Source: an uncultured Verrucomicrobiae bacterium
GTDB lineage: Bacteria > Verrucomicrobiota > Verrucomicrobiia > Chthoniobacterales > JAATET01
DNA: 64,000 nucleotides
Direction of reading: 5' to 3'
Assembly (NCBI GenBank): GCA_963719495.1
Contig: CAVRCI010000006.1
Location: 64,001-128,000, forward strand
Part shown: piece by piece, positions 1 through 64,000 of the stretch
Layout: the number at the start of each line of letters is the position of its first letter
How positions within the stretch are numbered: position 1 is the stretch's first letter
Position numbers and translations under genes: made by a program
The notes under the pieces: model-generated
Seen by the model: only the letters and a program-made list of their open reading frames with translations
Told to the model about the DNA's origin: nothing
The model's database searches: none

Positions 1-436
1 AATCTGCCGCGACAGCACCGCGTGCCGCTTGTTGAAGAAGCCGCGGATCCGCGAGCAGGACTTTGCCGCCTGGTTCGCCCGCCACGCGCCCCAGGTGATC
101 ATCTCCAACGAATGCCCGATTCTCGAGTGGTTGAGCGGCATCGGCCTCGAGGTGCCGGGCGACGTCGGGCACGTGCGCCTGGACTGCGCCGCCCCGGAAC
201 TCGCGGGCCGTTACAAGATGCGCGCCTCCGACACGTGGTTTTCCGGGATCGACCAGATGGCGGAAGAGGTCGGCGTCTCCGCCGTGGATCTCGTCGTCGG
301 TCAGCTTCACATGCGCGAAACCGGCGTCCCCTCCCACCCCCGAATGGCGCTCGTGAAAGGTCGGTGGCTCGACCTCGACACGTTCGCTCCCGAGAAAAAA
401 CGGACGCGCGCCAAATCCAAGCGCAAGTCCGCCTGA
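1..436 (+). CDS. LacI-family transcriptional regulator, C-terminal part (5' end outside window; possible frameshift near nt 28)
   Basis: FAAWFARHAPQVII...VPGDVG...SGIDQ...GVSAVDLVVGQL...ETGVP...LVKGRW resembles the sensor domain of verrucomicrobial LacI proteins. Confidence 0.75.
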   Translation, partial: ICRDSTACRLLKKPRIREQDFAAWFARHAPQVIISNECPILEWLSGIGLEVPGDVGHVRLDCAAPELAGRYKMRASDTWFSGIDQMAEEVGVSAVDLVVGQLHMRETGVPSHPRMALVKGRWLDLDTFAPEKKRTRAKSKRKSA

Positions 437-450
437 GCCAGCAACCGTCC

Positions 451-1617
451 TCACGGCAACCCAACCTCGCGGCGCAGCCCGGTCATCGTCTCGCGGTGGC
501 GTTCCGCGACGAAGTCCCGCGCGTGGCCGGTGGCGACCCGGGCCGCCGGCAGATTTTGCGCCCAATCGATCACGAACGCGGCGAAGCGATCCCGGTCCGC
601 CGCCCGGTCGAAGTCGAAGAGCCAATCGCCCAGACCGATGTCCCGCCACATGAAGCCCTTGCTGGTCTGCTCCTCCCAGCGCGCGACGATTGCGGGAATC
701 CCGTGTCCGACGGCCATGATCGGGCTGTGCATTTCGTTCCCGAAGATCCCCGCACTTCGGCGGTAGGTCGAGAGGGCTTCGTCCGTGAGCCAGTAGTCCT
801 CCCGCCAGACGACCCGCTCGCGCACGTCCGGGGTCAGGGGTTCGTAGAGCATTTCGCGGGCGGCTTCCATCTGGGTGCGATCCTCCGGGCAGAGCAGAAT
901 CTTCAGATTCGTCGACCGCACGATTCCGCGGATCGCGTCGCGGAGCGGCGCGTGATCCTGCTCCTTGAGGGCGTTGTTGCGAGCTTCCTTCACGAGATCG
1001 GGACCACGATTTTTCTCCGGGATCATCCAGTGCGGCGTATTCCGGTAGCGGGCGATGCAGCAGAGAAATTTTCCATCCTCCAGTTCGTTCGCGCGGAGAA
1101 AACGCTCCGCCTCGCCGTCGTCGACCAGATCCACGGCGAAGGCGGCGTCGGGCGTGAATCCCATCACCGGACACGCCACGCCGCGTTCGCGGGCCAACTC
1201 CAGCGACACCGTGTCGCGGAAATACACGAACCGCGCCGCGTCCAGCAGTTGCTTCACGGGATCGGTCAGCCGCACGGATGGCAGCGTGATCCCGTAGACG
1301 CCGTAGGGTTTTCCCGTCTCCGCCCGCCACCGCGCAACCGCATCCTCCCCCACCAGATACGGACCGGAGCCGTGCAGCAGGAAGTCGCATTCCGCGAGCG
1401 CGGCGGAGATTTCCGCCTCGGTTTGCACGATTGGCACGTCGGGAAAACGGCGGCGGAGCGTCGCCTCGACCCCGTGGCTCACGTCGCTCGGCCACAGGCG
1501 GATCTTCGCCTCCGGCAGATGGCGCTCGAGCAGGGCGAGTAATCCCGGGGAATGCCCGATGTCGCCGATGTTGAGCGTCTGCCAGGAGGACCGGACGAGG
1601 ATGGCGGGCGGCCTCAA
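451..1617 (-). CDS. Polysaccharide pyruvyl transferase family protein
   Basis: RSSWQTLNIGDIGHSPG, FVYFRDTVS, FTPDAAF and GNEMHSPI motifs; TTG start overlaps the upstream TGA. Confidence 0.8.
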   Translation of the reverse strand: MRPPAILVRSSWQTLNIGDIGHSPGLLALLERHLPEAKIRLWPSDVSHGVEATLRRRFPDVPIVQTEAEISAALAECDFLLHGSGPYLVGEDAVARWRAETGKPYGVYGITLPSVRLTDPVKQLLDAARFVYFRDTVSLELARERGVACPVMGFTPDAAFAVDLVDDGEAERFLRANELEDGKFLCCIARYRNTPHWMIPEKNRGPDLVKEARNNALKEQDHAPLRDAIRGIVRSTNLKILLCPEDRTQMEAAREMLYEPLTPDVRERVVWREDYWLTDEALSTYRRSAGIFGNEMHSPIMAVGHGIPAIVARWEEQTSKGFMWRDIGLGDWLFDFDRAADRDRFAAFVIDWAQNLPAARVATGHARDFVAERHRETMTGLRREVGLP

Positions 1618-2937
1618 CGGCCCGCCTCCGACTCGACGAATTGCCGCTGCTCCCGGAGCACGTCGCGGATTTCGCGGGCTTCGATTCCTCGGGAATCGCC
1701 CGCCGCCCGGGTCGCCGCAAGCGCCGCCGCGACGCCCGCCGCCTGACCAATCGCGCTCAGCGGGGCCATCACACGATAAGCGGAGTGCGCCTCGTGGCTG
1801 CCGCTGATGCAGCGCGACCCGAGGAGCAGATTGTCGAACCCCCGCGCTCGCAGGCTCCGGTAAGGAACGTGAAAATACCCCGGCGGCGCGATGTGTTCCA
1901 TCCGCGTCCCGGCTCCAGCCGGATCGTGAATGTCCAGGTGGTAGGCGCAGGCCGCGACCATGTCGGGAAATTTCCGGGCCGACAGACAATCCTCCGCCGT
2001 GAGCACGTAATCGCCAATCACGCGGCGGCCTTCGCGCACGCCCATCCGCGTCGCGACGAAGTCCATCGTCGCGTTCGCAAAGGCGGGGTGGTGGCGGATC
2101 GATTCGAAGAACTCGGTCGCCTGCCGCCGACCCTCGGCCAGCGCGGCCTCCATCGAAGCCGCGTTCGTCGGATCGGCCCCCAATACGCGCGTTTGATTGA
2201 AAAGCAGCGCCCGCCCGTTGGGATACGGGAAGCACAGCACGTTGTCGCGCGGGTTTGTCGTCCCGCCGCTCCGCTTGAGGTCGAGGTAAAGCGGCAACAG
2301 CTCGGCGCGCAGGGACCGAATGCCCGCCCACGAACCGATGTCGGGATCGGCGAGTCGGTCGAGATCCACGCCGGAGACCTTGAAAGTAAACGTCGCCGGC
2401 TGCATTTGCCCGTCGACCTCCCGCCCCAGCTCGGTCTCCGCACCAGCCAGCGCGGAGAGGTTGCCGTCGGCCGTCGAGTCCACGAAGACCGCCGCGTGAA
2501 CGCGCCGCCCGTCAGCCAATTCCACCGCCGCCACGCGCGACCCGGAACGCTCGACCGCAGTCACGGCGGCATTCGTGAGCACCGCGAGATTCCGGTTCCG
2601 CCGCGAGAAGCTCGCGGTAGCGGCGGGCCAACTCGACCTCGTCGTAGGTCGGGACCCGGTCCCAGGGCGCGCCACCGTTCTCGGGATAAACGTCGGGAAA
2701 AAGCTCCGCGTGCAGGCCGCGATTGATCGGCTCCCGGTCGTCGTCCCAAAATCGACACACCAATGAGACGGGCGAGTGGACCCCGGTGCCGCCAATCTCC
2801 GCCGCCGCCTCGACCAGCAGCACCCGCGCGCCTGCGCGCGCCGCCCCGATGGCCGCACAGATCCCGCCGACGCCCGCCCCGGCCACCAAGACGTCGGGGT
2901 CGGAGGGAGCGGGCATCTCGGAGGCGTTCATCATCAT
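1614..2937 (-). pseudogene. FAD-dependent oxidoreductase (FAD_oxidored type) split by a frameshift near 2592
   Basis: N-part DVLVAGAGVGG...ELLAAEP (ORF 2512-2937) continues in another frame as NLAVLTNAAV...VDSTADG...REGRRVIGDY...GRCIS-like motif (ORF 1614-2858). Confidence 0.8.
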
Positions 2938-3065
2938 CCATCATGCGTGCGACCCCGCCAAAGGCAACGGCGTCCCCATGTCTGTCGCGTCGGAAAAGCT
3001 ATCGATTCTGATCAGCTCGATGCCTCTTCTCTGGCGGGCGAACGGGGTCGGCATGCTCGAAATGC

Positions 3066-3084
3066 GTATCTTTTTGCGCGATCC
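3066..3084 (+). promoter_or_regulatory. Conserved 19-bp upstream motif GTATCTTTTTGCGCGATCC, copy 1
   Basis: Identical copy at 4149-4167, at nearly the same distance from the paralogous start codon. Confidence 0.55.
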
Positions 3085-3211
3085 ACGTGACTGCGTTCGT
3101 TTGCCCGGATGGGTTTACTGCCTATACTTTCGAACTTCCGCGGTCGCCCTCCGTGCTCCGCCGTCGCGACTCCAACCCTCCAAATTCACTCCATAACCCG
3201 GCAAATCCTCC

Positions 3212-3940
3212 ATGAAAGCATCCAAAATCCTCCTCACCTTCGCCGTTTCGGTCTCCCTGCTCACTGCCGCAGGCACCTCGAGCGCCGCTGGCTTGTTCTA
3301 CTCATTCGACCAAAACAAAAACGGCAGCGGGGATGAGACGACCGGTTTCACCCTGCTAACGACCGCGATTTCGGGTTTTGCGTCATCCAGCGACGTGACC
3401 TACACAGGTAGCAGTCTGCGGACGCAAGCCGACGGCGGTGAAACGTCCTTCGTGAGTTTCGAGGGCGGCACGCCTTGGCTTGGCAGCGGCGGCAGCAGCA
3501 CTCCAGGACATTCGCTCGCTTGGAATCAAGGCAGCACCGGAAATACCTTTTCGTTCAACTTGGACACGACCGGGACAACCGATTTGGCGATTCGCCTGAC
3601 CGTGCGCTCGGCTGCGGGCGTGTCGGCGATCACCGATTTCACATCCTTCACCTACAACACTGGGAGTGGTCCGGTTGCGATCACCTCCGGAATAAGCAAT
3701 TTCACAGCTGACGCCGGGTTCAGCCAATGGTCCGCCAACTTGAGCGGTCTCACCGCCGTGGAGAATCAGCAGTCCGTCGCCTTCCAGTGGACGATTCCCT
3801 CGATTCCCAGCGGCGATAGCTTCCGGGTGGACAACATCCAGCTGACCGCAGTGCCCGAGCCTTCGACCGTGGTCCTACTCGGACTAGCGCTGGCCGCAGG
3901 TGTCGTCGTGGCGCGCCGCCGACGCGCTGTCCGCGAATAA
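3212..3940 (+). CDS. PEP-CTERM sorting-domain surface protein
   Basis: Signal peptide, Ser/Thr/Gly-rich body, VPEPST + TM helix + RRRR tail. Confidence 0.92.
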   Translation: MKASKILLTFAVSVSLLTAAGTSSAAGLFYSFDQNKNGSGDETTGFTLLTTAISGFASSSDVTYTGSSLRTQADGGETSFVSFEGGTPWLGSGGSSTPGHSLAWNQGSTGNTFSFNLDTTGTTDLAIRLTVRSAAGVSAITDFTSFTYNTGSGPVAITSGISNFTADAGFSQWSANLSGLTAVENQQSVAFQWTIPSIPSGDSFRVDNIQLTAVPEPSTVVLLGLALAAGVVVARRRRAVRE

Positions 3941-3972
3941 TTCGAAAACTTGAAATCGATTTAGGGTTGGTG

Positions 3973-3998
3973 AAAGCCGGGCGCGAGCCCGGCTTTTT
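3973..3998 (+). terminator. Rho-independent terminator
   Basis: AAAGCCGGGC-GCGA-GCCCGGCTTTTT. Confidence 0.8.
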
Positions 3999-4148
3999 GC
4001 TGTCTAGCTCGGATCCGCAAATTTGATCCGGCAAGGGTCTCCCCGACGTCAACGCTCCGCAGCCCTACGGTTCGGTAGCGAGGTGACGAGATGGAACTGA
4101 TGCATCGAGCGTTCCGGGGGCTAGATAGCCGTGCCGTGCCCAGATTCA

Positions 4149-4167
4149 GTATCTTTTTGCGCGATCC
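4149..4167 (+). promoter_or_regulatory. Conserved 19-bp upstream motif, copy 2
   Basis: Identical to 3066-3084. Confidence 0.55.
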
Positions 4168-4293
4168 GAACCAGCGCCTTCGATTGTCGGAGTCGCCCTC
4201 CGACCGTAGTCTCCTTTCAGATCGCCGATGGGACTGACGTTTTATCGGAGCATCGGTCAAACCTCCAAAATACCCAAACCCCAATCCTCCCTT

Positions 4294-5028
4294 ATGAGTG
4301 CACAGAAACTCCTCCTCACCCTCGCCGCTGCGGTTTCCATGCTCGCTGCTGCCGGCACCACGAACGCTGCCGGTTTGTTCTACTCCTTCGATCAATTTCA
4401 GAATGGAAGCGGCGGGGCGGGTAGTTTCACCCTTGGGGTGACGGCTTTAGATGGATTTGCGTCGGCGTCGGCGGTCAGTTACGCCGGTTTAAGTTTGCGT
4501 AGTCAAGGCGATGGTGGCGAGGGGTCGTTCACGGATTTTCAAGGCAATACCTGGCTCGGCAGCGGCGGGAGCAGCAACCCGGGGCATTCGATGGGTTGGA
4601 ATGCCAACAGCACGGGCAATACTTTCAGTTTCACGCTCGACACGACTGGCACTGTCGACTTGATGGTTCGTCTGGCCGTCCGATCAACCGGATCCGGCGG
4701 GGCACCCGCTGCATTCTCCAGTGTGACCTACAACAACGGTACGGGAGGACCCCAGACGATCTCGCCTTCGCTCTATTCGGGATTCATCTTCGGGACCGGG
4801 GCGTTCTCGGTCTGGACAGCGGATCTCAGCAGTTTGGCGGCAATCGAAAACAGACCGTCTGTGACCTTTCAGTGGACCATCCCGACGCTCAACAGCAACA
4901 CAAGCTTCCGCGTCGACAACATTCAGGTGACCGCTGTTCCCGAGCCTTCGACCTACGCGATCATGGGACTTGCGCTGGCCGCCGTGGTGATCGTTGCCCG
5001 CCGCCGCCGCCAGTCGGCCCAGCCGTAA
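4294..5028 (+). CDS. PEP-CTERM protein, paralog of 3212-3940
   Basis: Shares AAGLFYSFDQ, WLGSGGSS.PGHS, STGNTFSF.LDTTGT, FRVDNIQ.TAVPEPST. Confidence 0.92.
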   Translation: MSAQKLLLTLAAAVSMLAAAGTTNAAGLFYSFDQFQNGSGGAGSFTLGVTALDGFASASAVSYAGLSLRSQGDGGEGSFTDFQGNTWLGSGGSSNPGHSMGWNANSTGNTFSFTLDTTGTVDLMVRLAVRSTGSGGAPAAFSSVTYNNGTGGPQTISPSLYSGFIFGTGAFSVWTADLSSLAAIENRPSVTFQWTIPTLNSNTSFRVDNIQVTAVPEPSTYAIMGLALAAVVIVARRRRQSAQP

Positions 5029-5061
5029 CCTGAGATCTCAATTCCAATGGGGGTTGGCAGG

Positions 5062-5085
5062 AGCCGGGCGAGAGCCCGGCTTTTT
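5062..5085 (+). terminator. Rho-independent terminator
   Basis: AGCCGGGC-GAGA-GCCCGGCTTTTT, near-identical to 3973-3998. Confidence 0.8.
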
Positions 5086-5124
5086 GCTGCCGCCTTCGCG
5101 GACGATTCCGGGGTAGACTGATTC

Positions 5125-5982
5125 ATGCGGCTGACGGACTGGCGAAATCTTCGGGCTCACGTGGTGTGGGCCTACGAGGGCGTGCCGCTGGCCCCGCGGG
5201 GGACTTTTCACGACGAACACCTCGTCGCCTGGCGGTTGCTCGAGGGATCGGTGACCGTCTCCGGTCGACGGAAGACGGTGACCGCTGCGGCGGGACAATG
5301 GGTCTTTCCGCCGCGGGGTGAAGAGGTGCGCGAGTTCTCGGAGGATGCGCGGCTGATTTCGGTCCATTTCCGCGCGACCTGGCCGGATGGGCATGAGCTC
5401 TTCCAGGAAAACGAGCCGCACGTCGGCGAGCCGGACGGCTTCCCGGAGCTAGACGCCGCGGCTCGCCGCTTGGCGGAAGTCATTCACACGCGTTTCCCCG
5501 ACGTCATCGGCAATCGGCTTCCCTTCGTCGAAGCTGACTTGAAAGATTACCTGGCGCTGGAGAGCGGACTGCCGCCGTGGTTGGACGCCTACGCCACCGC
5601 CATGCAATCGCTCGGCGCCCGGATGTGGACGCTCAACACCTTCGACGAGCGGGTGGTGCATCTGAGCGAGGCCATCGACGCGCTGCCGCTCGACGCCGAA
5701 CTGTCTCTCGCGGACGTCGCCGGAGGATTTGGGCTCAGCCCGGGGCACGCGTCGCGGCTCTTCGTCGCGCACTTTGGATTCACACCTAGAGAATACCGGG
5801 AGCAGCAGCGGGTCGACGCGGCTCGTCGCCTGCTGCGCGGTTCCTGCACGCCGGTGAAGGAGATCGCCTTCAACCTCGGTTTCAAGCAGCCGACGCATTT
5901 CTCGGCGTGGTTCAAGAAGCGGACCGGCGCGTTCCCGCGAGCTTTCCGAGACGCCGTCGTGAAGCCGAGTGAGGCGATGTGA
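5125..5982 (+). CDS. AraC-family transcriptional regulator
   Basis: C-terminal double HTH: LSPGHASRLF...PVKEIAFNLGFKQPTHFSAWFKKRTGAFPRAFR. Confidence 0.92.
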   Translation: MRLTDWRNLRAHVVWAYEGVPLAPRGTFHDEHLVAWRLLEGSVTVSGRRKTVTAAAGQWVFPPRGEEVREFSEDARLISVHFRATWPDGHELFQENEPHVGEPDGFPELDAAARRLAEVIHTRFPDVIGNRLPFVEADLKDYLALESGLPPWLDAYATAMQSLGARMWTLNTFDERVVHLSEAIDALPLDAELSLADVAGGFGLSPGHASRLFVAHFGFTPREYREQQRVDAARRLLRGSCTPVKEIAFNLGFKQPTHFSAWFKKRTGAFPRAFRDAVVKPSEAM

Positions 5983-6084
5983 CGGGAATTTCTTTTCTCA
6001 CGCAGAGGCGAAGAGACGCGGAGGAGATGATCTTATGACGGGTATTCCTGCGCCTTTTCGTGAGGACTCATTTCGCCGCGTCGT

Positions 6085-7188
6085 TCACGGTCGGGCGGTG
6101 GCCCATTCGTCGGCGTATTCGAGGCAGGCGAGGGCCATCATCGTCCCGAGCATGTCGCTGATTGGGTGCGGCTCGTCGCAGAGTCGGACGGAGTGGTGAT
6201 TGACGAGGCAGTGGTCGCCGTGGAAGGCGAACGCGCCGTCCGATTTGCGATACTCGCGCAGGAGGCAGTCGCAGAGCCGCCCGCCAGCCCGGACGATCTC
6301 GTCGTGGCGGTGTCGTCCGAGCATTTGAAGATCGAGTTCGCGCAGCACCCAGAGGGCGTCCCAGTTCATGCACATGTTCCGGGGGTAACCGAACTCGCCG
6401 TTGGCGGATTGGAGGTCGAGCGTGGAGTCGATGGCGGCCTCCGCGTGGGGGACCGGGCGGCCGACGGCGAGGTAGCCGTTCATGATTTTGAAAAGCCCGG
6501 CCATCGCGCGCGCCGGATCGTCGGGGCAGCCGCGGGCGGTCGGCATTCCGCTGGCCGGATCGAGCACGTCGGCTTCCAGCGAGGCGAACATGTCGGCCAG
6601 CACGGGGATCGTGTCCCGTTGGTCGTCGGCGGGCAACTCGCGCAGGTGCGCGACGATGGCCCGCGACCAAGCCTCGCCCGTGGACCAAGGATTGGACCAG
6701 GGAAGTGAGAGGGTCCACGCCCGACCGTCGACCCGCGAGAGATCGGCGAACTGCGCGGTGGGCGGAGGGAGCAGGGGAGCCGCGCCAAGGTGCGCGAGCG
6801 CGAGAAGGGTCGCGCCGTGGCGCTGCGCCCAGATGGCTTCCCAAGAGTGATGGCCGTCGTGAGTGTCCGGCGTCTCGAGCGGATCCTTGAACAATCCATC
6901 CGCCGAGTCCTGGCAGCTTTGGAAAAACGCGACCGCCGCCGCTCGGTCGTCTGCGCCGACCGAGTCGAGGGCGTCGAGGCGATGGAGGAGGTCGATCGCG
7001 ATGCCGGAGGCTTGAAGCGACCACGGTCGGGTCATCGCGGCGTGGTATCGCCAGCGTCCCCAGCCCGCCTCGTGACACCGCACCATTTCGAGCCACGCGA
7101 GGATGTCGCCGCGGACGGTGGCGACGAATCCAAGGGCCGACTCCGGGGAAGCCTCCGCCGGATGTTCGAGCGTGGCTAATTCACTCAT
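6085..7188 (-). CDS. Hypothetical protein, probable prenyltransferase/terpene-cyclase-like alpha/alpha toroid
   Basis: Repeated Q-x-x-(D/N)-G-x-F motifs (CQDSADGLF, LQSANGEFG, RKSDGAF); host-like codon usage. Confidence 0.6.
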   Translation of the reverse strand: MSELATLEHPAEASPESALGFVATVRGDILAWLEMVRCHEAGWGRWRYHAAMTRPWSLQASGIAIDLLHRLDALDSVGADDRAAAVAFFQSCQDSADGLFKDPLETPDTHDGHHSWEAIWAQRHGATLLALAHLGAAPLLPPPTAQFADLSRVDGRAWTLSLPWSNPWSTGEAWSRAIVAHLRELPADDQRDTIPVLADMFASLEADVLDPASGMPTARGCPDDPARAMAGLFKIMNGYLAVGRPVPHAEAAIDSTLDLQSANGEFGYPRNMCMNWDALWVLRELDLQMLGRHRHDEIVRAGGRLCDCLLREYRKSDGAFAFHGDHCLVNHHSVRLCDEPHPISDMLGTMMALACLEYADEWATARP

Positions 7189-7465
7189 CCGTGGCATTGC
7201 CTTCCGTATGTGTATAGCGCGGCTGTCCCGGACGCGGGGGGGGAGGACGTCTCGTCCTCCCGATTCGAGCGTGCGGACGAGACGTCCCCACCCCGTTTTT
7301 TCCGATCCCGAGGGAAATCGGGCATCTCCGGCCATCCAACCTCTTCGACACGCGGAATCACGCTAAACACATACCGGCTTCCAGCCGATGATCCGTAGAA
7401 CATCGGCTGGAAGCCGATGCCACGGACTTCGATGGCGCGTTCGTTCTGCGAGCATCGTGCCGGGA

Positions 7466-9397
7466 TCATTCTCGAGCGGCGGTGTCCGCTGTCTGCTCGG
7501 CTTCGGGTTCGGGCGTGGGTGTCGGGGCCGGTGGGACGGGGCCGCGGAAGAACGTGACCGAGTGCGGGGCAAGATTCATCTCGTCGGCGAGATTGGCGTC
7601 GGTCGACTCGGTGAGGCCGAACTCGTCAACCACGGCTTTTTCCCACGACGCGTCCGTCGGGGCGGTCTCGAGTTGCAGCGTGTTCGCGGCGGACGAACGG
7701 TTGATGACGAGGAGGCCGGCTTTCGAGTCATTCTTCGAGGCGAAGACGACGACCTGAGTCGGATCGCTGGTCTCGACCTTCACGGCGTCCCCCATCATCC
7801 ACTCGTTCGCGTAGTGAAAGACGTGGGCGGCGGGGCGAAGCGCGAAGTCCTTGTCCATCTTGCCGTAGACGCCATCGCGCTCGTTCCAGGCGTTGCTGAC
7901 TTCGAGTTGGTGCGTCGCGAATTCCACGAAGCAGAGCGCGTCGAAGACGGCACCCTTGTGGTTGAGCATGCGGGGTTCGCGGGTCTCCCAGGTCCAACTG
8001 ATCGCGTATTCGTTGAGGTGGATCGGGATGTGCCGGTCGGGGCTCACCTCGGTGAGCATGGCCTGGAGATCGGCGATGTGGTCGCCGATCTTCTGCGTCT
8101 TGTTGTAGATGCTGAAATCGGATTCCTCCAATTTGCCGCTGGCGTAGCCGTGGGCGGAGAGGAAATCGAGGTTGGGCAGGGTCGCGGCGGCGAAGCGCTT
8201 CAGCTCCGCGACGTAATCGGGCCGCATGGCGGCGGGTCCGCCGGTCTGGATCGACGGATCGACCGCCTTCATCGCCTTCGCGCAGAGGTTGTAAATGCGG
8301 GTCAGTTCGTCGAGCCGGTCGGGCTGATTTTTCTTCTGGAGGTCGACCCAGTAGAGGCCGTCGCGCTCGTTGGTGATCTCGAAGTAGGGAATGGCGAAAT
8401 CGTTGTCGACGTTCGTGATCCGCACGAGATCGGCGCAGAACGCGGCGAAGGTGTCGAATTGATCCGCGTCGAGGAAACGGTCGCCGTCGGAGTCCATCCA
8501 CTCCGGCCAGTCAGGAATGGTGAGAACCTTCTGCACGCCTTTCGGATTCCAAGCGGAGAGCGCGGCAGCAATTTTTTCGGCGTCCCAGCGCTTGCCTTCC
8601 ACGTCCACCCAACCGATCGCCTTCACGGTCGAATCGTCGATCATGTTGGTGTTGTGATAGCGGACGATGGGGACGTCCATGTAGGCGAGTCCTTCCTGGT
8701 AAGCCGGGCTGGCGGCGACTTCGGGATCGAAACCGGCGAAGATCGCGACGGAGAACGTGCCGCGCGGGATCGGGTGCGCGACTTGGTCCCAATGAACGAC
8801 GGCGGTCGCGGCGACGGGGGATTCCTCGACGGGCGCGGCGGCTTCGCCCGGGAGGGCGGCCGTCTCCTCGGTGGCGGCTCCGGCTTCGCGCTTGGGCTTG
8901 GCTTGCTTCTGCGCGGTTTTCGGAGCGGTCGCGCCTGGTGGAAGGTAGTCCGGGTCGGCTGAAACGACGACCGCGTCCAGACCCGCGCCGGGTGCGGCGT
9001 TGGGCTGGCGGATGAGGACGACGGCCTCGCCGAGTTCGTCCCGGCGGAAGGTGCCGAAGCAGCGCCACGTCCATTCGTCGGTCGGCCAATTGAAGAGCCA
9101 CTTGAGCTCGCGCTGCTTGCCTTCGGCGGATTTGGACTTGAGGCAAATGCCGTGCCCGCGCCCGCGCGCCCAGATCGTGAAGGAGTCGCCTTCCGCCGGA
9201 AGCGGGGTCGTGAAGAGAGGTAGGTAATCGCCGGGTTGCGCGACGTAGGAAGCGCCCGAGGCTTCGTCGTTCGCCTGAATCTCGACGCCGCCCGGGAGCG
9301 GCCCGCTCTCGGCCTCGACGATCGGTCCGGCGAAAGCGGGTCCCGCCGGGGCGAACGTGAGGAACGTAGCAAACTGGAAAATGGACCGGATTCTCAC
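7466..9397 (-). CDS. Secreted clan GH-A glycoside hydrolase (GH39-like) with N-terminal accessory domain
   Basis: Signal peptide; YFEITNERD (acid/base), AMKAVDPSIQTGGPA, LDFLSAHGY, IHLNEY (nucleophile). Confidence 0.75.
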   Translation of the reverse strand: MRIRSIFQFATFLTFAPAGPAFAGPIVEAESGPLPGGVEIQANDEASGASYVAQPGDYLPLFTTPLPAEGDSFTIWARGRGHGICLKSKSAEGKQRELKWLFNWPTDEWTWRCFGTFRRDELGEAVVLIRQPNAAPGAGLDAVVVSADPDYLPPGATAPKTAQKQAKPKREAGAATEETAALPGEAAAPVEESPVAATAVVHWDQVAHPIPRGTFSVAIFAGFDPEVAASPAYQEGLAYMDVPIVRYHNTNMIDDSTVKAIGWVDVEGKRWDAEKIAAALSAWNPKGVQKVLTIPDWPEWMDSDGDRFLDADQFDTFAAFCADLVRITNVDNDFAIPYFEITNERDGLYWVDLQKKNQPDRLDELTRIYNLCAKAMKAVDPSIQTGGPAAMRPDYVAELKRFAAATLPNLDFLSAHGYASGKLEESDFSIYNKTQKIGDHIADLQAMLTEVSPDRHIPIHLNEYAISWTWETREPRMLNHKGAVFDALCFVEFATHQLEVSNAWNERDGVYGKMDKDFALRPAAHVFHYANEWMMGDAVKVETSDPTQVVVFASKNDSKAGLLVINRSSAANTLQLETAPTDASWEKAVVDEFGLTESTDANLADEMNLAPHSVTFFRGPVPPAPTPTPEPEAEQTADTAARE

Positions 9398-9891
9398 TGA
9401 GCGGACAGACCTTCAACCGCGCCGCCGACCGTCGGATCGAATCCGGGATCGGAAGAGATGATCACCGCGTCGAGTCCGGCGTCGTCGGCGGGCTCGCCGC
9501 CGCGGATGATCGTGATCTCGGCTCCCAGATCGGCGGCCGGGTGGGTGCCGTAGGATTTCCAGGTCCAGGTGGTTCCGGGCTTCCAACTCCACTTGATCCC
9601 CTTCTGCTTGCCGCCAACGGTCTCGGAGGACTTCAGTTGAAGGCCAACGCCGCGGGCGCGGATCCAGACGGTGTAGCTCTCGGCACCAGTCGGCATGGCC
9701 ATTTTGAAGAGCGGATTGTATTTCTTGTCGCTCATCGTGTAGGAGCCTTCGATCGCGTCGCCGTCGGCGAGCACTTTGGCTCCGGTGTTGTCGGCGGTGC
9801 TTTCGGCTTGGATGAGAATCGGGTCATCGGCCAGGAGGGTGAACGTGGTGGCGAGGGCGACGATCGAGGTCGCGAGGGTGATTTTTTTCAT
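9394..9891 (-). CDS. Small secreted protein, stand-alone copy of the GH N-terminal domain (CBM-like)
   Basis: Signal peptide; IQAES, YTVWIRARG, W.WK.YG, GLDAVIISSDP motifs shared with 7466-9397. Confidence 0.75.
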   Translation of the reverse strand: MKKITLATSIVALATTFTLLADDPILIQAESTADNTGAKVLADGDAIEGSYTMSDKKYNPLFKMAMPTGAESYTVWIRARGVGLQLKSSETVGGKQKGIKWSWKPGTTWTWKSYGTHPAADLGAEITIIRGGEPADDAGLDAVIISSDPGFDPTVGGAVEGLSAQ

Positions 9892-9909
9892 GAGATTCGA
9901 GGGTGGGGT

Positions 9910-10662
9910 TTAGTAAACGATCTGGAGGTGTTTGTGGAGCAGCTCGCCCTTCTTCATGGCCTCGGCGTGGCCGTCGGCGAAGAGGAAGTTGGCCGCGTTG
10001 TCGTTGCCGTGCCGGTAGCGGACCCCAGCATAGCTGACGCCATCCTTGTCCAGGCCGGGGTCGACCGCTTGCTCGGCCTTGTCTTCGTTGCGGTCGTAGA
10101 CTCCAGGCTGCTTGAACATGTAGGCCTGAACCTTCCCATTGTCGCGCTGACACGCGTCCGCCAGCAGAATCGTGGACGACGGGCGTTGGACTTGCATCAT
10201 GCTGCGGAGCTGAGTGGCGCTGCTGTATTTCGCGTCGGGCATGACGTTGGGATTCACCGTGTAAGCCATCTCGTGCTCGGCGGTGCGGATCGTTTTGCCC
10301 GGGCAATCGAAGACACCGCCGAGGTCGCGCGCCCATTTGACGTCCTGCCCGTCCTGCCCGAGGTAGGGCGCGATGGCGTCGGTCCAGTAGGCGTATGGCC
10401 CCGTCTTGAACGAGCCGGCCGGATAAGTCTGGTTGTCGGCAACGTAGAGCTGGACGCCGATGCCGAGTTGGCGCTGATTCGACAGGCAGGCCGCGTCTTT
10501 CGTCTTGGCCATCGAACCCGACAGCATCGAAAAACTGAGTGCCGCCAGGGTGCCGATGATCCCGACGACAACGAGGATCTCGATGAGCGTGAAGGCTCGG
10601 TTTGACGAGTGATGAAAGGAAGCCGCCGGGAGGCGACGCCCTGAGAGGGAGGGGGTCTTCAT
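9910..10662 (-). CDS. Prepilin-type N-terminal cleavage/methylation + H-X9-DG domain protein
   Basis: AFTLIEILVVVGIIG, CLSNQRQLG, YRHGNDNAANFLFADGHAE. Confidence 0.9.
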   Translation of the reverse strand: MKTPSLSGRRLPAASFHHSSNRAFTLIEILVVVGIIGTLAALSFSMLSGSMAKTKDAACLSNQRQLGIGVQLYVADNQTYPAGSFKTGPYAYWTDAIAPYLGQDGQDVKWARDLGGVFDCPGKTIRTAEHEMAYTVNPNVMPDAKYSSATQLRSMMQVQRPSSTILLADACQRDNGKVQAYMFKQPGVYDRNEDKAEQAVDPGLDKDGVSYAGVRYRHGNDNAANFLFADGHAEAMKKGELLHKHLQIVY

Positions 10663-10915
10663 AATGGGGATGAACGAAAATCGGTCAAAGAGGGGTTCGC
10701 CGCAAATGTCCGATGGTTTTACGTTAAGCCGGCTCGCGATCCCGGGTGGGACGCTCGAAAATGCGAACCTCGGCGGGAGCGACAGCGATTGGCCCGCCAG
10801 CGGGGATGTCGCCGACTGGCGGTTCGGTCGGAAGCGAGGCTGGAGGATGGACGGCACCACGCTGCTCGCGAAGCCAACAATCCGCGGCTCGGACTACGAG
10901 CAGGAAAAAGCGCCC

Positions 10916-11415
10916 CTAAACCAACTCCGAAAGCCGCCGGGCATCGGGCCGGAGCGTGACGAGGTCGTTGATCGCGATCTCGCGACCCGTCGCCATGCTT
11001 TCGTTTCCCGCGATGCCGACGAGGATTGAGGCCGCGCCCTGCTCGTGGCCGGCGGAGCGTCCAAAGGGGTCGGCCGGCGGGTTGGTGGCGAAAATTTGTT
11101 CCTGGAGTAGAACGTCGCCGCCGCCGCGGCCGCCCTCGCCCGCCCGCACCGGAACGTCGTAGGCGGGCTTGAAGTGCGGCAGGACGCGGAGGCGGTGGTC
11201 GCCGCCGTGGGCGTGCTCGTTCGCGGGAATCGTGCGGCCCGCGTCGTCGACGAGGTGCGCGCCGTGGTCCTCCTCGTACTCCAGCCGACCGCGATCTCCA
11301 GTGAACGTGACGCGGAAGCCCTCGCGGGGGCTGAAGGCGTTGAGCGTATAATTGAGCAGCGCTCCGTCACGGTAGCGGACCATCACGTTCATCGTGTCCT
11401 CAATGCTGATGCGTT
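10916..11415 (-). pseudogene. C-terminal fragment of a Gfo/Idh/MocA oxidoreductase
   Basis: IEDTMNVMVRYRDGALLNYTLNAFSPREGFRVTFTGDRGRLE...GGGD...GAASILVGIAGNES; the Rossmann N-terminus is absent. Confidence 0.75.
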
Positions 11416-11770
11416 CAAGACAAACGGACCACCGCCCGTTAGTGTCAAATTCCCACTGCCGGTCATAATCGAATCGATCTGAAAGCTCTTGGTCTGTCCG
11501 CTTCCGCGCGAGAGGGTCATCTCCGAGGAACTCGCGGCATTGAGCCCGCCTGCCAAAATGTGCAGCGGATTTGCGTCGCCATGGGTGATCCGCCCCCCGT
11601 CTAAAATCAGATTCGAAATCGTGAAGGTGCTGGTTCCGCTCCCCTTGGTGAGCAGGCGACTGCCCGACACGATTGTAAGCGAGCCGCCTCCGAAAGTCGC
11701 ACCTCCGAAAGGCCCTCGGAATGTTTCCTCGGAAACGCCAAGATCGTCGCTGGTGAAGCAATCGTTGGCG
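11416..11770 (-). pseudogene. Internal fragment of an autotransporter-like/PEP-CTERM beta-repeat protein (boundaries approximate)
   Basis: ATFGGGSLTIVSGSRLLTKGSGTSTFTISNLILDGGRI...MTGSGNLTLTGGG; lower GC than flanks; no proper start or end. Confidence 0.55.
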
Positions 11771-11809
11771 CGACGATCCCCTCGAGGTGGCCCAGTAGGC
11801 TCGGCAGGT

Positions 11810-12035
11810 CGGCGTAGCGCGCATCCTCGTGGGCGAACGTCTGGTCGCCCTGCTCCCGCCACCCCAGCGTCCAAACGACCTTCCGGCCCACGGCGCAGCG
11901 CACCGCCTCCTCGTAGAGCCCGAAAAGCGCGCGTTTGCGCTCCGGGTCATGCATCGGCTCCCCGGGAAACGCCGCGCCGAAACGCTTCGCGCCGAGCGGC
12001 TCGGCGTGGTGCTGCGCGATCCAGAGACCGTAATC
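11810..12035 (-). pseudogene. Internal fragment of a GH115-like glycoside hydrolase, fused in frame to the sulfatase
   Basis: YGLWIAQHHAEPLG and VVWTLGWREQGD resemble the GH115 HHxEP and WTLGxRGxGD motifs. Confidence 0.6.
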
Positions 12036-13130
12036 CGCGCCGAACCGCGCCGCGTAGGGCCCCGAGATCTGGACCGGCCAACCCGGCAGGAAATTGCGGA
12101 TCAACTTGTACCGCTCCGTCCGCACGCACCGCATCGGGTCGTATTCGCCGCTGTGATACGTCATTTGCGCGAAGACCGCGTCCCGCGCCGAGCCCTCCCC
12201 GGTCGTGAGAAATTTCCAGAATGACCGACCCTGACACGCCGAAGGAACGGGCAGTTCCAGCGCGGTGAGGAGCGTCGGCGCGAGGTCGAGGTGACTCGTG
12301 AGCGCGGCGACGCGAGCGCCCGCCGGGATCGCGCCCGGGAGCCGCATGAGGAGCGCGCACTCGAGGCCCGGATCGTAGAGCGTCGCCTTCGCGCGGGGGA
12401 GTTCCGGCCCGTGGTCCGTCGTGAAGAAGATGAGACTCTCATCCTCGAGTCCCGCCCGCTCCAGCGCGTCGAGGATGCGCCCGACCGCGGCGTCGGCCCG
12501 CTCGATCCGGTGGCAAAACGTCGCGAGATCCTTCCGCGTGGCGAGGTCGTCCGGCAGGTAGGCCGGGACCTCGAGTCGGTCGACGACCGCCGGATCGTAA
12601 TCGTTCGCGTAGAGCCGGTGAACGTCGGAAAATCCGACCGACAGGAAAAACGGCGTCTCCCGCAGCCGGTCACCCTCGGTGTCCAACCTCGCGACGGCGG
12701 CGTCCGCGACGAGGTGCGACTTCGTCTCGAGCGTCCACCGCTCGTCGTAGGAAAACGTGATCTCGCTCGTGCGCTCGACGTCCTTCCGCGGCCAGGCGTC
12801 GCGCGCATCGTGCCGCTCGTGCTGGAGTCCGCAGAGCATCGAGCGGTAACCGTGGCCACGCAGGATGGTGGGCAGATCCTCAACGCCGTCGGCATACTTC
12901 CAGCCGCGATGCGTCAATCCGAGGATCCCGTGCTGGGCGGAGTATCGCCCCGTCATGAGCGTCGCCCGGCTCGGCGAACACTGCGGCGCGGTGCAGAAGT
13001 GCCGGTCGAACGCCGCGCCCTCCGCCGCGAGGCGGTCGAGATTCGGAGTCCGCACCCCGCCCCGACCGTAGCAACCCAGCCAGTCGCCGAGGTCGTGCCA
13101 GATGAACTCGATGACGTTCAACCGACTCAC
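12036..13130 (-). pseudogene. Formylglycine-dependent sulfatase, C-terminally truncated and fused (ORF runs on to 11607)
   Basis: HDLG, TPNLDRLA, CSPSRATLMTGRY, FTTDHG, KATLYDPG, RTERYKLIRN; the usual C-terminal ELYDL-DP-E segment is missing. Confidence 0.8.
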
Positions 13131-13161
13131 GCGGGTCAACCGAATCCGACGATCACGGGCA

Positions 13162-13674
13162 TCACTGCTCGGACAGCTCCTCGGCGGCCCCCGCGAGGTT
13201 CGGATCGAAATCCGCGTTGGGTGCGAGAATGACGGCATCGAGCCCCGCGATTTCCAAGGCATCGTTCCCCCGGATGATCACGATCTCGGCTCCGAGGTCC
13301 GCGACGGGATAGCGCCCATTTGATTTCCACGCCCAATCGTCGCCCGGCTTCCAGATCCACTTCAGCTCTTTCTGGGAGGCCCCCGGCGTCGGTGCCGCCT
13401 CGAGCTGCGTCGCCATCCCGCGCACGCGAGCTTAGACCGTGTATTCCGGCGCATCGGTCGGCGTCGCCATTTTGAAAACCGGATTGTCATCCTTCGGATG
13501 CATGGCGTAGGCCAGACCAAAAGCGTCGCCGTCCTTGGGCGACTTTGCGCCCGTCTCCCCAATCGTGGATTCCGCTTCAACGAAAATCGCGCCCTCGGTG
13601 AATTGGCCCAAGGCGGTGGGCCCCGTCAGCGTGACGCCGAGCAGAGCGAGAAGGAGAACGAAGTGGTTTTTCAC
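13162..13674 (-). pseudogene. Paralog of 9394-9891 with in-frame TAA at 13432-13434
   Basis: EYTV*ARVRG aligns to SYTVWIRARG; both halves are in the same frame. Confidence 0.8.
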
Positions 13675-13882
13675 GGAGGGGGCGGGAGCGAGGAATCAGC
13701 TCGACGGCATGATTAGGTCAGGAATCGCTACCCGCAAACCCACGCTGACTTGACGTTAAGCTGATCGTCGATCGAAGGAGGAGCTGCCGACCCGCGCCGT
13801 CGGGGGAGCCGTTACGTTCAGCGAGATGTTAAGGCTCGGCAGGAGCCTCGCCCTCCGGGGGAAATACCCTCCGGGGGATGAC

Positions 13883-14915
13883 TCATTGCGGGACTTTGCG
13901 GCGTTTGCGCATCGCCGCGAGGGTGAGGAGGCCTCCGATGATCATCAAGCCCCAGGTCGCGGGCTCGGGGACGGCGGTGTAGGTGAGGTTCAGGCCCAGA
14001 CCGTCCAGGCTTTGCGCGATGGCGAAGCCGCCGGCATTTCCCGGGTCGTTCGCGAAACTCGAGGTGTCGACCCGAAACTTGTCGGCGCTGAAGGCGCTGA
14101 TCCCGCCGCTCGCTGTGGCGATTGTCCAAGTGTAGCTGGTGCCGGAAACGAAATTCGCGGCCACGCCGGGAAGGTTGTCGAAGCCGAGCGAGTGGACGTC
14201 GACCACAAAGGGGTTCGCGACGCTGCTGTTGATCGTAAGGGTGCCCCCGATATCGAGAAGGTCCCAGTTCGTTCCGGCGGTGCCGGTGGCGGAATTGATT
14301 TCCCACAGGTAGGTGCCGCCGCCGTCCCACGTCTCGGCGACCGTCGTGAGGATTCCGGGGCTGTTCCCCGGCGAAATCGTGCCAGCGATTGTGATCGGAC
14401 CCGTGACGGTGCCCGAGCCGGAGAGGGTCTGGCCCGCGCGGATGGTGGTGCCCGCCGGATTCACGGCGAAGGTTGCGCCGCTGTTTACCTGGATGCGGGA
14501 GGAAGCCAGCGACCCGGTGCTGCCGAGGGACAGGGTGCCGGTCTAGATGGTGGTGACGCCGGTATAGGTGTTCGCGCGGGAGAGCGTGAGGTCGGCGGTG
14601 CCCGATTTGATGAAATTGCCGGTGCCGCTGATGACGTTGCCGAAGTTATAGGACAGGCCACCGTAGCGCATTTCGACCTCGCCGTTGTTCGTGATGTCGC
14701 TGGCGAAGCGGGATGCTGTCGAGGTCGATGCGCTGAGGACGAGCCGACCGCCGTCGACCCGCACGTTGGCCCCGCTGATGGAGCTGGTATTGAGGGTGGA
14801 TGCGAGGTTCACCGTGGTGGTGCCCGCCCTCATGAACCGAAGCGCCCCGCCAGAACCGGCCTGACTAACGCGAATATTTCCGAGCGTGACCGCGTCGGAG
14901 CGATTGGTCCTGAGC
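13883..14915 (-). pseudogene. PEP-CTERM protein with autotransporter-associated beta-strand repeat, 5'-truncated, in-frame TAG at 14543-14545
   Basis: KSGTADLTLSRANTYTGVTTI*TGTL, ISPGNSPGIL, AVPEPATW + TM + RKRRK. Confidence 0.8.
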
Positions 14916-14981
14916 GTCTCGCGCCAAGGCGGTCAAGAAGGCTCAACGCCGCGGCAATAGGACTCATCCCGGTCACCACTC

Positions 14982-15004
14982 AGGTGCGTCAATTTGACGC
15001 ACCT
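14982..15004. repeat. Perfect 11-bp inverted repeat AGGTGCGTCAA-T-TTGACGCACCT
   Basis: Read directly; lies at the shift to AT-rich sequence. Confidence 0.8.
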
Positions 15005-15231
15005 CTCCTTCCGCTAGATCCCCAAAAGTTTTAGTTATTTAGTAAAACAGAACAAAAATAATTTCTAGGAAAAGCAATTTCAATACTTCCGTTGCGGCAC
15101 CCTTCGCCGCATGGCTCCCGACCGGATGGGGAAAAACTTTCTATGCAGGAAGATTTTTCTTGATTTTGCTTTGGCGCCGTATTACAATAAGGCGTCAGCC
15201 GGTCTTTTATCAGGTGATTAGAGACCGTTGC

Positions 15232-15550
15232 GTGAACAAAACCTAAAAGAATAATCAACCTCAAAAGCCCTGTCACTCTCACTGAACAGCAAACGAACCT
15301 GCTCCTCCTGGTCGCAGAGAATCCGTTCGCGGACTTGGAATTCCTTCGGTGGCTTCGACCAAGCTGGAGCGGGTGGATGGCCTCGGCAATGGCGTCGCTC
15401 AAAGCCGAACTCAAGCTCGTTCACATGGCGGGTCGCTGCGAATATTCGCTCACCGAATCTGGAAGACGGTTCGTCGAAAACGTTGGAGCGGAATGCCCAA
15501 CGAACGTGGTCTTCGTCAATTTCCGCTCCAACCTCGAGGAGGCGGCCTGA
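15232..15550 (+). CDS. Small winged-helix-like protein (start uncertain; GTG at 15232 needs a one-base shift in an A-run)
   Basis: LTEQQTNLLLLVAENP...YSLTESGRRFV wing motif; abuts the next gene. Confidence 0.45.
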
Positions 15551-15551
15551 T

Positions 15552-15965
15552 ATGAGCGCGCTGACGGTTACCCAGACATTCTTGGACCGGTTGGGTCTCC
15601 CCTACCGCGCGGTCGGCGACTTCGCGTTCGAGGCGGAAGTCGAATGCAATAACGACCCCGCCGCGTGTTTGTTCATGCTCGCAGGAAACGATCTGGAAGT
15701 CGCGTTCATGCTGCCCTTCTACACCTTCGTGACCGACGAACTCTGCGCGTCCTTGGCTAACGTCAACCACCAGCTTCCAATGGGGCAATTCGTTGCCTGC
15801 GAGCAACTGAACGTCGTATCTGCCAACCTCGGTGTGCCAACGGGAAAAAACATGAGCCCCGAAATGGTGCAACTGGCCTACGAAGTGACCAAAGACCTCG
15901 TCGAGGCGTGGGCGGAAAAAGTGTGGGACGCAGCGTTGACGGCACTCGAAAATGAGGACGCGTGA
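15552..15965 (+). CDS. Hypothetical protein, YbjN/type III chaperone-like fold
   Basis: 137 aa, acidic; FLDRLGLPY and LANVNHQLPMGQF pattern. Confidence 0.55.
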   Translation: MSALTVTQTFLDRLGLPYRAVGDFAFEAEVECNNDPAACLFMLAGNDLEVAFMLPFYTFVTDELCASLANVNHQLPMGQFVACEQLNVVSANLGVPTGKNMSPEMVQLAYEVTKDLVEAWAEKVWDAALTALENEDA

Positions 15966-16227
15966 AGCGTCCGGCAAAAGCGAGGCCCGAAGTGCTCCAA
16001 CTCGAAGGAGCTTTGCGGCGGAGTCAGCGTCGTGCCAGCCCCCAACTTTGGCCTATCCCATTCACACCAACAACTCCATCCCTCCCGCTCGCACGCGACC
16101 ATTGACAGGGATTTCTGAACCAATGAACGGAATGATCCCGGAGATGCGGACGGCGAGGACCCCGGCGACGGTGAAGTTCGACTCGTCGCCTCAACTTGCG
16201 AGCGCAGAAGGAACCTGATCGGGAAAT

Positions 16228-17301
16228 TTACCGGAGCCGGATCTGCCGGGGAGGTTTCTGGTTAAACTGGGGGACTCGAAAGTCGACTTCCACCCTGCCT
16301 TCGGATTTGAGCTGTCGCAGCACGTCTTCGGAGTGCTGCCGCTTGACGCCATGTCCAAAACACACTTCGACCACCTCCATTTCATTGGCGCACTTTCCCG
16401 TCAAGATTTTCTCCCGTAGGTCCGCCGCGAATGCCCGCAGCTTTGTTGGCTCCTCGAACATCTCAAGCGAGAGAAACGGAGCGTGGTCCTGAAAATCTTC
16501 CTGGTTGATGTCGAAGTTCGCTTCGCCGTTGAGGGTGTCCTTCGTCCAAGCTGTGTTTAAGAATTTGTCCATCCCAAGAGGATGAGCACTCCCAAAAATC
16601 AACCCGTAGAGCTGCGAACCTTCCTTTTTGATCGAGAACGGCGCAAGGTAGTAGTGCAGGTTGGCGGCGATAAAGGTTCGGTAGAGCTCCACCACTGCTC
16701 GGTGGCAATGGTAGAAGCTATCCGATTTTTTGATCCGCAATCTCATCGCGGGGTGCTCACTGAATCGGTGAAGAAATGATGATGCGACGAATAACAGAAA
16801 GTCGGTGGTGGGTGCGCTGATGAGTTGTCGGAAAACTTCGTCGTCGACGTGGTTCACCCCACAGGGATCAATCAAAACGAGATTGGCAGTGTCCGAGCGG
16901 TGAAAGATCGGCAGCGCCCGCCTAAACGATTCTTCGAAAGGTATCGACCGAACATCCAGCGTTGCATGGGGAAGTTTATCTACGAGCGGACGGAGGTAGG
17001 ACTCGAGCGCCCGCGTTTTCTCTGCATCGGCATCGGAGAAATGAAAATGGAGTTTGATCTTTCCGTCGCTGAGTCGATGTCGGCATTCCAGTGCTTCCCG
17101 CACGACGCGAACGGGGCTGCCGGCCGTGCCCTCGACGTCCTGACCCGGACCAGCGAAGAAATCGAAAATGTGAACTTCGGGCCAGACCGGTTCCGGTCGG
17201 CTTAAAAATACTGGCAGCCACTCCCGGGCATAAAGCTGAAAGAGCTCCAGCTTTGCGAGCGTTCCCTGATCGAAGGGTTTCTCGTGGAAATCCGGTCGCA
17301 C
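16228..17301 (-). CDS. tcmP: Three-Cys-motif partner protein
   Basis: TLAKLELF..Y...W, IFDFFAGPG, GSP, LIDPCG, YGLIFGSAH; adjacent to DUF5131. Confidence 0.85.
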   Translation of the reverse strand: MRPDFHEKPFDQGTLAKLELFQLYAREWLPVFLSRPEPVWPEVHIFDFFAGPGQDVEGTAGSPVRVVREALECRHRLSDGKIKLHFHFSDADAEKTRALESYLRPLVDKLPHATLDVRSIPFEESFRRALPIFHRSDTANLVLIDPCGVNHVDDEVFRQLISAPTTDFLLFVASSFLHRFSEHPAMRLRIKKSDSFYHCHRAVVELYRTFIAANLHYYLAPFSIKKEGSQLYGLIFGSAHPLGMDKFLNTAWTKDTLNGEANFDINQEDFQDHAPFLSLEMFEEPTKLRAFAADLREKILTGKCANEMEVVEVCFGHGVKRQHSEDVLRQLKSEGRVEVDFRVPQFNQKPPRQIRLR

Positions 17302-17312
17302 GTCGGTTCCTT

Positions 17313-18101
17313 CTAGGCAGCAATCAGGTCGTTAAGAAGTCGGGCACGGCTGGCGGAGGACGCAACCGGACTGGCTTCTATTTTAGGAAACTCGCTGTAG
17401 GTGCGACCATCGAGCGTCCGGCCATTCTCTGCCTTGCGGACACCGCCCCATTGCTTGAAGAAGAAGGGAACCCGCTGGGCGCGGCACTGTGCCCGAACGG
17501 ACCGAACCCATGCCGCTTCGATTGGCCGGGCTCCATGCCCACTTTCGCCGCCGACGATCGCCCAGTGAATGCCTTTGAGGCTGAACTCACCCAAATCTTC
17601 AATCAGCGGCTCGATGGAGAGAAACGCCACGGCAGGCTTCGCCTTTCGGAGCAAATCGATACGGGGAAGACCATGTGACCTGTCCTCCACACTCACACCC
17701 CACCAGATATGGGAGGCCGCAGCGGCTTTTTTGAGCTTCGTCCGTAGCAAGCGGCTCATGCGGTCCGCACGCTTGGTCAAAATCTGGTAGGTGTGCCAGT
17801 TGGCCGCCATCATCACCCGGCAGACACTCTCCACGAAATCGTCCGGCACGTCAGGGTGAAAGAGGTCGCTCATCGAGTTGACGAAAATTCGGCGAGGGGT
17901 GCTCCAGCGAATCGGATCGCCAAGTTTCTCGGGAACCAAACGCAGGTCAAAACCGAATTCGAATGGATGACCGGGAACACCCCGGAAGCGCTCAGCGAAG
18001 GTCTCGGCATAGCAATGCTTGCAGCCCGCGCTCACCTTGGTGCAGCCACGCACCGGATTCCAAGTCGAGTCTGTCCATTCGATTTTCGATTTCTCGCTCA
18101 T
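17313..18101 (-). CDS. Phage Gp37/Gp68 family protein (DUF5131)
   Basis: KIEWTDSTWNPVRGCTKVSAGCKHCYAE, FVNSMSDLFH, QILTKR, IVGGESG, FFFKQWGG. Confidence 0.95.
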   Translation of the reverse strand: MSEKSKIEWTDSTWNPVRGCTKVSAGCKHCYAETFAERFRGVPGHPFEFGFDLRLVPEKLGDPIRWSTPRRIFVNSMSDLFHPDVPDDFVESVCRVMMAANWHTYQILTKRADRMSRLLRTKLKKAAAASHIWWGVSVEDRSHGLPRIDLLRKAKPAVAFLSIEPLIEDLGEFSLKGIHWAIVGGESGHGARPIEAAWVRSVRAQCRAQRVPFFFKQWGGVRKAENGRTLDGRTYSEFPKIEASPVASSASRARLLNDLIAA

Positions 18102-18267
18102 GATGTTATTCTATCACACGGGGTAGGACAATTACGGTCCGCCGGGTTGAACCCTCCTGCCGCTATGTCGTCTGCGATGACAATCGGCACTCGCTGGGCG
18201 AGTAAGTTTGCACTGAGGACGGTTGCGAGCCGTGGATCAACGGAAAAGTGGGCGGGCGTGACCATAC

Positions 18268-19953
18268 CTAGGGGAGACAATTTTCAAGTCTGGCGAGGAG
18301 TTCGAGGGCTTTTTGGACTTCGTGCTCGTAGAGCGGAGAATCCCCCCCGTGGGCCCCTGGGTTGAGGACTCGCTCGGTAGTTTTGAGCACTTCGTCGATC
18401 AGAGCGACGTTCTCCATGACCTTCCAATTTTCGTCCTTGAGCAGGGAGCGAAGGTGCTTGCGGGAACTCTTGAGTCTGCCGCGGTCGGCTGGGTCGAGGC
18501 CGGGAAGCGCGTCAACGTCATCGTCGCTCGCGGGGATTAGGTGGTCACGCTGCGCTTCGGGCGTGCCGAGGAGGACGCGGGCATAGAGGCGGGCCGGAAG
18601 CTTTTCAAGCAGACGATGCCGGGCAGCGCGTAGGTTTTCGGTCAGAGAGAAAAACTCGCCGGGGGGCAGCTTTTTCTTGTCAGCCCATTCACGGTAGCGC
18701 TTGGCCATGTCGTCGGCGGCTTTACGAAGGCAGACGGCGGCTTCGTCGAGTTTGTGGCCATGCAGATAGTCTTCGGCTTTTTGAAGCTCGGTCTTTTCGC
18801 TCTGCGATGTAATGGATGTTGCGGGGTCCCCCACAAGACGAACGAAGGACCAGTCGGGGTGGCTCGGGCCGATTGTGCGTCGAAACTCTCGGTAGAAGCC
18901 GAGGTCGTGAGTGAGGATGATTTTTTGGTAGTTTGCCAAAGCCCCGTCGGTAAGCAGGATTGCAACGACCTTCATCCGGTTACTCGTGTCGAGGCTGACG
19001 AGGAGGTCGTCTAGGACGAGGAGCTTGAGATCTGACTCGTGCAGGTTAACGAGCGAGGCGGCGAACCGGACGGAAAGCGCGAGTTGTGTGAGCTTTGCTT
19101 CGTTCAAAAAGCTCTGCGGCCGAGTGATGGTCTTTCCTGGAATTTGGATTCCGAATTTGATTTCAGGCTTTGTGAATGTCCGCGAATCGAAGTCGTAAGA
19201 TGGGAGTTTTGTAACTCCAAGTTTGAGCGTTATTTTCGACTTGTCGTCGGAGGAAAAATGCTTGTCGTAGAAACGTTGTGCCTCAGTGCTGATTCCATCC
19301 ACGATACCGGGCAGGATTGCGGCGAAGGCTTGCGTGTCCGCGATAAAACGGTCGTAGGCGTATGTTCCCGCCAACCCTTTGTATGCATCGGGGTTCGGAC
19401 TCTCTGACTTGATGGCCTGCCAACTCTCCAGAGGAACCTTCCCCCCTGTCGAGACACAGAAGGGCAGGATTTCGTCCTCAAATAGCGGCCAGAGGTTCAG
19501 CTCTTTAGAATTACGGAAATGGGAGAAGCCAAAGAAGAAGCGGTATGTGATGAAGTCACTGGCTAGGTCACCTTTAAGAATGGCTGGCTGCTGCTGAGTG
19601 CCATGGACGGTTTGCCCGTTTGCATCTCTTCCAATTCGATAGGTGGTATCGGTCTTGGTCGCCATATCACGCAACGTCACAGCGATCTCGCTTGGTCGAG
19701 GGTTTGGGTCTGTTTGTTCGTGAGTGTTGAGCAGATTTTGCAAAACTGCGGGATCGAAATATTTTGCGATTCCTGTATCACCTAATGTCGGTTTACGGGC
19801 GCTTTGCAGGAACGTGTATAGAGACCAGTAGAGGGACGACTTGCCGGCTCCGTTGTCGCCGTAAACAAGGAGGTGGCGGCCTTCTAGGTTGAGCATGAAC
19901 TCGCGGAAGGCTTTAAAGTTGGTAATCTCAATTTTGTGCAAGCGGGATTTCAT
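18268..19953 (-). CDS. ABC-type ATPase with probable C-terminal HEPN domain (PrrC/RloC-like architecture)
   Basis: Walker A GDNGAGKSS, FLNEAK signature, Walker B LVLDDLLVSLD, ILTHD; C-terminal CLRK...RVLNPGAH. Confidence 0.75.
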   Translation of the reverse strand: MKSRLHKIEITNFKAFREFMLNLEGRHLLVYGDNGAGKSSLYWSLYTFLQSARKPTLGDTGIAKYFDPAVLQNLLNTHEQTDPNPRPSEIAVTLRDMATKTDTTYRIGRDANGQTVHGTQQQPAILKGDLASDFITYRFFFGFSHFRNSKELNLWPLFEDEILPFCVSTGGKVPLESWQAIKSESPNPDAYKGLAGTYAYDRFIADTQAFAAILPGIVDGISTEAQRFYDKHFSSDDKSKITLKLGVTKLPSYDFDSRTFTKPEIKFGIQIPGKTITRPQSFLNEAKLTQLALSVRFAASLVNLHESDLKLLVLDDLLVSLDTSNRMKVVAILLTDGALANYQKIILTHDLGFYREFRRTIGPSHPDWSFVRLVGDPATSITSQSEKTELQKAEDYLHGHKLDEAAVCLRKAADDMAKRYREWADKKKLPPGEFFSLTENLRAARHRLLEKLPARLYARVLLGTPEAQRDHLIPASDDDVDALPGLDPADRGRLKSSRKHLRSLLKDENWKVMENVALIDEVLKTTERVLNPGAHGGDSPLYEHEVQKALELLARLENCLP

Positions 19954-22900
19954 ACGCGCCCCTCTTGTTTGATGACGGCGAGAAGATCGGGGCTGTCGGC
20001 AGTGAGGCGGAGAAGACGGTTGCGGATGGGGTGGCTGGGAGCGTTGAGGGTGGTGTGCAACCCGGTAAGTAATTCCCTCAGCGTCCTCTCGTTGGCGGCG
20101 GGGTCATAGTCCGCGAGGTGCGGGGACACGGTGTCGTGGAAGAGCAGGTCTCGTTCGGCCATGTGCTCGCGGAAGTAGCTCTCCATCACGCAGGCGTCGA
20201 TGAGGTCTTCGAGGAATGCTGCGGGGGCGGTTTCTCCCTGCGCTTTGGCGAACTGGATGAGGGGGACTAAGCACTCAAATAGGCTCACCTCGGCGGCGGC
20301 GGGTCTCTTGATGGAGATTTTGTCGAAAAAGACAGCGAACAAGCGGTATGCGTTCCCCGAATACTCAGGGAAATTGTCGCGGAAACAGCAGCGAAAAAGG
20401 TGCGAGTTTAGAACTGCTGTGAGGTAATACAACGACTCGACTTGGCTGGTCATCATCCAACAAGTGTTGTTGAAGAAAAAGCCGTCGCTTTGGTCCAAGT
20501 AAAACGGCATCTGCTGGGCGATGTCCTGGTATATAATCTTCGGCCCGCGGAACAGATTGAGATAGTCCTCTGTAGGGTTGTTGTCCAATTCGAGCCAATG
20601 GTGTTGTCCAGGAAACGGTTTGTTCGGGTCTTTTCGTTTCCGCTCTCGCCCGTAGCTGCATTGACCGCGAGCCTGAAGCTGCGGCTTGTGCTGGATCAAG
20701 TGTTGATATACGGCAGGATACTTCTGCTCAAGATACTCGTATGCGCCGAACTTTACGATCAGTTGATAGGCATCGGCCCAATTTGTCTTGTAGCGCTCGA
20801 TGTCACGACCTCGAAGCAACCTTACAATCATTTCAGCGCTAGCAGGGTCTCTGGCGATCAACTCATCACGCTGGCTCTGATTCAAATAAAACGCTTCATT
20901 GTAGCCCGTAATGATTCCTCGCGAAATCTGAAGCGACCACTTCTCAAGTGGAATGCCTTGCTTGATGACTTTTACCCGAATGGCCTGACGCTCAGGTGAC
21001 ACTACCACCCAAGGCTCTGAATTAAGGTTTTGAAGCACTACGGCGTGGCTTGCAAAGTATCCAGCAGGGTCTGCCATCGCGGCCTGATCATCTGAAACAT
21101 AGCAGGCCAATGTGGAAGATTTGGAATCTTCGTTGGCGATCTTTAGGACGCAGGTGTAGGTGGTTGCGGCACCAAAGTTCTGGGCCATGCCAAAATCCAA
21201 AACGGATTCGGTGTTCAGGGATGCAAGAAGGCCTCGCAGTGATTCGCCGTAATTGGACCGCATCCATTTATTTGATGTGATAAAACAGAGACGGCCACCT
21301 CGACAAAGAAGCTGGCAACCTTGCTCATAGAAAAAGCAATAGACATCACCTCGTGCGGCGTAGGTCGCAAAGTTCACCTTCCACTTTTCTTGGATTGGCG
21401 TTCCCGCGAATCGTTCGACCGAGATGTAGGGCGGATTGCCTATGACTATGTCGAAGCCGTCCTTCAAGGAGCGACCGAACATCCAATGCGGATCGAAGAA
21501 GTCGGCGGTCGATTGGGGATCGAAGGGATCCCAATCGGCGAGGTGGGCGGCTTTCGCGGAGTTCACGGCTCCAAGACTGCCCGCGAGCGTCTCGGCGAGC
21601 TTAATGCGCAGGCCTTTGATCTTCTTCTGCAACGCCAGCTTCTGGTCGCGCCGCTGTATGGTGAAGTGGCTGTGGTAGGCGTCTTCGATTTCCTTTTCGA
21701 TGGGGGCGATGAGGGACTCGATGAAGAGGTCTTTGTCCGAGATCGGCAGGCCGATGAGGGTGTCGGCGGCGACAAACTTCGTTTCCAGATTGGGCAGCGG
21801 ACGGATTCCGTGATTGTCCTTTTTGTTGCGGTTGGTCTTCTGGTCGCAGACGAGGGAGATGAAGAAGCGGAGTTTGGTGATCTGGATGGCGATGGGCTGG
21901 ATGTCCACGCCGTAGAGGCAGTTCTCGATGAGGTAGAGCTTGCGGCCGTAGTCGTCGTTGTTTTCGGCGAAGGCGCGTTCGAGTTCCTCGCGCATGGGGG
22001 CGGAGTCAAGCTTGGCGAGCTGGGTCTGCTTCCAGCGGTCGTTGTCGGGGTCGAGTTTGCCGAGGATATAGACGAGCTTGTGGAGGACGCCCATAGGGAA
22101 AGCGCCGGAGCCGCAGGCGGGATCGAGGATTTTCAGGGCGTCGATGGCGTCGATTAGAGCGGCGACTTCGACGGGCGTGAAGGCGTGGTCTCTCTCGGTG
22201 TAGGCGAAGAGGAGGTCGAGGCCGGCGCGGGCGTCGGATTCCACCATGCGGACCCTTTCTACGAGGGCACGGGTGAGGTGGGCTTTGAGGGACTCGTCCA
22301 CCATGTAGTCCACGATGGGGCGTGGGGTGTAGAAGGAGCCGGTCTGCTTGCGGGCGGTGGTTTTGGTTTCTTCGTTGTAAGAGGCGAGGAGGTTCTCGAA
22401 AACTTTGCCGAGGAGTTCGGGGTCGAGGGCTATTTCCTGATCGATGGGGGTGTTCTCGACGATGGTGAACTTGTAGCGGTTCAGGATGGTGATGAGGCCG
22501 GTGACGCGCTCGGCCTTGCGCTTCTTGTCGCCGTAGGCTGTGGAGAGGTCGGCAATTTCCCCACTGTCGAAGAACAGGCGGTCGGGGATGTGGGGGCGCT
22601 TCTTGGGATTGCGGGAGAAGCCATCGAGGTAAAGTTTCTTGTTTGTGCCTTCCTCGGTGCGGTCGAGGCACTCGAAGAGTCCACCATTGAGGAAAGGAAT
22701 GTCGGCGAAATGCGTGAGGGCGACGTCGGGGCCGTCGGCGAAGAGGCTTTCGTAGCGGTAGAGATTATTGACGTCGTAGGTGGCGCGGTTTTTCTGGAAG
22801 CCCTCGTCGGTTGCGAAGATGCGGTAGGGTTTGCCGTTGCTGTCCTTGCCCATGCGCTGGTTGAGCGTGGCAAAGAAGAGATTTTGCAGGATGGCCTGGT

Positions 22901-23792
22901 AGTAGGTGGAGCTGGTCTCGCTTTCGGGATCGAAGCCCTTGAGAACTTTGGCGAGATCGGTGGGGTGGAAGAGTTGCTCGGGGATGAGGCCCTTTTCCTT
23001 GAGGAACCAGCAGAAGATGAGTCGGGTGAGCAGGCGGATGAGTCCGGTGGCGCGGCGTTTCTCGTCGTCGGGTTCGAGGTCGGCGGGGAACTCGACCTGC
23101 GGGAGCGCCCAGAAATACCAGTTGGCGAGTTCCTTGTAGAAGCGCTCGTTGAGCAGGTCGACGTTGAAGATTTGCTCCCACGCGGCATGAAGGGTGTCGA
23201 AGTCGGTGATGGGCAGCTTCTTCGGATGTTTGAGTTCAGACAGCGCGAGCGAGGCGAGGATGTCTTGGTGGCCACGGTGGGGATTCGCGATGGAGATGTC
23301 GCGGATGAGGGTGGCTTTTTCGAGGACGTCCTTGCTGTCGTCGATCTTGTTCCGTCGACGGTTGATGACGGCGATGGTGAGCCGGTCGCCGTGTTTGAAG
23401 ATCACCATGACGGGCATGGGGAAGAGGCGGTTGATCTGGCGGGTGATCGCGGAGAACTTGCCGCGAGCGTAATCGGTGCCCTTCAGCTCGATGGCGATGA
23501 AGATGTAGGACTTGAGCAGGGCGCGCTGGACGGAGTCGTCGGTGAAGAGGCTGGATTCGCGGCCGAGTTCCCGATCGGTGAGCTGAAAGAGGAGGTCGGC
23601 GGATTTCCACTCTGGCACGAGGGCCTTGACTTGGTCGAACGGGTGGCCGGCGGCGAAGTCAGCGAGGAAGTCCTGCGGCTTGGAACCTGCGCCGACGAGG
23701 AATTTGTCGCTCTTGTAGCCGAGCTTCGCGAGCAGCTGGCGGGCCGCGTCTTTGAGCGGTAGGGACTGGAAATTGGCGAGAGTGGCTTTCAT
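19950..23792 (-). CDS. Type IIG-like restriction-modification enzyme / N6-adenine methyltransferase (Eco57I, TaqI-C type TRD)
   Basis: FLNGGLF, GSFYTPR, ILDPACGSGAF, IVIGNPPY, FITSNKW. Confidence 0.92.
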   Translation of the reverse strand: MKATLANFQSLPLKDAARQLLAKLGYKSDKFLVGAGSKPQDFLADFAAGHPFDQVKALVPEWKSADLLFQLTDRELGRESSLFTDDSVQRALLKSYIFIAIELKGTDYARGKFSAITRQINRLFPMPVMVIFKHGDRLTIAVINRRRNKIDDSKDVLEKATLIRDISIANPHRGHQDILASLALSELKHPKKLPITDFDTLHAAWEQIFNVDLLNERFYKELANWYFWALPQVEFPADLEPDDEKRRATGLIRLLTRLIFCWFLKEKGLIPEQLFHPTDLAKVLKGFDPESETSSTYYQAILQNLFFATLNQRMGKDSNGKPYRIFATDEGFQKNRATYDVNNLYRYESLFADGPDVALTHFADIPFLNGGLFECLDRTEEGTNKKLYLDGFSRNPKKRPHIPDRLFFDSGEIADLSTAYGDKKRKAERVTGLITILNRYKFTIVENTPIDQEIALDPELLGKVFENLLASYNEETKTTARKQTGSFYTPRPIVDYMVDESLKAHLTRALVERVRMVESDARAGLDLLFAYTERDHAFTPVEVAALIDAIDALKILDPACGSGAFPMGVLHKLVYILGKLDPDNDRWKQTQLAKLDSAPMREELERAFAENNDDYGRKLYLIENCLYGVDIQPIAIQITKLRFFISLVCDQKTNRNKKDNHGIRPLPNLETKFVAADTLIGLPISDKDLFIESLIAPIEKEIEDAYHSHFTIQRRDQKLALQKKIKGLRIKLAETLAGSLGAVNSAKAAHLADWDPFDPQSTADFFDPHWMFGRSLKDGFDIVIGNPPYISVERFAGTPIQEKWKVNFATYAARGDVYCFFYEQGCQLLCRGGRLCFITSNKWMRSNYGESLRGLLASLNTESVLDFGMAQNFGAATTYTCVLKIANEDSKSSTLACYVSDDQAAMADPAGYFASHAVVLQNLNSEPWVVVSPERQAIRVKVIKQGIPLEKWSLQISRGIITGYNEAFYLNQSQRDELIARDPASAEMIVRLLRGRDIERYKTNWADAYQLIVKFGAYEYLEQKYPAVYQHLIQHKPQLQARGQCSYGRERKRKDPNKPFPGQHHWLELDNNPTEDYLNLFRGPKIIYQDIAQQMPFYLDQSDGFFFNNTCWMMTSQVESLYYLTAVLNSHLFRCCFRDNFPEYSGNAYRLFAVFFDKISIKRPAAAEVSLFECLVPLIQFAKAQGETAPAAFLEDLIDACVMESYFREHMAERDLLFHDTVSPHLADYDPAANERTLRELLTGLHTTLNAPSHPIRNRLLRLTADSPDLLAVIKQEGRV

Positions 23793-24832
23793 CGGGGTTC
23801 GTCGCTGAACTTTTCTTCGGCGCGTTGGAGGGTGAATTGGAGTTCGCGGCGAAGTTCTTCGCGGTCGGGCAGGTAGAGTTGGTATTTCTGCACGAAGAGC
23901 TGGCTGTTCATCTGGTAGGTGGCGTATTCCACGAGCAACTCATCCTTGTGTCGGGAGAGAATGATGCCGATGGGCGGGTTGTCGCCTTCGAGATTCTCCT
24001 CGGTGGCGAAGTAGCCGAGATACATGTTCATCTGGCCGATGTCGTGATGCTCCACCTTGTCCATTTTCAGGTCGAGGAGGACGAAACAGCGCAAAATGCG
24101 ATGGTAGAAAACGAGATCGACGCGGAAGTGGGTGTTGTCGAGGGTGATGCGGTATTGTCGGCCCACGAAGGTGAAGCCTTTGCCAAGCTCCAGTAGGAAC
24201 GGCTGGAGGTGGTCGCAAAGCAGACTCTCCAGTTCGGTCTCCGTAAGGTGAGCGGGTTCCGGGATTTTGAGAAACTCGAAAACGTAGGGATCGCGGAGCA
24301 GTTCCGCTGGTTGCGTCGCACTCTGCCCCTCTCGCGACAGCGCCAAAATCTCTTCCCGATCCTTTCCCGCGGCAAGCCGGAGGAAAAGCGAGGTCCGTTT
24401 CTGCCGCAGCAACTCTTTCACGCTCCATTTCTCCGCGATGGCCTGTTTCTCGTAAAAACCGCGTTCCAATCCGTCATTGATCGAGAGCAACTCGACGTAG
24501 TGCGACCAACTCAATTGTCCAGACAGCGTCTGGACTTTTGGAAAAGCCAGATAAAAGGCCTTCATCGTCATCACGTTGCTGCGGCTGAATCCCTTGCCGT
24601 GCCGGAGGGTGAGATCCCTTGCCAACGTCGCCACCAACCGCTTGCCGTATTCCGCACGAATGCTGCCGCCCTGCTCGAACTCCACAATGTCGCGCCCGAT
24701 CTCCCAATACGTCTGCGTGAGCTGGACATTGACGGCCTGGATCGCCCGCGTCTGGCCGGAGGTGTAAACCTCGGAAATCTTTCCCAGCAGGCGCTGATAG
24801 CCGGTATCGGTATCGGTGGCGAGGTCGCTCAT
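23789..24832 (-). CDS. YhcG/DUF1016 PDDEXK nuclease domain protein
   Basis: YWEIGRDIV, LSWSHY, RDPYVFEFL, LLELGKGFTFVGRQY, DLVFYH, GQMNMY. Confidence 0.95.
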   Translation of the reverse strand: MSDLATDTDTGYQRLLGKISEVYTSGQTRAIQAVNVQLTQTYWEIGRDIVEFEQGGSIRAEYGKRLVATLARDLTLRHGKGFSRSNVMTMKAFYLAFPKVQTLSGQLSWSHYVELLSINDGLERGFYEKQAIAEKWSVKELLRQKRTSLFLRLAAGKDREEILALSREGQSATQPAELLRDPYVFEFLKIPEPAHLTETELESLLCDHLQPFLLELGKGFTFVGRQYRITLDNTHFRVDLVFYHRILRCFVLLDLKMDKVEHHDIGQMNMYLGYFATEENLEGDNPPIGIILSRHKDELLVEYATYQMNSQLFVQKYQLYLPDREELRRELQFTLQRAEEKFSDEPR

Positions 24833-27800
24833 GTCTTGTCGTCCTTGATGACCAGCCAGGTGACGAGTTCGAGGTCGGTCTTTTCGTGGACCTGATCTTT
24901 CGCGTCGGGCAGGACAAAGCCTCGTCCGGATTGCAGACCGGAGGCGGCCCGCTTGCGGAAGGTGGCGGCGAGGGAGTCAACGGCTTTTTTCAGCAGCGCA
25001 TCGTAGGCTTTCATCTCACTTCCATGGTTGGTCTCCTGGTCGAAGACATTGCAGAGCTGGGTGTCGGCTTCCGCTTTCCCGGAGCAAAGGAGGCGGTAGA
25101 TGTCGAGAATCTGCTTCGGGTGGGCGAAGCCGAAGCGGACGTTGCCGTCGTCGAGGACGTAAACGAGGAAGTAGGGATGGAGCGGGTTGATCGACTCGCT
25201 GGGTGTGGGTTTGGTGGCGAGTTCTCCGTCGCGGTGGCCCTCCAACCGGAAGCAGAAGATAACGCCGGGGCCGATGACCTTGTAGTCGGGATGCGGCGGG
25301 ACGCAGGTGTAGAGGCCGAACGGGGCGGCTTCGAGGGCCTCCTTGTTCGCCTCGATGTATTTGAGGAGTTCGAGGCGAAAGTCGTCGAGGGTGAACTCGG
25401 TGAGCGAAACGCTGTCGCCGAGGTCTTCGAGATCGAGAATCTCGTCTTTGAGCCGAAGGAGCTGTTTGTCGCGGTAACGGAGGTCGTCGGAGATGATGTC
25501 CTCGATTTCCTCATTCTTGAGCACGTTATCTTCGAAGGTGGCGGAGAGGTCCACGAGGGCCATGCGGGCCTCGACGCGGTTCTTGAGGTTGATGTATTTG
25601 TTGAGGTCCTCGGTGGGCCAGAAGTTCACGAGGTGGACAACCGAATTGACGCTGCCGATCCGGTCGATCCGACCAAAGCGCTGGATGATGCGGACGGGAT
25701 TCCAGTGGATGTCGTAGTTGATCAGGTAATCGCAGTCCTGGAGGTTCTGGCCTTCGCTAATGCAGTCCGTGGCGATGAGCAGGTCGATCTCACCCTGTTG
25801 CGGCATGGACGGAATTTTGGCGCGGTTTTTGGCTCGCGGAGAAAAATTGGTGAGAATTTGATCGTATGCGCCCTGGCCGAAGGTAGTGCGGGTATCACCG
25901 CCGCCGCAAACGAGGGCCAGATGAATGCCGAGTTCCCCGTGGGCCCATTCGAGGAGTGACTCGTAGAGGTAGGTGGCGGTATCGGCGAAGGCGGTGAAGA
26001 CGAGAACCTTTCGGTTCGGCTCGCCGAGCTTGTTCGTCGTGGGATCTTTGACCTTGGCCGCGATGAGCTTCTTGAGGTCCGCGAGCTTGGCGTCGGTCTC
26101 GGGAGTCACGTCCTGCGCGGCGTTGTAGAGGATACGAAGTTGGTCCTTGTCGCGCTTGAGGGCTTTAAGCCAGCCGTCCTCGCCGTCTAGGCGGAGGTGG
26201 TCCAATCGAAACTTCAGATTGCCGCCCACCTGCATGGCGTCTTCGAGGTCTTCGTCGTGACCAGGGTCGTCGAGTTCCAACTCGAGGTCCTCGGATTCGG
26301 GGCTCTGCTTCGGCAATTCCTGGAAGTTTCTGATCTTCCGTTCGAGGCTCTCGATCTTGGCGATGGTGCGCTCCATCGTGATCTCGAAGGATTTCACGGA
26401 GCTTTCGAGGCGCTTGAGGAAGTTCACCTTCATCATGCCGATGAGGAAGGTTTCGCGCCCCGCCTGGGTGAATGGGAAAGCCCCCGTTTTTTCGTAGTCG
26501 GCTTTGTGCTCGGGCAACACGAAACGCGAGGGATTGAAGAGCGCGAGTTTGTAGCCGGCGATTTCGTCGTTGAGTTTGTCGTAGGAGAGGAAGCGTCCGC
26601 GGAGGTCGATCTCGGGGTAGATGGAGACGGGCTTCTCGCGCTTCGGGAAGCCGCCGAGCTGGGCGATGGTGGCCTTGTAGTATTTCTGAATGTGCTTGCG
26701 CGAGCGGGCGATGGTGACTTCGTCGAGGAGCTTGAAGAAGGCGGCGTTGAGCTTCTCCAGCAGTTCGCCGGTCCTCCGCTCGTGGGTTTGCTTTTTCGCC
26801 CAGACGGAGAAGACCTTTTGCGCGGTGGCGAGGGTTTCTTTGAGGCTGCCGACGCCGATGGATTCCGCGAAGGCGTCGTCGCGGTTCTCGGTGAGGAAGT
26901 AGAGCTGGTTGCGGAGGTCCTTGAGGTCGTTGTTGACCGGGGTGGCGGAGAGGAGGAGGACCTTGGTGCGGACGCCGGATGTGATGATGTCGTCCATGAG
27001 GCGCTGGTAGCGACTTCTGCGGATGATGTTTCCTTCCTCGTCCTTCTTGCCGGGCGTGTTGTTCCGGAAGTTGTGCGACTCGTCGATGACGATGAGGTCG
27101 TAGTTGCCCCAGTTCAACGTCGCGAGGTTGATGTCGCCCGAGTAGCCGGTCTCGCGGCTGAGGTCGGTGTGCGAAACGACATCGTAGCGGAAGCGGTCGG
27201 CGACGAAGGGATTGAGGAGGCTGTTGGCTTTGTAAACCGTCCAGTTGTCGCGGAGCTTTTTCGGGCAGAGAACGAGGACGCGCTCGTTCTTCAGCTCGAA
27301 GTATTTCATGACGGCGAGCGCCTCGTAGGTTTTTCCGAGGCCGACGCTGTCCGCGATAATGCAACCGTTGTGGCGGAGAATTTTGTTGATGGCACCCTTG
27401 GCCCCGTCCTTCTGGAACTCGAACAGCGCTTTCCAGACACCACTCTCGAAGAGGCTGGTCTTGCCGAGATCCGCGTCGGTCTTGCCCGCGTCGCCGAGGA
27501 ACTTCTCGAAGACGTGAAAGAGCGTTTTGTAGTAAATGAACTCCGGCGGGTTGTTCTCGTAGAGTTGCTTGAGGTAGTTCAGGACGTCCTCTTTGACGTC
27601 CATCACAAGGGTTTCGTTGCCCCACAGTTCCTCGAACCATTGCTTGAGTTCCTGACGGTCTCGGTTGCCGTCGACGATGAGGTTCAGCTCGATATTGTTG
27701 CCTGCGTTGCCAAGGCCGAGGCCGCGAACGGTAAAGTTCGAGCTTCCGAGAATGGCGTCCTCCACGCCGCCGGTGGCGACGTGATACATCTTCCCGTGAA

Positions 27801-28167
27801 GGAGATTGGATTGCTTGATGGTCTTGATGTCCACCTTGCGTTTGATCCAGTCGGCGCACTCCCTGGCAACGCGTTTTTGCTGGAGCCGGTTCGAAAGTTC
27901 CAAACCGTCGGCGTCGATGATGAAGGCCTTCTTCTCGGTCTTGTTCGGGTCGAGGCGGTTGACGAAGGACGGCTCACCGAAGAGGAAGTCGAGGTGTCCG
28001 ATGCGCTCGAGTTCTTCTTTGAGGGCGTCGTAGGCGCAGATCGTGAAGTAGGCGGAGACAATGGAGAGTTTCGAGCCGGTCTGCGCTTTCGTCCGCAGGA
28101 AGTCGGCGACGGTTCCGCGAGTGTGGTTGTCGCGAAGGCCCGAGTCGTTTGTTGATGAAGGTGTCAT
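24829..28167 (-). CDS. SNF2-family helicase with N-terminal phospholipase D (PLD) nuclease domain
   Basis: HGKMY...GSSNFT (PLD); ADSVGLGKT, DESHNFRN, SATP, SEGQNLQ, QRFGRIDR. Confidence 0.92.
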   Translation of the reverse strand: MTPSSTNDSGLRDNHTRGTVADFLRTKAQTGSKLSIVSAYFTICAYDALKEELERIGHLDFLFGEPSFVNRLDPNKTEKKAFIIDADGLELSNRLQQKRVARECADWIKRKVDIKTIKQSNLLHGKMYHVATGGVEDAILGSSNFTVRGLGLGNAGNNIELNLIVDGNRDRQELKQWFEELWGNETLVMDVKEDVLNYLKQLYENNPPEFIYYKTLFHVFEKFLGDAGKTDADLGKTSLFESGVWKALFEFQKDGAKGAINKILRHNGCIIADSVGLGKTYEALAVMKYFELKNERVLVLCPKKLRDNWTVYKANSLLNPFVADRFRYDVVSHTDLSRETGYSGDINLATLNWGNYDLIVIDESHNFRNNTPGKKDEEGNIIRRSRYQRLMDDIITSGVRTKVLLLSATPVNNDLKDLRNQLYFLTENRDDAFAESIGVGSLKETLATAQKVFSVWAKKQTHERRTGELLEKLNAAFFKLLDEVTIARSRKHIQKYYKATIAQLGGFPKREKPVSIYPEIDLRGRFLSYDKLNDEIAGYKLALFNPSRFVLPEHKADYEKTGAFPFTQAGRETFLIGMMKVNFLKRLESSVKSFEITMERTIAKIESLERKIRNFQELPKQSPESEDLELELDDPGHDEDLEDAMQVGGNLKFRLDHLRLDGEDGWLKALKRDKDQLRILYNAAQDVTPETDAKLADLKKLIAAKVKDPTTNKLGEPNRKVLVFTAFADTATYLYESLLEWAHGELGIHLALVCGGGDTRTTFGQGAYDQILTNFSPRAKNRAKIPSMPQQGEIDLLIATDCISEGQNLQDCDYLINYDIHWNPVRIIQRFGRIDRIGSVNSVVHLVNFWPTEDLNKYINLKNRVEARMALVDLSATFEDNVLKNEEIEDIISDDLRYRDKQLLRLKDEILDLEDLGDSVSLTEFTLDDFRLELLKYIEANKEALEAAPFGLYTCVPPHPDYKVIGPGVIFCFRLEGHRDGELATKPTPSESINPLHPYFLVYVLDDGNVRFGFAHPKQILDIYRLLCSGKAEADTQLCNVFDQETNHGSEMKAYDALLKKAVDSLAATFRKRAASGLQSGRGFVLPDAKDQVHEKTDLELVTWLVIKDDKT

Positions 28168-28389
28168 TGAGCCGTGAAAGTGATCATGCGGACAATCCGC
28201 CCGTCGGGAACGGAGAAACGATCTTCAGGTTTGGCGCTAATTCCTGTCGCGGGAGATATTTTTGGCCGCGAAGAGGGGTGGGTAGTTCCAGAAAATAGAG
28301 AGCGTCCGGGAGCCAGCACAAATGCCAGACGCTGTCAAATTAAGAGTCATCTGGCGAGGAAATCCCGATGAGAGGGAGACGTGGGACAT

Positions 28390-28422
28390 AAAAAAATCCC
28401 GGGGAGCTGGGCTCCCCGGGAT
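28390..28422 (-). terminator. Rho-independent terminator for minus-strand transcription
   Basis: Perfect 12-bp stem ATCCCGGGGAGC/GCTCCCCGGGAT followed by a T-run on the minus strand. Confidence 0.75.
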
Positions 28423-28481
28423 CGTTCCGCGTTATTGATGGCTGTCGTGATGTCGAGCATGATGGTGACTCGTTCGTCACC

Positions 28482-28874
28482 ATGAAACCCGGCCCCACCC
28501 CTGAAGCTCGTCTCCGCCATTGCGGCATCGATCTCGATGACGTTGAGGAGAGCTTTGCTCGCAGTAGCGGTCCAGGTGGCCAAAATGTAAACAAGGTCGA
28601 AACCATGGTGAGACTGATCCACCGTCCCAGCGGAATTGCGGTCGCTGCGTCAGAACATCGGTCGCGTGAAATGAACCGCCGGGCTGCTTGGGAACGTCTG
28701 GCAGGAAAGTTCGAGGCCTTGGACGAGGCTCGGAAGCTGGAACGAGCTGCAAAAAGATCCCAAAAACGAGCTCAATCCGGACGGCGACCGCCGGGCGTGA
28801 AGCGGAAGATGCTCGAAGCGAAACGCCGCCGAGGAGAGGCGAAGAAGCTCCGAGGGAAAGTGCAGGACGGCTAG
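28482..28874 (+). CDS. arfB: ArfB/YaeJ-like peptidyl-tRNA hydrolase (island-borne intact copy)
   Basis: FARSSGPGGQNVNKVET, HRPSGI, RSREMNR and basic tail KRRRGEAKKLR. Confidence 0.85.
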   Translation: MKPGPTPEARLRHCGIDLDDVEESFARSSGPGGQNVNKVETMVRLIHRPSGIAVAASEHRSREMNRRAAWERLAGKFEALDEARKLERAAKRSQKRAQSGRRPPGVKRKMLEAKRRRGEAKKLRGKVQDG

Positions 28875-30547
28875 CCGGACTTCTTTGGGGCTGATGTTGG
28901 TGGGTTGCGGACGGGGGAGGACATCAGGCGCTGTTTCATTCCGTTCCGGTATTCGATGACGACGTAGGGCCAGTCATTTGCCGGGAGGTTTTCGACCTCC
29001 GTTCCCTTGAATTCCGGCGCGTGGCCGAAGCGGAAGGCGGTTATGGATCGCACGCGGCGCCGAATTTCCATTTGCAGCGCGAGTCGGTTTTTCGGATCAC
29101 CTTCCGAAATGAGGGCTTTGAACTCCACGATGCCTTCGGCGACGGAATTACGGGCGGCAGCCATGTGGTCCCGCTGCTCGTATAGATCGTTCAGCTTGGC
29201 TTCGGTGTCTTCAAGTTCCTGGGCTGCGGCGGCGGCCTTTACCTTCGCGGCTTTCAGCAGCGGGTCCGGCATGTCGGCCATGTTATCGAGAAATTTACCG
29301 ATGTCGGCCTGGAGCTTGGCGGTGTGCATTTCGGTCTCGGCGATTTGGGCATCGAGCTTGTCGCACTCATCGTCTGGGCCTTGGCGGACAAGAGTCGCCC
29401 AGTCGAGTTGCTTTAGATGGTTGAGGACGATCTTTTCAAAATGCGCGTAAGGCCAGAATTGGCTCTTGGTGCCGTCGTGAAGGCTTACATCGGACCGGAG
29501 GTAGCGTTGATCTCCACGGTTGCGAGCCTGGCCCCTTGAAGACTTATCTATATAGTGCATCTTGTTTCCGCTGTAACCGTCGATGACGAGGCCGGAAAAA
29601 AGGTTGTTCGTCCTCAATCCGCGAGGGCCGGTGGGAGCCTTCGGGCGGTTGTGAGCGCCTTGCCAAAGCTCGGGTGAAATGACGGCGGGGTAATATCCCT
29701 CAATGGGAGGTCCATCCGGGATACGGCTGCGGGTTTCGGAGCCGAGGCGGTGAGGCTGGTAGATTCCGAGGGCGGCTTTGTTGTTTAGAAAATACAGGAT
29801 GTTGCTCGACGCTCAACGCGGGCCGTCTCCCCATGTCTGAATGCCTTCGTTGTTGAAGGTCCGGGCGATGAGACGTTTTCCGAGTCCTTTTCCAGCAAGT
29901 TCGAACATCCGAACGAGCAGCGAAGCGCGGTCGGAGATGACGCTGTAGGCCTTGGTGCCGTCCTCAGATTTCGTCAATTCAAGCCAAGCGGGGCAGAGTT
30001 TGCTCTGCGGCGTTTTAGTTTCGGCTGCCACGAGACGCTTTTTTGCCCAGGCTTTGGCGACGCGGTGGCCTTTCATGGCTGACTCCTCATGCGCCCGCAC
30101 CATCATCAGAATCGAGAGAATGAGGTCAGTGGGATTTTGGTTGATGGCGTCGCGGTTGTAAGCCTTCTCGTCTGCCAGCGTAACGATGGTGATGCTGGCC
30201 CTGATGATGTTGGTGAACAACGCAAGCGCGTCCAAGATCTCGGTGCGGCTCAACCGGTCGAGTGATTCCACGAGAAGGGTCGCCCCAGCGGGAATGCGCC
30301 CGGTCTCAATGGCAGTCATGAATCCCGCGAGGGCTCCTTCGGTAGCATTGCGGCCCCGGTATGCACTGACTCCGAGGTCCCTGAGATTCAGGCTGTAATC
30401 AAGGCGAAGCCCGATTACGGCGGCGTATTCCTCGCTTGCTTCGGTTTGGCGCCGCAGGCTGTCGCCCTGCATCTGCTGCAGCGATGAGAAGCGGATATAC
30501 GAAAAGGCTAGGGACCTTGTTTTTGTCGGATGGGTACGATTCTCCAT
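28871..30547 (-). pseudogene. Large serine recombinase with in-frame TGA at 29813-29815
   Basis: YIRFSS.QQ..GDSLRRQ, DLGVSAY, VESLDRLSR, RAHEES, YYPAVIS, NLFSGL, coiled coil; both ORFs share one frame. Confidence 0.88.
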
Positions 30548-30621
30548 CCTGAGCTTCTCCTGTCCTCGCTGGGGCAGGTGAAGCGCTATTTTCTGAGAAA
30601 GTAAACTTTTTTGGAGGATTG

Positions 30622-30647
30622 GGCCAGCACCTGTTGACGTGCTGGCC
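30622..30647. other. Putative att junction GGCCAGCAC-CTG-TT-GAC-GTGCTGGCC
   Basis: 9-bp perfect inverted arms around a central TT, exactly where arfB similarity stops. Confidence 0.7.
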
Positions 30648-30746
30648 ACCCGGTCCGCTGGCCCGCGCGATGAGGACGTGCAGATCGTCCTCGCGCACGC
30701 CGAGGCGCGCGAGGCGGGGTGCGAATTCATCCGGGATGATGGGCAT
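30634..30746 (-). pseudogene. arfB: 5' part of the host arfB-like gene, interrupted after GGQHVN
   Basis: MPIIPDEFAPRLARLGVREDDLHVLIARASGPGGQHVN, then unrelated sequence; host-like GC3. Confidence 0.8.
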
Positions 30747-30836
30747 CGGGCGGAAACTAGCAGACAATGGCCGGGACGAAAAGGGACGCCGTCGTTGACG
30801 CTGGCCCGGCGCACCTGCTACGTCGATTAATCAACG

Positions 30837-31778
30837 ATGCCCGCCACCCACCAAATCGAATCCGACGCCGCCGGGACCCACGACGTCCTGAAGAACGCCG
30901 ACGCCGGCATTCGCCTCGTCGTCGCCCGCACCGGGGCGGAACCGATCAGCCTGGCACGCCGCGCCGCCGATGGGTCGTGGGTGGGATTCCTCCATCGCGA
31001 CGGCGAGACCGGGAAACCGGCGGACGGGTGGGCGAATCACGCGACGGTGATGGGCTACTACCTCCACCGGCTGGTCGAGGAGCGGTCGACGTATCGCGAC
31101 GCGGTCATCACGGGCGGGAATCACGGTTTTCTCCGCAGCTTTGCGTTCGCCGAGCCGACCTTCGACGCCGGGCGCGGCTCGCTCACCTACCACGTGGCCG
31201 CCGCGGACGTGCCGCCAGCCGCTTATCCTCTGCGGGTGGCGCTCGATCTGACCTACCGGCTCGACGGTGAGGCGCTGCGGGTGGAATTCGAATTTCGCAA
31301 CGAAGAACCCGCGACCGAGGCCCACGTGAGCTTCGGGCTGCACCCGGGGTTTGCGGTCACGTCCGTGCTCGACGCGGACGTCATTTTTCCGGCGGGGACC
31401 TTCGTTCGCCACCGCGCGCCCGATAATTTCCTCGATGGCCACACGGAGCGCATCCCCTACGGTGGTGGGCTGATGCCGCTCGCCAAGGACGACCTGCCGG
31501 GCTCGTTCCTGCTGGGACTCGACGAGGTGCCCGACCCGCGGTTCACGCTCCGCGACGAACGGGCGGGACGCGAGGTCGTTTGCGATTTCGCCGGCTGCCC
31601 CTACGTCACGATCTGGAGCGACCTCGGCCCCTTCATTTGCATCGAACCTTGCTGGGGATTGCCCGACAGCCGACCGCAACGACCTTTCGAGGACAAGATC
31701 GGCATCCAACGCATTGCGGCGGGCGGCTCGCTGCGGGCCGGCTTTTCGATTCATCCGCGACTTCTCGACCGATCATGA
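30837..31778 (+). CDS. Aldose 1-epimerase family protein
   Basis: NHGFLR, YPLRVALDLTYRL, FGLHPGF, FICIEPCWG. Confidence 0.8.
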   Translation: MPATHQIESDAAGTHDVLKNADAGIRLVVARTGAEPISLARRAADGSWVGFLHRDGETGKPADGWANHATVMGYYLHRLVEERSTYRDAVITGGNHGFLRSFAFAEPTFDAGRGSLTYHVAAADVPPAAYPLRVALDLTYRLDGEALRVEFEFRNEEPATEAHVSFGLHPGFAVTSVLDADVIFPAGTFVRHRAPDNFLDGHTERIPYGGGLMPLAKDDLPGSFLLGLDEVPDPRFTLRDERAGREVVCDFAGCPYVTIWSDLGPFICIEPCWGLPDSRPQRPFEDKIGIQRIAAGGSLRAGFSIHPRLLDRS

Positions 31779-31924
31779 TCGTCCAGCTCCTGCTCAAGTT
31801 TCTTCTACTCGTGATTCTGACGTTTCTCTTCGTCGTGCTCTACGACAACGGGACGACCGATTACGCGGCCGCACTGGGGCGCAATTTCGAATCCCTCGTC
31901 GCTAGCTTGGAATCCGGTTCGTAA
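31775..31924 (+). CDS. Small membrane protein
   Basis: ATGA overlap; MIVQLLLKFLLLVILTFLFVVLY hydrophobic helix. Confidence 0.55.
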   Translation: MIVQLLLKFLLLVILTFLFVVLYDNGTTDYAAALGRNFESLVASLESGS

Positions 31925-31991
31925 AGCTGGACGCCGCCCGAGTTCGAAATTGCTTCCAAACGCCGATTCCGGCAACCTCACCTCAAAGAAC

Positions 31992-33380
31992 GTGAAGACC
32001 GAAAAAGACCTCCCCGAATCGCACCGCCCGACCTGGCTGAAAGCCGTGAGCGCCATGGAACTCAAGAACTACGGCTACGTGGTTCAGCTCCTCCAGAGTC
32101 TGCTCAAGCAGGAACCCGATTTCCTCCCCGGCCGCATTCTCGCCCGCAAGGCCGCGATCCGCAAAGCCGCCACGACCAAGAAATCGATGTTCAGCCTGGG
32201 CAGCAGCGGAGCCTCGAAGGCCAAGAGCCTCATCAAAAAAAACCCGCTCGAAGCCATCGCGGCGATCGAGGCCGTCCTCGGAGAAGATCCGCACAACGCC
32301 TCCGCGAATCAGACGCTCCGCGAAGCCGCCCTCGCCGCCGAGATGCCGGAAATCGCCGCCTTCGCGCTCGAGACCATCGTCGACGGCAACCCGAAAGACA
32401 CCAAGGCCATGCACGAACTGGCCCGCCACTACGTCCAGCACGATCAGGCCGACAAGGCGGTCGAAGTTTACAACAAAATCACCACCATCAATCCGGCCGA
32501 CCTCGTCGCCGTGAAGGGCGGCAAGGACGCCGCCGCGCGGAATTCCATGAAGAGCGGCGGCTGGGAAAACAAGGACGCCACCTACCGCGACCTCATCAAG
32601 GACAAGGAAGCCGCCACCTCGTTGGAGCAAAAGGGCCGCGTCGTTCGCAGTGACGAAATGATCGAGCAGCAGCTCGCCGAGCTGGGCCAGAAATACGAGG
32701 AAGATCCCAAGAGCGTCGACACGACCCGCAAGATCGCCGAGCTCTACGAGCAGAAGGGCGACCTCGAGAACGCCGTCGCGTGGTTCACCTACGCCGCCGA
32801 GCTCACCAACAACACGGACGCGAATTTCGTCCGCAAAGCGTCCGACCTGCGCGTCAAGCAGCTCGACGGCAGCATCGCGGAATACGAGACCTTCATCGCC
32901 GAGAATCCCGAGAGCGAGGAACTTTCCCGCTACCAGGAGGAGCTCGAAGACATCAAACGCCAGCGCGCCGAGATGTCCCTCGACGAGGCCCGCAAGCGCG
33001 TCGAGCGGAACCCGACCGACCTGATGTTCCGCTTCGAGCTGGCCGAGATCCTCGTGAAGGCCGGCCAGTACAAGGAAGCCGTCCCGGAGCTGCAGAAGGC
33101 CCGGCAGAATCCCAACGTCCGCCTCCGCGCGATGAACCTTCTCGGTCAGTGCTTCGTCGAGCGCAACATGCTCGACCTCGCCGTCAAGACCCTCGAGGAC
33201 GCCGCCAGCGAGCTGATCGCGATGGACGCGACCAAGAAGGACATCACCTACAACCTCGGCCTCCTCTACGAAAAGATGGGCAATCTGGAGAAATCCATCG
33301 AGTGCATGAAGTCGATCTACGAGGTCGACTACGGCTACCGCGACGTCGCCGAGCGAGTCGAAGGCAGCTACGGCGAGTAG
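31992..33380 (+). CDS. Tetratricopeptide repeat protein
   Basis: Multiple TPR helices; C-terminal IYEVDYGYRDVAERV. Confidence 0.85.
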   Translation: MKTEKDLPESHRPTWLKAVSAMELKNYGYVVQLLQSLLKQEPDFLPGRILARKAAIRKAATTKKSMFSLGSSGASKAKSLIKKNPLEAIAAIEAVLGEDPHNASANQTLREAALAAEMPEIAAFALETIVDGNPKDTKAMHELARHYVQHDQADKAVEVYNKITTINPADLVAVKGGKDAAARNSMKSGGWENKDATYRDLIKDKEAATSLEQKGRVVRSDEMIEQQLAELGQKYEEDPKSVDTTRKIAELYEQKGDLENAVAWFTYAAELTNNTDANFVRKASDLRVKQLDGSIAEYETFIAENPESEELSRYQEELEDIKRQRAEMSLDEARKRVERNPTDLMFRFELAEILVKAGQYKEAVPELQKARQNPNVRLRAMNLLGQCFVERNMLDLAVKTLEDAASELIAMDATKKDITYNLGLLYEKMGNLEKSIECMKSIYEVDYGYRDVAERVEGSYGE

Positions 33381-33486
33381 GAAGTTGATTCCACAGGGAA
33401 GCGACGCACCCATTGTGTCGCTTGCTCAGGAGGCTTCGAGTCGGCGAAAGGGATTGCGCCAGCAATCCCCATCCAGGAACCCCGCT

Positions 33487-33615
33487 TGTCGTGTTGAGCG
33501 AAAGCGAAACATCTCTGGCTTCTCATCGGATGCGTGCCCTTTCGTCGAACACCCCTTCGATCAAAGACGGTGAGAGAGTGGAAACCAAAGATCTTTCGCA
33601 TCGCTCAAGATGACA
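33487..33615. repeat. REP-like inverted pair (TGTCRT..TGAGCG..GCGAA..ATCT type)
   Basis: TGTCGTGTTGAGCGAAAGCGAAACATCT and AGATCTTTCGCATCGCTCAAGATGACA. Confidence 0.65.
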
Positions 33616-33721
33616 GGTTGGAACCTCCGGGACCCTCGCCGCTTTGACCGACTCGAGATCGCACCAGCCCGAAGCATTCCCGCTAGACGTCCCCTCTTCC
33701 ACCAGACTACGATCCACCCCG

Positions 33722-34558
33722 ATGGCGGAAGCGGCGGCGGAGGTTCGTAGCGCAACGGTCCGGTGGCGAAAGCCCACCGGCCCGCAGGTCCAGACTTGGC
33801 TCCTCGGTGGATGGACCGGCCTCGTCTTCCTCTTCCTCTACGTTCCGATCGTTCTCCTGATCGTCTTTTCGTTCAACGAATCGCGTTTGAACATCCGCTG
33901 GACCGGCTTCACCACCCACTGGTATGCCGCGCTCCTCGACAACGCCGTTCTCCTCAAGGCCTTCAAGAACAGCATGATCGTGGCCACGGCGACGACCTTC
34001 CTGGCCACCGCGCTTGGCACCATCGGAGCCTGGCTGATGTTCCGCTACCGCTTTCCATTTCGCAACGCGCTCAATCTGCTCATCTTCATTCCGATGGTGA
34101 TGCCGGAGGTCCTCATGGGCGTGAGCCTGCTCATTCTCTTCGTCAATCTCCACATCGACCGCGGCTACCTCACGCTCATCATCGCCCACACGACGTTCTG
34201 TTTTCCGTTCGTGCTCGTCGGCGTGCAGGCCCGCCTCGAAGGCATCGATCCCTTCCTCGAAGAAGCCGCCATGGATCTCGGAGCCACCCCGATCCAGGCG
34301 TTCATCAAAGTCATCGTCCCCTACCTCATGCCCGCCATCCTCGCCGGCGCGCTCATGTCGTTCACGCTGTCCTTCGACGAATACATCGTGTCGCTCTTCA
34401 CCTCCGGCGTCGGCTCGCAAACGCTGCCACTCAAAATCTACGGCCTCGCGAAGAAGGGCCTCAATCCCCAACTCAATGCCCTCAGTGCGATCTTCATTCT
34501 GGTCACCATAGTGGTCGTCCTATTTAGTCAACTCACCCGAAGCAGAAGCAAAACATGA
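33722..34558 (+). CDS. potC: Spermidine/putrescine ABC transporter permease
   Basis: FLYVPIVLLIVFSFN, GFTTHWY, LEEAAMDLGA, FTLSFDE. Confidence 0.88.
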   Translation: MAEAAAEVRSATVRWRKPTGPQVQTWLLGGWTGLVFLFLYVPIVLLIVFSFNESRLNIRWTGFTTHWYAALLDNAVLLKAFKNSMIVATATTFLATALGTIGAWLMFRYRFPFRNALNLLIFIPMVMPEVLMGVSLLILFVNLHIDRGYLTLIIAHTTFCFPFVLVGVQARLEGIDPFLEEAAMDLGATPIQAFIKVIVPYLMPAILAGALMSFTLSFDEYIVSLFTSGVGSQTLPLKIYGLAKKGLNPQLNALSAIFILVTIVVVLFSQLTRSRSKT

Positions 34559-35727
34559 AAAAAACATCCAAACTCCTTGCCCTCACCGCGCTCGTCGCTG
34601 GTTCGTTCGCCCTCACCGGCTGCGACAAACCCGCCGAACCCACGAACCCAGTTCCCGAATCCGGGCCGGTGGAATCCGCGACGCCCGCGGAAGCTCCCGC
34701 CGCTGAATCCGCCGAAGCCACGCCCGAGGCGACGCCGAAGAGCGAACACGACACCGGCGAAGAAAAGGTTCTCAACCTCTTCGTCTGGTCCGAATACGTC
34801 CCGCAGGCCGTCATCGACAAGTTCTCCAACCAGACCGGCATCAAGGTCAACGTCGAGAACTACGCCTCCAACGAAGAGATGCTCGCCAAGCTCCTCGCTT
34901 CGGGCGGTCAATACGATCTCATCCAACCGAGCGAATACACCGTCGAGGCGCTCATCAAGGCCGACCTGCTGCGACCCATCGACAAGGACGCCGTCCCGAA
35001 CGCGAAGAACATCGCCCCCGAGTTCACCAGCCTGCCCTTCGATCCGGGTAACAAATACTCCATCCCGTGGATGGCCGGCACCGTCGGCATCGTCGTGAAC
35101 ACCGAGATGGTGACCGACCCGGTCGAAAGCTACGACGACGTCTTCCAGGAAAAATACGCCGGCAAGATCGTCGTCCTCGACGACGCCCGCGAGATCACCA
35201 GCTGGGCGCTCGAATCCCTCGACATTCCCGTCAACGAAGTCACCGACGAGAACCTCGCCAAGGCCAAGACCGTCCTCGAGAAATGGCTCCCCATGGTGAA
35301 AGTCTACGATTCGGACAGCCCGAAGACCGCGCTCCTCAACGGCGACGTCGCCGTCGGGATCGTTTGGAGCGGCGAAGGCGCCATCCTCCTCAACGAGGCC
35401 CCGGACAAGTTCAAGTGGACGCTCCCAGCCGAAGGTGCCCACCTCTTCGTCGACAGCCTCGCGATCCCCAAGACCGCGAAACATCCCAAGAACGCGGAGC
35501 TGTTCATGAACTTCATCCTGCGCCCGGCGATCAGCCTCATGGTCAGCGAGGAATTCCCCTACCTCAACCCGAACGCCGCCGCGCGGAAGGAAATGTCGCC
35601 CGAGCAGCTCGGCAACGCGGCCGCCTTCCCGACCGAGGAAGAACTCGCCCGCATGGAAACCTTCGAAGACATCGGCACCCAGGCCTCGGCCGTCGACGAG
35701 ATGGTCACCACCGTCAAGGTGCAGTAA
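34555..35727 (+). CDS. potD: Spermidine/putrescine ABC transporter substrate-binding lipoprotein
   Basis: Lipobox LTGC; WSEYVP, SNEEMLAKL, DPGNKYSIPW, WSGE. Confidence 0.88.
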   Translation: MKKTSKLLALTALVAGSFALTGCDKPAEPTNPVPESGPVESATPAEAPAAESAEATPEATPKSEHDTGEEKVLNLFVWSEYVPQAVIDKFSNQTGIKVNVENYASNEEMLAKLLASGGQYDLIQPSEYTVEALIKADLLRPIDKDAVPNAKNIAPEFTSLPFDPGNKYSIPWMAGTVGIVVNTEMVTDPVESYDDVFQEKYAGKIVVLDDAREITSWALESLDIPVNEVTDENLAKAKTVLEKWLPMVKVYDSDSPKTALLNGDVAVGIVWSGEGAILLNEAPDKFKWTLPAEGAHLFVDSLAIPKTAKHPKNAELFMNFILRPAISLMVSEEFPYLNPNAAARKEMSPEQLGNAAAFPTEEELARMETFEDIGTQASAVDEMVTTVKVQ

Positions 35728-35783
35728 CCCGCCCAACGGCGGCGGCCCTCGAAAATCGAGAATCGAAATTCGAAACTCCAAAA

Positions 35784-36659
35784 ATGGCCGCCATCGCTCC
35801 AGCCGCCCCCAATCCCAGCCCCGCCTTCGAGCGACGGCCGGGCTTGGGGGCTTGGCTTTTCATGGCGCCACTTTTTCTGTGGCTCCTCCTCTTCGTCATC
35901 GTCCCGACCGGGATGCTCGTCCTCTACAGCTTCATGCAGCGGGACGGCCTCGGTCGGATCGTCTTCGAATTCAGTTGGGAAAACTACGCCCGCGCCTTCG
36001 ACTGGATCTGGCTGCGGATCCTCCTCGTCTCGATCTGGTATGCCTTTCTCACGACCGTCATCTGCATGGCCGTCGGCTACCCCGCCGCCTACTTCATCGG
36101 CCGCGCCCCCGAGCGCTTTCGGAATCTCCTGATGACGCTCGTCATGGTCCCGTTCTGGACCAGCTTCCTGATCCGCACCTACGCGTGGATCTCCATTCTC
36201 AGCAGCGAAGGTCTGCTCAACGCCACCCTGCAGGCCGCCGGCATCACCAGCGCGCCCATCGGGTTCATGTACACCCCGTTCGCCATGGTGCTCGGCCTCG
36301 TCTACAGCTACCTCCCGTTCATGATCCTCCCGATCTACACCAGCGTCGAGCGACTCGACGGCGCGATGATCGAGGCCGCCTACGACCTCGGTGCCGGACC
36401 CGTCCGCGCCTTTTCGAAGGTCATCATCCCGCTCACCCGACCCGGCATCGTCGCCGGCACGCTCCTCGTCTTCGTCCCCTCCATCGCCATGTTCGCCATC
36501 ACCACCCTCATGGGCGGCGGCACGAACCCAACCATCGGCGAGACCATCCACAAACAATTCACCTCCGCCGGCAACCAACCCTTCGGCGCCGCCCTCGGCA
36601 CCCTCCTCCTCCTGCTCTTCCTGGCCTCCCTCTGGCTCACCCGCGGCAAACGCGCGTAG
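35784..36659 (+). CDS. potB: Spermidine/putrescine ABC transporter permease
   Basis: PFWTSFLIRTYAW, YLPFMILPIY, IEAAYDLGA. Confidence 0.88.
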   Translation: MAAIAPAAPNPSPAFERRPGLGAWLFMAPLFLWLLLFVIVPTGMLVLYSFMQRDGLGRIVFEFSWENYARAFDWIWLRILLVSIWYAFLTTVICMAVGYPAAYFIGRAPERFRNLLMTLVMVPFWTSFLIRTYAWISILSSEGLLNATLQAAGITSAPIGFMYTPFAMVLGLVYSYLPFMILPIYTSVERLDGAMIEAAYDLGAGPVRAFSKVIIPLTRPGIVAGTLLVFVPSIAMFAITTLMGGGTNPTIGETIHKQFTSAGNQPFGAALGTLLLLLFLASLWLTRGKRA

Positions 36660-36678
36660 GCGGGCATAGCCCGCCGGG

Positions 36679-36834
36679 GGGAGCGCGACCATCCTGGTCG
36701 CAGCGGCGACCTTCCAGGTCGCCGCCTCCAACCCAACCGGCGAAGCCGCATTCCCAGCAACCAGCCGCTTCGCGGAATCACCACGAAGATTCGAGCTGGA
36801 AGCTCGAATCAGCGGGCTGGAAGCCCGCGCTCCC
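36679..36834. repeat. Multi-hairpin REP/MITE-like element
   Basis: GGGAGCGCG...CGCGCTCCC ends; related copies near 56377-56423 and 62067-62120. Confidence 0.65.
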
Positions 36835-36878
36835 CTCCACACTTGCAAAACACGCCTTCACCGCCTTTTCTTCCCGCA

Positions 36879-38285
36879 ATGCTACGTAAGACCAAGATCA
36901 TCGCCACCCTGGGACCCGCTTCGACTTCGCCTGAAATGGTGCGAACCCTCATCGAAACCGGCGCCAACATTTTCCGGCTCAACATGAGCCACGCCCCCCA
37001 CGACTGGGTCCGCCAGGTCGCCAAAACCATCCGGGAAGTCTCCGCCGACCTCGGCACGAACACCGGCATCCTGCTCGATACCCAGGGCCCGGCCATCCGG
37101 ACCGGCGACATCGACTCGAAGCTCGACCTCAAGGTCGGCGACATTCTCGAGTTCACCGTCCGCGGCGCCCGCTCCGAGGAGAACTACTCCGTCGACGTGA
37201 ACTACGACGGCCTCATCAACGACATCAACGTCGGCGACACCGTCCTCGTCGACAACGGCGTCATCCACCTCAAGGTCCTCGGCAAGGAAGACGCCCGCAT
37301 GCGCTGCGAGGTCCTCACGAAAGGTACGCTCGGCTCCCGCCGTCACATCAACCTGCCCGGCGTGAAGGTGAATCTCCCACCACTCACCGAGAAGGACCTC
37401 AAGGACATCGAGCTCGGCGTCGAGATCGGCGTCGATTTCGTCGCTCTCAGCTTCTGCCGCGAAGCCGCCGACATCCTGGAGCTTCGACGCGTGCTCGACG
37501 AAGCCGGCTGCAAAGCCCGCACCGTGGCGAAAATCGAAGACCAGCACGCCGTCAAAGTCATCGACGAGATCATCCTCGCCGCCGACGTCATCATGGTCGC
37601 CCGTGGCGACCTCGGCGTCGAATGCCCGATGGAGGAGCTCCCCATCATCCAGCGCCGCATCGTCAAGGGATGCCTCGAGGTCGGCACCCCCGTCATCGTC
37701 GCCACGCACATGCTCGAGTCGATGATCGAAAACCCGCTCCCGACCCGGGCCGAGGTCACCGACGTCGCCAACGCCGTCTTCGAGCAAGCCGACGCCATCA
37801 TGCTGAGCGGCGAGACCGCCATGGGCAAATACCCGAAGGCCTGCGTCGAGGTCCTCGACCGCGTCGCCAAGCGCATCGAGCGCAGCGGTGGAGCGAACTA
37901 CGCCACCGAAGCCGTCATCACGGACCACCGTCAGAAATTGGTCAAATCCGCCATCGTCCTCGCGAACTCCTTCGAGCACGCCACGATCGTCGTCTTCACC
38001 CGCCGCGGCGAGATGGCCAATTACGTCAGCCACCTCCGTCCGGAGCGCGCCGCCATTTACGCCTTTGCGCCGAAGCAGGAAGTCGTCCGCTCCCTGGCGA
38101 TGAACTGGGCCACCGAAGCGATCCAGATGGAATTCGAAGAGCGCCCCGAAGCCACGGTCGCCAAAGCCGAGAAAATCCTCAAGGATCGCGGCCTCGTTGC
38201 CAGCGGCTACCGCCTCGTTGTCATCAGCGACATCCTCGCCGGGGATGACCGCTACGATTCGATCCACATCCGCGACGTCCAGTAG
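36879..38285 (+). CDS. pyk: Pyruvate kinase
   Basis: RKTKIIATLGP, RLNMSH, AKIE, MVARGDLGVE, MLSGETA. Confidence 0.97.
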   Translation: MLRKTKIIATLGPASTSPEMVRTLIETGANIFRLNMSHAPHDWVRQVAKTIREVSADLGTNTGILLDTQGPAIRTGDIDSKLDLKVGDILEFTVRGARSEENYSVDVNYDGLINDINVGDTVLVDNGVIHLKVLGKEDARMRCEVLTKGTLGSRRHINLPGVKVNLPPLTEKDLKDIELGVEIGVDFVALSFCREAADILELRRVLDEAGCKARTVAKIEDQHAVKVIDEIILAADVIMVARGDLGVECPMEELPIIQRRIVKGCLEVGTPVIVATHMLESMIENPLPTRAEVTDVANAVFEQADAIMLSGETAMGKYPKACVEVLDRVAKRIERSGGANYATEAVITDHRQKLVKSAIVLANSFEHATIVVFTRRGEMANYVSHLRPERAAIYAFAPKQEVVRSLAMNWATEAIQMEFEERPEATVAKAEKILKDRGLVASGYRLVVISDILAGDDRYDSIHIRDVQ

Positions 38286-38344
38286 GCAATTTGACGTTGC
38301 AATCCGGGCGATCGTCGACCACCTTCTGCGGTCGCTAGTAAAAA

Positions 38345-38418
38345 CGGGGCGTGGCTCAGCTTGGTAGAGCGCGTGGTTTGGGACCATGAGGTCGCAGGTT
38401 CGAATCCTGTCGCCCCGA
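38345..38418 (+). tRNA. tRNA-Pro (anticodon TGG)
   Basis: CGGGGCG/CGCCCCG acceptor stem, anticodon loop TTTGGGA, GGTTCGAATCC T-arm; CCA not encoded. Confidence 0.95.
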
Positions 38419-38682
38419 TTTTTTGACAAAAGCGACCAGGTTCGAACCTGGGTTCGAGCGCCACCGCGCAAAGCGCGCCACTAAAAAGACTGCGAAGCAG
38501 CACCGCGCGCCGCCTTCGGCTCTGCGAAGGCAATCCTGTCGCCCCGATTTTTTGACAAAAGCGACCGGGTTCGAACCAGCGCTTCGACCGCGCGAAGCGC
38601 ACCAACTGCGAAGCAGTTCCAAACCAAGGTAGGGAAGCCGCGCCGCCGGGTTCCGTCGCCCTTTCGCGACGGGCAGCAATCC
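38403..38682 (+). repeat. tRNA-linked tandem repeat, period about 129 bp
   Basis: 38403-38448 and 38532-38577 match at 45 of 46 nt and include the tRNA 3' end. Confidence 0.8.
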
Positions 38683-38950
38683 AAACCGAACCCCCGTCCA
38701 TCGGTCAATCTCGAGAACTCTCGGCGATCCACCGACGAACGACTCCAACGGGTCACCAAGAGTGGGCGCCCGGCGGCGTGGACGCCCTACCTCCCTGGAC
38801 GATGTCGCGGCTGAGCCGCGGGGCTATTTGGCGGAGTGCATGCGGACAGCGCGAACTCCCATCACCCCCCGTTTTTGGTTGAACCCCGCCGACCTTTTCG
38901 TTCGTAATCCTTGCCAGACGGTCTCCACGCGCCCACCGTCATTCCGAGTC

Positions 38951-40291
38951 ATGCCGCACGTCGCCAAGGATTTAACCCAGAAATGTCGGGAGTATCGTGA
39001 CTCCGCCGACGCTCGTGCTCAGGGTTTCTACCCCTACTTCCGGCGCATCGACGAGACGATCGGCAACCACGTGATCTGCGACGGTGAACGCAAGATCATG
39101 ATCGGCTCGAACAACTACCTCGGGCTGGCTCAGGATCCACGGGTTGCCGAGGCATCCTGTGACGCGCTCAAAAAATTCGGCGCCGGCTGCACCGGCTCTC
39201 GTCTTCTCAACGGGAACATCGCGCTTCACGAGCAACTCGAGGGGCAACTCGCCGACTTCCTCGAGCGCGAATCGGTCCTGCTTTTTTCCACCGGATTCTT
39301 CGCCAACCAGGGAGCGCTGGCCACGCTCACGGAGGACGGGGATTCCATCCTCTGCGACCGCGAGAATCACGCGTCCATCATCGACGGTTGCCTCTTCGCT
39401 CCGGCGAAGCTGGTCCCCTTTCGGCACAACTCCGCGGAGTCACTCCGCAACCGGCTCAAGCGCCTCCCGCCGGAATCCGGCAAGCTCATGGTGCTCGATG
39501 GCGTTTTCAGCATGTCGGGCGACATCGCCGATCTGCCACCGATCATCGAAACCGCCAAGGAATTCGGCTCCTTCACCTACGTGGATGAAGCCCACGCGCT
39601 CGGCGTGCTCGGGCCGGCCGGTCGCGGTTCCGTCCACCACTTCGGGCTCAACGACGAGGTCGATCTCGTGATGGGCACATTTTCCAAATCCCTTGGCTCG
39701 ATGGGTGGCTTCGTCGGCGGATCATGCGAAGTGATCGAATACCTCCGGCACAAAGCCCGGTGTTTTATTTTCACCGCCTCACTCGCGCCATCCATCGTCG
39801 GCGGCGTCAGCAAGGCGCTGGAGCTCATGCAGGCGGAACCCGAGCGCATCGACGCCCTCTGGCGCAACACGCGTAAGATGCACGGGGGGTTCACCAACCT
39901 CGGCTTCAAGATCGGCACGACGCAGACGCCCATCATCCCGATCCTGATCGGCAGCGAGGCCCGAGCGTTTCAATTCACCCAGCGCCTTTACGAAGAAGGC
40001 GTCTTCGCCACACCCGCGATCTACCCGGCGGTGCGTTACGGCGAGGCCATCGTGCGCACGAGCTTCATGGCGTCGCACACCGAAGAGGATCTCGATCACG
40101 TGCTCGAAATTTTCGGCAAGCTGGCGCGCGAGCTTGGCACCTTCGACGACCCCGCTTATTCAGAACCTGGACGACGCCGGAATGTTTTCGATTTCAGCCT
40201 GCAAGACACCGAGGGATCGGAAGACATTCGAAACGCTGCCGGAGCGACTTCACGGAACCGAGCCGGCATTCACGCCGCCCTTCCCGGGTAG
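38951..40291 (+). CDS. spt: Serine palmitoyltransferase-like alpha-oxoamine synthase
   Basis: FYPYFR, GSNNYLGL, GSRLLNG, NHASIIDG, DEAH, GTFSKS; gene context. Confidence 0.75.
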   Translation: MPHVAKDLTQKCREYRDSADARAQGFYPYFRRIDETIGNHVICDGERKIMIGSNNYLGLAQDPRVAEASCDALKKFGAGCTGSRLLNGNIALHEQLEGQLADFLERESVLLFSTGFFANQGALATLTEDGDSILCDRENHASIIDGCLFAPAKLVPFRHNSAESLRNRLKRLPPESGKLMVLDGVFSMSGDIADLPPIIETAKEFGSFTYVDEAHALGVLGPAGRGSVHHFGLNDEVDLVMGTFSKSLGSMGGFVGGSCEVIEYLRHKARCFIFTASLAPSIVGGVSKALELMQAEPERIDALWRNTRKMHGGFTNLGFKIGTTQTPIIPILIGSEARAFQFTQRLYEEGVFATPAIYPAVRYGEAIVRTSFMASHTEEDLDHVLEIFGKLARELGTFDDPAYSEPGRRRNVFDFSLQDTEGSEDIRNAAGATSRNRAGIHAALPG

Positions 40292-41297
40292 CGTCGCCAA
40301 GTTCATCTCGGCCAGGTCGCCGTTCGCGCTCCACGGTCGGATTTTCGCGTTTCTGGCCCTTCGAAATGGCGAACCCGTCGGCCGCATCGCCGCAATTCTC
40401 AATCGATCTCACAACGAATTTCACGGCGACCGCGCTGGGTTCTTCGGCTTCTTCGCTTGCGAAAACGACCCGTCGACCGCGGCCGCGCTCGTCGCAGCCG
40501 CCGCCGACACCCTTCGCTCGCTCGGCTGCAACGAGATCCTCGGCCCCTACAATCCCAGCATCCACGACGATTGCGGGCTGCTCGTCGAAGGCAACGACCT
40601 GCCGGCGGCTGTCGCGATGCCGTGGAATCCGGCCTACTACGCCGCCCTCCTCGAGGGGACGGGCTTCGTCGCCGACCGCACGCTTTACGCTTACGGGCTC
40701 GACCTTCACCAAGGCCTTCCCGCCCGCGTCACCCGCGTGGCCGACCGCCTCCGCGAACGCTCGAAAAACCTCACGATCCGATCATTCGACCTGGCGCGGC
40801 TCGACGAAGAGCTCACCCTCACCCACCGCCTCTACAACGTCACCCTCGACCGCAACAGCGGCTTCTATCCGATTGCCCTCGAGGATCTCCTCGCCTCCGC
40901 GGACGACCTCAAGGCCTTCGCCGATCCCGACCTTCTCATCTTCGCGGAGCTCGACGGCGTCCCGGTCGGATTCATGCTCACGCTGCCAAATTTCCACGAA
41001 ATCCTCCGCCGCGTCCGCTCGGTCCCCCGCTGGCTGCGCCTCCCGGCGATCCTCTGGCATTTGAAAACGAAGCCAATGCGCTCCGTCCGCCAGGTCATCC
41101 TCGGGATCGACCCCGCGCACCGCGACCGTGGCCTCGCCGCGCTCCTCTGCGCCGACATGGTCCGGCGGACCCGGAAAAAGGCGGATCGGGCGGAATGCTC
41201 CTGGGTCGAGTCCAACAACGAAGAGGTCATCCGCGTGATCGACCTCATGGGCGGCGTCCGCAACAAGACCTACCACCTCTACCGACGACCGCTTTGA
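40182..41297 (+). CDS. GNAT-like protein resembling bacterial ceramide synthase (bCerS)
   Basis: VGRIAA, GFFGFF, GPYNPS, MPWNPAYY, LPNFHE, SWV.ESN, KTYHLY. Confidence 0.75.
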   Translation: MFSISACKTPRDRKTFETLPERLHGTEPAFTPPFPGSVAKFISARSPFALHGRIFAFLALRNGEPVGRIAAILNRSHNEFHGDRAGFFGFFACENDPSTAAALVAAAADTLRSLGCNEILGPYNPSIHDDCGLLVEGNDLPAAVAMPWNPAYYAALLEGTGFVADRTLYAYGLDLHQGLPARVTRVADRLRERSKNLTIRSFDLARLDEELTLTHRLYNVTLDRNSGFYPIALEDLLASADDLKAFADPDLLIFAELDGVPVGFMLTLPNFHEILRRVRSVPRWLRLPAILWHLKTKPMRSVRQVILGIDPAHRDRGLAALLCADMVRRTRKKADRAECSWVESNNEEVIRVIDLMGGVRNKTYHLYRRPL

Positions 41298-42298
41298 AGC
41301 TGCTCATCACCGGCGCGACCGGCTTCGTCGGTCGCAATCTCCTGCTCACCGCGCTGGCCTCGTCGGACTACGACGAGATCATCGTCAGCGTCCGCGACGA
41401 GCCGAAGCTCCGCGCCCAACTCGCGGCGGAGGGGATCGAACCCTCACCCCGTCTCCGCGTCACCCGCTGGAGCGATTTCGATTCCATCGGTCCCGTCGAC
41501 CAGGCCGTCCACGCGGCCGGGGTCAGCTTCGCCCGCGACCGGGCCAGCTACTTCGCCGCCAACGTCGACGCGACCCTCGCGCTCGCCGCCGCTCTGCCGC
41601 GCGCAACCCGCCTCCTCGTTCTCTCGAGCCAGAGCGCGGGCGGGCCGACGCCGCTGGGGCAATCCGCTAGATCGTCCGCCGACGCGGATGCTCCGATCAC
41701 GTTCTACGGCAAATCCAAACTCGAGATGGAGCGGCGGCTCCTCGCCGCCCGACCCAATACCGCCATCTGGCGCCCACCGATGATCCTTGGTCCACGCGAC
41801 ACCGCCACGGTTCCGATCTTCGGAATCGCCCGCGCGCCCTTCCAGATCAAGCCGGGTCGCCGCCCGAAGACTTACAGTTGGATCGCCGTCGACGACCTCG
41901 ACCGCGCGATCCTCTCGGCGCTTCGCTCCGACGATTGGTCGGCGATTTCCGGTCGCCCCATCAACGCCGCGGCCCGGGATGTCATCACTGATCTCGATCT
42001 CATGACCACGGCTTGCTCCGTCGTCGGGAATCGCGCCCGCATCCTTCCCCTGCCCCATCCAGCCGTGCGGCTCCTCGCCAGAGTGGTCGACGCCATTCCG
42101 CCGCTCCGCCGCTCCACGCCCAGCCTCACCCGCGACCGGTCGCGGGAAATTTACCACGACCGCTGGGTCGTCGACTCGAGCGAATTTCAAGCCCAGCACC
42201 TCCACCGCGAGACCGCCACGCTCGCCGCCACGCTCCAAGCCGCGTGGAAATGGCTCGAAGCTCAACGCGGTGGCGTCACCCCCGCGAACCCCGCTTGA
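41294..42298 (+). CDS. NAD-dependent epimerase/dehydratase (candidate ceramide reductase CerR)
   Basis: ITGATGFVG, HAAG, SSQSAGGP, YGKSK, RPP.I.GPRD; TTG start overlaps upstream TGA. Confidence 0.75.
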   Translation: MKLLITGATGFVGRNLLLTALASSDYDEIIVSVRDEPKLRAQLAAEGIEPSPRLRVTRWSDFDSIGPVDQAVHAAGVSFARDRASYFAANVDATLALAAALPRATRLLVLSSQSAGGPTPLGQSARSSADADAPITFYGKSKLEMERRLLAARPNTAIWRPPMILGPRDTATVPIFGIARAPFQIKPGRRPKTYSWIAVDDLDRAILSALRSDDWSAISGRPINAAARDVITDLDLMTTACSVVGNRARILPLPHPAVRLLARVVDAIPPLRRSTPSLTRDRSREIYHDRWVVDSSEFQAQHLHRETATLAATLQAAWKWLEAQRGGVTPANPA

Positions 42299-42332
42299 TA
42301 AGCCCCCGGCTTTCCCTTATTCCGAACGTCCC

Positions 42333-43082
42333 ATGTTTCGCAGCTTCGTCCTTATCGCCCTCGCCGTGCTTCTCTCCGGCTGCGGGCTTCCCAATCGCAT
42401 CGGCAGTCTTTTCTACCGGGGAGGCGGGCAACCCGCCGAGACCGCGCAGCGGATGATCCGCGTCGATTGGTATGGCTACCAGTGCTTCCGGATTCAATCC
42501 GCCTTCAAGATCAGCATTCTCACGAACCCCTTTTCGGCCGGCACGACCAGCTTCTCCGTTCCCGAAGGCCTTGCCCCCGAGATCCTGCTCGTCACCAACG
42601 AAGAGAGCGACGTGAACAACATCGATCTCGTCACGAACACTCCCAGCATCTACCGGGGCAGCGTCGGCATGGGCACGAACACCTCCGCCGGCATCCGCAT
42701 TCTGGGCGTCCCGGTTTTCACGAATCCCGACGTTTCGGAAATTTCCGGCATGAACGTCGTCTACCGTTGGTCGATGGACGGCCTCAAATTCTGTTTCCTC
42801 GGCGAAATCGACCGCGCCCTCTCGAAGGCCGACGCCTCGAAGATCGGAGCCGTCGACGTGCTCTTCCTCCCGGTCAGCGGCACCCAGCTCTCCTCCACGG
42901 AGCGGGCCGACATCGTCACCCGCCTGCGGCCGCGCGTGATCATTCCGATGGGAAGCTCCCCGGCCGTGCGCTCCTACGCCATGGGATTCACTTCCCGCTA
43001 TCCCCTCAACGGCAACGCCGCCCTCCTCTCGCGCGAGGCCCTGCCCGCCCAGCAGACGGTCCTCCTCTTCCAAGCTCCCTGA
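42333..43082 (+). CDS. MBL-fold (Lactamase_B_3-like) lipoprotein lacking obvious His ligands
   Basis: Lipobox LSGC; WYGYQCFRI, VDVLFLPV, PRVIIPM. Confidence 0.7.
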   Translation: MFRSFVLIALAVLLSGCGLPNRIGSLFYRGGGQPAETAQRMIRVDWYGYQCFRIQSAFKISILTNPFSAGTTSFSVPEGLAPEILLVTNEESDVNNIDLVTNTPSIYRGSVGMGTNTSAGIRILGVPVFTNPDVSEISGMNVVYRWSMDGLKFCFLGEIDRALSKADASKIGAVDVLFLPVSGTQLSSTERADIVTRLRPRVIIPMGSSPAVRSYAMGFTSRYPLNGNAALLSREALPAQQTVLLFQAP

Positions 43083-43095
43083 TTTCCCCAATCTC

Positions 43096-44355
43096 ATGAA
43101 CATCCTCATCGTCGGCTCCGGTGGCCGCGAACACGCCCTCGCTTGGAAGCTCGCCCAATCTCCCCGGGTCGAAAAAATCTTCACCGCTCCCGGCAACTCC
43201 GGCACCGCCCTCCACGGCACGAATCTCCCGATCCCCGCCGGCGACAACGCCGCGATCGTCGCCGCCGCCCGCGAGCACTCCGCCGGCCTCGTCGTGATCG
43301 GACCCGACGACGCCCTGGCCGCGGGCCTCGCCGACGACCTCACCGCCGCCGGCATCCCCGCCTTCGGGCCCACCGCCGCCGCCGCCCGGCTCGAATCGTC
43401 CAAGGCATTTGCAAAAGATTTCATGCGCCGTCACGGCATCCCGACGGCCGACGGGCACGAATTCACCGACAGCGGCGAAGCCCACCTCCACTGCCGAACG
43501 GCGCGCTACCCGCTCGTCATCAAGGCCGACGGCCTCGCGCTCGGCAAAGGCGTCGTCATCGCCGAAAATCCCTCCGAAGCCGGCCACGCGCTCTACCGCG
43601 CCATGGACGCCGGGCAATTCGGCGACGCCGGACGCCGCGTCATTATCGAGGAATTCCTCGACGGCACCGAGTGCTCGATCCACGCGCTCTTCGACGGATC
43701 GACCTACTCGCTCCTCCCCGATTGCCGTGACCACAAGCAGGCCCACGACGGCGGCCTCGGCCCGAACACCGGCGGCATGGGCACCGTTTCACCCTCCCAA
43801 GCCCTCACCCCCGAGCTCGAAGCGCTGGTCCGCGAGCAAATCCTCGACCGCATCCTCGCCGGACTCCAGGCCGACGGTATCGACTTCCGGGGCACGCTTT
43901 TCCCCGGCCTCATGCTCACCGCCGACGGTCCGAAGGTGCTGGAATTCAATTGCCGCTTCGGTGACCCCGAGACCCAGGTCCTCGTTCGCCGCCTCGACAG
44001 CGACCTCCTCGATCTACTCGAAGCCTGCACCGTCGGCACGCTCGCCGACCAAACCCCCCAGTGGAGCGACCGCAGCGCCGTCTGCGTCGTCCTCGCATCC
44101 GGCGGCTACCCCGGTTCCTACGAGACGGGCAAACCTCTCTTCGGCCTCGACGAAGCCAGCGCGCTCCCGGACGTAACCGTCTTCCAAGCCGGCACCGCCT
44201 CCGTGGACGGCACCACCATCACCGCCGGCGGCCGCGTCCTCGGCGTTACCGCCACGGGTGCCGACCTCGCCGCGGCGCGCAACGCCGCCTACGCCGCCGC
44301 GGACCAGATTCGCTTTGATAAAGTGCACCGCCGTAACGACATTGGCTTTCTTTGA
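43096..44355 (+). CDS. purD: Phosphoribosylamine--glycine ligase
   Basis: GSGGREHALAW, IKADGLALGKGV, GPNTGGMG, EFNCRFGDPETQ. Confidence 0.97.
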   Translation: MNILIVGSGGREHALAWKLAQSPRVEKIFTAPGNSGTALHGTNLPIPAGDNAAIVAAAREHSAGLVVIGPDDALAAGLADDLTAAGIPAFGPTAAAARLESSKAFAKDFMRRHGIPTADGHEFTDSGEAHLHCRTARYPLVIKADGLALGKGVVIAENPSEAGHALYRAMDAGQFGDAGRRVIIEEFLDGTECSIHALFDGSTYSLLPDCRDHKQAHDGGLGPNTGGMGTVSPSQALTPELEALVREQILDRILAGLQADGIDFRGTLFPGLMLTADGPKVLEFNCRFGDPETQVLVRRLDSDLLDLLEACTVGTLADQTPQWSDRSAVCVVLASGGYPGSYETGKPLFGLDEASALPDVTVFQAGTASVDGTTITAGGRVLGVTATGADLAAARNAAYAAADQIRFDKVHRRNDIGFL

Positions 44356-45491
44356 AAACGAAAGCCCTGCTCCGCCTCTGGCCCCTCCTCGGCGCCACCG
44401 CCGCCCTCCACGCCCAGGACGTCCGCCCGGCGCAACCCGTCCCCGTGGCCCCGGCGATCCCCGTCGACGCCACGCCGACGCCGACACCTGAGCCGACCCC
44501 AGCGCCCACGCCCGTTCCACCCCCGCCGCCGCTGCGCGAGATGGTCGACGGCCTCAGCGAATCCCAGACCGAACAAGCCATTTCCGCCCTCACCTCCGAT
44601 TTCCTGGATCCGTCCAAGACGGTGGATAAATCCATCCGCCGGGCGACCCTCGAAGGCCTCGTCCGCCGCCTGGCCCCGGGCGCCAGCGTGACAACCGAAG
44701 ACGACGCCAACCGCGAGTTCCTCCCCGGCGATTTTCTCGCCGAGATCCTCGACTCCCGCATCGGCTACCTCCGCCTCGGCGGCCTCGACAAGGCATCACT
44801 CGCGCAGATGGATTCCGCCCTCGAAAATTTCGTCGGCAAGAAGCTCGACGCCGTGATTCTCGACCTTCGCGACACCGCCCCCTCCGGCGATTTCGACACC
44901 GCCGCCGACTTCGCCCGCCGTTTTGCTCCCAAGGGCAGGATTCTCTTCTCGATCCAGAAGCCCAGCGTCAAGCAGGAGCGCATCCTCACTTCCAACCAGG
45001 CCCCCGCCTTCGAAGGTGTCCTCGTCGTTCTCACCGACCGCGACACCGCCGGAGCCGCCGAGGCCCTCGCCGCCACGCTTCGCCTCAACGCCCACGCCAT
45101 GATCGTCGGCGAGACCACCGCCGGAGAAGCCGTCGAATTCTCGAACGTTTCCCTCGGAGACGGCAAGATCCTCCGCGTCGCCATCGCCCAGGTCGTCCTC
45201 CCCGAGACCGGCCCGATTTTTCCCGGCGGCGTCAGCCCCGACATCGCCGCCTCCCTGCCAGCCCGGGCCCAGGCCGAAATTTTCGCCCTCAGCCGCGAAC
45301 AGGGCGTCAGCCAATTCATCTTCGAAAACGAGCGGCCTCACCTCAACGAAGCCGCCCTCGTCGCCAACACGAACCCCGAGATCGACCCCAACCTCGCCAA
45401 CCAGACCCGACAGGACAAATGGGACTCCGTCCTCCAGCGCGCCGTCGACCTCGTCACCGCCATCAGCTTCTACAATCCGCCGACCCGCTAG
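44352..45491 (+). CDS. S41 peptidase-like protein (catalytic residues appear substituted)
   Basis: IGYLRL, VILDLR, TAGAAE, IVGETTAGEA, GVSPDI. Confidence 0.75.
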   Translation: MKTKALLRLWPLLGATAALHAQDVRPAQPVPVAPAIPVDATPTPTPEPTPAPTPVPPPPPLREMVDGLSESQTEQAISALTSDFLDPSKTVDKSIRRATLEGLVRRLAPGASVTTEDDANREFLPGDFLAEILDSRIGYLRLGGLDKASLAQMDSALENFVGKKLDAVILDLRDTAPSGDFDTAADFARRFAPKGRILFSIQKPSVKQERILTSNQAPAFEGVLVVLTDRDTAGAAEALAATLRLNAHAMIVGETTAGEAVEFSNVSLGDGKILRVAIAQVVLPETGPIFPGGVSPDIAASLPARAQAEIFALSREQGVSQFIFENERPHLNEAALVANTNPEIDPNLANQTRQDKWDSVLQRAVDLVTAISFYNPPTR

Positions 45492-45493
45492 CG

Positions 45494-47404
45494 ATGACCG
45501 CCCGGCGATGGCTCGGAGTCTGCCTTGGTATCGCCAGCCTCCCGGTCGTGCCCGCGCCCGCGGAATCTCCGCCCACGCTCGCGACCGAGGTCGGATCCTC
45601 GTCTCCCGCGACGCTCACCCTCCCCTTCGACGTCGACGACTCGCAGCTGGCGAATCCATCCGGCTATTTCCCGGCAGAGCCAGCCGCCCATCACGTCATC
45701 ACGCGGGTGACGCTCGAAAACGTCGGCGATCGGGCGATGGAAAACCCCGTTCTCCGGATCGACGGCCGCCCCCACCTCACCCTCATCGATCCGTTCGAAT
45801 ACCTTGGTCTGGGTGACCCGTTTTCTCCGATCACCCTCTACAATGCGTGGACCCGCCAGCGCGTCCACGGCACCACCGACCTCGACGCCAACCGCCACCC
45901 CGTCGAAGTCCTTCGCTCCATTGGGGCCACGTTTTGCGGCGACGATACCCGTTCCCTCGGACGCCTCCTCGCCACCCGGGGCATCGACACGCGATTCGCC
46001 GAAATGAACGGCCACTCGGTCGCGGAATATCGGTTTGGCGACCGATGGACGCTCTTCGACGGCGACCAGAACGCCTTTTATCTCCAGTTGGACAACGCCA
46101 CCCCAGCCTCCGAAGCCGACATTCTGGCCGACCCATTTCTCGTCCTGCGCACCCGCGTTTACGGGCGCCAAGCCAGGTGGTCGGCGGCGACGGCTTGGCA
46201 GAATTCCTCCCGCTTCGAATTCGTCGATCCCGGCGAACAGAAGATCTATCGCGCGAAAGGTGATCCCGCTCCCACCGATTGGACCCTCCTGCCCGGTGAG
46301 CGTCTGGAATTCGATCCGACTCGTTCACCCCAGTCCGTGATCGCCGCCACCGCAAATCTCGCAACGAACGCAACGCTGGTCGGCCGGTCGCGCGTCGCGA
46401 CGTTCACCGTCGACCTGGCAGCCCGTCGCGCCGCCGGAATCGCGATTCGATCGCCTTTGCCGATCCTCGCAATTCGGTCGGATTCCGGCGACCACTCCGT
46501 CGCGGTGCCCGGGGAACCGCCAATTTTCGACGTCGACCTCCCCGAAGGTGTCCGGGCGGTTCTAACCTGCCAGGTCGCGGCCGATTTCATTCCCGCCCTC
46601 CGATCCGGCGACAACCGGCTGACCCTCACCGGCCCCGGTCGGCTGCGCGTCACGTTCGACCTCGATTCCGCGGCGGAGAAGCTCGTCCCGGTGCTCCCAC
46701 CCACGATTCTGGCCGATGCCGTCTTCGAAGACGGAATACCCGGGTTCGCCGTCGAAGGTCCCGCCGACCGGCTTTGGTGGCAGATTTCCGACGACAGCGA
46801 CTTCGAGATCGTCCCGCCCAATTTCGACACTCTGACCGATTTCACGTCCCGGGTGCGGATCACCTCTCCCCTCGACCACACCTTCCTCACGCCCGGCCGG
46901 AAGCACTACTTCCGAGCCAGGATCCGTCGTGACGGCGTCTGGAGCGGATGGAGCCAACCCCTCACGTTCATGGTCACCAAGCCTGCTCAACCCATCATCC
47001 GGGCCGTCCGAATCGTGAACGCCAGGCAGGCTCAGATCGATTACGCCGGTCAGGAGGCTACGATCAGGATCCATGGCTCCGATCGGCTCGACTTCCTGCC
47101 GGAGATCTTCACCGATCGCGAACCGACCCGGATCGAGAACAACCGGATCGTCGAAGACCGGCCCAACGCGAATTTCCTCGGTGAATTCTCCGGGGAGCGC
47201 GGTTTCGCGATCGTGCCCATCCGGCGCTTCTACCGCCTCGTCGCCGAGCGCGATGGTGATCGATCCGTTCCTTCGCTGCTCGCCAAGCTCCCGCCCGCCC
47301 ACAACCTTCCCGCCGCAAAGGTGCTGCAAAACCGCCACGTCAAAGACGAAGGCGCACTGCTCGGCGTCGATCTCGCCACCGAGCAACCAATCTCCGGCTG
47401 GTAA
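45494..47404 (+). CDS. Exported hypothetical protein with transglutaminase-like motif
   Basis: TFCGD...GHSVAEY...WTLFDGD; Fn3-like YFRARIRRDGVWSGWS. Confidence 0.6.
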   Translation: MTARRWLGVCLGIASLPVVPAPAESPPTLATEVGSSSPATLTLPFDVDDSQLANPSGYFPAEPAAHHVITRVTLENVGDRAMENPVLRIDGRPHLTLIDPFEYLGLGDPFSPITLYNAWTRQRVHGTTDLDANRHPVEVLRSIGATFCGDDTRSLGRLLATRGIDTRFAEMNGHSVAEYRFGDRWTLFDGDQNAFYLQLDNATPASEADILADPFLVLRTRVYGRQARWSAATAWQNSSRFEFVDPGEQKIYRAKGDPAPTDWTLLPGERLEFDPTRSPQSVIAATANLATNATLVGRSRVATFTVDLAARRAAGIAIRSPLPILAIRSDSGDHSVAVPGEPPIFDVDLPEGVRAVLTCQVAADFIPALRSGDNRLTLTGPGRLRVTFDLDSAAEKLVPVLPPTILADAVFEDGIPGFAVEGPADRLWWQISDDSDFEIVPPNFDTLTDFTSRVRITSPLDHTFLTPGRKHYFRARIRRDGVWSGWSQPLTFMVTKPAQPIIRAVRIVNARQAQIDYAGQEATIRIHGSDRLDFLPEIFTDREPTRIENNRIVEDRPNANFLGEFSGERGFAIVPIRRFYRLVAERDGDRSVPSLLAKLPPAHNLPAAKVLQNRHVKDEGALLGVDLATEQPISGW

Positions 47405-47641
47405 CCGGCCCGCCTCCGTCTCAGACCGAATTCACGATCTGATAAAGGACGGCGGCAACCCCGCCAAAAACCATAGCCGTCGGCGGAAACCACTCGCCGT
47501 AAACGCTGGCCATTTCGGCCTGGTCGGGCGAGCGGGGCGGGTATTTTATTTCGATCGGTGAGCCGATCAGCTCGATTGGCCGGGGGTAATAGGCTTGAAA
47601 AGCGATCTTCAGGATCGTTGGAGTGGAAAAATCATGCGGTC

Positions 47642-48751
47642 TCAGTGGCTCGAGTCGGCCCGACGCACCGTGCGCCCGCCGATCCCGGTGAAGATGTCCC
47701 AAGCGATCGTGTCGGCCCAACCCGCCAGATCCGCGGCGAGAATCTCCTGATCATTCTGCCGCCCGATCAGCACGACCTCGGAATCGACCTCCGCCGTTTC
47801 CGAAGCCACGACGATCTGATCCATCGTAATGCGTCCCACGACCGGACACCTCTCGCCGTCGACGAGAACCCGCGCTTCGGTATTCGAAGCCCGCCTCGGA
47901 TACCCATCGGCGTATCCGACCGCCACCGTCGCGAGTCGCATCGGCCTCGGCGTGACGAACGTCCGGCCGTAGCTGACCGTCCGGCCCGCCGGGACGTCAC
48001 GAATCAAGCCAACGCGCGATTTCCAAGTCAGCACTGGACGCAGCGATGCCTGGTGAGCCGGCATCGGGGAGCTTCCGTAGAGCATGAGACCCGTCCGCAC
48101 CAAGTCGTAGGCATCGTTGGCGAAACCGAGCACACCGGCGCTGTTCAAAGCGTGCACCCGCGCCGTGGGAAAAACCGACCGAACTCGCCCGACCAACCGC
48201 CGGAAGCCCGCCAGCTCTTCACGAGTGAACTCCGCGTCATCGTCCGACGACGGCAGGTGCGTCGAGAAGCTGTGCACCTCCAGGTTGTCCAACTTGGCGA
48301 CCTCCCCCGAGACGGCCAGCGCGTCCTCGTGCCAGATTCCGATTCGCCCCATTCCCGTGTCGAATTTGAGGTGGACCCGGACTCGCCGACCGTCAGCCGC
48401 TGCCAGGCGGTCGAAATGCCGGGCCTCATCCGCGCAGGAGATCACCGGCACGAAATCCGCCCGCGCCACGTCAGCCCGCTCGTCCGGCAGGCACGGACTC
48501 ATCAGCAGAATGTCGGGATCGATCCCGGCGAGGGCCCGCACTTCGGTCGCTTCGTCGAGGTTGGCGACGGCATACATCGCCACGAGATCCCGAATTGCCG
48601 GCACCACCGCATCCACGCCGTGCCCGTAGGCGTCCGCCTTGACGACCGCCATCAGCGCCGCGCCGGGACCGATCAACGATTGCGCGTGAAGGGCGTTCGC
48701 CCGCAGCGCTCCGACGTCGATCTCGATCCAGGTCCGGGGCGCGCCACTCAT
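47642..48751 (-). CDS. alr: Alanine racemase
   Basis: AVVKADAYGHG, HLKFDTGMGRIG, GYADG, GRITMDQ. Confidence 0.96.
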   Translation of the reverse strand: MSGAPRTWIEIDVGALRANALHAQSLIGPGAALMAVVKADAYGHGVDAVVPAIRDLVAMYAVANLDEATEVRALAGIDPDILLMSPCLPDERADVARADFVPVISCADEARHFDRLAAADGRRVRVHLKFDTGMGRIGIWHEDALAVSGEVAKLDNLEVHSFSTHLPSSDDDAEFTREELAGFRRLVGRVRSVFPTARVHALNSAGVLGFANDAYDLVRTGLMLYGSSPMPAHQASLRPVLTWKSRVGLIRDVPAGRTVSYGRTFVTPRPMRLATVAVGYADGYPRRASNTEARVLVDGERCPVVGRITMDQIVVASETAEVDSEVVLIGRQNDQEILAADLAGWADTIAWDIFTGIGGRTVRRADSSH

Positions 48752-48765
48752 CGCGGTTGACGTTT

Positions 48766-49386
48766 TCACGCCGAAGACGACTCCGCCAGCTTCCGCTGCA
48801 GCGATTTGTCCAGGTTCCCGCGGACGGTGTAATACCAGTCCTCTTCCCCGGCGTGCAGATCGATGCAATCGGTCATTTGCAGCGCCCGAAGCAATCGATG
48901 GAGCTGCCCCACGTTCGGCTCGATCAGCGTGAGCGAAGTCAGCCGGGCCCGCTTGGCCCCGGAGATCGCGCCCAGCAGCTCCCAGGCACGCCGCACCATG
49001 TCGCCTTCCAGTGACAGCACCGCTCCGAGATTTCCCCAAACCGCAAACGTCATTCGCACCGGCAGCAACGCAAAATCAGTCACCAGATGCGGCCCGATGA
49101 TCGAACGGTCGCTCAGTCGGACAAACCGGTGCAGCCAATGATCCACAATTCCCCACACCAGGAGACCCGCCGCCAATCCGCCCGCGGCCGCCGCGATCCA
49201 AACGGGCACGTAGGGCCCTTCGTCACCCCGCACCGCCGTCGTGAGACCGAGCAGAATGAGAACGAAGAAAAAATAAGCCAGGTTCCAGACAACCAGCGCT
49301 CCCAGCAGTGACAGCCCGGCCATCAAAATAGCGTGAAAGTTGTGAACGCGAATCCGACGGCGGAATTCCGCCGGGACCGCGCTCAC
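48766..49386 (-). CDS. Hypothetical membrane protein
   Basis: Two TM segments; coupled to larE by a 4-nt overlap. Confidence 0.65.
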   Translation of the reverse strand: MSAVPAEFRRRIRVHNFHAILMAGLSLLGALVVWNLAYFFFVLILLGLTTAVRGDEGPYVPVWIAAAAGGLAAGLLVWGIVDHWLHRFVRLSDRSIIGPHLVTDFALLPVRMTFAVWGNLGAVLSLEGDMVRRAWELLGAISGAKRARLTSLTLIEPNVGQLHRLLRALQMTDCIDLHAGEEDWYYTVRGNLDKSLQRKLAESSSA

Positions 49387-50171
49387 GCCACCCGCCCCGC
49401 GTAACCCTCCGCGTCCAACTCCACGCTGCCGAACCCGGCGGCTACGAGCCCACTCTCGAGTTCCGCGCGAAGGCCCGCGACCCGTTCCATCTCTCCGGGC
49501 GCAATCTGCAATCGCGCGACGGGCGGTGTTCCGTCGACGTAACGAACGCGGAAAATCCGGAATCCCAGCGCCCTTACGCTTTCCTCACCCCTTTCGATCA
49601 GCCCGAGAGCCTCCCGGGTCACCGGCGTGCCGTGCGGGATCCTCGAACTCAAACACGGCTGCGCGGGCGCGTCCGCCGTGGGCAGATTCATCCGCCGCGA
49701 GAGCGCCCGAACGTCCGCTTTCGTCAGCCCAGCGGCCCGGAGTGGTGCGACGACGGAGAACTCGGCTGCGGCGCGCGAGCCCGGTCGCTGGGCCGCCGGG
49801 TCGTCGGCATTCTCGCCGTAAGCGATTGACCGATAGCCGCGCGAGCGCGCCAGTTCGTCCATTTTCGTGAAAAGCTCCGCCTTGCAGAAGTAGCAGCGAT
49901 TCAGCGGGTTGCTCGAATACTCCACATTGTCCATTTCGTCCGTCCGAACGACCTCGACCGTCGCTCCAAAACCTTTCGCGACCGCCAGAGCCTCCTCGAG
50001 GGAAGCCCGTGGGAGGCTCGGACTGTCCGCAATCACTCCCACCACCTGATCTCCGAGCACGCGAGAAGCCACGGCCAGCAAACAAGCGCTATCGACGCCA
50101 CCGGAATACGCCACCATCAGCGGGGCGTTCCCGCGAATCGTGGTCTCCAGCAATTCGATCTTTTCCCGCAC
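49383..50171 (-). CDS. larE: ATP-dependent sacrificial sulfur transferase LarE family
   Basis: AYSGGVDS, NRCYFCK, RPG..AA.E, PCLSSRIPHG. Confidence 0.9.
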   Translation of the reverse strand: MREKIELLETTIRGNAPLMVAYSGGVDSACLLAVASRVLGDQVVGVIADSPSLPRASLEEALAVAKGFGATVEVVRTDEMDNVEYSSNPLNRCYFCKAELFTKMDELARSRGYRSIAYGENADDPAAQRPGSRAAAEFSVVAPLRAAGLTKADVRALSRRMNLPTADAPAQPCLSSRIPHGTPVTREALGLIERGEESVRALGFRIFRVRYVDGTPPVARLQIAPGEMERVAGLRAELESGLVAAGFGSVELDAEGYAGRVA

Positions 50172-50443
50172 GACCCGCTACATACCGCAATCCCGCCACC
50201 ACCGCCACCTCCCATTCCGGGACCCATGCCTGAACCCAGAAATTGGGCCGCCAAAGTCGCGCAAGCTTCCAGCTTGCGAGAACGCATTCATGCAAGCTGG
50301 AAGCTCGCGTGACCAGACATGCAGCTGGACAGCGGAAACCTGATCACCTTCGTCGAGAGCGCAGTCGAGACCTGGCTATTCGAAAAAATCCTGAGGCGAC
50401 ATGCGCCCGAGTTTTCGCTAATATCCTCCCCGTAACGCGAACC

Positions 50444-50611
50444 ATGAACTCCGCAAAATCCCACTTCGCCCGACTCGCAACCACGCTCACGTTCCTCGGC
50501 GCGGCCCTGCTCCTATCTTCTTGCGCTTGCTCGAAGCAGCCTGAAGTCGTCGGTTACGGATACGATCGCATCGGTGCCGACAGGGTTCTCGTCGGCGGAC
50601 CTCGAAAATAG
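50444..50611 (+). CDS. Small lipoprotein
   Basis: Signal peptide with LSSC lipobox, 55 aa. Confidence 0.5.
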   Translation: MNSAKSHFARLATTLTFLGAALLLSSCACSKQPEVVGYGYDRIGADRVLVGGPRK

Positions 50612-50704
50612 CGATTTTCTGAAGGATTGGGGCAGCGGCGCCTGTTACTTTCCAACCGCGCGGTTCTTGCGTGCTGCGATTTTCCGCCCAAAAACCCATC
50701 GTAA

Positions 50705-50813
50705 CCGGAGGGCGAGGCTCCCGCCGGGCCGTCACTCCGCACCGAGACCGCACGATCTATCGCTCGACGCCGCCGCAAGACAAACACGGCTCGGCAGGAG
50801 CCTCGCCCTCCGG
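50705..50813. repeat. REP-like inverted pair CCGGAGGGCGAGGCTCC.GCCG.GCCG
   Basis: Inverted arms at 50705-50731 and 50787-50813; the right arm recurs at 13833-13858. Confidence 0.75.
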
Positions 50814-51015
50814 GATCGGATCGTCGCGCCGCGGCAACGGATTCGGCGAGACGTCGAGCGGCGCTCACCGACGTGCCGCGACAAATCAACCGGTTGCGGT
50901 CTCCCACCGCCGGATGAATTCCGGTAGGGCCGGTTTTCGGTCGAAGTTGGTTCCAGCGATTGACTGGAAACCGTTCTCAAGTGGTCCACACCCCGACCGA
51001 TCTCCCCGAAAAACG

Positions 51016-51044
51016 AAAAACCCCTCCGCCGAAGCGGAGGGGTT
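51016..51044 (-). terminator. Rho-independent terminator
   Basis: CCCCTCCGC/GCGGAGGGG stem with T-run on the minus strand, downstream of 51075. Confidence 0.8.
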
Positions 51045-51074
51045 CCCGTATTGAGTCTCTAGCTAGCTTCTCGC

Positions 51075-51926
51075 TTAGAAGGAGAAGGTAACCGATCCGC
51101 CGCCCCAGAAGGTGGTGGGCTCGGTGCCGATGAGGTCGTTCCACTGGTAGCTGAACGCACCGTAAGGAGCGACGCTGACGACTTCGCTGAGGGTGATGGG
51201 CATCGCGATGCCGACCTGAGCGTCGTTACCACCGGTGAACGGATTGGGCGAATCGCCGCGCTCCGTCAGGTTGTAGCGGAAGTTGGTGCCGAAGGAAGCC
51301 CAAGGCGTGAGAGCGACGATATCCTGATAGATCGGGATTTCGACGTCGACGCGGCCTTCGAGGTAGCTGGCTGCCTGTTCGACAAAGCCACGCTGACCAG
51401 GCTTTGGTCCAACGTTGAAGAAGTAGTTGACCCCTGGAGTCACCGTGACCGGACCGAGAGCGATGGCGTAAGCCGCTCCGACGCTCAACTCGTGCGAGTA
51501 GAGACCGAAGGTTTCGCTGAGGATGTGGTAGTAGGTGTATCCGAGGCTAACCGCGAGGTCGCCGAAGGTGTGCGTGTAGGCCGCATACCCGTCGAATTCC
51601 TTGTAGCTGGTCTCGGAGATGCCGAAGGCAACCCAGGAACCGAGCGTGAGGAAATCGTTTTCGGAGAGGTTGAACGTGACGCTGAGGTCGGTCCAGTAAA
51701 GGCTGGAACCGTAGTCCTCGAAGCCAGGGAGGACGTTCACACCGCGGAACATGTAAAGGCTGTCCCAACCGGTGCTCAGATCGGCATTCCACCACTGAAC
51801 GGGTTCATCTTCGATGATGACGACTTTCTCTTCCTTGAAGGACTTCATGTCCCCTGCGAAGAGGGCGCTGCCCGAAAGGACGGCGACCGTGCTGAAAACT
51901 GCGGCAAACTTGGTAGCGAGTTTCAT
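51075..51926 (-). CDS. Outer-membrane beta-barrel protein (TIGR02001/TorF-like)
   Basis: Signal peptide, DSLYMFRG, alternating aromatic strands, C-terminal F. Confidence 0.75.
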   Translation of the reverse strand: MKLATKFAAVFSTVAVLSGSALFAGDMKSFKEEKVVIIEDEPVQWWNADLSTGWDSLYMFRGVNVLPGFEDYGSSLYWTDLSVTFNLSENDFLTLGSWVAFGISETSYKEFDGYAAYTHTFGDLAVSLGYTYYHILSETFGLYSHELSVGAAYAIALGPVTVTPGVNYFFNVGPKPGQRGFVEQAASYLEGRVDVEIPIYQDIVALTPWASFGTNFRYNLTERGDSPNPFTGGNDAQVGIAMPITLSEVVSVAPYGAFSYQWNDLIGTEPTTFWGGGSVTFSF

Positions 51927-52152
51927 AGGTTTGTTTTGTTCTTTTGTTTTTGGTTTTAGCGACTCGGTCGGACCTGCGTCTGACTGAGCCAGTCGTGCTG
52001 ATTAGGCAGGATTGCCAGCCCATTCAGCACGGGGCATGCCAATGAAGTAGTGGTCGCTCCGGGGTGCGTCAATCGTTTTAGAAAAAAAATTTGAACAATT
52101 TTGAACGGCCGCTGTCTCCCCCTTCCCGACTCCCGCGTTCGGACCTCCGCAT

Positions 52153-53232
52153 TCAGCTGGAGATCACGCAGACGTCGGCGGCCTGAATCCGACAGAAGAC
52201 GCTTTCGCCTTCGTGGCACTCCAGCCCGTCCTTGCCGTCGTTGGCGACGAGGGCGCCCAACTCGAGGCCGCTTTCGGTCACGACCGTCAGCTCGTCGACC
52301 GCACCCTTGAAGATCTCGACGGAGACCCGGGCCGCAAAGACGTTCGTGCCTTCGGGACGCTCGCGAAAGAGTTGGATTTTTTCCGGCCGAAGGGAAAGCA
52401 GCAGCTCCGTCTCGGAGCCGGGCGCTTGATCCCCGCCAATCTCGATGATCAGACCGCCCTCGGCTTCGCAGCGCACGATGCCCCGCTCGCGAGCCACCAC
52501 GCGGGCACTCACGACGTTGGTCTCGCCGATGAACTCCGCGACGAAGCGCGTGGCGGGTTGGTAATAGATCTCGTCCACGGTGCCGATCTGCTCGACCCGG
52601 CCTTTGTTGATGACGGCGATCCGATCACTCATGGTCAACGCTTCTTCCTGATCGTGCGTGACGAAGATGAACGTGATGCCGAGCGTCCGCTGGAGCTGCT
52701 TGAGCTCGCGCTGCATCTGCCCGCGCAATTTTGCATCGAGCGCCGAGAGCGGTTCGTCGAGCAACAGGACCTTCGGCTCGCACACGATGGCCCGCGCCAG
52801 AGCGACGCGCTGGCGTTGACCGCCGGACATCTGGGCAGGTTTGCGCTGCACGAATTGCTCGAGCGAAACCATTTCGACCACGCGGTCGACGCGCCGCTTG
52901 ATGTCGTCGCGGCTCACGCCCTTCATTCGCAGGCCGAAGGCGATGTTCTCGTAGATCGTGAGGTGCGGGAAAAGCGCGTAGCTCTGGAAGACCTGGTTGA
53001 CGTCCCGCCGGTAGGGCGGCTGCGCGGTGACGTCTTCGCCGCCGATGAGGACCCGGCCGGAAGTCGGGGTGTCGAATCCGCTGATCAACCGCAGGCACGT
53101 CGTCTTCCCGCAACCGGACGGTCCAAGAAACGTCATGAACTCGCCGGCGCGAATGGAAAAATCCACCTCCTGCAGAGCGACGAAATCGCCGAATTTTTTC
53201 CCCACCCCGCGTAGCTCGACCGATCCGCTCAT
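52153..53232 (-). CDS. potA: Spermidine/putrescine ABC transporter ATP-binding protein
   Basis: GPSGCGKTT, PPYRRDVNQVFQSYALFPH, MSGGQRQR, TOBE tail. Confidence 0.88.
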   Translation of the reverse strand: MSGSVELRGVGKKFGDFVALQEVDFSIRAGEFMTFLGPSGCGKTTCLRLISGFDTPTSGRVLIGGEDVTAQPPYRRDVNQVFQSYALFPHLTIYENIAFGLRMKGVSRDDIKRRVDRVVEMVSLEQFVQRKPAQMSGGQRQRVALARAIVCEPKVLLLDEPLSALDAKLRGQMQRELKQLQRTLGITFIFVTHDQEEALTMSDRIAVINKGRVEQIGTVDEIYYQPATRFVAEFIGETNVVSARVVARERGIVRCEAEGGLIIEIGGDQAPGSETELLLSLRPEKIQLFRERPEGTNVFAARVSVEIFKGAVDELTVVTESGLELGALVANDGKDGLECHEGESVFCRIQAADVCVISS

Positions 53233-53332
53233 CGGGGCGAAATCCTAGGACCCGCCGCCCGCCGCTAGCGATCTAAAAACGCACCAAGGCTTTCCATTCG
53301 CACCGGCGGGGATATTCGGCTACTTTTCACCC

Positions 53333-54808
53333 ATGAGCCGTGGTGCCCCCGTCCACCCGATCACCCGACGTTGGCGTCGCATCGTCATCTGGTCGGCGAT
53401 CCTCTTTCTGCTCTCGCCGTTTCTCGCCGTCGCCGCGTTCTACGGGTTCGAAAATTTCTCGGGCCAGCTCGCGTGGAGTCAGGCCCAGAAAAAACTCCGG
53501 AGTCTCGGCGAGCCGCTCACCCCCGCGGACCTCCGCGCCGCCCCCCTGCCGGACGAACGGAACATGGCGGCCGCCCCGATCTTTCGCCAGCTCTTCGCCC
53601 TCGACCCATCGGTGGTCTCCGGCGCGGACCTCGCCGTCCTTCGGCTGCCCGGCGATGCCCCGGGCGCGGGGCCGGACGGCATCGTCGGGCTGGCCCGCCG
53701 CTTCCAGGCGGAATTCTCCGGCACGGCGAGCGAAGCGGCGTCCGTCGTGTCCGACGGACTCGCACCGATGACGGAGACGCTCGCCGCGCTGCGCGAGGCC
53801 GCCGGGCGACCGGATTCCGTCTGGCCGGTGTCGCTGGACCGCGGGCTCAATTTTTCCATGCCCTTCCTTGGACCGCTCACGCGTGCCACCGAAGTGATCG
53901 GAGCCCGCGCGCTGGCGACCGTCCTGGGCAACTCTCCCGACCGCGCACTGTCGGACTTCCTCTTCATGACGGATCTGGCCGCGCGAGCGAACCAACCCTC
54001 GCTCCTCGGCACCTTTCAGCTCCAGCAACTCATCACCCAGCGAGCCGTCGACGTCGTCGAGCAGGGGATCGACGCCGCGATCTGGTCCGAAGCGGACCTG
54101 GCGACGATCCAATCCCGTCTCGCGAGCCTGCACCCGCTCCGGCACTTCGCCGACAGTGTCCGCGGCGAGCGGGTGCTCTTCCTAGCGACGGCCGATCAGC
54201 TCGAGTCGCGCGCCGCCGTCCTGTTCACCTTCGTGGACATGTCGACCCTCGCCTCCGAGTCCCGCACCCGGGGCCTCTCCTACTTCGTCTGGGCGCTGCG
54301 CCCCAGCGGCTGGAAGGCCCGCGACCGCGCGCAATACCTCAATCTCTCCCAGGAATACCTCGACGACGTGATCCGCCACGACACGATCGATCCCTCGGCG
54401 GTCGCCGACTGGAATGCCCGCATCGGCGCGATCCGGCGCGACGATTTCGAGCTCTTCCGCACGCCGCTCACGGTCCTCACGCTTCCGGCCTTCGGTGCCT
54501 CGGCCCGCCGTGCCGCCCACACGCAGTGCCGCGTCGACCAGGCCCGCATCGCCTGCGCGCTCGAACGCTTCCGATTACAAAACGGCTCACTCCCCCGGCG
54601 TCTCGGCGAACTCATCCCGGCTTTCATCGACCGACTTCCCCGCGACGTCATCGGCGGGCGGCACTTCGTCTACGTCCGGGATTCCGACGAATCCTTCAAT
54701 CTCTACAGCGTCGGCTGGAACGGAATCGACAACACCATCAGCCGCGGCGGGATCGACCTCCTCACCAGCCAGCTCGACCGCTCCGACTGGGTCTGGGCCG
54801 CAAGGTAA
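53333..54808 (+). CDS. Membrane-anchored hypothetical protein with pseudopilin-like C-terminus
   Basis: N-terminal TM; IACALERFRLQNGSLP...LYSVGWNG...DWVW. Confidence 0.7.
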   Translation: MSRGAPVHPITRRWRRIVIWSAILFLLSPFLAVAAFYGFENFSGQLAWSQAQKKLRSLGEPLTPADLRAAPLPDERNMAAAPIFRQLFALDPSVVSGADLAVLRLPGDAPGAGPDGIVGLARRFQAEFSGTASEAASVVSDGLAPMTETLAALREAAGRPDSVWPVSLDRGLNFSMPFLGPLTRATEVIGARALATVLGNSPDRALSDFLFMTDLAARANQPSLLGTFQLQQLITQRAVDVVEQGIDAAIWSEADLATIQSRLASLHPLRHFADSVRGERVLFLATADQLESRAAVLFTFVDMSTLASESRTRGLSYFVWALRPSGWKARDRAQYLNLSQEYLDDVIRHDTIDPSAVADWNARIGAIRRDDFELFRTPLTVLTLPAFGASARRAAHTQCRVDQARIACALERFRLQNGSLPRRLGELIPAFIDRLPRDVIGGRHFVYVRDSDESFNLYSVGWNGIDNTISRGGIDLLTSQLDRSDWVWAAR

Positions 54809-54884
54809 CCGACAGGAACTGGTGGCGAAGCATCCCACCATTCACCAATCACCAATCACCAATCACGGGCGCAAGCCCTCACCC

Positions 54885-56357
54885 TCACCCCGCCACGCCC
54901 TTGAACCAACCGACCGGCCCGGGCGAGAGGTTGGTGTTGATCTGCTTCACTTCGGTGTAGGCCTCGTAGCCATAGGTGCCGAGTTCGCGACCAATCCCGC
55001 TCTGTTTGTACCCGCCCCACGGCGCTTCGTTGAAGGTCGGGTGGTAGGTATTGATCCAGGTAATGCCTGCCCGCAGCTTGCGAATGAACCGCTGCGCCTT
55101 CGCGCCGTCGCTGGTGAAAACCGCGCCCGCCAGCCCGTAAACCGTGTCGTTGGCCAGCCGCAGCGCCTCTTCCTCGGTGTCGAAAAGCTGCACGACCAGC
55201 ACCGGGCCGAAGATCTCCTCCCGCACGATCCGCGCATCCTCCGCCGCGTTCACGAAAACCGTCGGTTGCACGAAATTCCCCGCCGCCCGCTCGTCGTCGT
55301 AGCCACCCCCGCCGCAGAGCAGCTTGGCCTCCGCCTTCCCGCTCTCGATGTAATCGAGCACCTTGCGCTGGTGCGCCACCGAGATGAGCGGTCCCATCTC
55401 GGTCGCCTCGTCCGACCCCGGTCCGACGACGATCCGGCCGCACGCCGCCGCGAGCCGCGGGAGAAACTTACCCGCCCAACTCCGCTCCAGCAGCAGCCGC
55501 GACCCCGCGCTGCAGACTTCGCCCTGACCCGCGAAGATCGCGAACATCGAATACTCCAGCGCCGACTCGAAGTCCGCGTCCGCGAAGACCACGCACGGGC
55601 TCTTGCCGCCCAGCTCGAGCGAGATTTTCTTCAGATTGCCCGCCGCCGCCGTCATGACCTTGCGCCCCGTCACCCCACCGCCCGTGAAGGCGATCTTGTC
55701 CACGCGATGACTCTCCGCCAGCGCCGCCCCGACCGGATCACCCGGCCCGAGCACGAGATTCACCACCCCCGGCGGCAACCCGACTTGGTCGATCAACTCG
55801 AAGAGCCGCACCGCACTCCACGGCGTCAGTTCGGACGGTTTGAGGATGCAGCAATTCCCAGCCGCCAGCGCCGGCGCGAGCTTCCACACCGCCATAAGCA
55901 GCGGGTAGTTCCACGGGATGATCTGCCCGCAGACACCGATCGGCTCGCGCACCGTGATCGTCTGCACGCTCGGGTCCGACGTTTCAAACGTCTGCCCGCT
56001 CGGTTTCGTCGCGAGTCCGGCGTAATACCGGAAGCACCCCGCCGCATCCGCCACGTCGTAGCGCGCCTCGCGCAGCGGCTTGCCGTTATTGAGCGTATCG
56101 CGACGGACAAATTCCTCCGCGTCCCCGTCGATCAAGTCCGCCAGCTTGTGTAAGAGCGCCGCCCGCTCGCCACCCGACATCGAAGTCCACGGCCCGCTAT
56201 CAAACGCCGCCCGCGCCGCGTCGATGGCCGCCTCGACGTCCGCCACCCCCGAGTCCGTCGCGGTGCCCAGGACGGACCGGTCCGCCGGATTGTGATACTC
56301 CCGAGCAGCCCCCCCCTGAGCCGACACAAACTGACCGTCGATATAGTTCTTCAGCAT
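54885..56357 (-). CDS. NAD-dependent aldehyde dehydrogenase (betaine/aminoaldehyde type)
   Basis: IIPWNYP, KPSE, LELGGKSP, GEVCSAG, EEIFGPV, GGYKQSGIGRE. Confidence 0.93.
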   Translation of the reverse strand: MLKNYIDGQFVSAQGGAAREYHNPADRSVLGTATDSGVADVEAAIDAARAAFDSGPWTSMSGGERAALLHKLADLIDGDAEEFVRRDTLNNGKPLREARYDVADAAGCFRYYAGLATKPSGQTFETSDPSVQTITVREPIGVCGQIIPWNYPLLMAVWKLAPALAAGNCCILKPSELTPWSAVRLFELIDQVGLPPGVVNLVLGPGDPVGAALAESHRVDKIAFTGGGVTGRKVMTAAAGNLKKISLELGGKSPCVVFADADFESALEYSMFAIFAGQGEVCSAGSRLLLERSWAGKFLPRLAAACGRIVVGPGSDEATEMGPLISVAHQRKVLDYIESGKAEAKLLCGGGGYDDERAAGNFVQPTVFVNAAEDARIVREEIFGPVLVVQLFDTEEEALRLANDTVYGLAGAVFTSDGAKAQRFIRKLRAGITWINTYHPTFNEAPWGGYKQSGIGRELGTYGYEAYTEVKQINTNLSPGPVGWFKGVAG

Positions 56358-56448
56358 CCGCCAAGGTTACACCCCGGGGAGCGCGGGCTTCCAGCTCGTT
56401 CCGCCGGGCATCCTGCCCGGTGGCACGTGTGTAAGTCGGGCGTCCCGA

Positions 56449-56658
56449 CTACCCCAATCGCGGCTTCCACACCGCAGCGTCGATGATCGACCAAAGGTGA
56501 ATGATCCACCCCAGCAGAATTACCCAAAGCGCCGCCGCCAGCAAAAACATCACTAGCGCTATAATCAACCGCCCTTGGATCAACTGACCCAAACCCGGGA
56601 TGAAAAAACTCGCCAGCGCGGCGATCACGTTACCAGCAGATCCACGTCCTTCAGCCAT
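56449..56658 (-). CDS. Small membrane protein
   Basis: AALASFFIPGLGQL..GR...WSIIDAA. Confidence 0.75.
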   Translation of the reverse strand: MAEGRGSAGNVIAALASFFIPGLGQLIQGRLIIALVMFLLAAALWVILLGWIIHLWSIIDAAVWKPRLG

Positions 56659-56786
56659 CCCGAGAGCATCCATCGCGCGGACCGCGCTGTCAATTATCCG
56701 CCTTCGCCCCGCGATGCCATCCGCCGCCCGCCTGACCGACCCAAAGCGGGCTGTTCACTCGCCGAAAGCTTTTCCATAATCCAGAG

Positions 56787-58307
56787 ATGAAATTTCTCAC
56801 CCTTGGTCTCATCGTTCTGCTGACCCCGGCACTTTCTGCCGCCGAACCCGAGTTCAAGCCGGGCGCGGGAATCGACGAAGAATTTCTGCGCGAGCTGATC
56901 TCGGCGAAATTAATCCAATATCGGGTGCCAGGTGCCGCCGTGGCGGTGGTCAAAGACGGCCAGCCGCTACTGGTGGGCGGATTCGGCATCCGGGAAGTCG
57001 GTCAGCCCGGCAAGGTCGACGCGGATACCATTTTTCAGCTCGCGAGTGTCTCGAAGACGTTCACGGCCACGGCGACAGCTGCGATGGTCGACGCCGGAAA
57101 GATCGCTTGGGAGCAGCCAGTGAGCGAGGTGCTGCCGGGATTTGAGATGGCGACACCTTACGCAACCGAGTGGATGCATTCGCGGGATCTGCTGACGCAT
57201 CGGGCGGGATTCGAAGGATTTTTCGGCGATATTTTCGATCATCTTGGATTCGAGCGGAACGACATCCTCCGCCGCCTGCGTCACGTCGAACCCGGGTATT
57301 CGTTCCGCGATCATCCCGAGTATTCCAATCTCGGTTTCTTCGTCGCGGGGGAAGCGGCGGCGCGGGTGAACGGGACGACCTTCGAAAAACTCGTCGCCGC
57401 TAAGATCACCGATCCCCTCGGCATGACCCGCACCGGCAAAGCTGCCGAGTGGTTGGCCTCGAGCGATCTGAATCTGTCGGGGCACCACCGGCTCGTTGAC
57501 GGCGAGCCGTTGGTCATCCCAAAGGCCAATACGAGTCCAGTCTTCGTTGCGGCGGGCGGGCTCAGCTCGACGGCGAACGATCTCGCTCGATACCTCGAGA
57601 TGCTGCTGGCTGGAGGCCGGCGCGGGGACGCGACGATCTTGAGCGCCGAGGCGGTGGCCGCGATGCTCGAGCCGGTGATCGCGGATACACCCGGGTTTGC
57701 GGAGTTCCCTCCCATCGACGCGACGTCGGGTTTCGATTACAGTCCGGGCTGGGGCATTTTCCACTACAACGGCCACCGGATCATCGAAAAAGGCGGGGCG
57801 CTGGATGGCATTCGGACGGTTGTTGTGCTGGTGCCAGAAGCCGGATTAGGAATCGCGATCCTGGCCAACCTGAATCTGACGGCGTTTCCCGAGGCGGTGC
57901 GCGCGGGGATTCTGCAGCGCCAACTGGGTCGATCCGGCGAGGACGATCTTCAGCCCGAGATCCTCGCGAGAAACGAGCAGATCGCAAAGATGCTCCTGGC
58001 CTCAGAGCCGCGCCCAGCCGACGCGAAGCCCACCCCGCGCCCCCTCGAAGCCTACGTTGGCACTTACACGAGCGATCTCTTCGGAGAGTGGCGGATCGAA
58101 CTCAATCCCGACCAAACCGCCAGCTCGCCGCCCCTGCTAGTGAAAGCGGGCCCGGCGGGATACCGGGGAACGATCGTGCCGTGGGATGGCGACACGATGC
58201 ACTTGAGCTGGCCAATCGTGATCTCGGGTCCGACCGAGATTGTGTTCGATCGAACCGGGTTTGCATTTCTTGATTATCAATTCACGAAGGCCAAGGAAGC
58301 TGAATAA
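56787..58307 (+). CDS. Serine hydrolase, class C beta-lactamase family with DUF3471-like tail
   Basis: ASVSK (SxxK), LLTHRAG, YSN, YVGTY. Confidence 0.9.
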   Translation: MKFLTLGLIVLLTPALSAAEPEFKPGAGIDEEFLRELISAKLIQYRVPGAAVAVVKDGQPLLVGGFGIREVGQPGKVDADTIFQLASVSKTFTATATAAMVDAGKIAWEQPVSEVLPGFEMATPYATEWMHSRDLLTHRAGFEGFFGDIFDHLGFERNDILRRLRHVEPGYSFRDHPEYSNLGFFVAGEAAARVNGTTFEKLVAAKITDPLGMTRTGKAAEWLASSDLNLSGHHRLVDGEPLVIPKANTSPVFVAAGGLSSTANDLARYLEMLLAGGRRGDATILSAEAVAAMLEPVIADTPGFAEFPPIDATSGFDYSPGWGIFHYNGHRIIEKGGALDGIRTVVVLVPEAGLGIAILANLNLTAFPEAVRAGILQRQLGRSGEDDLQPEILARNEQIAKMLLASEPRPADAKPTPRPLEAYVGTYTSDLFGEWRIELNPDQTASSPPLLVKAGPAGYRGTIVPWDGDTMHLSWPIVISGPTEIVFDRTGFAFLDYQFTKAKEAE

Positions 58308-58404
58308 TCATCGTGGCCTTCCGAGATACTCCGGCGCGTCCCCCGCGTCACCCGCAGCAGATCCGTTGACCTCGCTGCCCCGGGCCGCGTAACCTCCGCG
58401 TCCC

Positions 58405-59997
58405 ATGCAAACACCCAAAGTCCTCGTCGCCGACGCCATCTCCCAGCGCGGAGTCGACGAACTCGCCGCCGGCGGAGCCCTCGACGTCACCGTTTCCACC
58501 GGACTCCCCGAAGCCGAACTTCTCAAGATCATTCCCGAATACGCGGGCCTCGTCGTCCGCTCCGCCACCAAGGTCAACGACAAGGTCCTCGCCGCCGCAA
58601 CCAATCTCAAAGTCGTTGGCCGCGCCGGTGTCGGCGTCGACAACGTGAACATCGAAGTCGCCACGCAGAACGGTGTCATCGTCATGAACACGCCCGGCGG
58701 CAACACGATCTCGACCGCCGAGCTCGCCTTCTCGCTCATCATCAGCCTCGCCCGCATGATTCCGCAGGCCGACGCCTCCCTCAAAGCCGGGCGCTGGGAC
58801 CGCAAGAAATTCGAAGGCGTCGAGCTCTACGGCAAGACCCTCGGCATCCTCGGCATGGGCCGCATCGGCACCGAGGTCGCCCGCCGCGCCATCGCCTTCG
58901 GCATGCGCGTCGTCGCTTACGACCCCTACCTCTCCGCCAGCCGCGCCCGCTCGCTCCAGGTCGACCTCATCGACACCATCGACGATCTCCTCCCGCAGGC
59001 CGACTTCATCACGATGCACATGCCGCTCACCGATGAGACGAAACACATGCTCGACGCCCGCCGCCTCAAGCTCTGCAAAAAGGAAGCCCGCATCGTGAAT
59101 TGCGCCCGCGGCGGCCTCATCGACGAAGCCGCCCTCAAGACCGCCCTCGACGAAGGCACGATCTCCGGAGCCGCCCTCGACGTCTACGAAGTCGAGCCGC
59201 CCCCCGCCGATTTCCCCCTCCGCGACACCCCCGGCATGGTCTTCACCCCCCACCTCGGAGCCTCCACCGCCGAAGCCCAGGAAAACGTCGGCATCGAAAT
59301 TGCCCAGGCCATCCGCGCCGCCCTCCTCGAAGGCGAGATCCGCAACGCCGTCAACGTCCCGTCCATCGACGCCCGCACCCTCGCGACCCTCGGCCCGTGG
59401 ATCGACCTCTGCGACCGCCTTGGCCGATTCGCCTCGCAAATCGCCCCCAAACGCCCCGAAACCCTCCGCGTCCGCTACAGTGGAAAAATCGCCGATCAGG
59501 AGCTCACGTCCATGACGCGCTCCGTCCTCACCGGCTACCTCAAACCGATCGCCGGCGACGAAGTGAATCAGGTCAACGCCCCCGCCATCGCCAAAAACCT
59601 CGGCCTCAAGATCATCGAAAGCCGCCACAGCGAAGCCGGCGAATTCACCGACCTCATCGAAGTCTTCGTCGAGTGCGGCGACGACCAGGCCAGCGTCGGC
59701 GGCACCCTCTACGGAGCCAAGCCCCGCCTCGTCACCGTCAACGGCCACTTCGTCGAGATCGTTCCGATCGGCACCGTCCTCCTGCTCGAAAACAAGGATC
59801 GGCCCGGCATCGTCGGCCACATCGGCACGCTGCTTGGGAAAGAAAACGTCAACATCGCCAGCATGTCCCTCAGCCGCGACGCCGCCGGAGGCACCGCCCT
59901 CACCCTCCTCAACGTCGACACGACCCCCGACGAAGAAGTCGTTGCAAATCTCCTAGCCGACCCCGACATCCAATCCGCCGAAGTCATCAAGCTCTGA
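58405..59997 (+). CDS. serA: D-3-phosphoglycerate dehydrogenase
   Basis: GRAGVGVDN, GMGRIG, NCARGG, TPHLGAST, C-terminal ACT domain. Confidence 0.97.
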   Translation: MQTPKVLVADAISQRGVDELAAGGALDVTVSTGLPEAELLKIIPEYAGLVVRSATKVNDKVLAAATNLKVVGRAGVGVDNVNIEVATQNGVIVMNTPGGNTISTAELAFSLIISLARMIPQADASLKAGRWDRKKFEGVELYGKTLGILGMGRIGTEVARRAIAFGMRVVAYDPYLSASRARSLQVDLIDTIDDLLPQADFITMHMPLTDETKHMLDARRLKLCKKEARIVNCARGGLIDEAALKTALDEGTISGAALDVYEVEPPPADFPLRDTPGMVFTPHLGASTAEAQENVGIEIAQAIRAALLEGEIRNAVNVPSIDARTLATLGPWIDLCDRLGRFASQIAPKRPETLRVRYSGKIADQELTSMTRSVLTGYLKPIAGDEVNQVNAPAIAKNLGLKIIESRHSEAGEFTDLIEVFVECGDDQASVGGTLYGAKPRLVTVNGHFVEIVPIGTVLLLENKDRPGIVGHIGTLLGKENVNIASMSLSRDAAGGTALTLLNVDTTPDEEVVANLLADPDIQSAEVIKL

Positions 59998-60003
59998 TGC
60001 TTT

Positions 60004-60215
60004 TGAACAGAAGGGAACGAAGGGAACGAAGAGAACGAGGGTTACAAATACAGTTTCGGAACAGAAGGTCGCAAAGTCCGCAAAGGGGTGACCGGTGCTT
60101 CGCACCGGTCACCCCATTCAACTTCTTCTGTATTCCTTCGCGACCTTTGCGACCTTCTGTTCAAACCCGCATTATATCTCCGTATCCTCCGTTCCCTTCG
60201 TCCCCTCCTGTTAGA
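60004..60215. repeat. Nested inverted 9-mer repeat array
   Basis: GAACAGAAGGGAACGAAGGGAACGAAG and GAACAGAAGGTCGCAAAG mirrored by CTTTGCGACCTTCTGTTC and CCGTTCCCTTCG; central GGTGACCGGTGC-TTC-GCACCGGTCACC hairpin. Confidence 0.75.
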
Positions 60216-60218
60216 GCC

Positions 60219-62006
60219 TTACCCATCATACTGCCCCGCCGACCAGAGCGCCGCGTAAGCCCCACCCCGCGCCAGCAACTCCGGCCCCGCCCCGAACTCC
60301 ACGATCCGCCCGTCTTTCAACACGGCGATCTTCCCGAATTGATGCACCGTCGCCAGCCGGTGCGTCACAATCAGAGCGGTCCGCCCTTCCATCAATTCCT
60401 CGATCGTTCCCATGATCGCGTTCTCCGTCGCCGGGTCCAGCGCCGACGTCGGCTCATCCAGCAACAAAATCGGCGCATCCTTCAGAAACGCCCGCGCGAT
60501 CCCGATTCGCTGCCGCTGACCCACACTCAGATGACCGCCCTTCTCACCCACCAACGAATCGAACCCATTCGGTAATTTCTCGATGAAATCCAGCGCCTGC
60601 GCCCGCCGAGCCGCCTCCACGATTTCACCATTCGTCGCCCCCGGCCGACCGTAGGCAATGTTCTCCCGCACCGTGCTCGAAAACAGCAGCGTATCCTGGA
60701 GCACCATCCCGATCTGCCCCCGCAGCGACTCCCGCGTTACCCCGTGGACATCCTGCCCGTCGATCGTCACCCGCCCCGCCGTCGGCTCGTAAAAACGCAT
60801 CACCAGACTCAGCAACGTGCTCTTCCCCGCACCCGTCCCGCCCACGAAAGCGATCTTCTCCCCCGGCAAAATCTCCAAATCGATCCCCTCCAGCACCTTC
60901 GCCTCCTCGGAATACCCAAACCGCACCGCCTCGAACGCAATCGCCCCCTCCACCGCCCGCAGCGGCACCGCCCCCGGCGCGTCCTGCGATTCCGGCTCCC
61001 GGTCCAGCACCTCGAAGCACCGCTGCATCCCCGCCGCCGCCCCCTCCAACGCCCAAGCCGTGTAGCTCAACTGCTCGAGCGGTTGATACAGCATCACCAA
61101 ATACGCCGCAAACGTCACCAGTTCCCCGATCGTCAGAGCCTCGTCCAGCACCGCCCGCGACCCCACGTAGTAGAGCAGCGCCGTCCCCATCGCCATCAAC
61201 GTCCCGATCACCAGCGCACTCGTCACCGACGTCACGTTCAGCTTGAGATTCGCCTCCAAGCTCCGCGTCGCGTGACCCAGGAACTGCCGCACCTCGAACT
61301 TCTCCCGCCCAAAAGCGTGCACCACCCGGATCGAACTCAGCCCCTCCTGCGCCACCGCCAGCACGTCACTCTCCCGCTCCTGAATCGCCGCCGACTGGTG
61401 CCGAATCCGTTCCGCGTAGTAAAGGATCGCCATAAAAACGAACGGCAACACCGCCAGCGAAGCCAGCGTCAACCGCCAGTTCACCAGAAACATGATCGTC
61501 CCAATCGTGATCAGAGTGACCACTGAATTCAGCACGGTTGCGAACCCCTTGTTGTAAATCGTCTGAATCGACTGCGAGTCGTAGGCCACCCGAAACGAAG
61601 AATCCGAACTCCGCCGAGCATCGTGAAACCGCAGCGGCAAAGCCTGCAAACAACCGTAAAGCGTCGCCCGCAGGTCCAGCATCGCCTTCAACCCCGTCCG
61701 GATAAAAAGAAAGTTCGAAACGAGATTCACCAACCCACCCAGCAGGTTGATCACCACCAGCACCGCACAGAGCCAAAAAACAACCCACACCGGCGAAGTC
61801 CCTTCCCCAAACCACGCCCCCACCTGAGCCCGAGCGGTATCGATTGCCGGACTCGAAGTCGTATCGAGCACGCCGTCGAAAATGTAACGAATCGGCCAAG
61901 GCTTCAGCGCATTCAGCCCAATCGCGACCAGCATCGCCACCGTCCCGCCGACGGTCGGCCAAACGAACGGCCGAAAATAGCGCAAAGTGCGCGAGTAAAC
62001 CGACAT
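60219..62006 (-). CDS. ABC exporter, fused permease/ATP-binding (MsbA/MdlB-like)
   Basis: TM domain; GGTGAGKST, LSVGQRQR, LLLDEPTSALD. Confidence 0.92.
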   Translation of the reverse strand: MSVYSRTLRYFRPFVWPTVGGTVAMLVAIGLNALKPWPIRYIFDGVLDTTSSPAIDTARAQVGAWFGEGTSPVWVVFWLCAVLVVINLLGGLVNLVSNFLFIRTGLKAMLDLRATLYGCLQALPLRFHDARRSSDSSFRVAYDSQSIQTIYNKGFATVLNSVVTLITIGTIMFLVNWRLTLASLAVLPFVFMAILYYAERIRHQSAAIQERESDVLAVAQEGLSSIRVVHAFGREKFEVRQFLGHATRSLEANLKLNVTSVTSALVIGTLMAMGTALLYYVGSRAVLDEALTIGELVTFAAYLVMLYQPLEQLSYTAWALEGAAAGMQRCFEVLDREPESQDAPGAVPLRAVEGAIAFEAVRFGYSEEAKVLEGIDLEILPGEKIAFVGGTGAGKSTLLSLVMRFYEPTAGRVTIDGQDVHGVTRESLRGQIGMVLQDTLLFSSTVRENIAYGRPGATNGEIVEAARRAQALDFIEKLPNGFDSLVGEKGGHLSVGQRQRIGIARAFLKDAPILLLDEPTSALDPATENAIMGTIEELMEGRTALIVTHRLATVHQFGKIAVLKDGRIVEFGAGPELLARGGAYAALWSAGQYDG

Positions 62007-62165
62007 CAAGCCACGCTTACCGCCAAGCCACCGAAAAGCCAAGCCCCGGAGACCGCGCGATGAACCGGAGGGGACCGCGACCATCCTGGTCGCCGTGCCG
62101 ACCTTCCAGGTCGGCACCCGTTCCCATGCGCGAAGCGCTACTTTTCTCACCCACCAATCACCAAT

Positions 62166-62304
62166 GACTCGCGCTCTCCCGAGCGTCTCGCCCTTCGGGC
62201 TGCATCGCAGAGCCGACGCAGTCTGCCCCGAGCGTGGACTCGCGCTCTCCCGAGCGTCTCGCCCTTCGGGCTGCGTCGCAGAGCCGACGCAGTCTGCCCC
62301 GAGC
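62166..62304 (+). repeat. Two tandem 68-bp copies (period 71) flanked by TCACCAA heptamers
   Basis: 62166-62233 and 62237-62304 differ at one base. Confidence 0.85.
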
Positions 62305-62407
62305 CTCCCCAGGCTCCGGTGCTCACCAGTCACCAATCACTTCACCAACCCACTTCACCAACCCACCCTTGCCCCCCGCGCCAGGTTCTGTTCTTTTCGC
62401 CGTCCGC

Positions 62408-63061
62408 ATGAGCTCCGAACCGCCCATCATCCCGCCGCCAGCCCGAGCCATGGACCTCGCCGCGGGCACGAAGAACCCCCTGCGCAAGCTCTACTACTGG
62501 ACGCTTCACTGGGCCGACACCCGCTACGCCCTCCCGGCCCTCTTCATCGTCTCCTTCGCGGAATCGTCCTTTTTCCCGATCCCGCCCGACATTCTCCTCA
62601 TGGCCATGTGCTTCGCCGCACCGAAGCGTTGGCTCACGTTTGCCTTCTGGTGCACCGTCGCCTCCGTCCTCGGCGGCATCCTCGGGTGGTATATCGGCTG
62701 GGGCCTCTGGGCCGGCGTCGGCGAGCCAATCGTGAATTTCTACAACGGTCAGGACGTCATGGAAAAAGTGCGCGTCCTCTACGACACCTACGGCTTCTGG
62801 GGCATCCTCATCGCCGCGATCACCCCGATCCCCTACAAGGTGTTCACGATCGCGTCCGGCGTCTTCGAATTTTCGCTCCCGATTCTCATCGGAGCCTCGA
62901 TCATCGGACGCGGCTTCCGATTTTTTCTCGTCGCCGGCCTGATCCGAGGCTTCGGCCCCCGCATCAAGCCGTTCCTGGAAAAACACTTCGAGCTCGCCAT
63001 GCTCGGCGGCCTCATCCTCGGCATCCTCGGCGTCGTTGCGATCAAGTTCATCCCGCACTAG
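62408..63061 (+). CDS. YqaA family (DedA/VTT) membrane protein
   Basis: SFAESSFFPIPPD, TPIPYKVFTIASG, GRGFRFF. Confidence 0.92.
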   Translation: MSSEPPIIPPPARAMDLAAGTKNPLRKLYYWTLHWADTRYALPALFIVSFAESSFFPIPPDILLMAMCFAAPKRWLTFAFWCTVASVLGGILGWYIGWGLWAGVGEPIVNFYNGQDVMEKVRVLYDTYGFWGILIAAITPIPYKVFTIASGVFEFSLPILIGASIIGRGFRFFLVAGLIRGFGPRIKPFLEKHFELAMLGGLILGILGVVAIKFIPH

Positions 63062-63074
63062 GATGCTCCCCCCG

Positions 63075-63791
63075 ATGGCCGACACGCCCACCACCACCAC
63101 CAGCACCGCGACCAGCGCGACGAAGGAAGAACTCAGCCGCATCGCGCGCATCTTCCGCCACTTCGGCAATCGCCTGTTCACCGGCGTCGTCGTCGCGGTC
63201 CCGCTCATCGTCACCTTCCTCGTCCTCCAGATCGCCTACAACTTCATCGACGGCATCTCGGAACCCCTCTGGAAGCGCTTCGGCTGGGAAAAGATCCCCG
63301 GCCTCGGCTTCGTCAGCACGCTCATCATTCTCATCATCCTCGGCTACTTCGCCACGAACGTCCTCGGCAGGAAGGTCATCGATACCTTCGAAAAGATTCT
63401 CACGAAAATCCCCCTCATCGCCCCGGTCTACAACGCCGTGAAGCAGGCTCTCGAATCGTTCAAGAGCATGAGCAGCAACAAGCAATTCACGCGCGTCGCC
63501 TACGTTCAATACCCCAGCGAAGGCTCCTACCTCATCGCGTTCGTCACCGGCCACTTCCTCGAGACCACCACCAACATCGAGATGACCACCGCCTTCGTCC
63601 CCACGTCGCCCAGCCCTCTCACCGGCTTCGTCGTCTGCACGCCCACCGACAAGGTCATCGACAGCGGCCTCTCCCTCGAGCAAGCCACCAAGATCATCAT
63701 GTCCGCCGGCCTCGTTGCCCCCCACCAGGCACCCCTCCCAGCCGCCGCATCGGGCACCACCCTGACCCCATCCTCAGGCGTCCCGCACTGA
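63075..63791 (+). CDS. DUF502 family membrane protein
   Basis: PLIVT, IPGLG, KIPLIAPVY, FVPTSPSPLTGF, IMSAG. Confidence 0.9.
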   Translation: MADTPTTTTSTATSATKEELSRIARIFRHFGNRLFTGVVVAVPLIVTFLVLQIAYNFIDGISEPLWKRFGWEKIPGLGFVSTLIILIILGYFATNVLGRKVIDTFEKILTKIPLIAPVYNAVKQALESFKSMSSNKQFTRVAYVQYPSEGSYLIAFVTGHFLETTTNIEMTTAFVPTSPSPLTGFVVCTPTDKVIDSGLSLEQATKIIMSAGLVAPHQAPLPAAASGTTLTPSSGVPH

Positions 63792-63816
63792 ACAAAACCA
63801 CCCCCTCACGCGTCTC

Positions 63817-64000
63817 ATGAGCGTAACCCAAAGCATCATGAAGAACCCATACGCCAAGCTCAACGACTTGCATCTCTCCCTGGCCGACCTCATCGAAGCC
63901 GTCTCCTCGGTCGCCAAGAACAACGTCGAAACCGTCGCCGCCGTCGCCGACCTCATCAACAGCGGCCGCGTCCAAATCGCCTCCGCCACCGGCACCAAGC
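63817..64000 (+). CDS. Small hypothetical protein (runs off the window)
   Basis: MSVTQSIMKNPYAKLNDLHLSLADLIEAVSS...VADLINSGRV; host codon usage. Confidence 0.55.
   Translation, partial: MSVTQSIMKNPYAKLNDLHLSLADLIEAVSSVAKNNVETVAAVADLINSGRVQIASATGTK

Follow-up and report, generated by a model that had tools for sequence, protein, structure and literature searches.

A probable serine-recombinase island that interrupts a native arfB-like gene and carries a complete copy of its target in an uncultured Verrucomicrobiae bacterium

Why should a single bacterial locus hold the beginning of one arfB-like gene and, in the opposite orientation, the whole of another, with a large serine recombinase (LSR) gene between them? 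We examined this in a 64,000-nucleotide stretch (the window) of contig CAVRCI010000006.1 from an uncultured Verrucomicrobiae bacterium (GCA_963719495.1; G000 in our set), whose features are collected in Table 1. The original prediction, made from the letters alone, had described a native GGQ gene cut right after its motif, an LSR starting about 85 bp beyond the cut, a CTAG at 28871-28874 common to both stop codons, and a complete convergent arfB-like gene with its motif written GGT GGC CAA AAT GTA AAC. All of this was recovered, with the LSR starting 86 bp past the break point and the two stops forming a TAG/TAG overlap. We consider it likely that the segment from ~15.0 to 30.65 kb is an LSR island inserted in the native arfB-like gene, with a carried copy that compensates for the damage.

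Table 1. Features of the island locus (positions in the window; strand as + or -)
Feature	Position	Strand	Evidence or remark
Distal part of low-GC block	15031..16227	.	GC profile
Cargo: GMT-wHTH-domain protein	16228-17301	-	Pfam
Cargo: DUF5131 protein	17313-18101	-	Pfam
Cargo: SMC/AAA-type ATPase, 561 aa	18268..19953	-	Pfam SMC_N, AAA_15
Cargo: 1,280-aa Eco57I-type N6-adenine methyltransferase, TaqI-like specificity domain	19950..23792	-	Pfam Eco57I, TaqI_C, N6_Mtase
Cargo: DUF1016/YhcG PD-(D/E)XK nuclease-family protein	23789..24832	-	Pfam YhcG_C, DUF1016_N
Cargo: 1,112-aa fusion of PLD nuclease domain and SNF2-type helicase	24829..28167	-	Pfam PLDc_2, SNF2-rel_dom, Helicase_C
Upstream region of carried gene; conservation with the G013 element reaches no further	28300..28481	+	tblastx
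Carried complete arfB-like gene, 130 aa	28482..28874	+	PF00472, 87 bits
Large serine recombinase gene, 558 codons, one nonsense codon	28871..30547	-	Pfam Resolvase + Recombinase
In-frame TGA, codon 245	29813..29815	-	Trp in homologues
attL	30618..30650	-	Junction compared with G013 attL and attR and G072 attL
Native arfB-like gene, 5' fragment	30633..30746	-	Translation; codons 1-38, ending in GGQHVN
Host aldose-epimerase-like gene	30837..31778	+	Pfam Aldose_epim

The native fragment, read on the minus strand as MPIIPDEF...ARASGPGGQHVN, is divergent from the aldose-epimerase-like gene, which is the syntenic neighbour of arfB in relatives and marks the native locus. The empty site expected in relatives was found: arfB is intact and divergently oriented to the epimerase gene in G001, G003, G004, G010 and G011, and also in genomes of family f9 (G120, G341, G148 and G270). 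Compared with the intact arfB/epimerase locus of G004, from the same genus, the window has 82.7% DNA similarity over 2,635 bp, which stops exactly at 30634; aligned with residues 1-38 encoded by the intact G004 gene, the fragment itself is 89% identical. The 18-mer GGTGGCCAGCACGTCAAC has a single occurrence in the window, at 30633-30650, and when up to 3 mismatches were accepted at least one match was obtained in 4 of 100 shuffles. The 3' half of the native gene was not found in the G000 assembly, either by a whole-genome PF00472 search, where the matches are prfA, prfB, the island copy and the 5' fragment only, or by tblastn with the intact G004 protein, which returned one weak match on contig C14 (E = 0.074). 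The carried gene is the sole whole arfB-like gene of G000. A tmRNA is present in this genome, so the loss of an ArfB-like backup is not necessarily lethal.

The LSR contains PF00239 (Resolvase; 61 bits, residues 14-171) with YIRFSSLQQ, which we take to be the motif around the nucleophile serine, and PF07508 (Recombinase; 38 bits, residues 206-301) after the catalytic domain. About 250 residues extend beyond the Recombinase domain, where LSRs have a C-terminal zinc-ribbon/coiled-coil domain; the protein has no match to PF13408, a family annotated in 1 of the 27 closest homologues (P0016) of the alignment A1. The frame is interrupted by a single nonsense codon, with no frameshift, in a column where at least 90% of the 28 sequences in alignment A1 have Trp. 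Owing to this TGA the reading frame gives no full-length product, while the G013 orthologue (P0003, 66-67% identical) is intact. In one public DNA run, 39% of the sampled words were present, on low-depth contigs, one of which covers the TGA with no difference listed there. This run is probably the source sample of G000, and therefore the agreement at the TGA gives no independent support. No contig spanning the attL junction was found in that run, and no RNA run containing G000 sequence is listed.

In G013 both junctions lie ~22 kb apart on one contig, which makes attB and attP reconstructable; we used its attL and attR, plus the attL of G000 and G072. The G000 attL is made of a host half-site, GGTGGCCAGCAC, the core GTCAACA(G), and an element half-site, GTGCTGGCCCAAT, which is the P' arm (30630->30618). 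The reconstructed attP, ATTGGGCCAGCAC-GTCAACAG-GTGCTGGCCCAAT, is a 34-bp palindrome with two 13-bp arms and an 8-bp centre, and its symmetry suggests the central AA as the 2-bp crossover. The original prediction had placed attB in the GGQxVN codons: the core GTCAACA, common to attB and attP, does sit in the Val-Asn codons after GGQ, but the GGQ codons themselves are not part of the crossover. Identity between the att sites extends over only ~7-16 bp. The P' arm is also kept in front of the genes of related LSRs whose targets differ, as would be expected for the binding site of the recombinase itself. No attR was found in the G000 assembly, where the 12- and 13-mers of the P arm were searched for and matched in attL only, bar one 13-mer in a coding region of contig C14. 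The sequence surrounding this 13-mer is an open frame, and we took the match as chance.

The carried protein is a stand-alone RF-1 domain without the stop-codon recognition domains. PF00472 covers residues 16-124 of 130, scoring 87 bits where the cut-off is 35, with the GGQ at residues 32-34 (GGQNVNKVE) and a basic, Lys/Arg-rich C-terminal tail (…RRPPGVKRKMLEAKRRRGEAKKLRGK…). In its size of ~130 aa, its single GGQ domain and its tail, it resembles ArfB (YaeJ), mitochondrial ICT1 and C12orf65, which are peptidyl-tRNA hydrolases built of a lone GGQ domain. The basic C-terminal tail of ArfB probes the empty mRNA channel, and the protein hydrolyses peptidyl-tRNA on stalled ribosomes. The name arfB given by the original prediction agrees with the GGQ and the PF00472 match, but not with the NCBIfam ArfB equivalog (NF006718, cut-off 100 bits), which gives 64.2 bits for the island copy and 56.7 bits for the native G004 protein, so that arfB-like is the safe name for both. 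Among small solved relatives, C12orf65 is the best by sequence (7a5h_C, E = 4.6e-10), and E. coli YaeJ comes after it (E = 3.3e-7).

The same arrangement was found in G013 and bears out the original inference that the integrase and a whole replacement gene form a conserved module: a 5' fragment of arfB, ~85 bp, an intact LSR and a convergent 130-aa arfB, 81.5% identical to the carried copy of G000. By tblastx the two elements are similar from ~28,300 to 30,633 only, and their cargo differs, that of G013 comprising a type I restriction-modification system and further genes. Both G013 and G072 retain the CTAG stop overlap. Decayed copies occupy this locus in other genomes: G072 still has attL, arfB' with the CTAG overlap, and ~40 codons from the end of the LSR gene, G285 and G014 have lost the LSR altogether, and the G014 island has shrunk to ~1.6 kb. 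The native 5' remnant abuts an inverted arfB in G285, G013 and G014, and a native 3'-tail remnant adjoins purC in G285 and G014; at the replaced loci the epimerase, a TPR protein and purC stay put. In G013 a second element struck an earlier replacement copy. The replacement gene of G014 belongs to another arfB lineage in the tree, which indicates a history more complex than that of a single element family.

The ArfB tree has 34 rows, a mis-extracted 296-aa row from G011 being left out. The carried copies form a separate ArfB' clade of 11 rows (support 100/99; 6 from f9, 3 from f1, 1 from f8 and 1 from f2), distinct from the native f1 clade (95/92), and monophyly of all f1 rows is rejected by the AU test (p = 0.0013). 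The complete gene of the window thus falls outside the arfB of the host lineage, as had been proposed. Among 401 genomes of the order, the ArfB' clade is present in 10, G000 counted. A single match at E<=1e-15 was found in 8 of the other 9, and two in G013, corresponding to the carried copy and the split target. The dN/dS between the G000 carried gene and other carried copies is 0.09-0.10, and among carried copies it is 0.07-0.11 in 5 of 6 pairs, dS being saturated in the sixth. The carried copies are under purifying selection.

These comparisons bear on whether there is a foreign insertion at all. An inversion within the native arfB by the LSR, or an artefact of metagenome assembly, could also give such a locus; two arfB pieces oppositely oriented around an LSR gene, the broken synteny of G000 at this place and a junction with no independent bridging contig would all fit. 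We find this barely credible, since the carried gene is complete, has its own N-terminus, is 54% identical to the intact native G004 gene and groups with copies from other families, and since the junction sequence and gene order recur in the independent assemblies of G013 and G072.

The pairing of LSR and arfB is narrow, and most LSR homologues target other sites. The module was found in 1 of 80 LSR loci from genome_contigs (G013 itself), a set in which one more, distant LSR (L068) lies beside a 5' fragment of arfB; no arfB was found near the LSR in 80 metagenome loci or in 80 viral loci. Within the order, 2 of 11 LSR places have the module, with only 1.5 kb of flank covered. The nearest other LSR homologues (59-65% identical) occupy different sites, one of them comM. 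The suggestion that homologues would sit at a split arfB holds for G013, the closest one with DNA context (66%), and not for most others. The closest LSR protein matches are P0002 (75%) and P0004 (62%); P0004 and the ArfB' match P0149 each come from a contig of 4,749 bp, which hints at a third instance of the module. Some 43 clusters fall in the ArfB' clade. In a second lineage, a Novosphingobium LSR (34% identical) has split arfB after GGQNVNKV, and a whole arfB lies 38 bp from the attR of the element.

The absence of arfB near most of the LSR homologues examined, together with the highly variable cargo of such islands, would be expected if the arfB-like gene were a chance passenger and the insertion in arfB a coincidence. 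This is very improbable: the gene lies within the sole stretch that the G000 and G013 elements have in common, the CTAG overlap recurs, its clade occupies disrupted native loci in several genomes, its dN/dS is about 0.1, and the same pairing is seen in Novosphingobium with an unrelated architecture. It is somewhat less improbable, but still unlikely in our view, that the carried gene serves the element and not the host, either because host dependence anchors the island or because the gene counters ribosome-stalling defences, compensation being a side effect. Such a role would agree with the defence-type cargo of both elements, with the decay of the native halves that leaves the carried copy as the sole one, and with the fact that precise excision would restore the native gene, so that the need for compensation lasts no longer than the integrated state. 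It is harder to reconcile with two distant LSR lineages in which the carried family is the destroyed family, unless the loss matters, and with a carried copy that outlasts the recombinase and most of the cargo, as a gene needed by the host would.

We therefore return to an insertion with a compensating copy. The LSR would have recombined the host attB with the attP of the element, the crossover falling inside the Val-Asn codons after GGQ. The mobile core would be a module of ~2.3 kb, formed by attP, the LSR gene and the convergent whole arfB-like gene with its upstream region, to which variable restriction/defence cargo is attached. Since the insertion destroys the host gene, the carried copy would take over its role, and we infer from the sequences that it compensates for the knockout, remaining under purifying selection while the recombinase decays. 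The G000 element would now be stranded, with a nonsense codon in its LSR and its far end lost from the assembly. Across the order, related genomes indicate that the same process has repeatedly swapped the resident gene in situ, with its orientation inverted.

The distal side of the island is less sharply defined. With attR, the P arm and the native 3' half missing, its extent and the membership of the cargo follow only the GC profile, the left limit of ~15,031 being set only by a GC step; the gene of the nuclease-helicase fusion is within the low-GC block. The lack of attR and of the native 3' half in the window indicates that the island is stranded. The purC block, which is the downstream flank in relatives, is on a different G000 contig. 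Synteny with relatives within the genus is heavily scrambled, and that of G000 breaks at the island locus. A simple inversion between this locus and the homologue of the 781-kb region of G003 was considered and discarded, because a 100-kb comparison shows many rearrangements between the two genomes. PATR-repeat genes flank the islands of both G000 and G013, and no meaningful similarity was found between them.

How would the carried copy escape the recombinase encoded beside it? The original prediction attributed this to the missing GGCCAGCAC arm. Such immunity is unsupported, since the arfB struck in G013, whose target reads GGG CAG AAT GTC AAC, is also without the arm, and since the A/T-ending codons are a foreign usage of the gene as a whole. 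GC3 is 0.58 and low along the entire carried gene, the dip at the motif has an equally deep counterpart elsewhere in it, and a local recoding of the att-like site is not supported. A hint, suggestive only, that a difference in the Val codon may bear on targeting comes from the 3 of 3 LSR-linked copies with GTA (GTA AAC in G000, GTA AAT in G013) and the 3 of 3 observed targets with GTC. GTA is present in 2 of 8 other rows of the ArfB' clade (in one of the two, G350, the contig ends inside the gene and an LSR may adjoin it), and its association with LSR linkage has a hypergeometric p of ~0.06 among rows that are related to each other.

With considerable reserve, we propose that these insertions could form a self-renewing cycle, a reading we find somewhat doubtful. 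Each insertion would kill the resident arfB-like gene and install a foreign copy in the opposite orientation, which would later be the next landing site. While the LSR is present, the GTA Val codon, beside the central AA, might keep the carried copy a poor substrate, as it would else be a partner for attP in recombination within the element; after the decay of the LSR, the copy could drift back to a usable attB.

Elements that use LSRs are found inside other conserved genes, such as Bxb1 in groEL1, SCCmec with its Ccr recombinases in rlmH, the skin element in sigK, and the elements targeting comM, a site also used by a relative of the G000 LSR. The usual account of serine-integrase elements is that the gene they enter is inactivated. 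The island shares with LSR islands and prophages an enzyme of Resolvase and Recombinase domains encoded beside its attP, att half-sites that are inverted repeats around a short core, and insertion within a coding sequence. Unlike those elements, whose target is out of use until excision, it has within its conserved core a complete duplicate of the target, which permanently takes the place of the native gene in the course of the element's decay.

Tyrosine-integrase islands in tRNA genes, tmRNA and the 3' or 5' ends of housekeeping genes also offset the cost of insertion with their own coding sequence, SXT in prfC being an integrative element that rebuilds the end of its target gene. In those islands a short duplicated gene end lies in the att repeat and the host gene becomes a host-element chimera, whereas the G000 island is inserted mid-gene and carries an entire gene of its own, oppositely oriented. 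A further known concept, from comparative genomics, is xenologous gene displacement in situ, and here too a resident gene is swapped at its own locus by a distant homologue of another lineage with the flanks kept. What differs from the usual case is that the mechanism is visible, as a site-specific insertion by an element carrying the xenologue, followed by decay.

Our literature search found no paper joining arfB with a serine recombinase; the sole paper matching yaeJ and attB deals, by its listing, with polyketide synthesis. According to a review (PMC5704250), serine-recombinase elements disrupt targets that are dispensable to the host. The main text of an LSR survey (PMC10083194) does not contain the terms 'release factor', 'peptidyl-tRNA' or 'RF-1'.

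What sets this locus apart is an element carrying a complete spare of its own target, and with it a mechanism, visible in the sequence, for the replacement of a housekeeping gene in situ by a foreign homologue. The module accounts for the uneven distribution of one arfB-like clade across four families, and it suggests that in these bacteria an ArfB-like rescue factor is important enough for an island to gain by bringing a spare. It also offers a natural attB/attP pair for an uncharacterised LSR clade, with an attB in highly conserved coding sequence and an intact orthologue in G013. How an integrase avoids self-targeting when its element carries a copy of the target, and whether docking sites of defence islands renew themselves, are now testable. 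If the proposed cycle were true, an arfB-like gene would have been displaced repeatedly across families, and a small housekeeping gene would act as a permanent, moving docking point for defence islands.

Close relatives of the aldose-epimerase-like gene beside the split arfB-like gene were found in 24 of the 31 related genomes searched, and the twelve best loci, that of the window genome (G000) included, were inspected. Five of them (G004, G003, G001, G010, and G011) have an arfB-like gene oriented divergently to the epimerase and two others (G014 and G013) have one in a different arrangement, while none was found within 1.5 kb of the epimerase in G002, G005, G006, and G012. The divergent, adjacent arrangement of the native gene is seen in nine genomes, the same five of family f1 and four of family f9 (G120, G341, G148, and G270). 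The G004 gene is intact and its product has 130 aa, of which residues 1-38 are 89% identical to the window fragment. The DNA of this locus is 82.7% similar to the window over 2,635 bp and the similarity stops exactly at 30634, so the native gene is truly truncated directly after the Asn codon of GGQHVN. Past the junction, the native frame remains open for 122 codons in total (window 30399-30767, minus strand), overlapping the start of the large serine recombinase (LSR) gene in a different frame, and the native arfB promoter could thus drive read-through transcription into the recombinase gene.

Features of the split arfB-like locus in the window, with attachment-site junctions of G000 and G013 in arfB sense
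Feature	Window position	Strand	Remarks
Carried arfB-like gene, 130 codons	28482-28874	+	PF00472, 87 bits
CTAG	28871-28874		overlapping TAG stops of the LSR gene and the convergent carried gene
LSR gene, 558 codons	30547->28871	-	starts 86 bp past the break; Pfam Resolvase and Recombinase
In-frame TGA	29813-29815	-	sole one in the LSR gene, which has no frameshift
Native arfB 5' fragment	30746->30633	-	translation MPIIPDEF...ARASGPGGQHVN; arfB-like similarity ends at 30633
Aldose-epimerase-like gene	30837-31778	+	neighbour of the native fragment
G000 attL			GGTGGCCAGCACGTCAAC/AGGTGCTGGCCCAATCC
G013 attL			GGGGGGCAGAATGTCAAC/AGGTGCTGGCCCAATTC
G013 attR			GGGGTAATTGGGCCAGCACGTCAAC/AAGGTCGAGACT

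The split arfB, the LSR, and the whole carried arfB described in the original prediction are confirmed in the window. Its recombinase gene is recognized as an LSR because both Pfam domains match; the premature TGA falls in a column (W245) where at least 90% of the 28 LSR sequences aligned have Trp. A PF00472 search of the whole G000 genome returned only prfA, prfB, the carried gene, and the native fragment, so the island copy is the sole whole arfB-like gene, and a single tmRNA gene is present. Against the NCBIfam ArfB equivalog, with a cut-off of 100, the island copy scores 64 bits and the native G004 copy 57 bits, and among small solved proteins C12orf65 outscores E. coli YaeJ; for these reasons we call the genes arfB-like.

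Among LSR homologues for which the DNA context was available, the closest is that of G013, a genome of another genus of the same family; its gene is intact and the identity is 66%. The order is that of the window, with an arfB 5' fragment, about 85 bp, the LSR, and a convergent whole arfB of 130 aa, which is 81.5% identical to the window island copy and overlaps the LSR stop in the same way. As the remaining 3' portion of this split arfB, from GQHVNKVE, lies about 22 kb off on the same contig and strand, both junctions are present in this genome. Comparing the G000 attL with the attL and attR of G013, we reconstructed the attP as ATTGGGCCAGCAC-GTCAACAG-GTGCTGGCCCAAT, with perfect inverted arms of 13 bp. 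The segment GTCAACA, covering the Val-Asn codons, is found in both attP and attB, and from the symmetry we infer a 2-bp crossover at the central AA. Similarity between the two elements is confined to window positions ~28,300-30,633, and G013 carries a different cargo (a type I R-M system, an AAA_21 ATPase, an SSB, and a Vut_1 transporter). The mobile core is thus made up of the attP, the LSR, and arfB together with the sequence upstream of it. The split target of G013 is itself of the carried type (5' part 88% and 3' part 70-73% identical to the window island protein) and occupies the place expected of a first replacement, so a second island has been inserted into an earlier replacement copy.

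In the window, GC drops from 0.64-0.68 to 0.52-0.60 across ~15.0-30.6 kb. This block contains genes for a PLD-SNF2 fusion protein, a DUF1016/YhcG nuclease-family protein, a 1,280-aa Eco57I-type methyltransferase, an SMC-like ATPase, a DUF5131 protein, and a GMT-wHTH protein, a cargo of restriction/defence type. Neither attR, a second copy of the element arm, nor the native 3' half was found in the whole 16-contig G000 assembly. The purC block, downstream of arfB in G003 and G001, matches a different G000 contig, and a 100-kb comparison reveals many rearrangements between G000 and these relatives. For these reasons the left limit, ~15,031, is an estimate from GC only and the element is not excisable as it stands: it is a stranded, decaying copy, its recombinase gene interrupted by a nonsense codon and its far end lost. 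Exactly at the GC step of this limit there is a perfect 21-bp palindrome, GGTGCGTCAAATTGACGCACC (window 14983-15003), just past the stop codon that ends the 15031-15414 frame, terminator-like but without a T run and having the short words GTCAA and GCACCTG in common with the att region. On the distal side of the island, PATR-repeat/PEP-CTERM surface-protein genes are found in G000 (window 13883-14833) and in G013 (L333 2692-10614); the former appears without its 5' part and has no meaningful similarity to the latter.

Within 401 genomes of the order, the island protein or relatives at least 63% identical occur in ten (G000, G013, G072, G338, G285, G350, G141, G099, G017, and G394), the remaining matches reaching at most 57%. 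The same gap appears in a protein-database search, with ~43 clusters at 64-82% and the next at 58% or less. Two unpublished genomes (G016 and G172) figure solely as rows in the counts of epimerase relatives and island proteins. In G072, the epimerase is followed by the native 5' fragment to GGQHVN and an attL with the P' arm of attP (…GTCAACCGGTGCTGGCCCAATTGACC…), then ~40 bp, the final ~40 LSR codons, the CTAG, and a convergent carried copy. The native 5' fragment of G285 ends in GPG and adjoins the 3' end of an inverted carried copy, with a native 3'-tail remnant ~6 kb further, upstream of purC. G013 and G014 also keep a native 5' remnant beside the epimerase, adjoining an inverted arfB. As G014 (L244 4525-8247) retains a native tail remnant beside purC past its inverted whole arfB, its island is down to ~1.6 kb. 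The carried copy of G338 is co-oriented with the epimerase, and no native arfB remnant was detected at this locus. A short open frame, which might be a candidate PIN/VapC-like gene, lies there (L237 6105-6690) between the two genes, where others keep the native 5' remnant.

A maximum-likelihood tree was built from 34 arfB-like proteins, omitting a mis-extracted G011 row and representing the G013 target by its 3' fragment alone. The carried copies form a clade of 11 rows (support 100/99) from families f9 (6), f1 (3), f8 (1), and f2 (1), while native copies cluster by family (native f1 clade 95/92); constraining every f1 row to one group lowers the log-likelihood by 127.9 units (AU p = 0.0013). 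The G014 replacement lies outside the main carried clade and clusters (100/99) with a gene of f9 (G323, L245), so more than one arfB lineage has been moved; the Val-Asn codons of both genes are GTA AAT. Among four carried copies, dN/dS is 0.07-0.11 in five of the six pairs, with dS near saturation, and not computable between G000 and G285, where dS is saturated.

The proposal that the absence of GGCCAGCAC spares the island copy from re-targeting is not supported, since the G013 target (GGG CAG AAT GTC AAC) also lacks it and yet was hit. Codons ending in A/T are found throughout the island gene (GC3 of 0.58 versus 0.82-0.87 in flanking host genes), and the GC3 dip at the motif is equalled by another elsewhere in it. 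GTC precedes the central AA in attP and in all three observed targets. GTA is found instead in all three copies that still adjoin an LSR or its remnant (G000, G013, and G072) and in two of the eight other clade rows, small numbers from related rows; in one of these eight, G350, the contig ends within the gene, which may thus have an LSR beside it. As a perfect attB on the element would invite attP recombination inside it, some divergence of the carried copy from attB would be expected.

The P' arm (GTGCTG[G/A]CCCAATTCACC) is repeated just upstream of LSR genes 59-65% identical, abutting other sequences, comM in one case. This fits with the arm being the putative binding site of the enzyme itself, the choice of target shifting within the LSR clade. 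Three LSRs (L042, L044, and L046), 47-62% identical to the intact G013 orthologue, have the same arm upstream of their starts, adjoining a different, partly palindromic sequence (…GAGCGTTTCAAGAA…); two of them share one 102-kb contig in opposite orientations. Wider-family LSRs at L049, L048, and L050 are inserted in comM, a known hotspot, at the AAAGNHNLL motif or beside the Walker A codons.

Pairing with arfB is rare. Across the order, 11 LSR places were found in 9 of 301 genomes, and two of the 11 (G000 and G013) are paired with arfB within the 1.5-kb flanks considered. It was found in none of 80 metagenome and none of 80 viral LSR loci. Among 80 genome_contigs loci, it was seen only in G013; in addition, a distant LSR lies beside an arfB 5' fragment at L068, and at L050 a whole arfB ~1 kb upstream of the LSR was taken as chance. 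The L068 recombinase, from Novosphingobium sp. Rr 2-17, is 34% identical and starts ~40 bp past a native arfB fragment ending in GGQNVNKV (L068 3824-4001). Another contig of this genome (L329 ~1500-2230) has a whole arfB (GGQHVNTT), then 38 bp and the native 3' part from NKVATAV. Both junctions contain TCAACAA[A/G]GTC. This distant LSR thus targets the same codons, and its element likewise brings a whole arfB, although the architecture differs from that of the window module, with the carried gene at the attR end in the orientation of the target.

The literature search returned no paper combining arfB with a serine recombinase, nor a closer precedent; the sole paper combining yaeJ and attB appears to concern polyketide synthesis. 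The terms 'release factor', 'peptidyl-tRNA', and 'RF-1' are absent from the main text of an LSR survey (PMC10083194), whose supplements may list such targets. According to the accessible portion of a review of IMEs (PMC5704250), serine-recombinase elements disrupt host-dispensable genes, while tyrosine-integrase elements keep the target intact via an att repeat; that portion says nothing of an element bringing a complete copy of its target gene. Mechanistically, the present case is a variant of known LSR integration in which the element brings a complete spare of the gene it targets. The main interpretation, a module of LSR and replacement arfB, is supported by independent genomes. Beyond the reach of the original prediction, the comparative data show repeated in-situ displacement of arfB with a flip of orientation, and a replacement copy that was targeted again.
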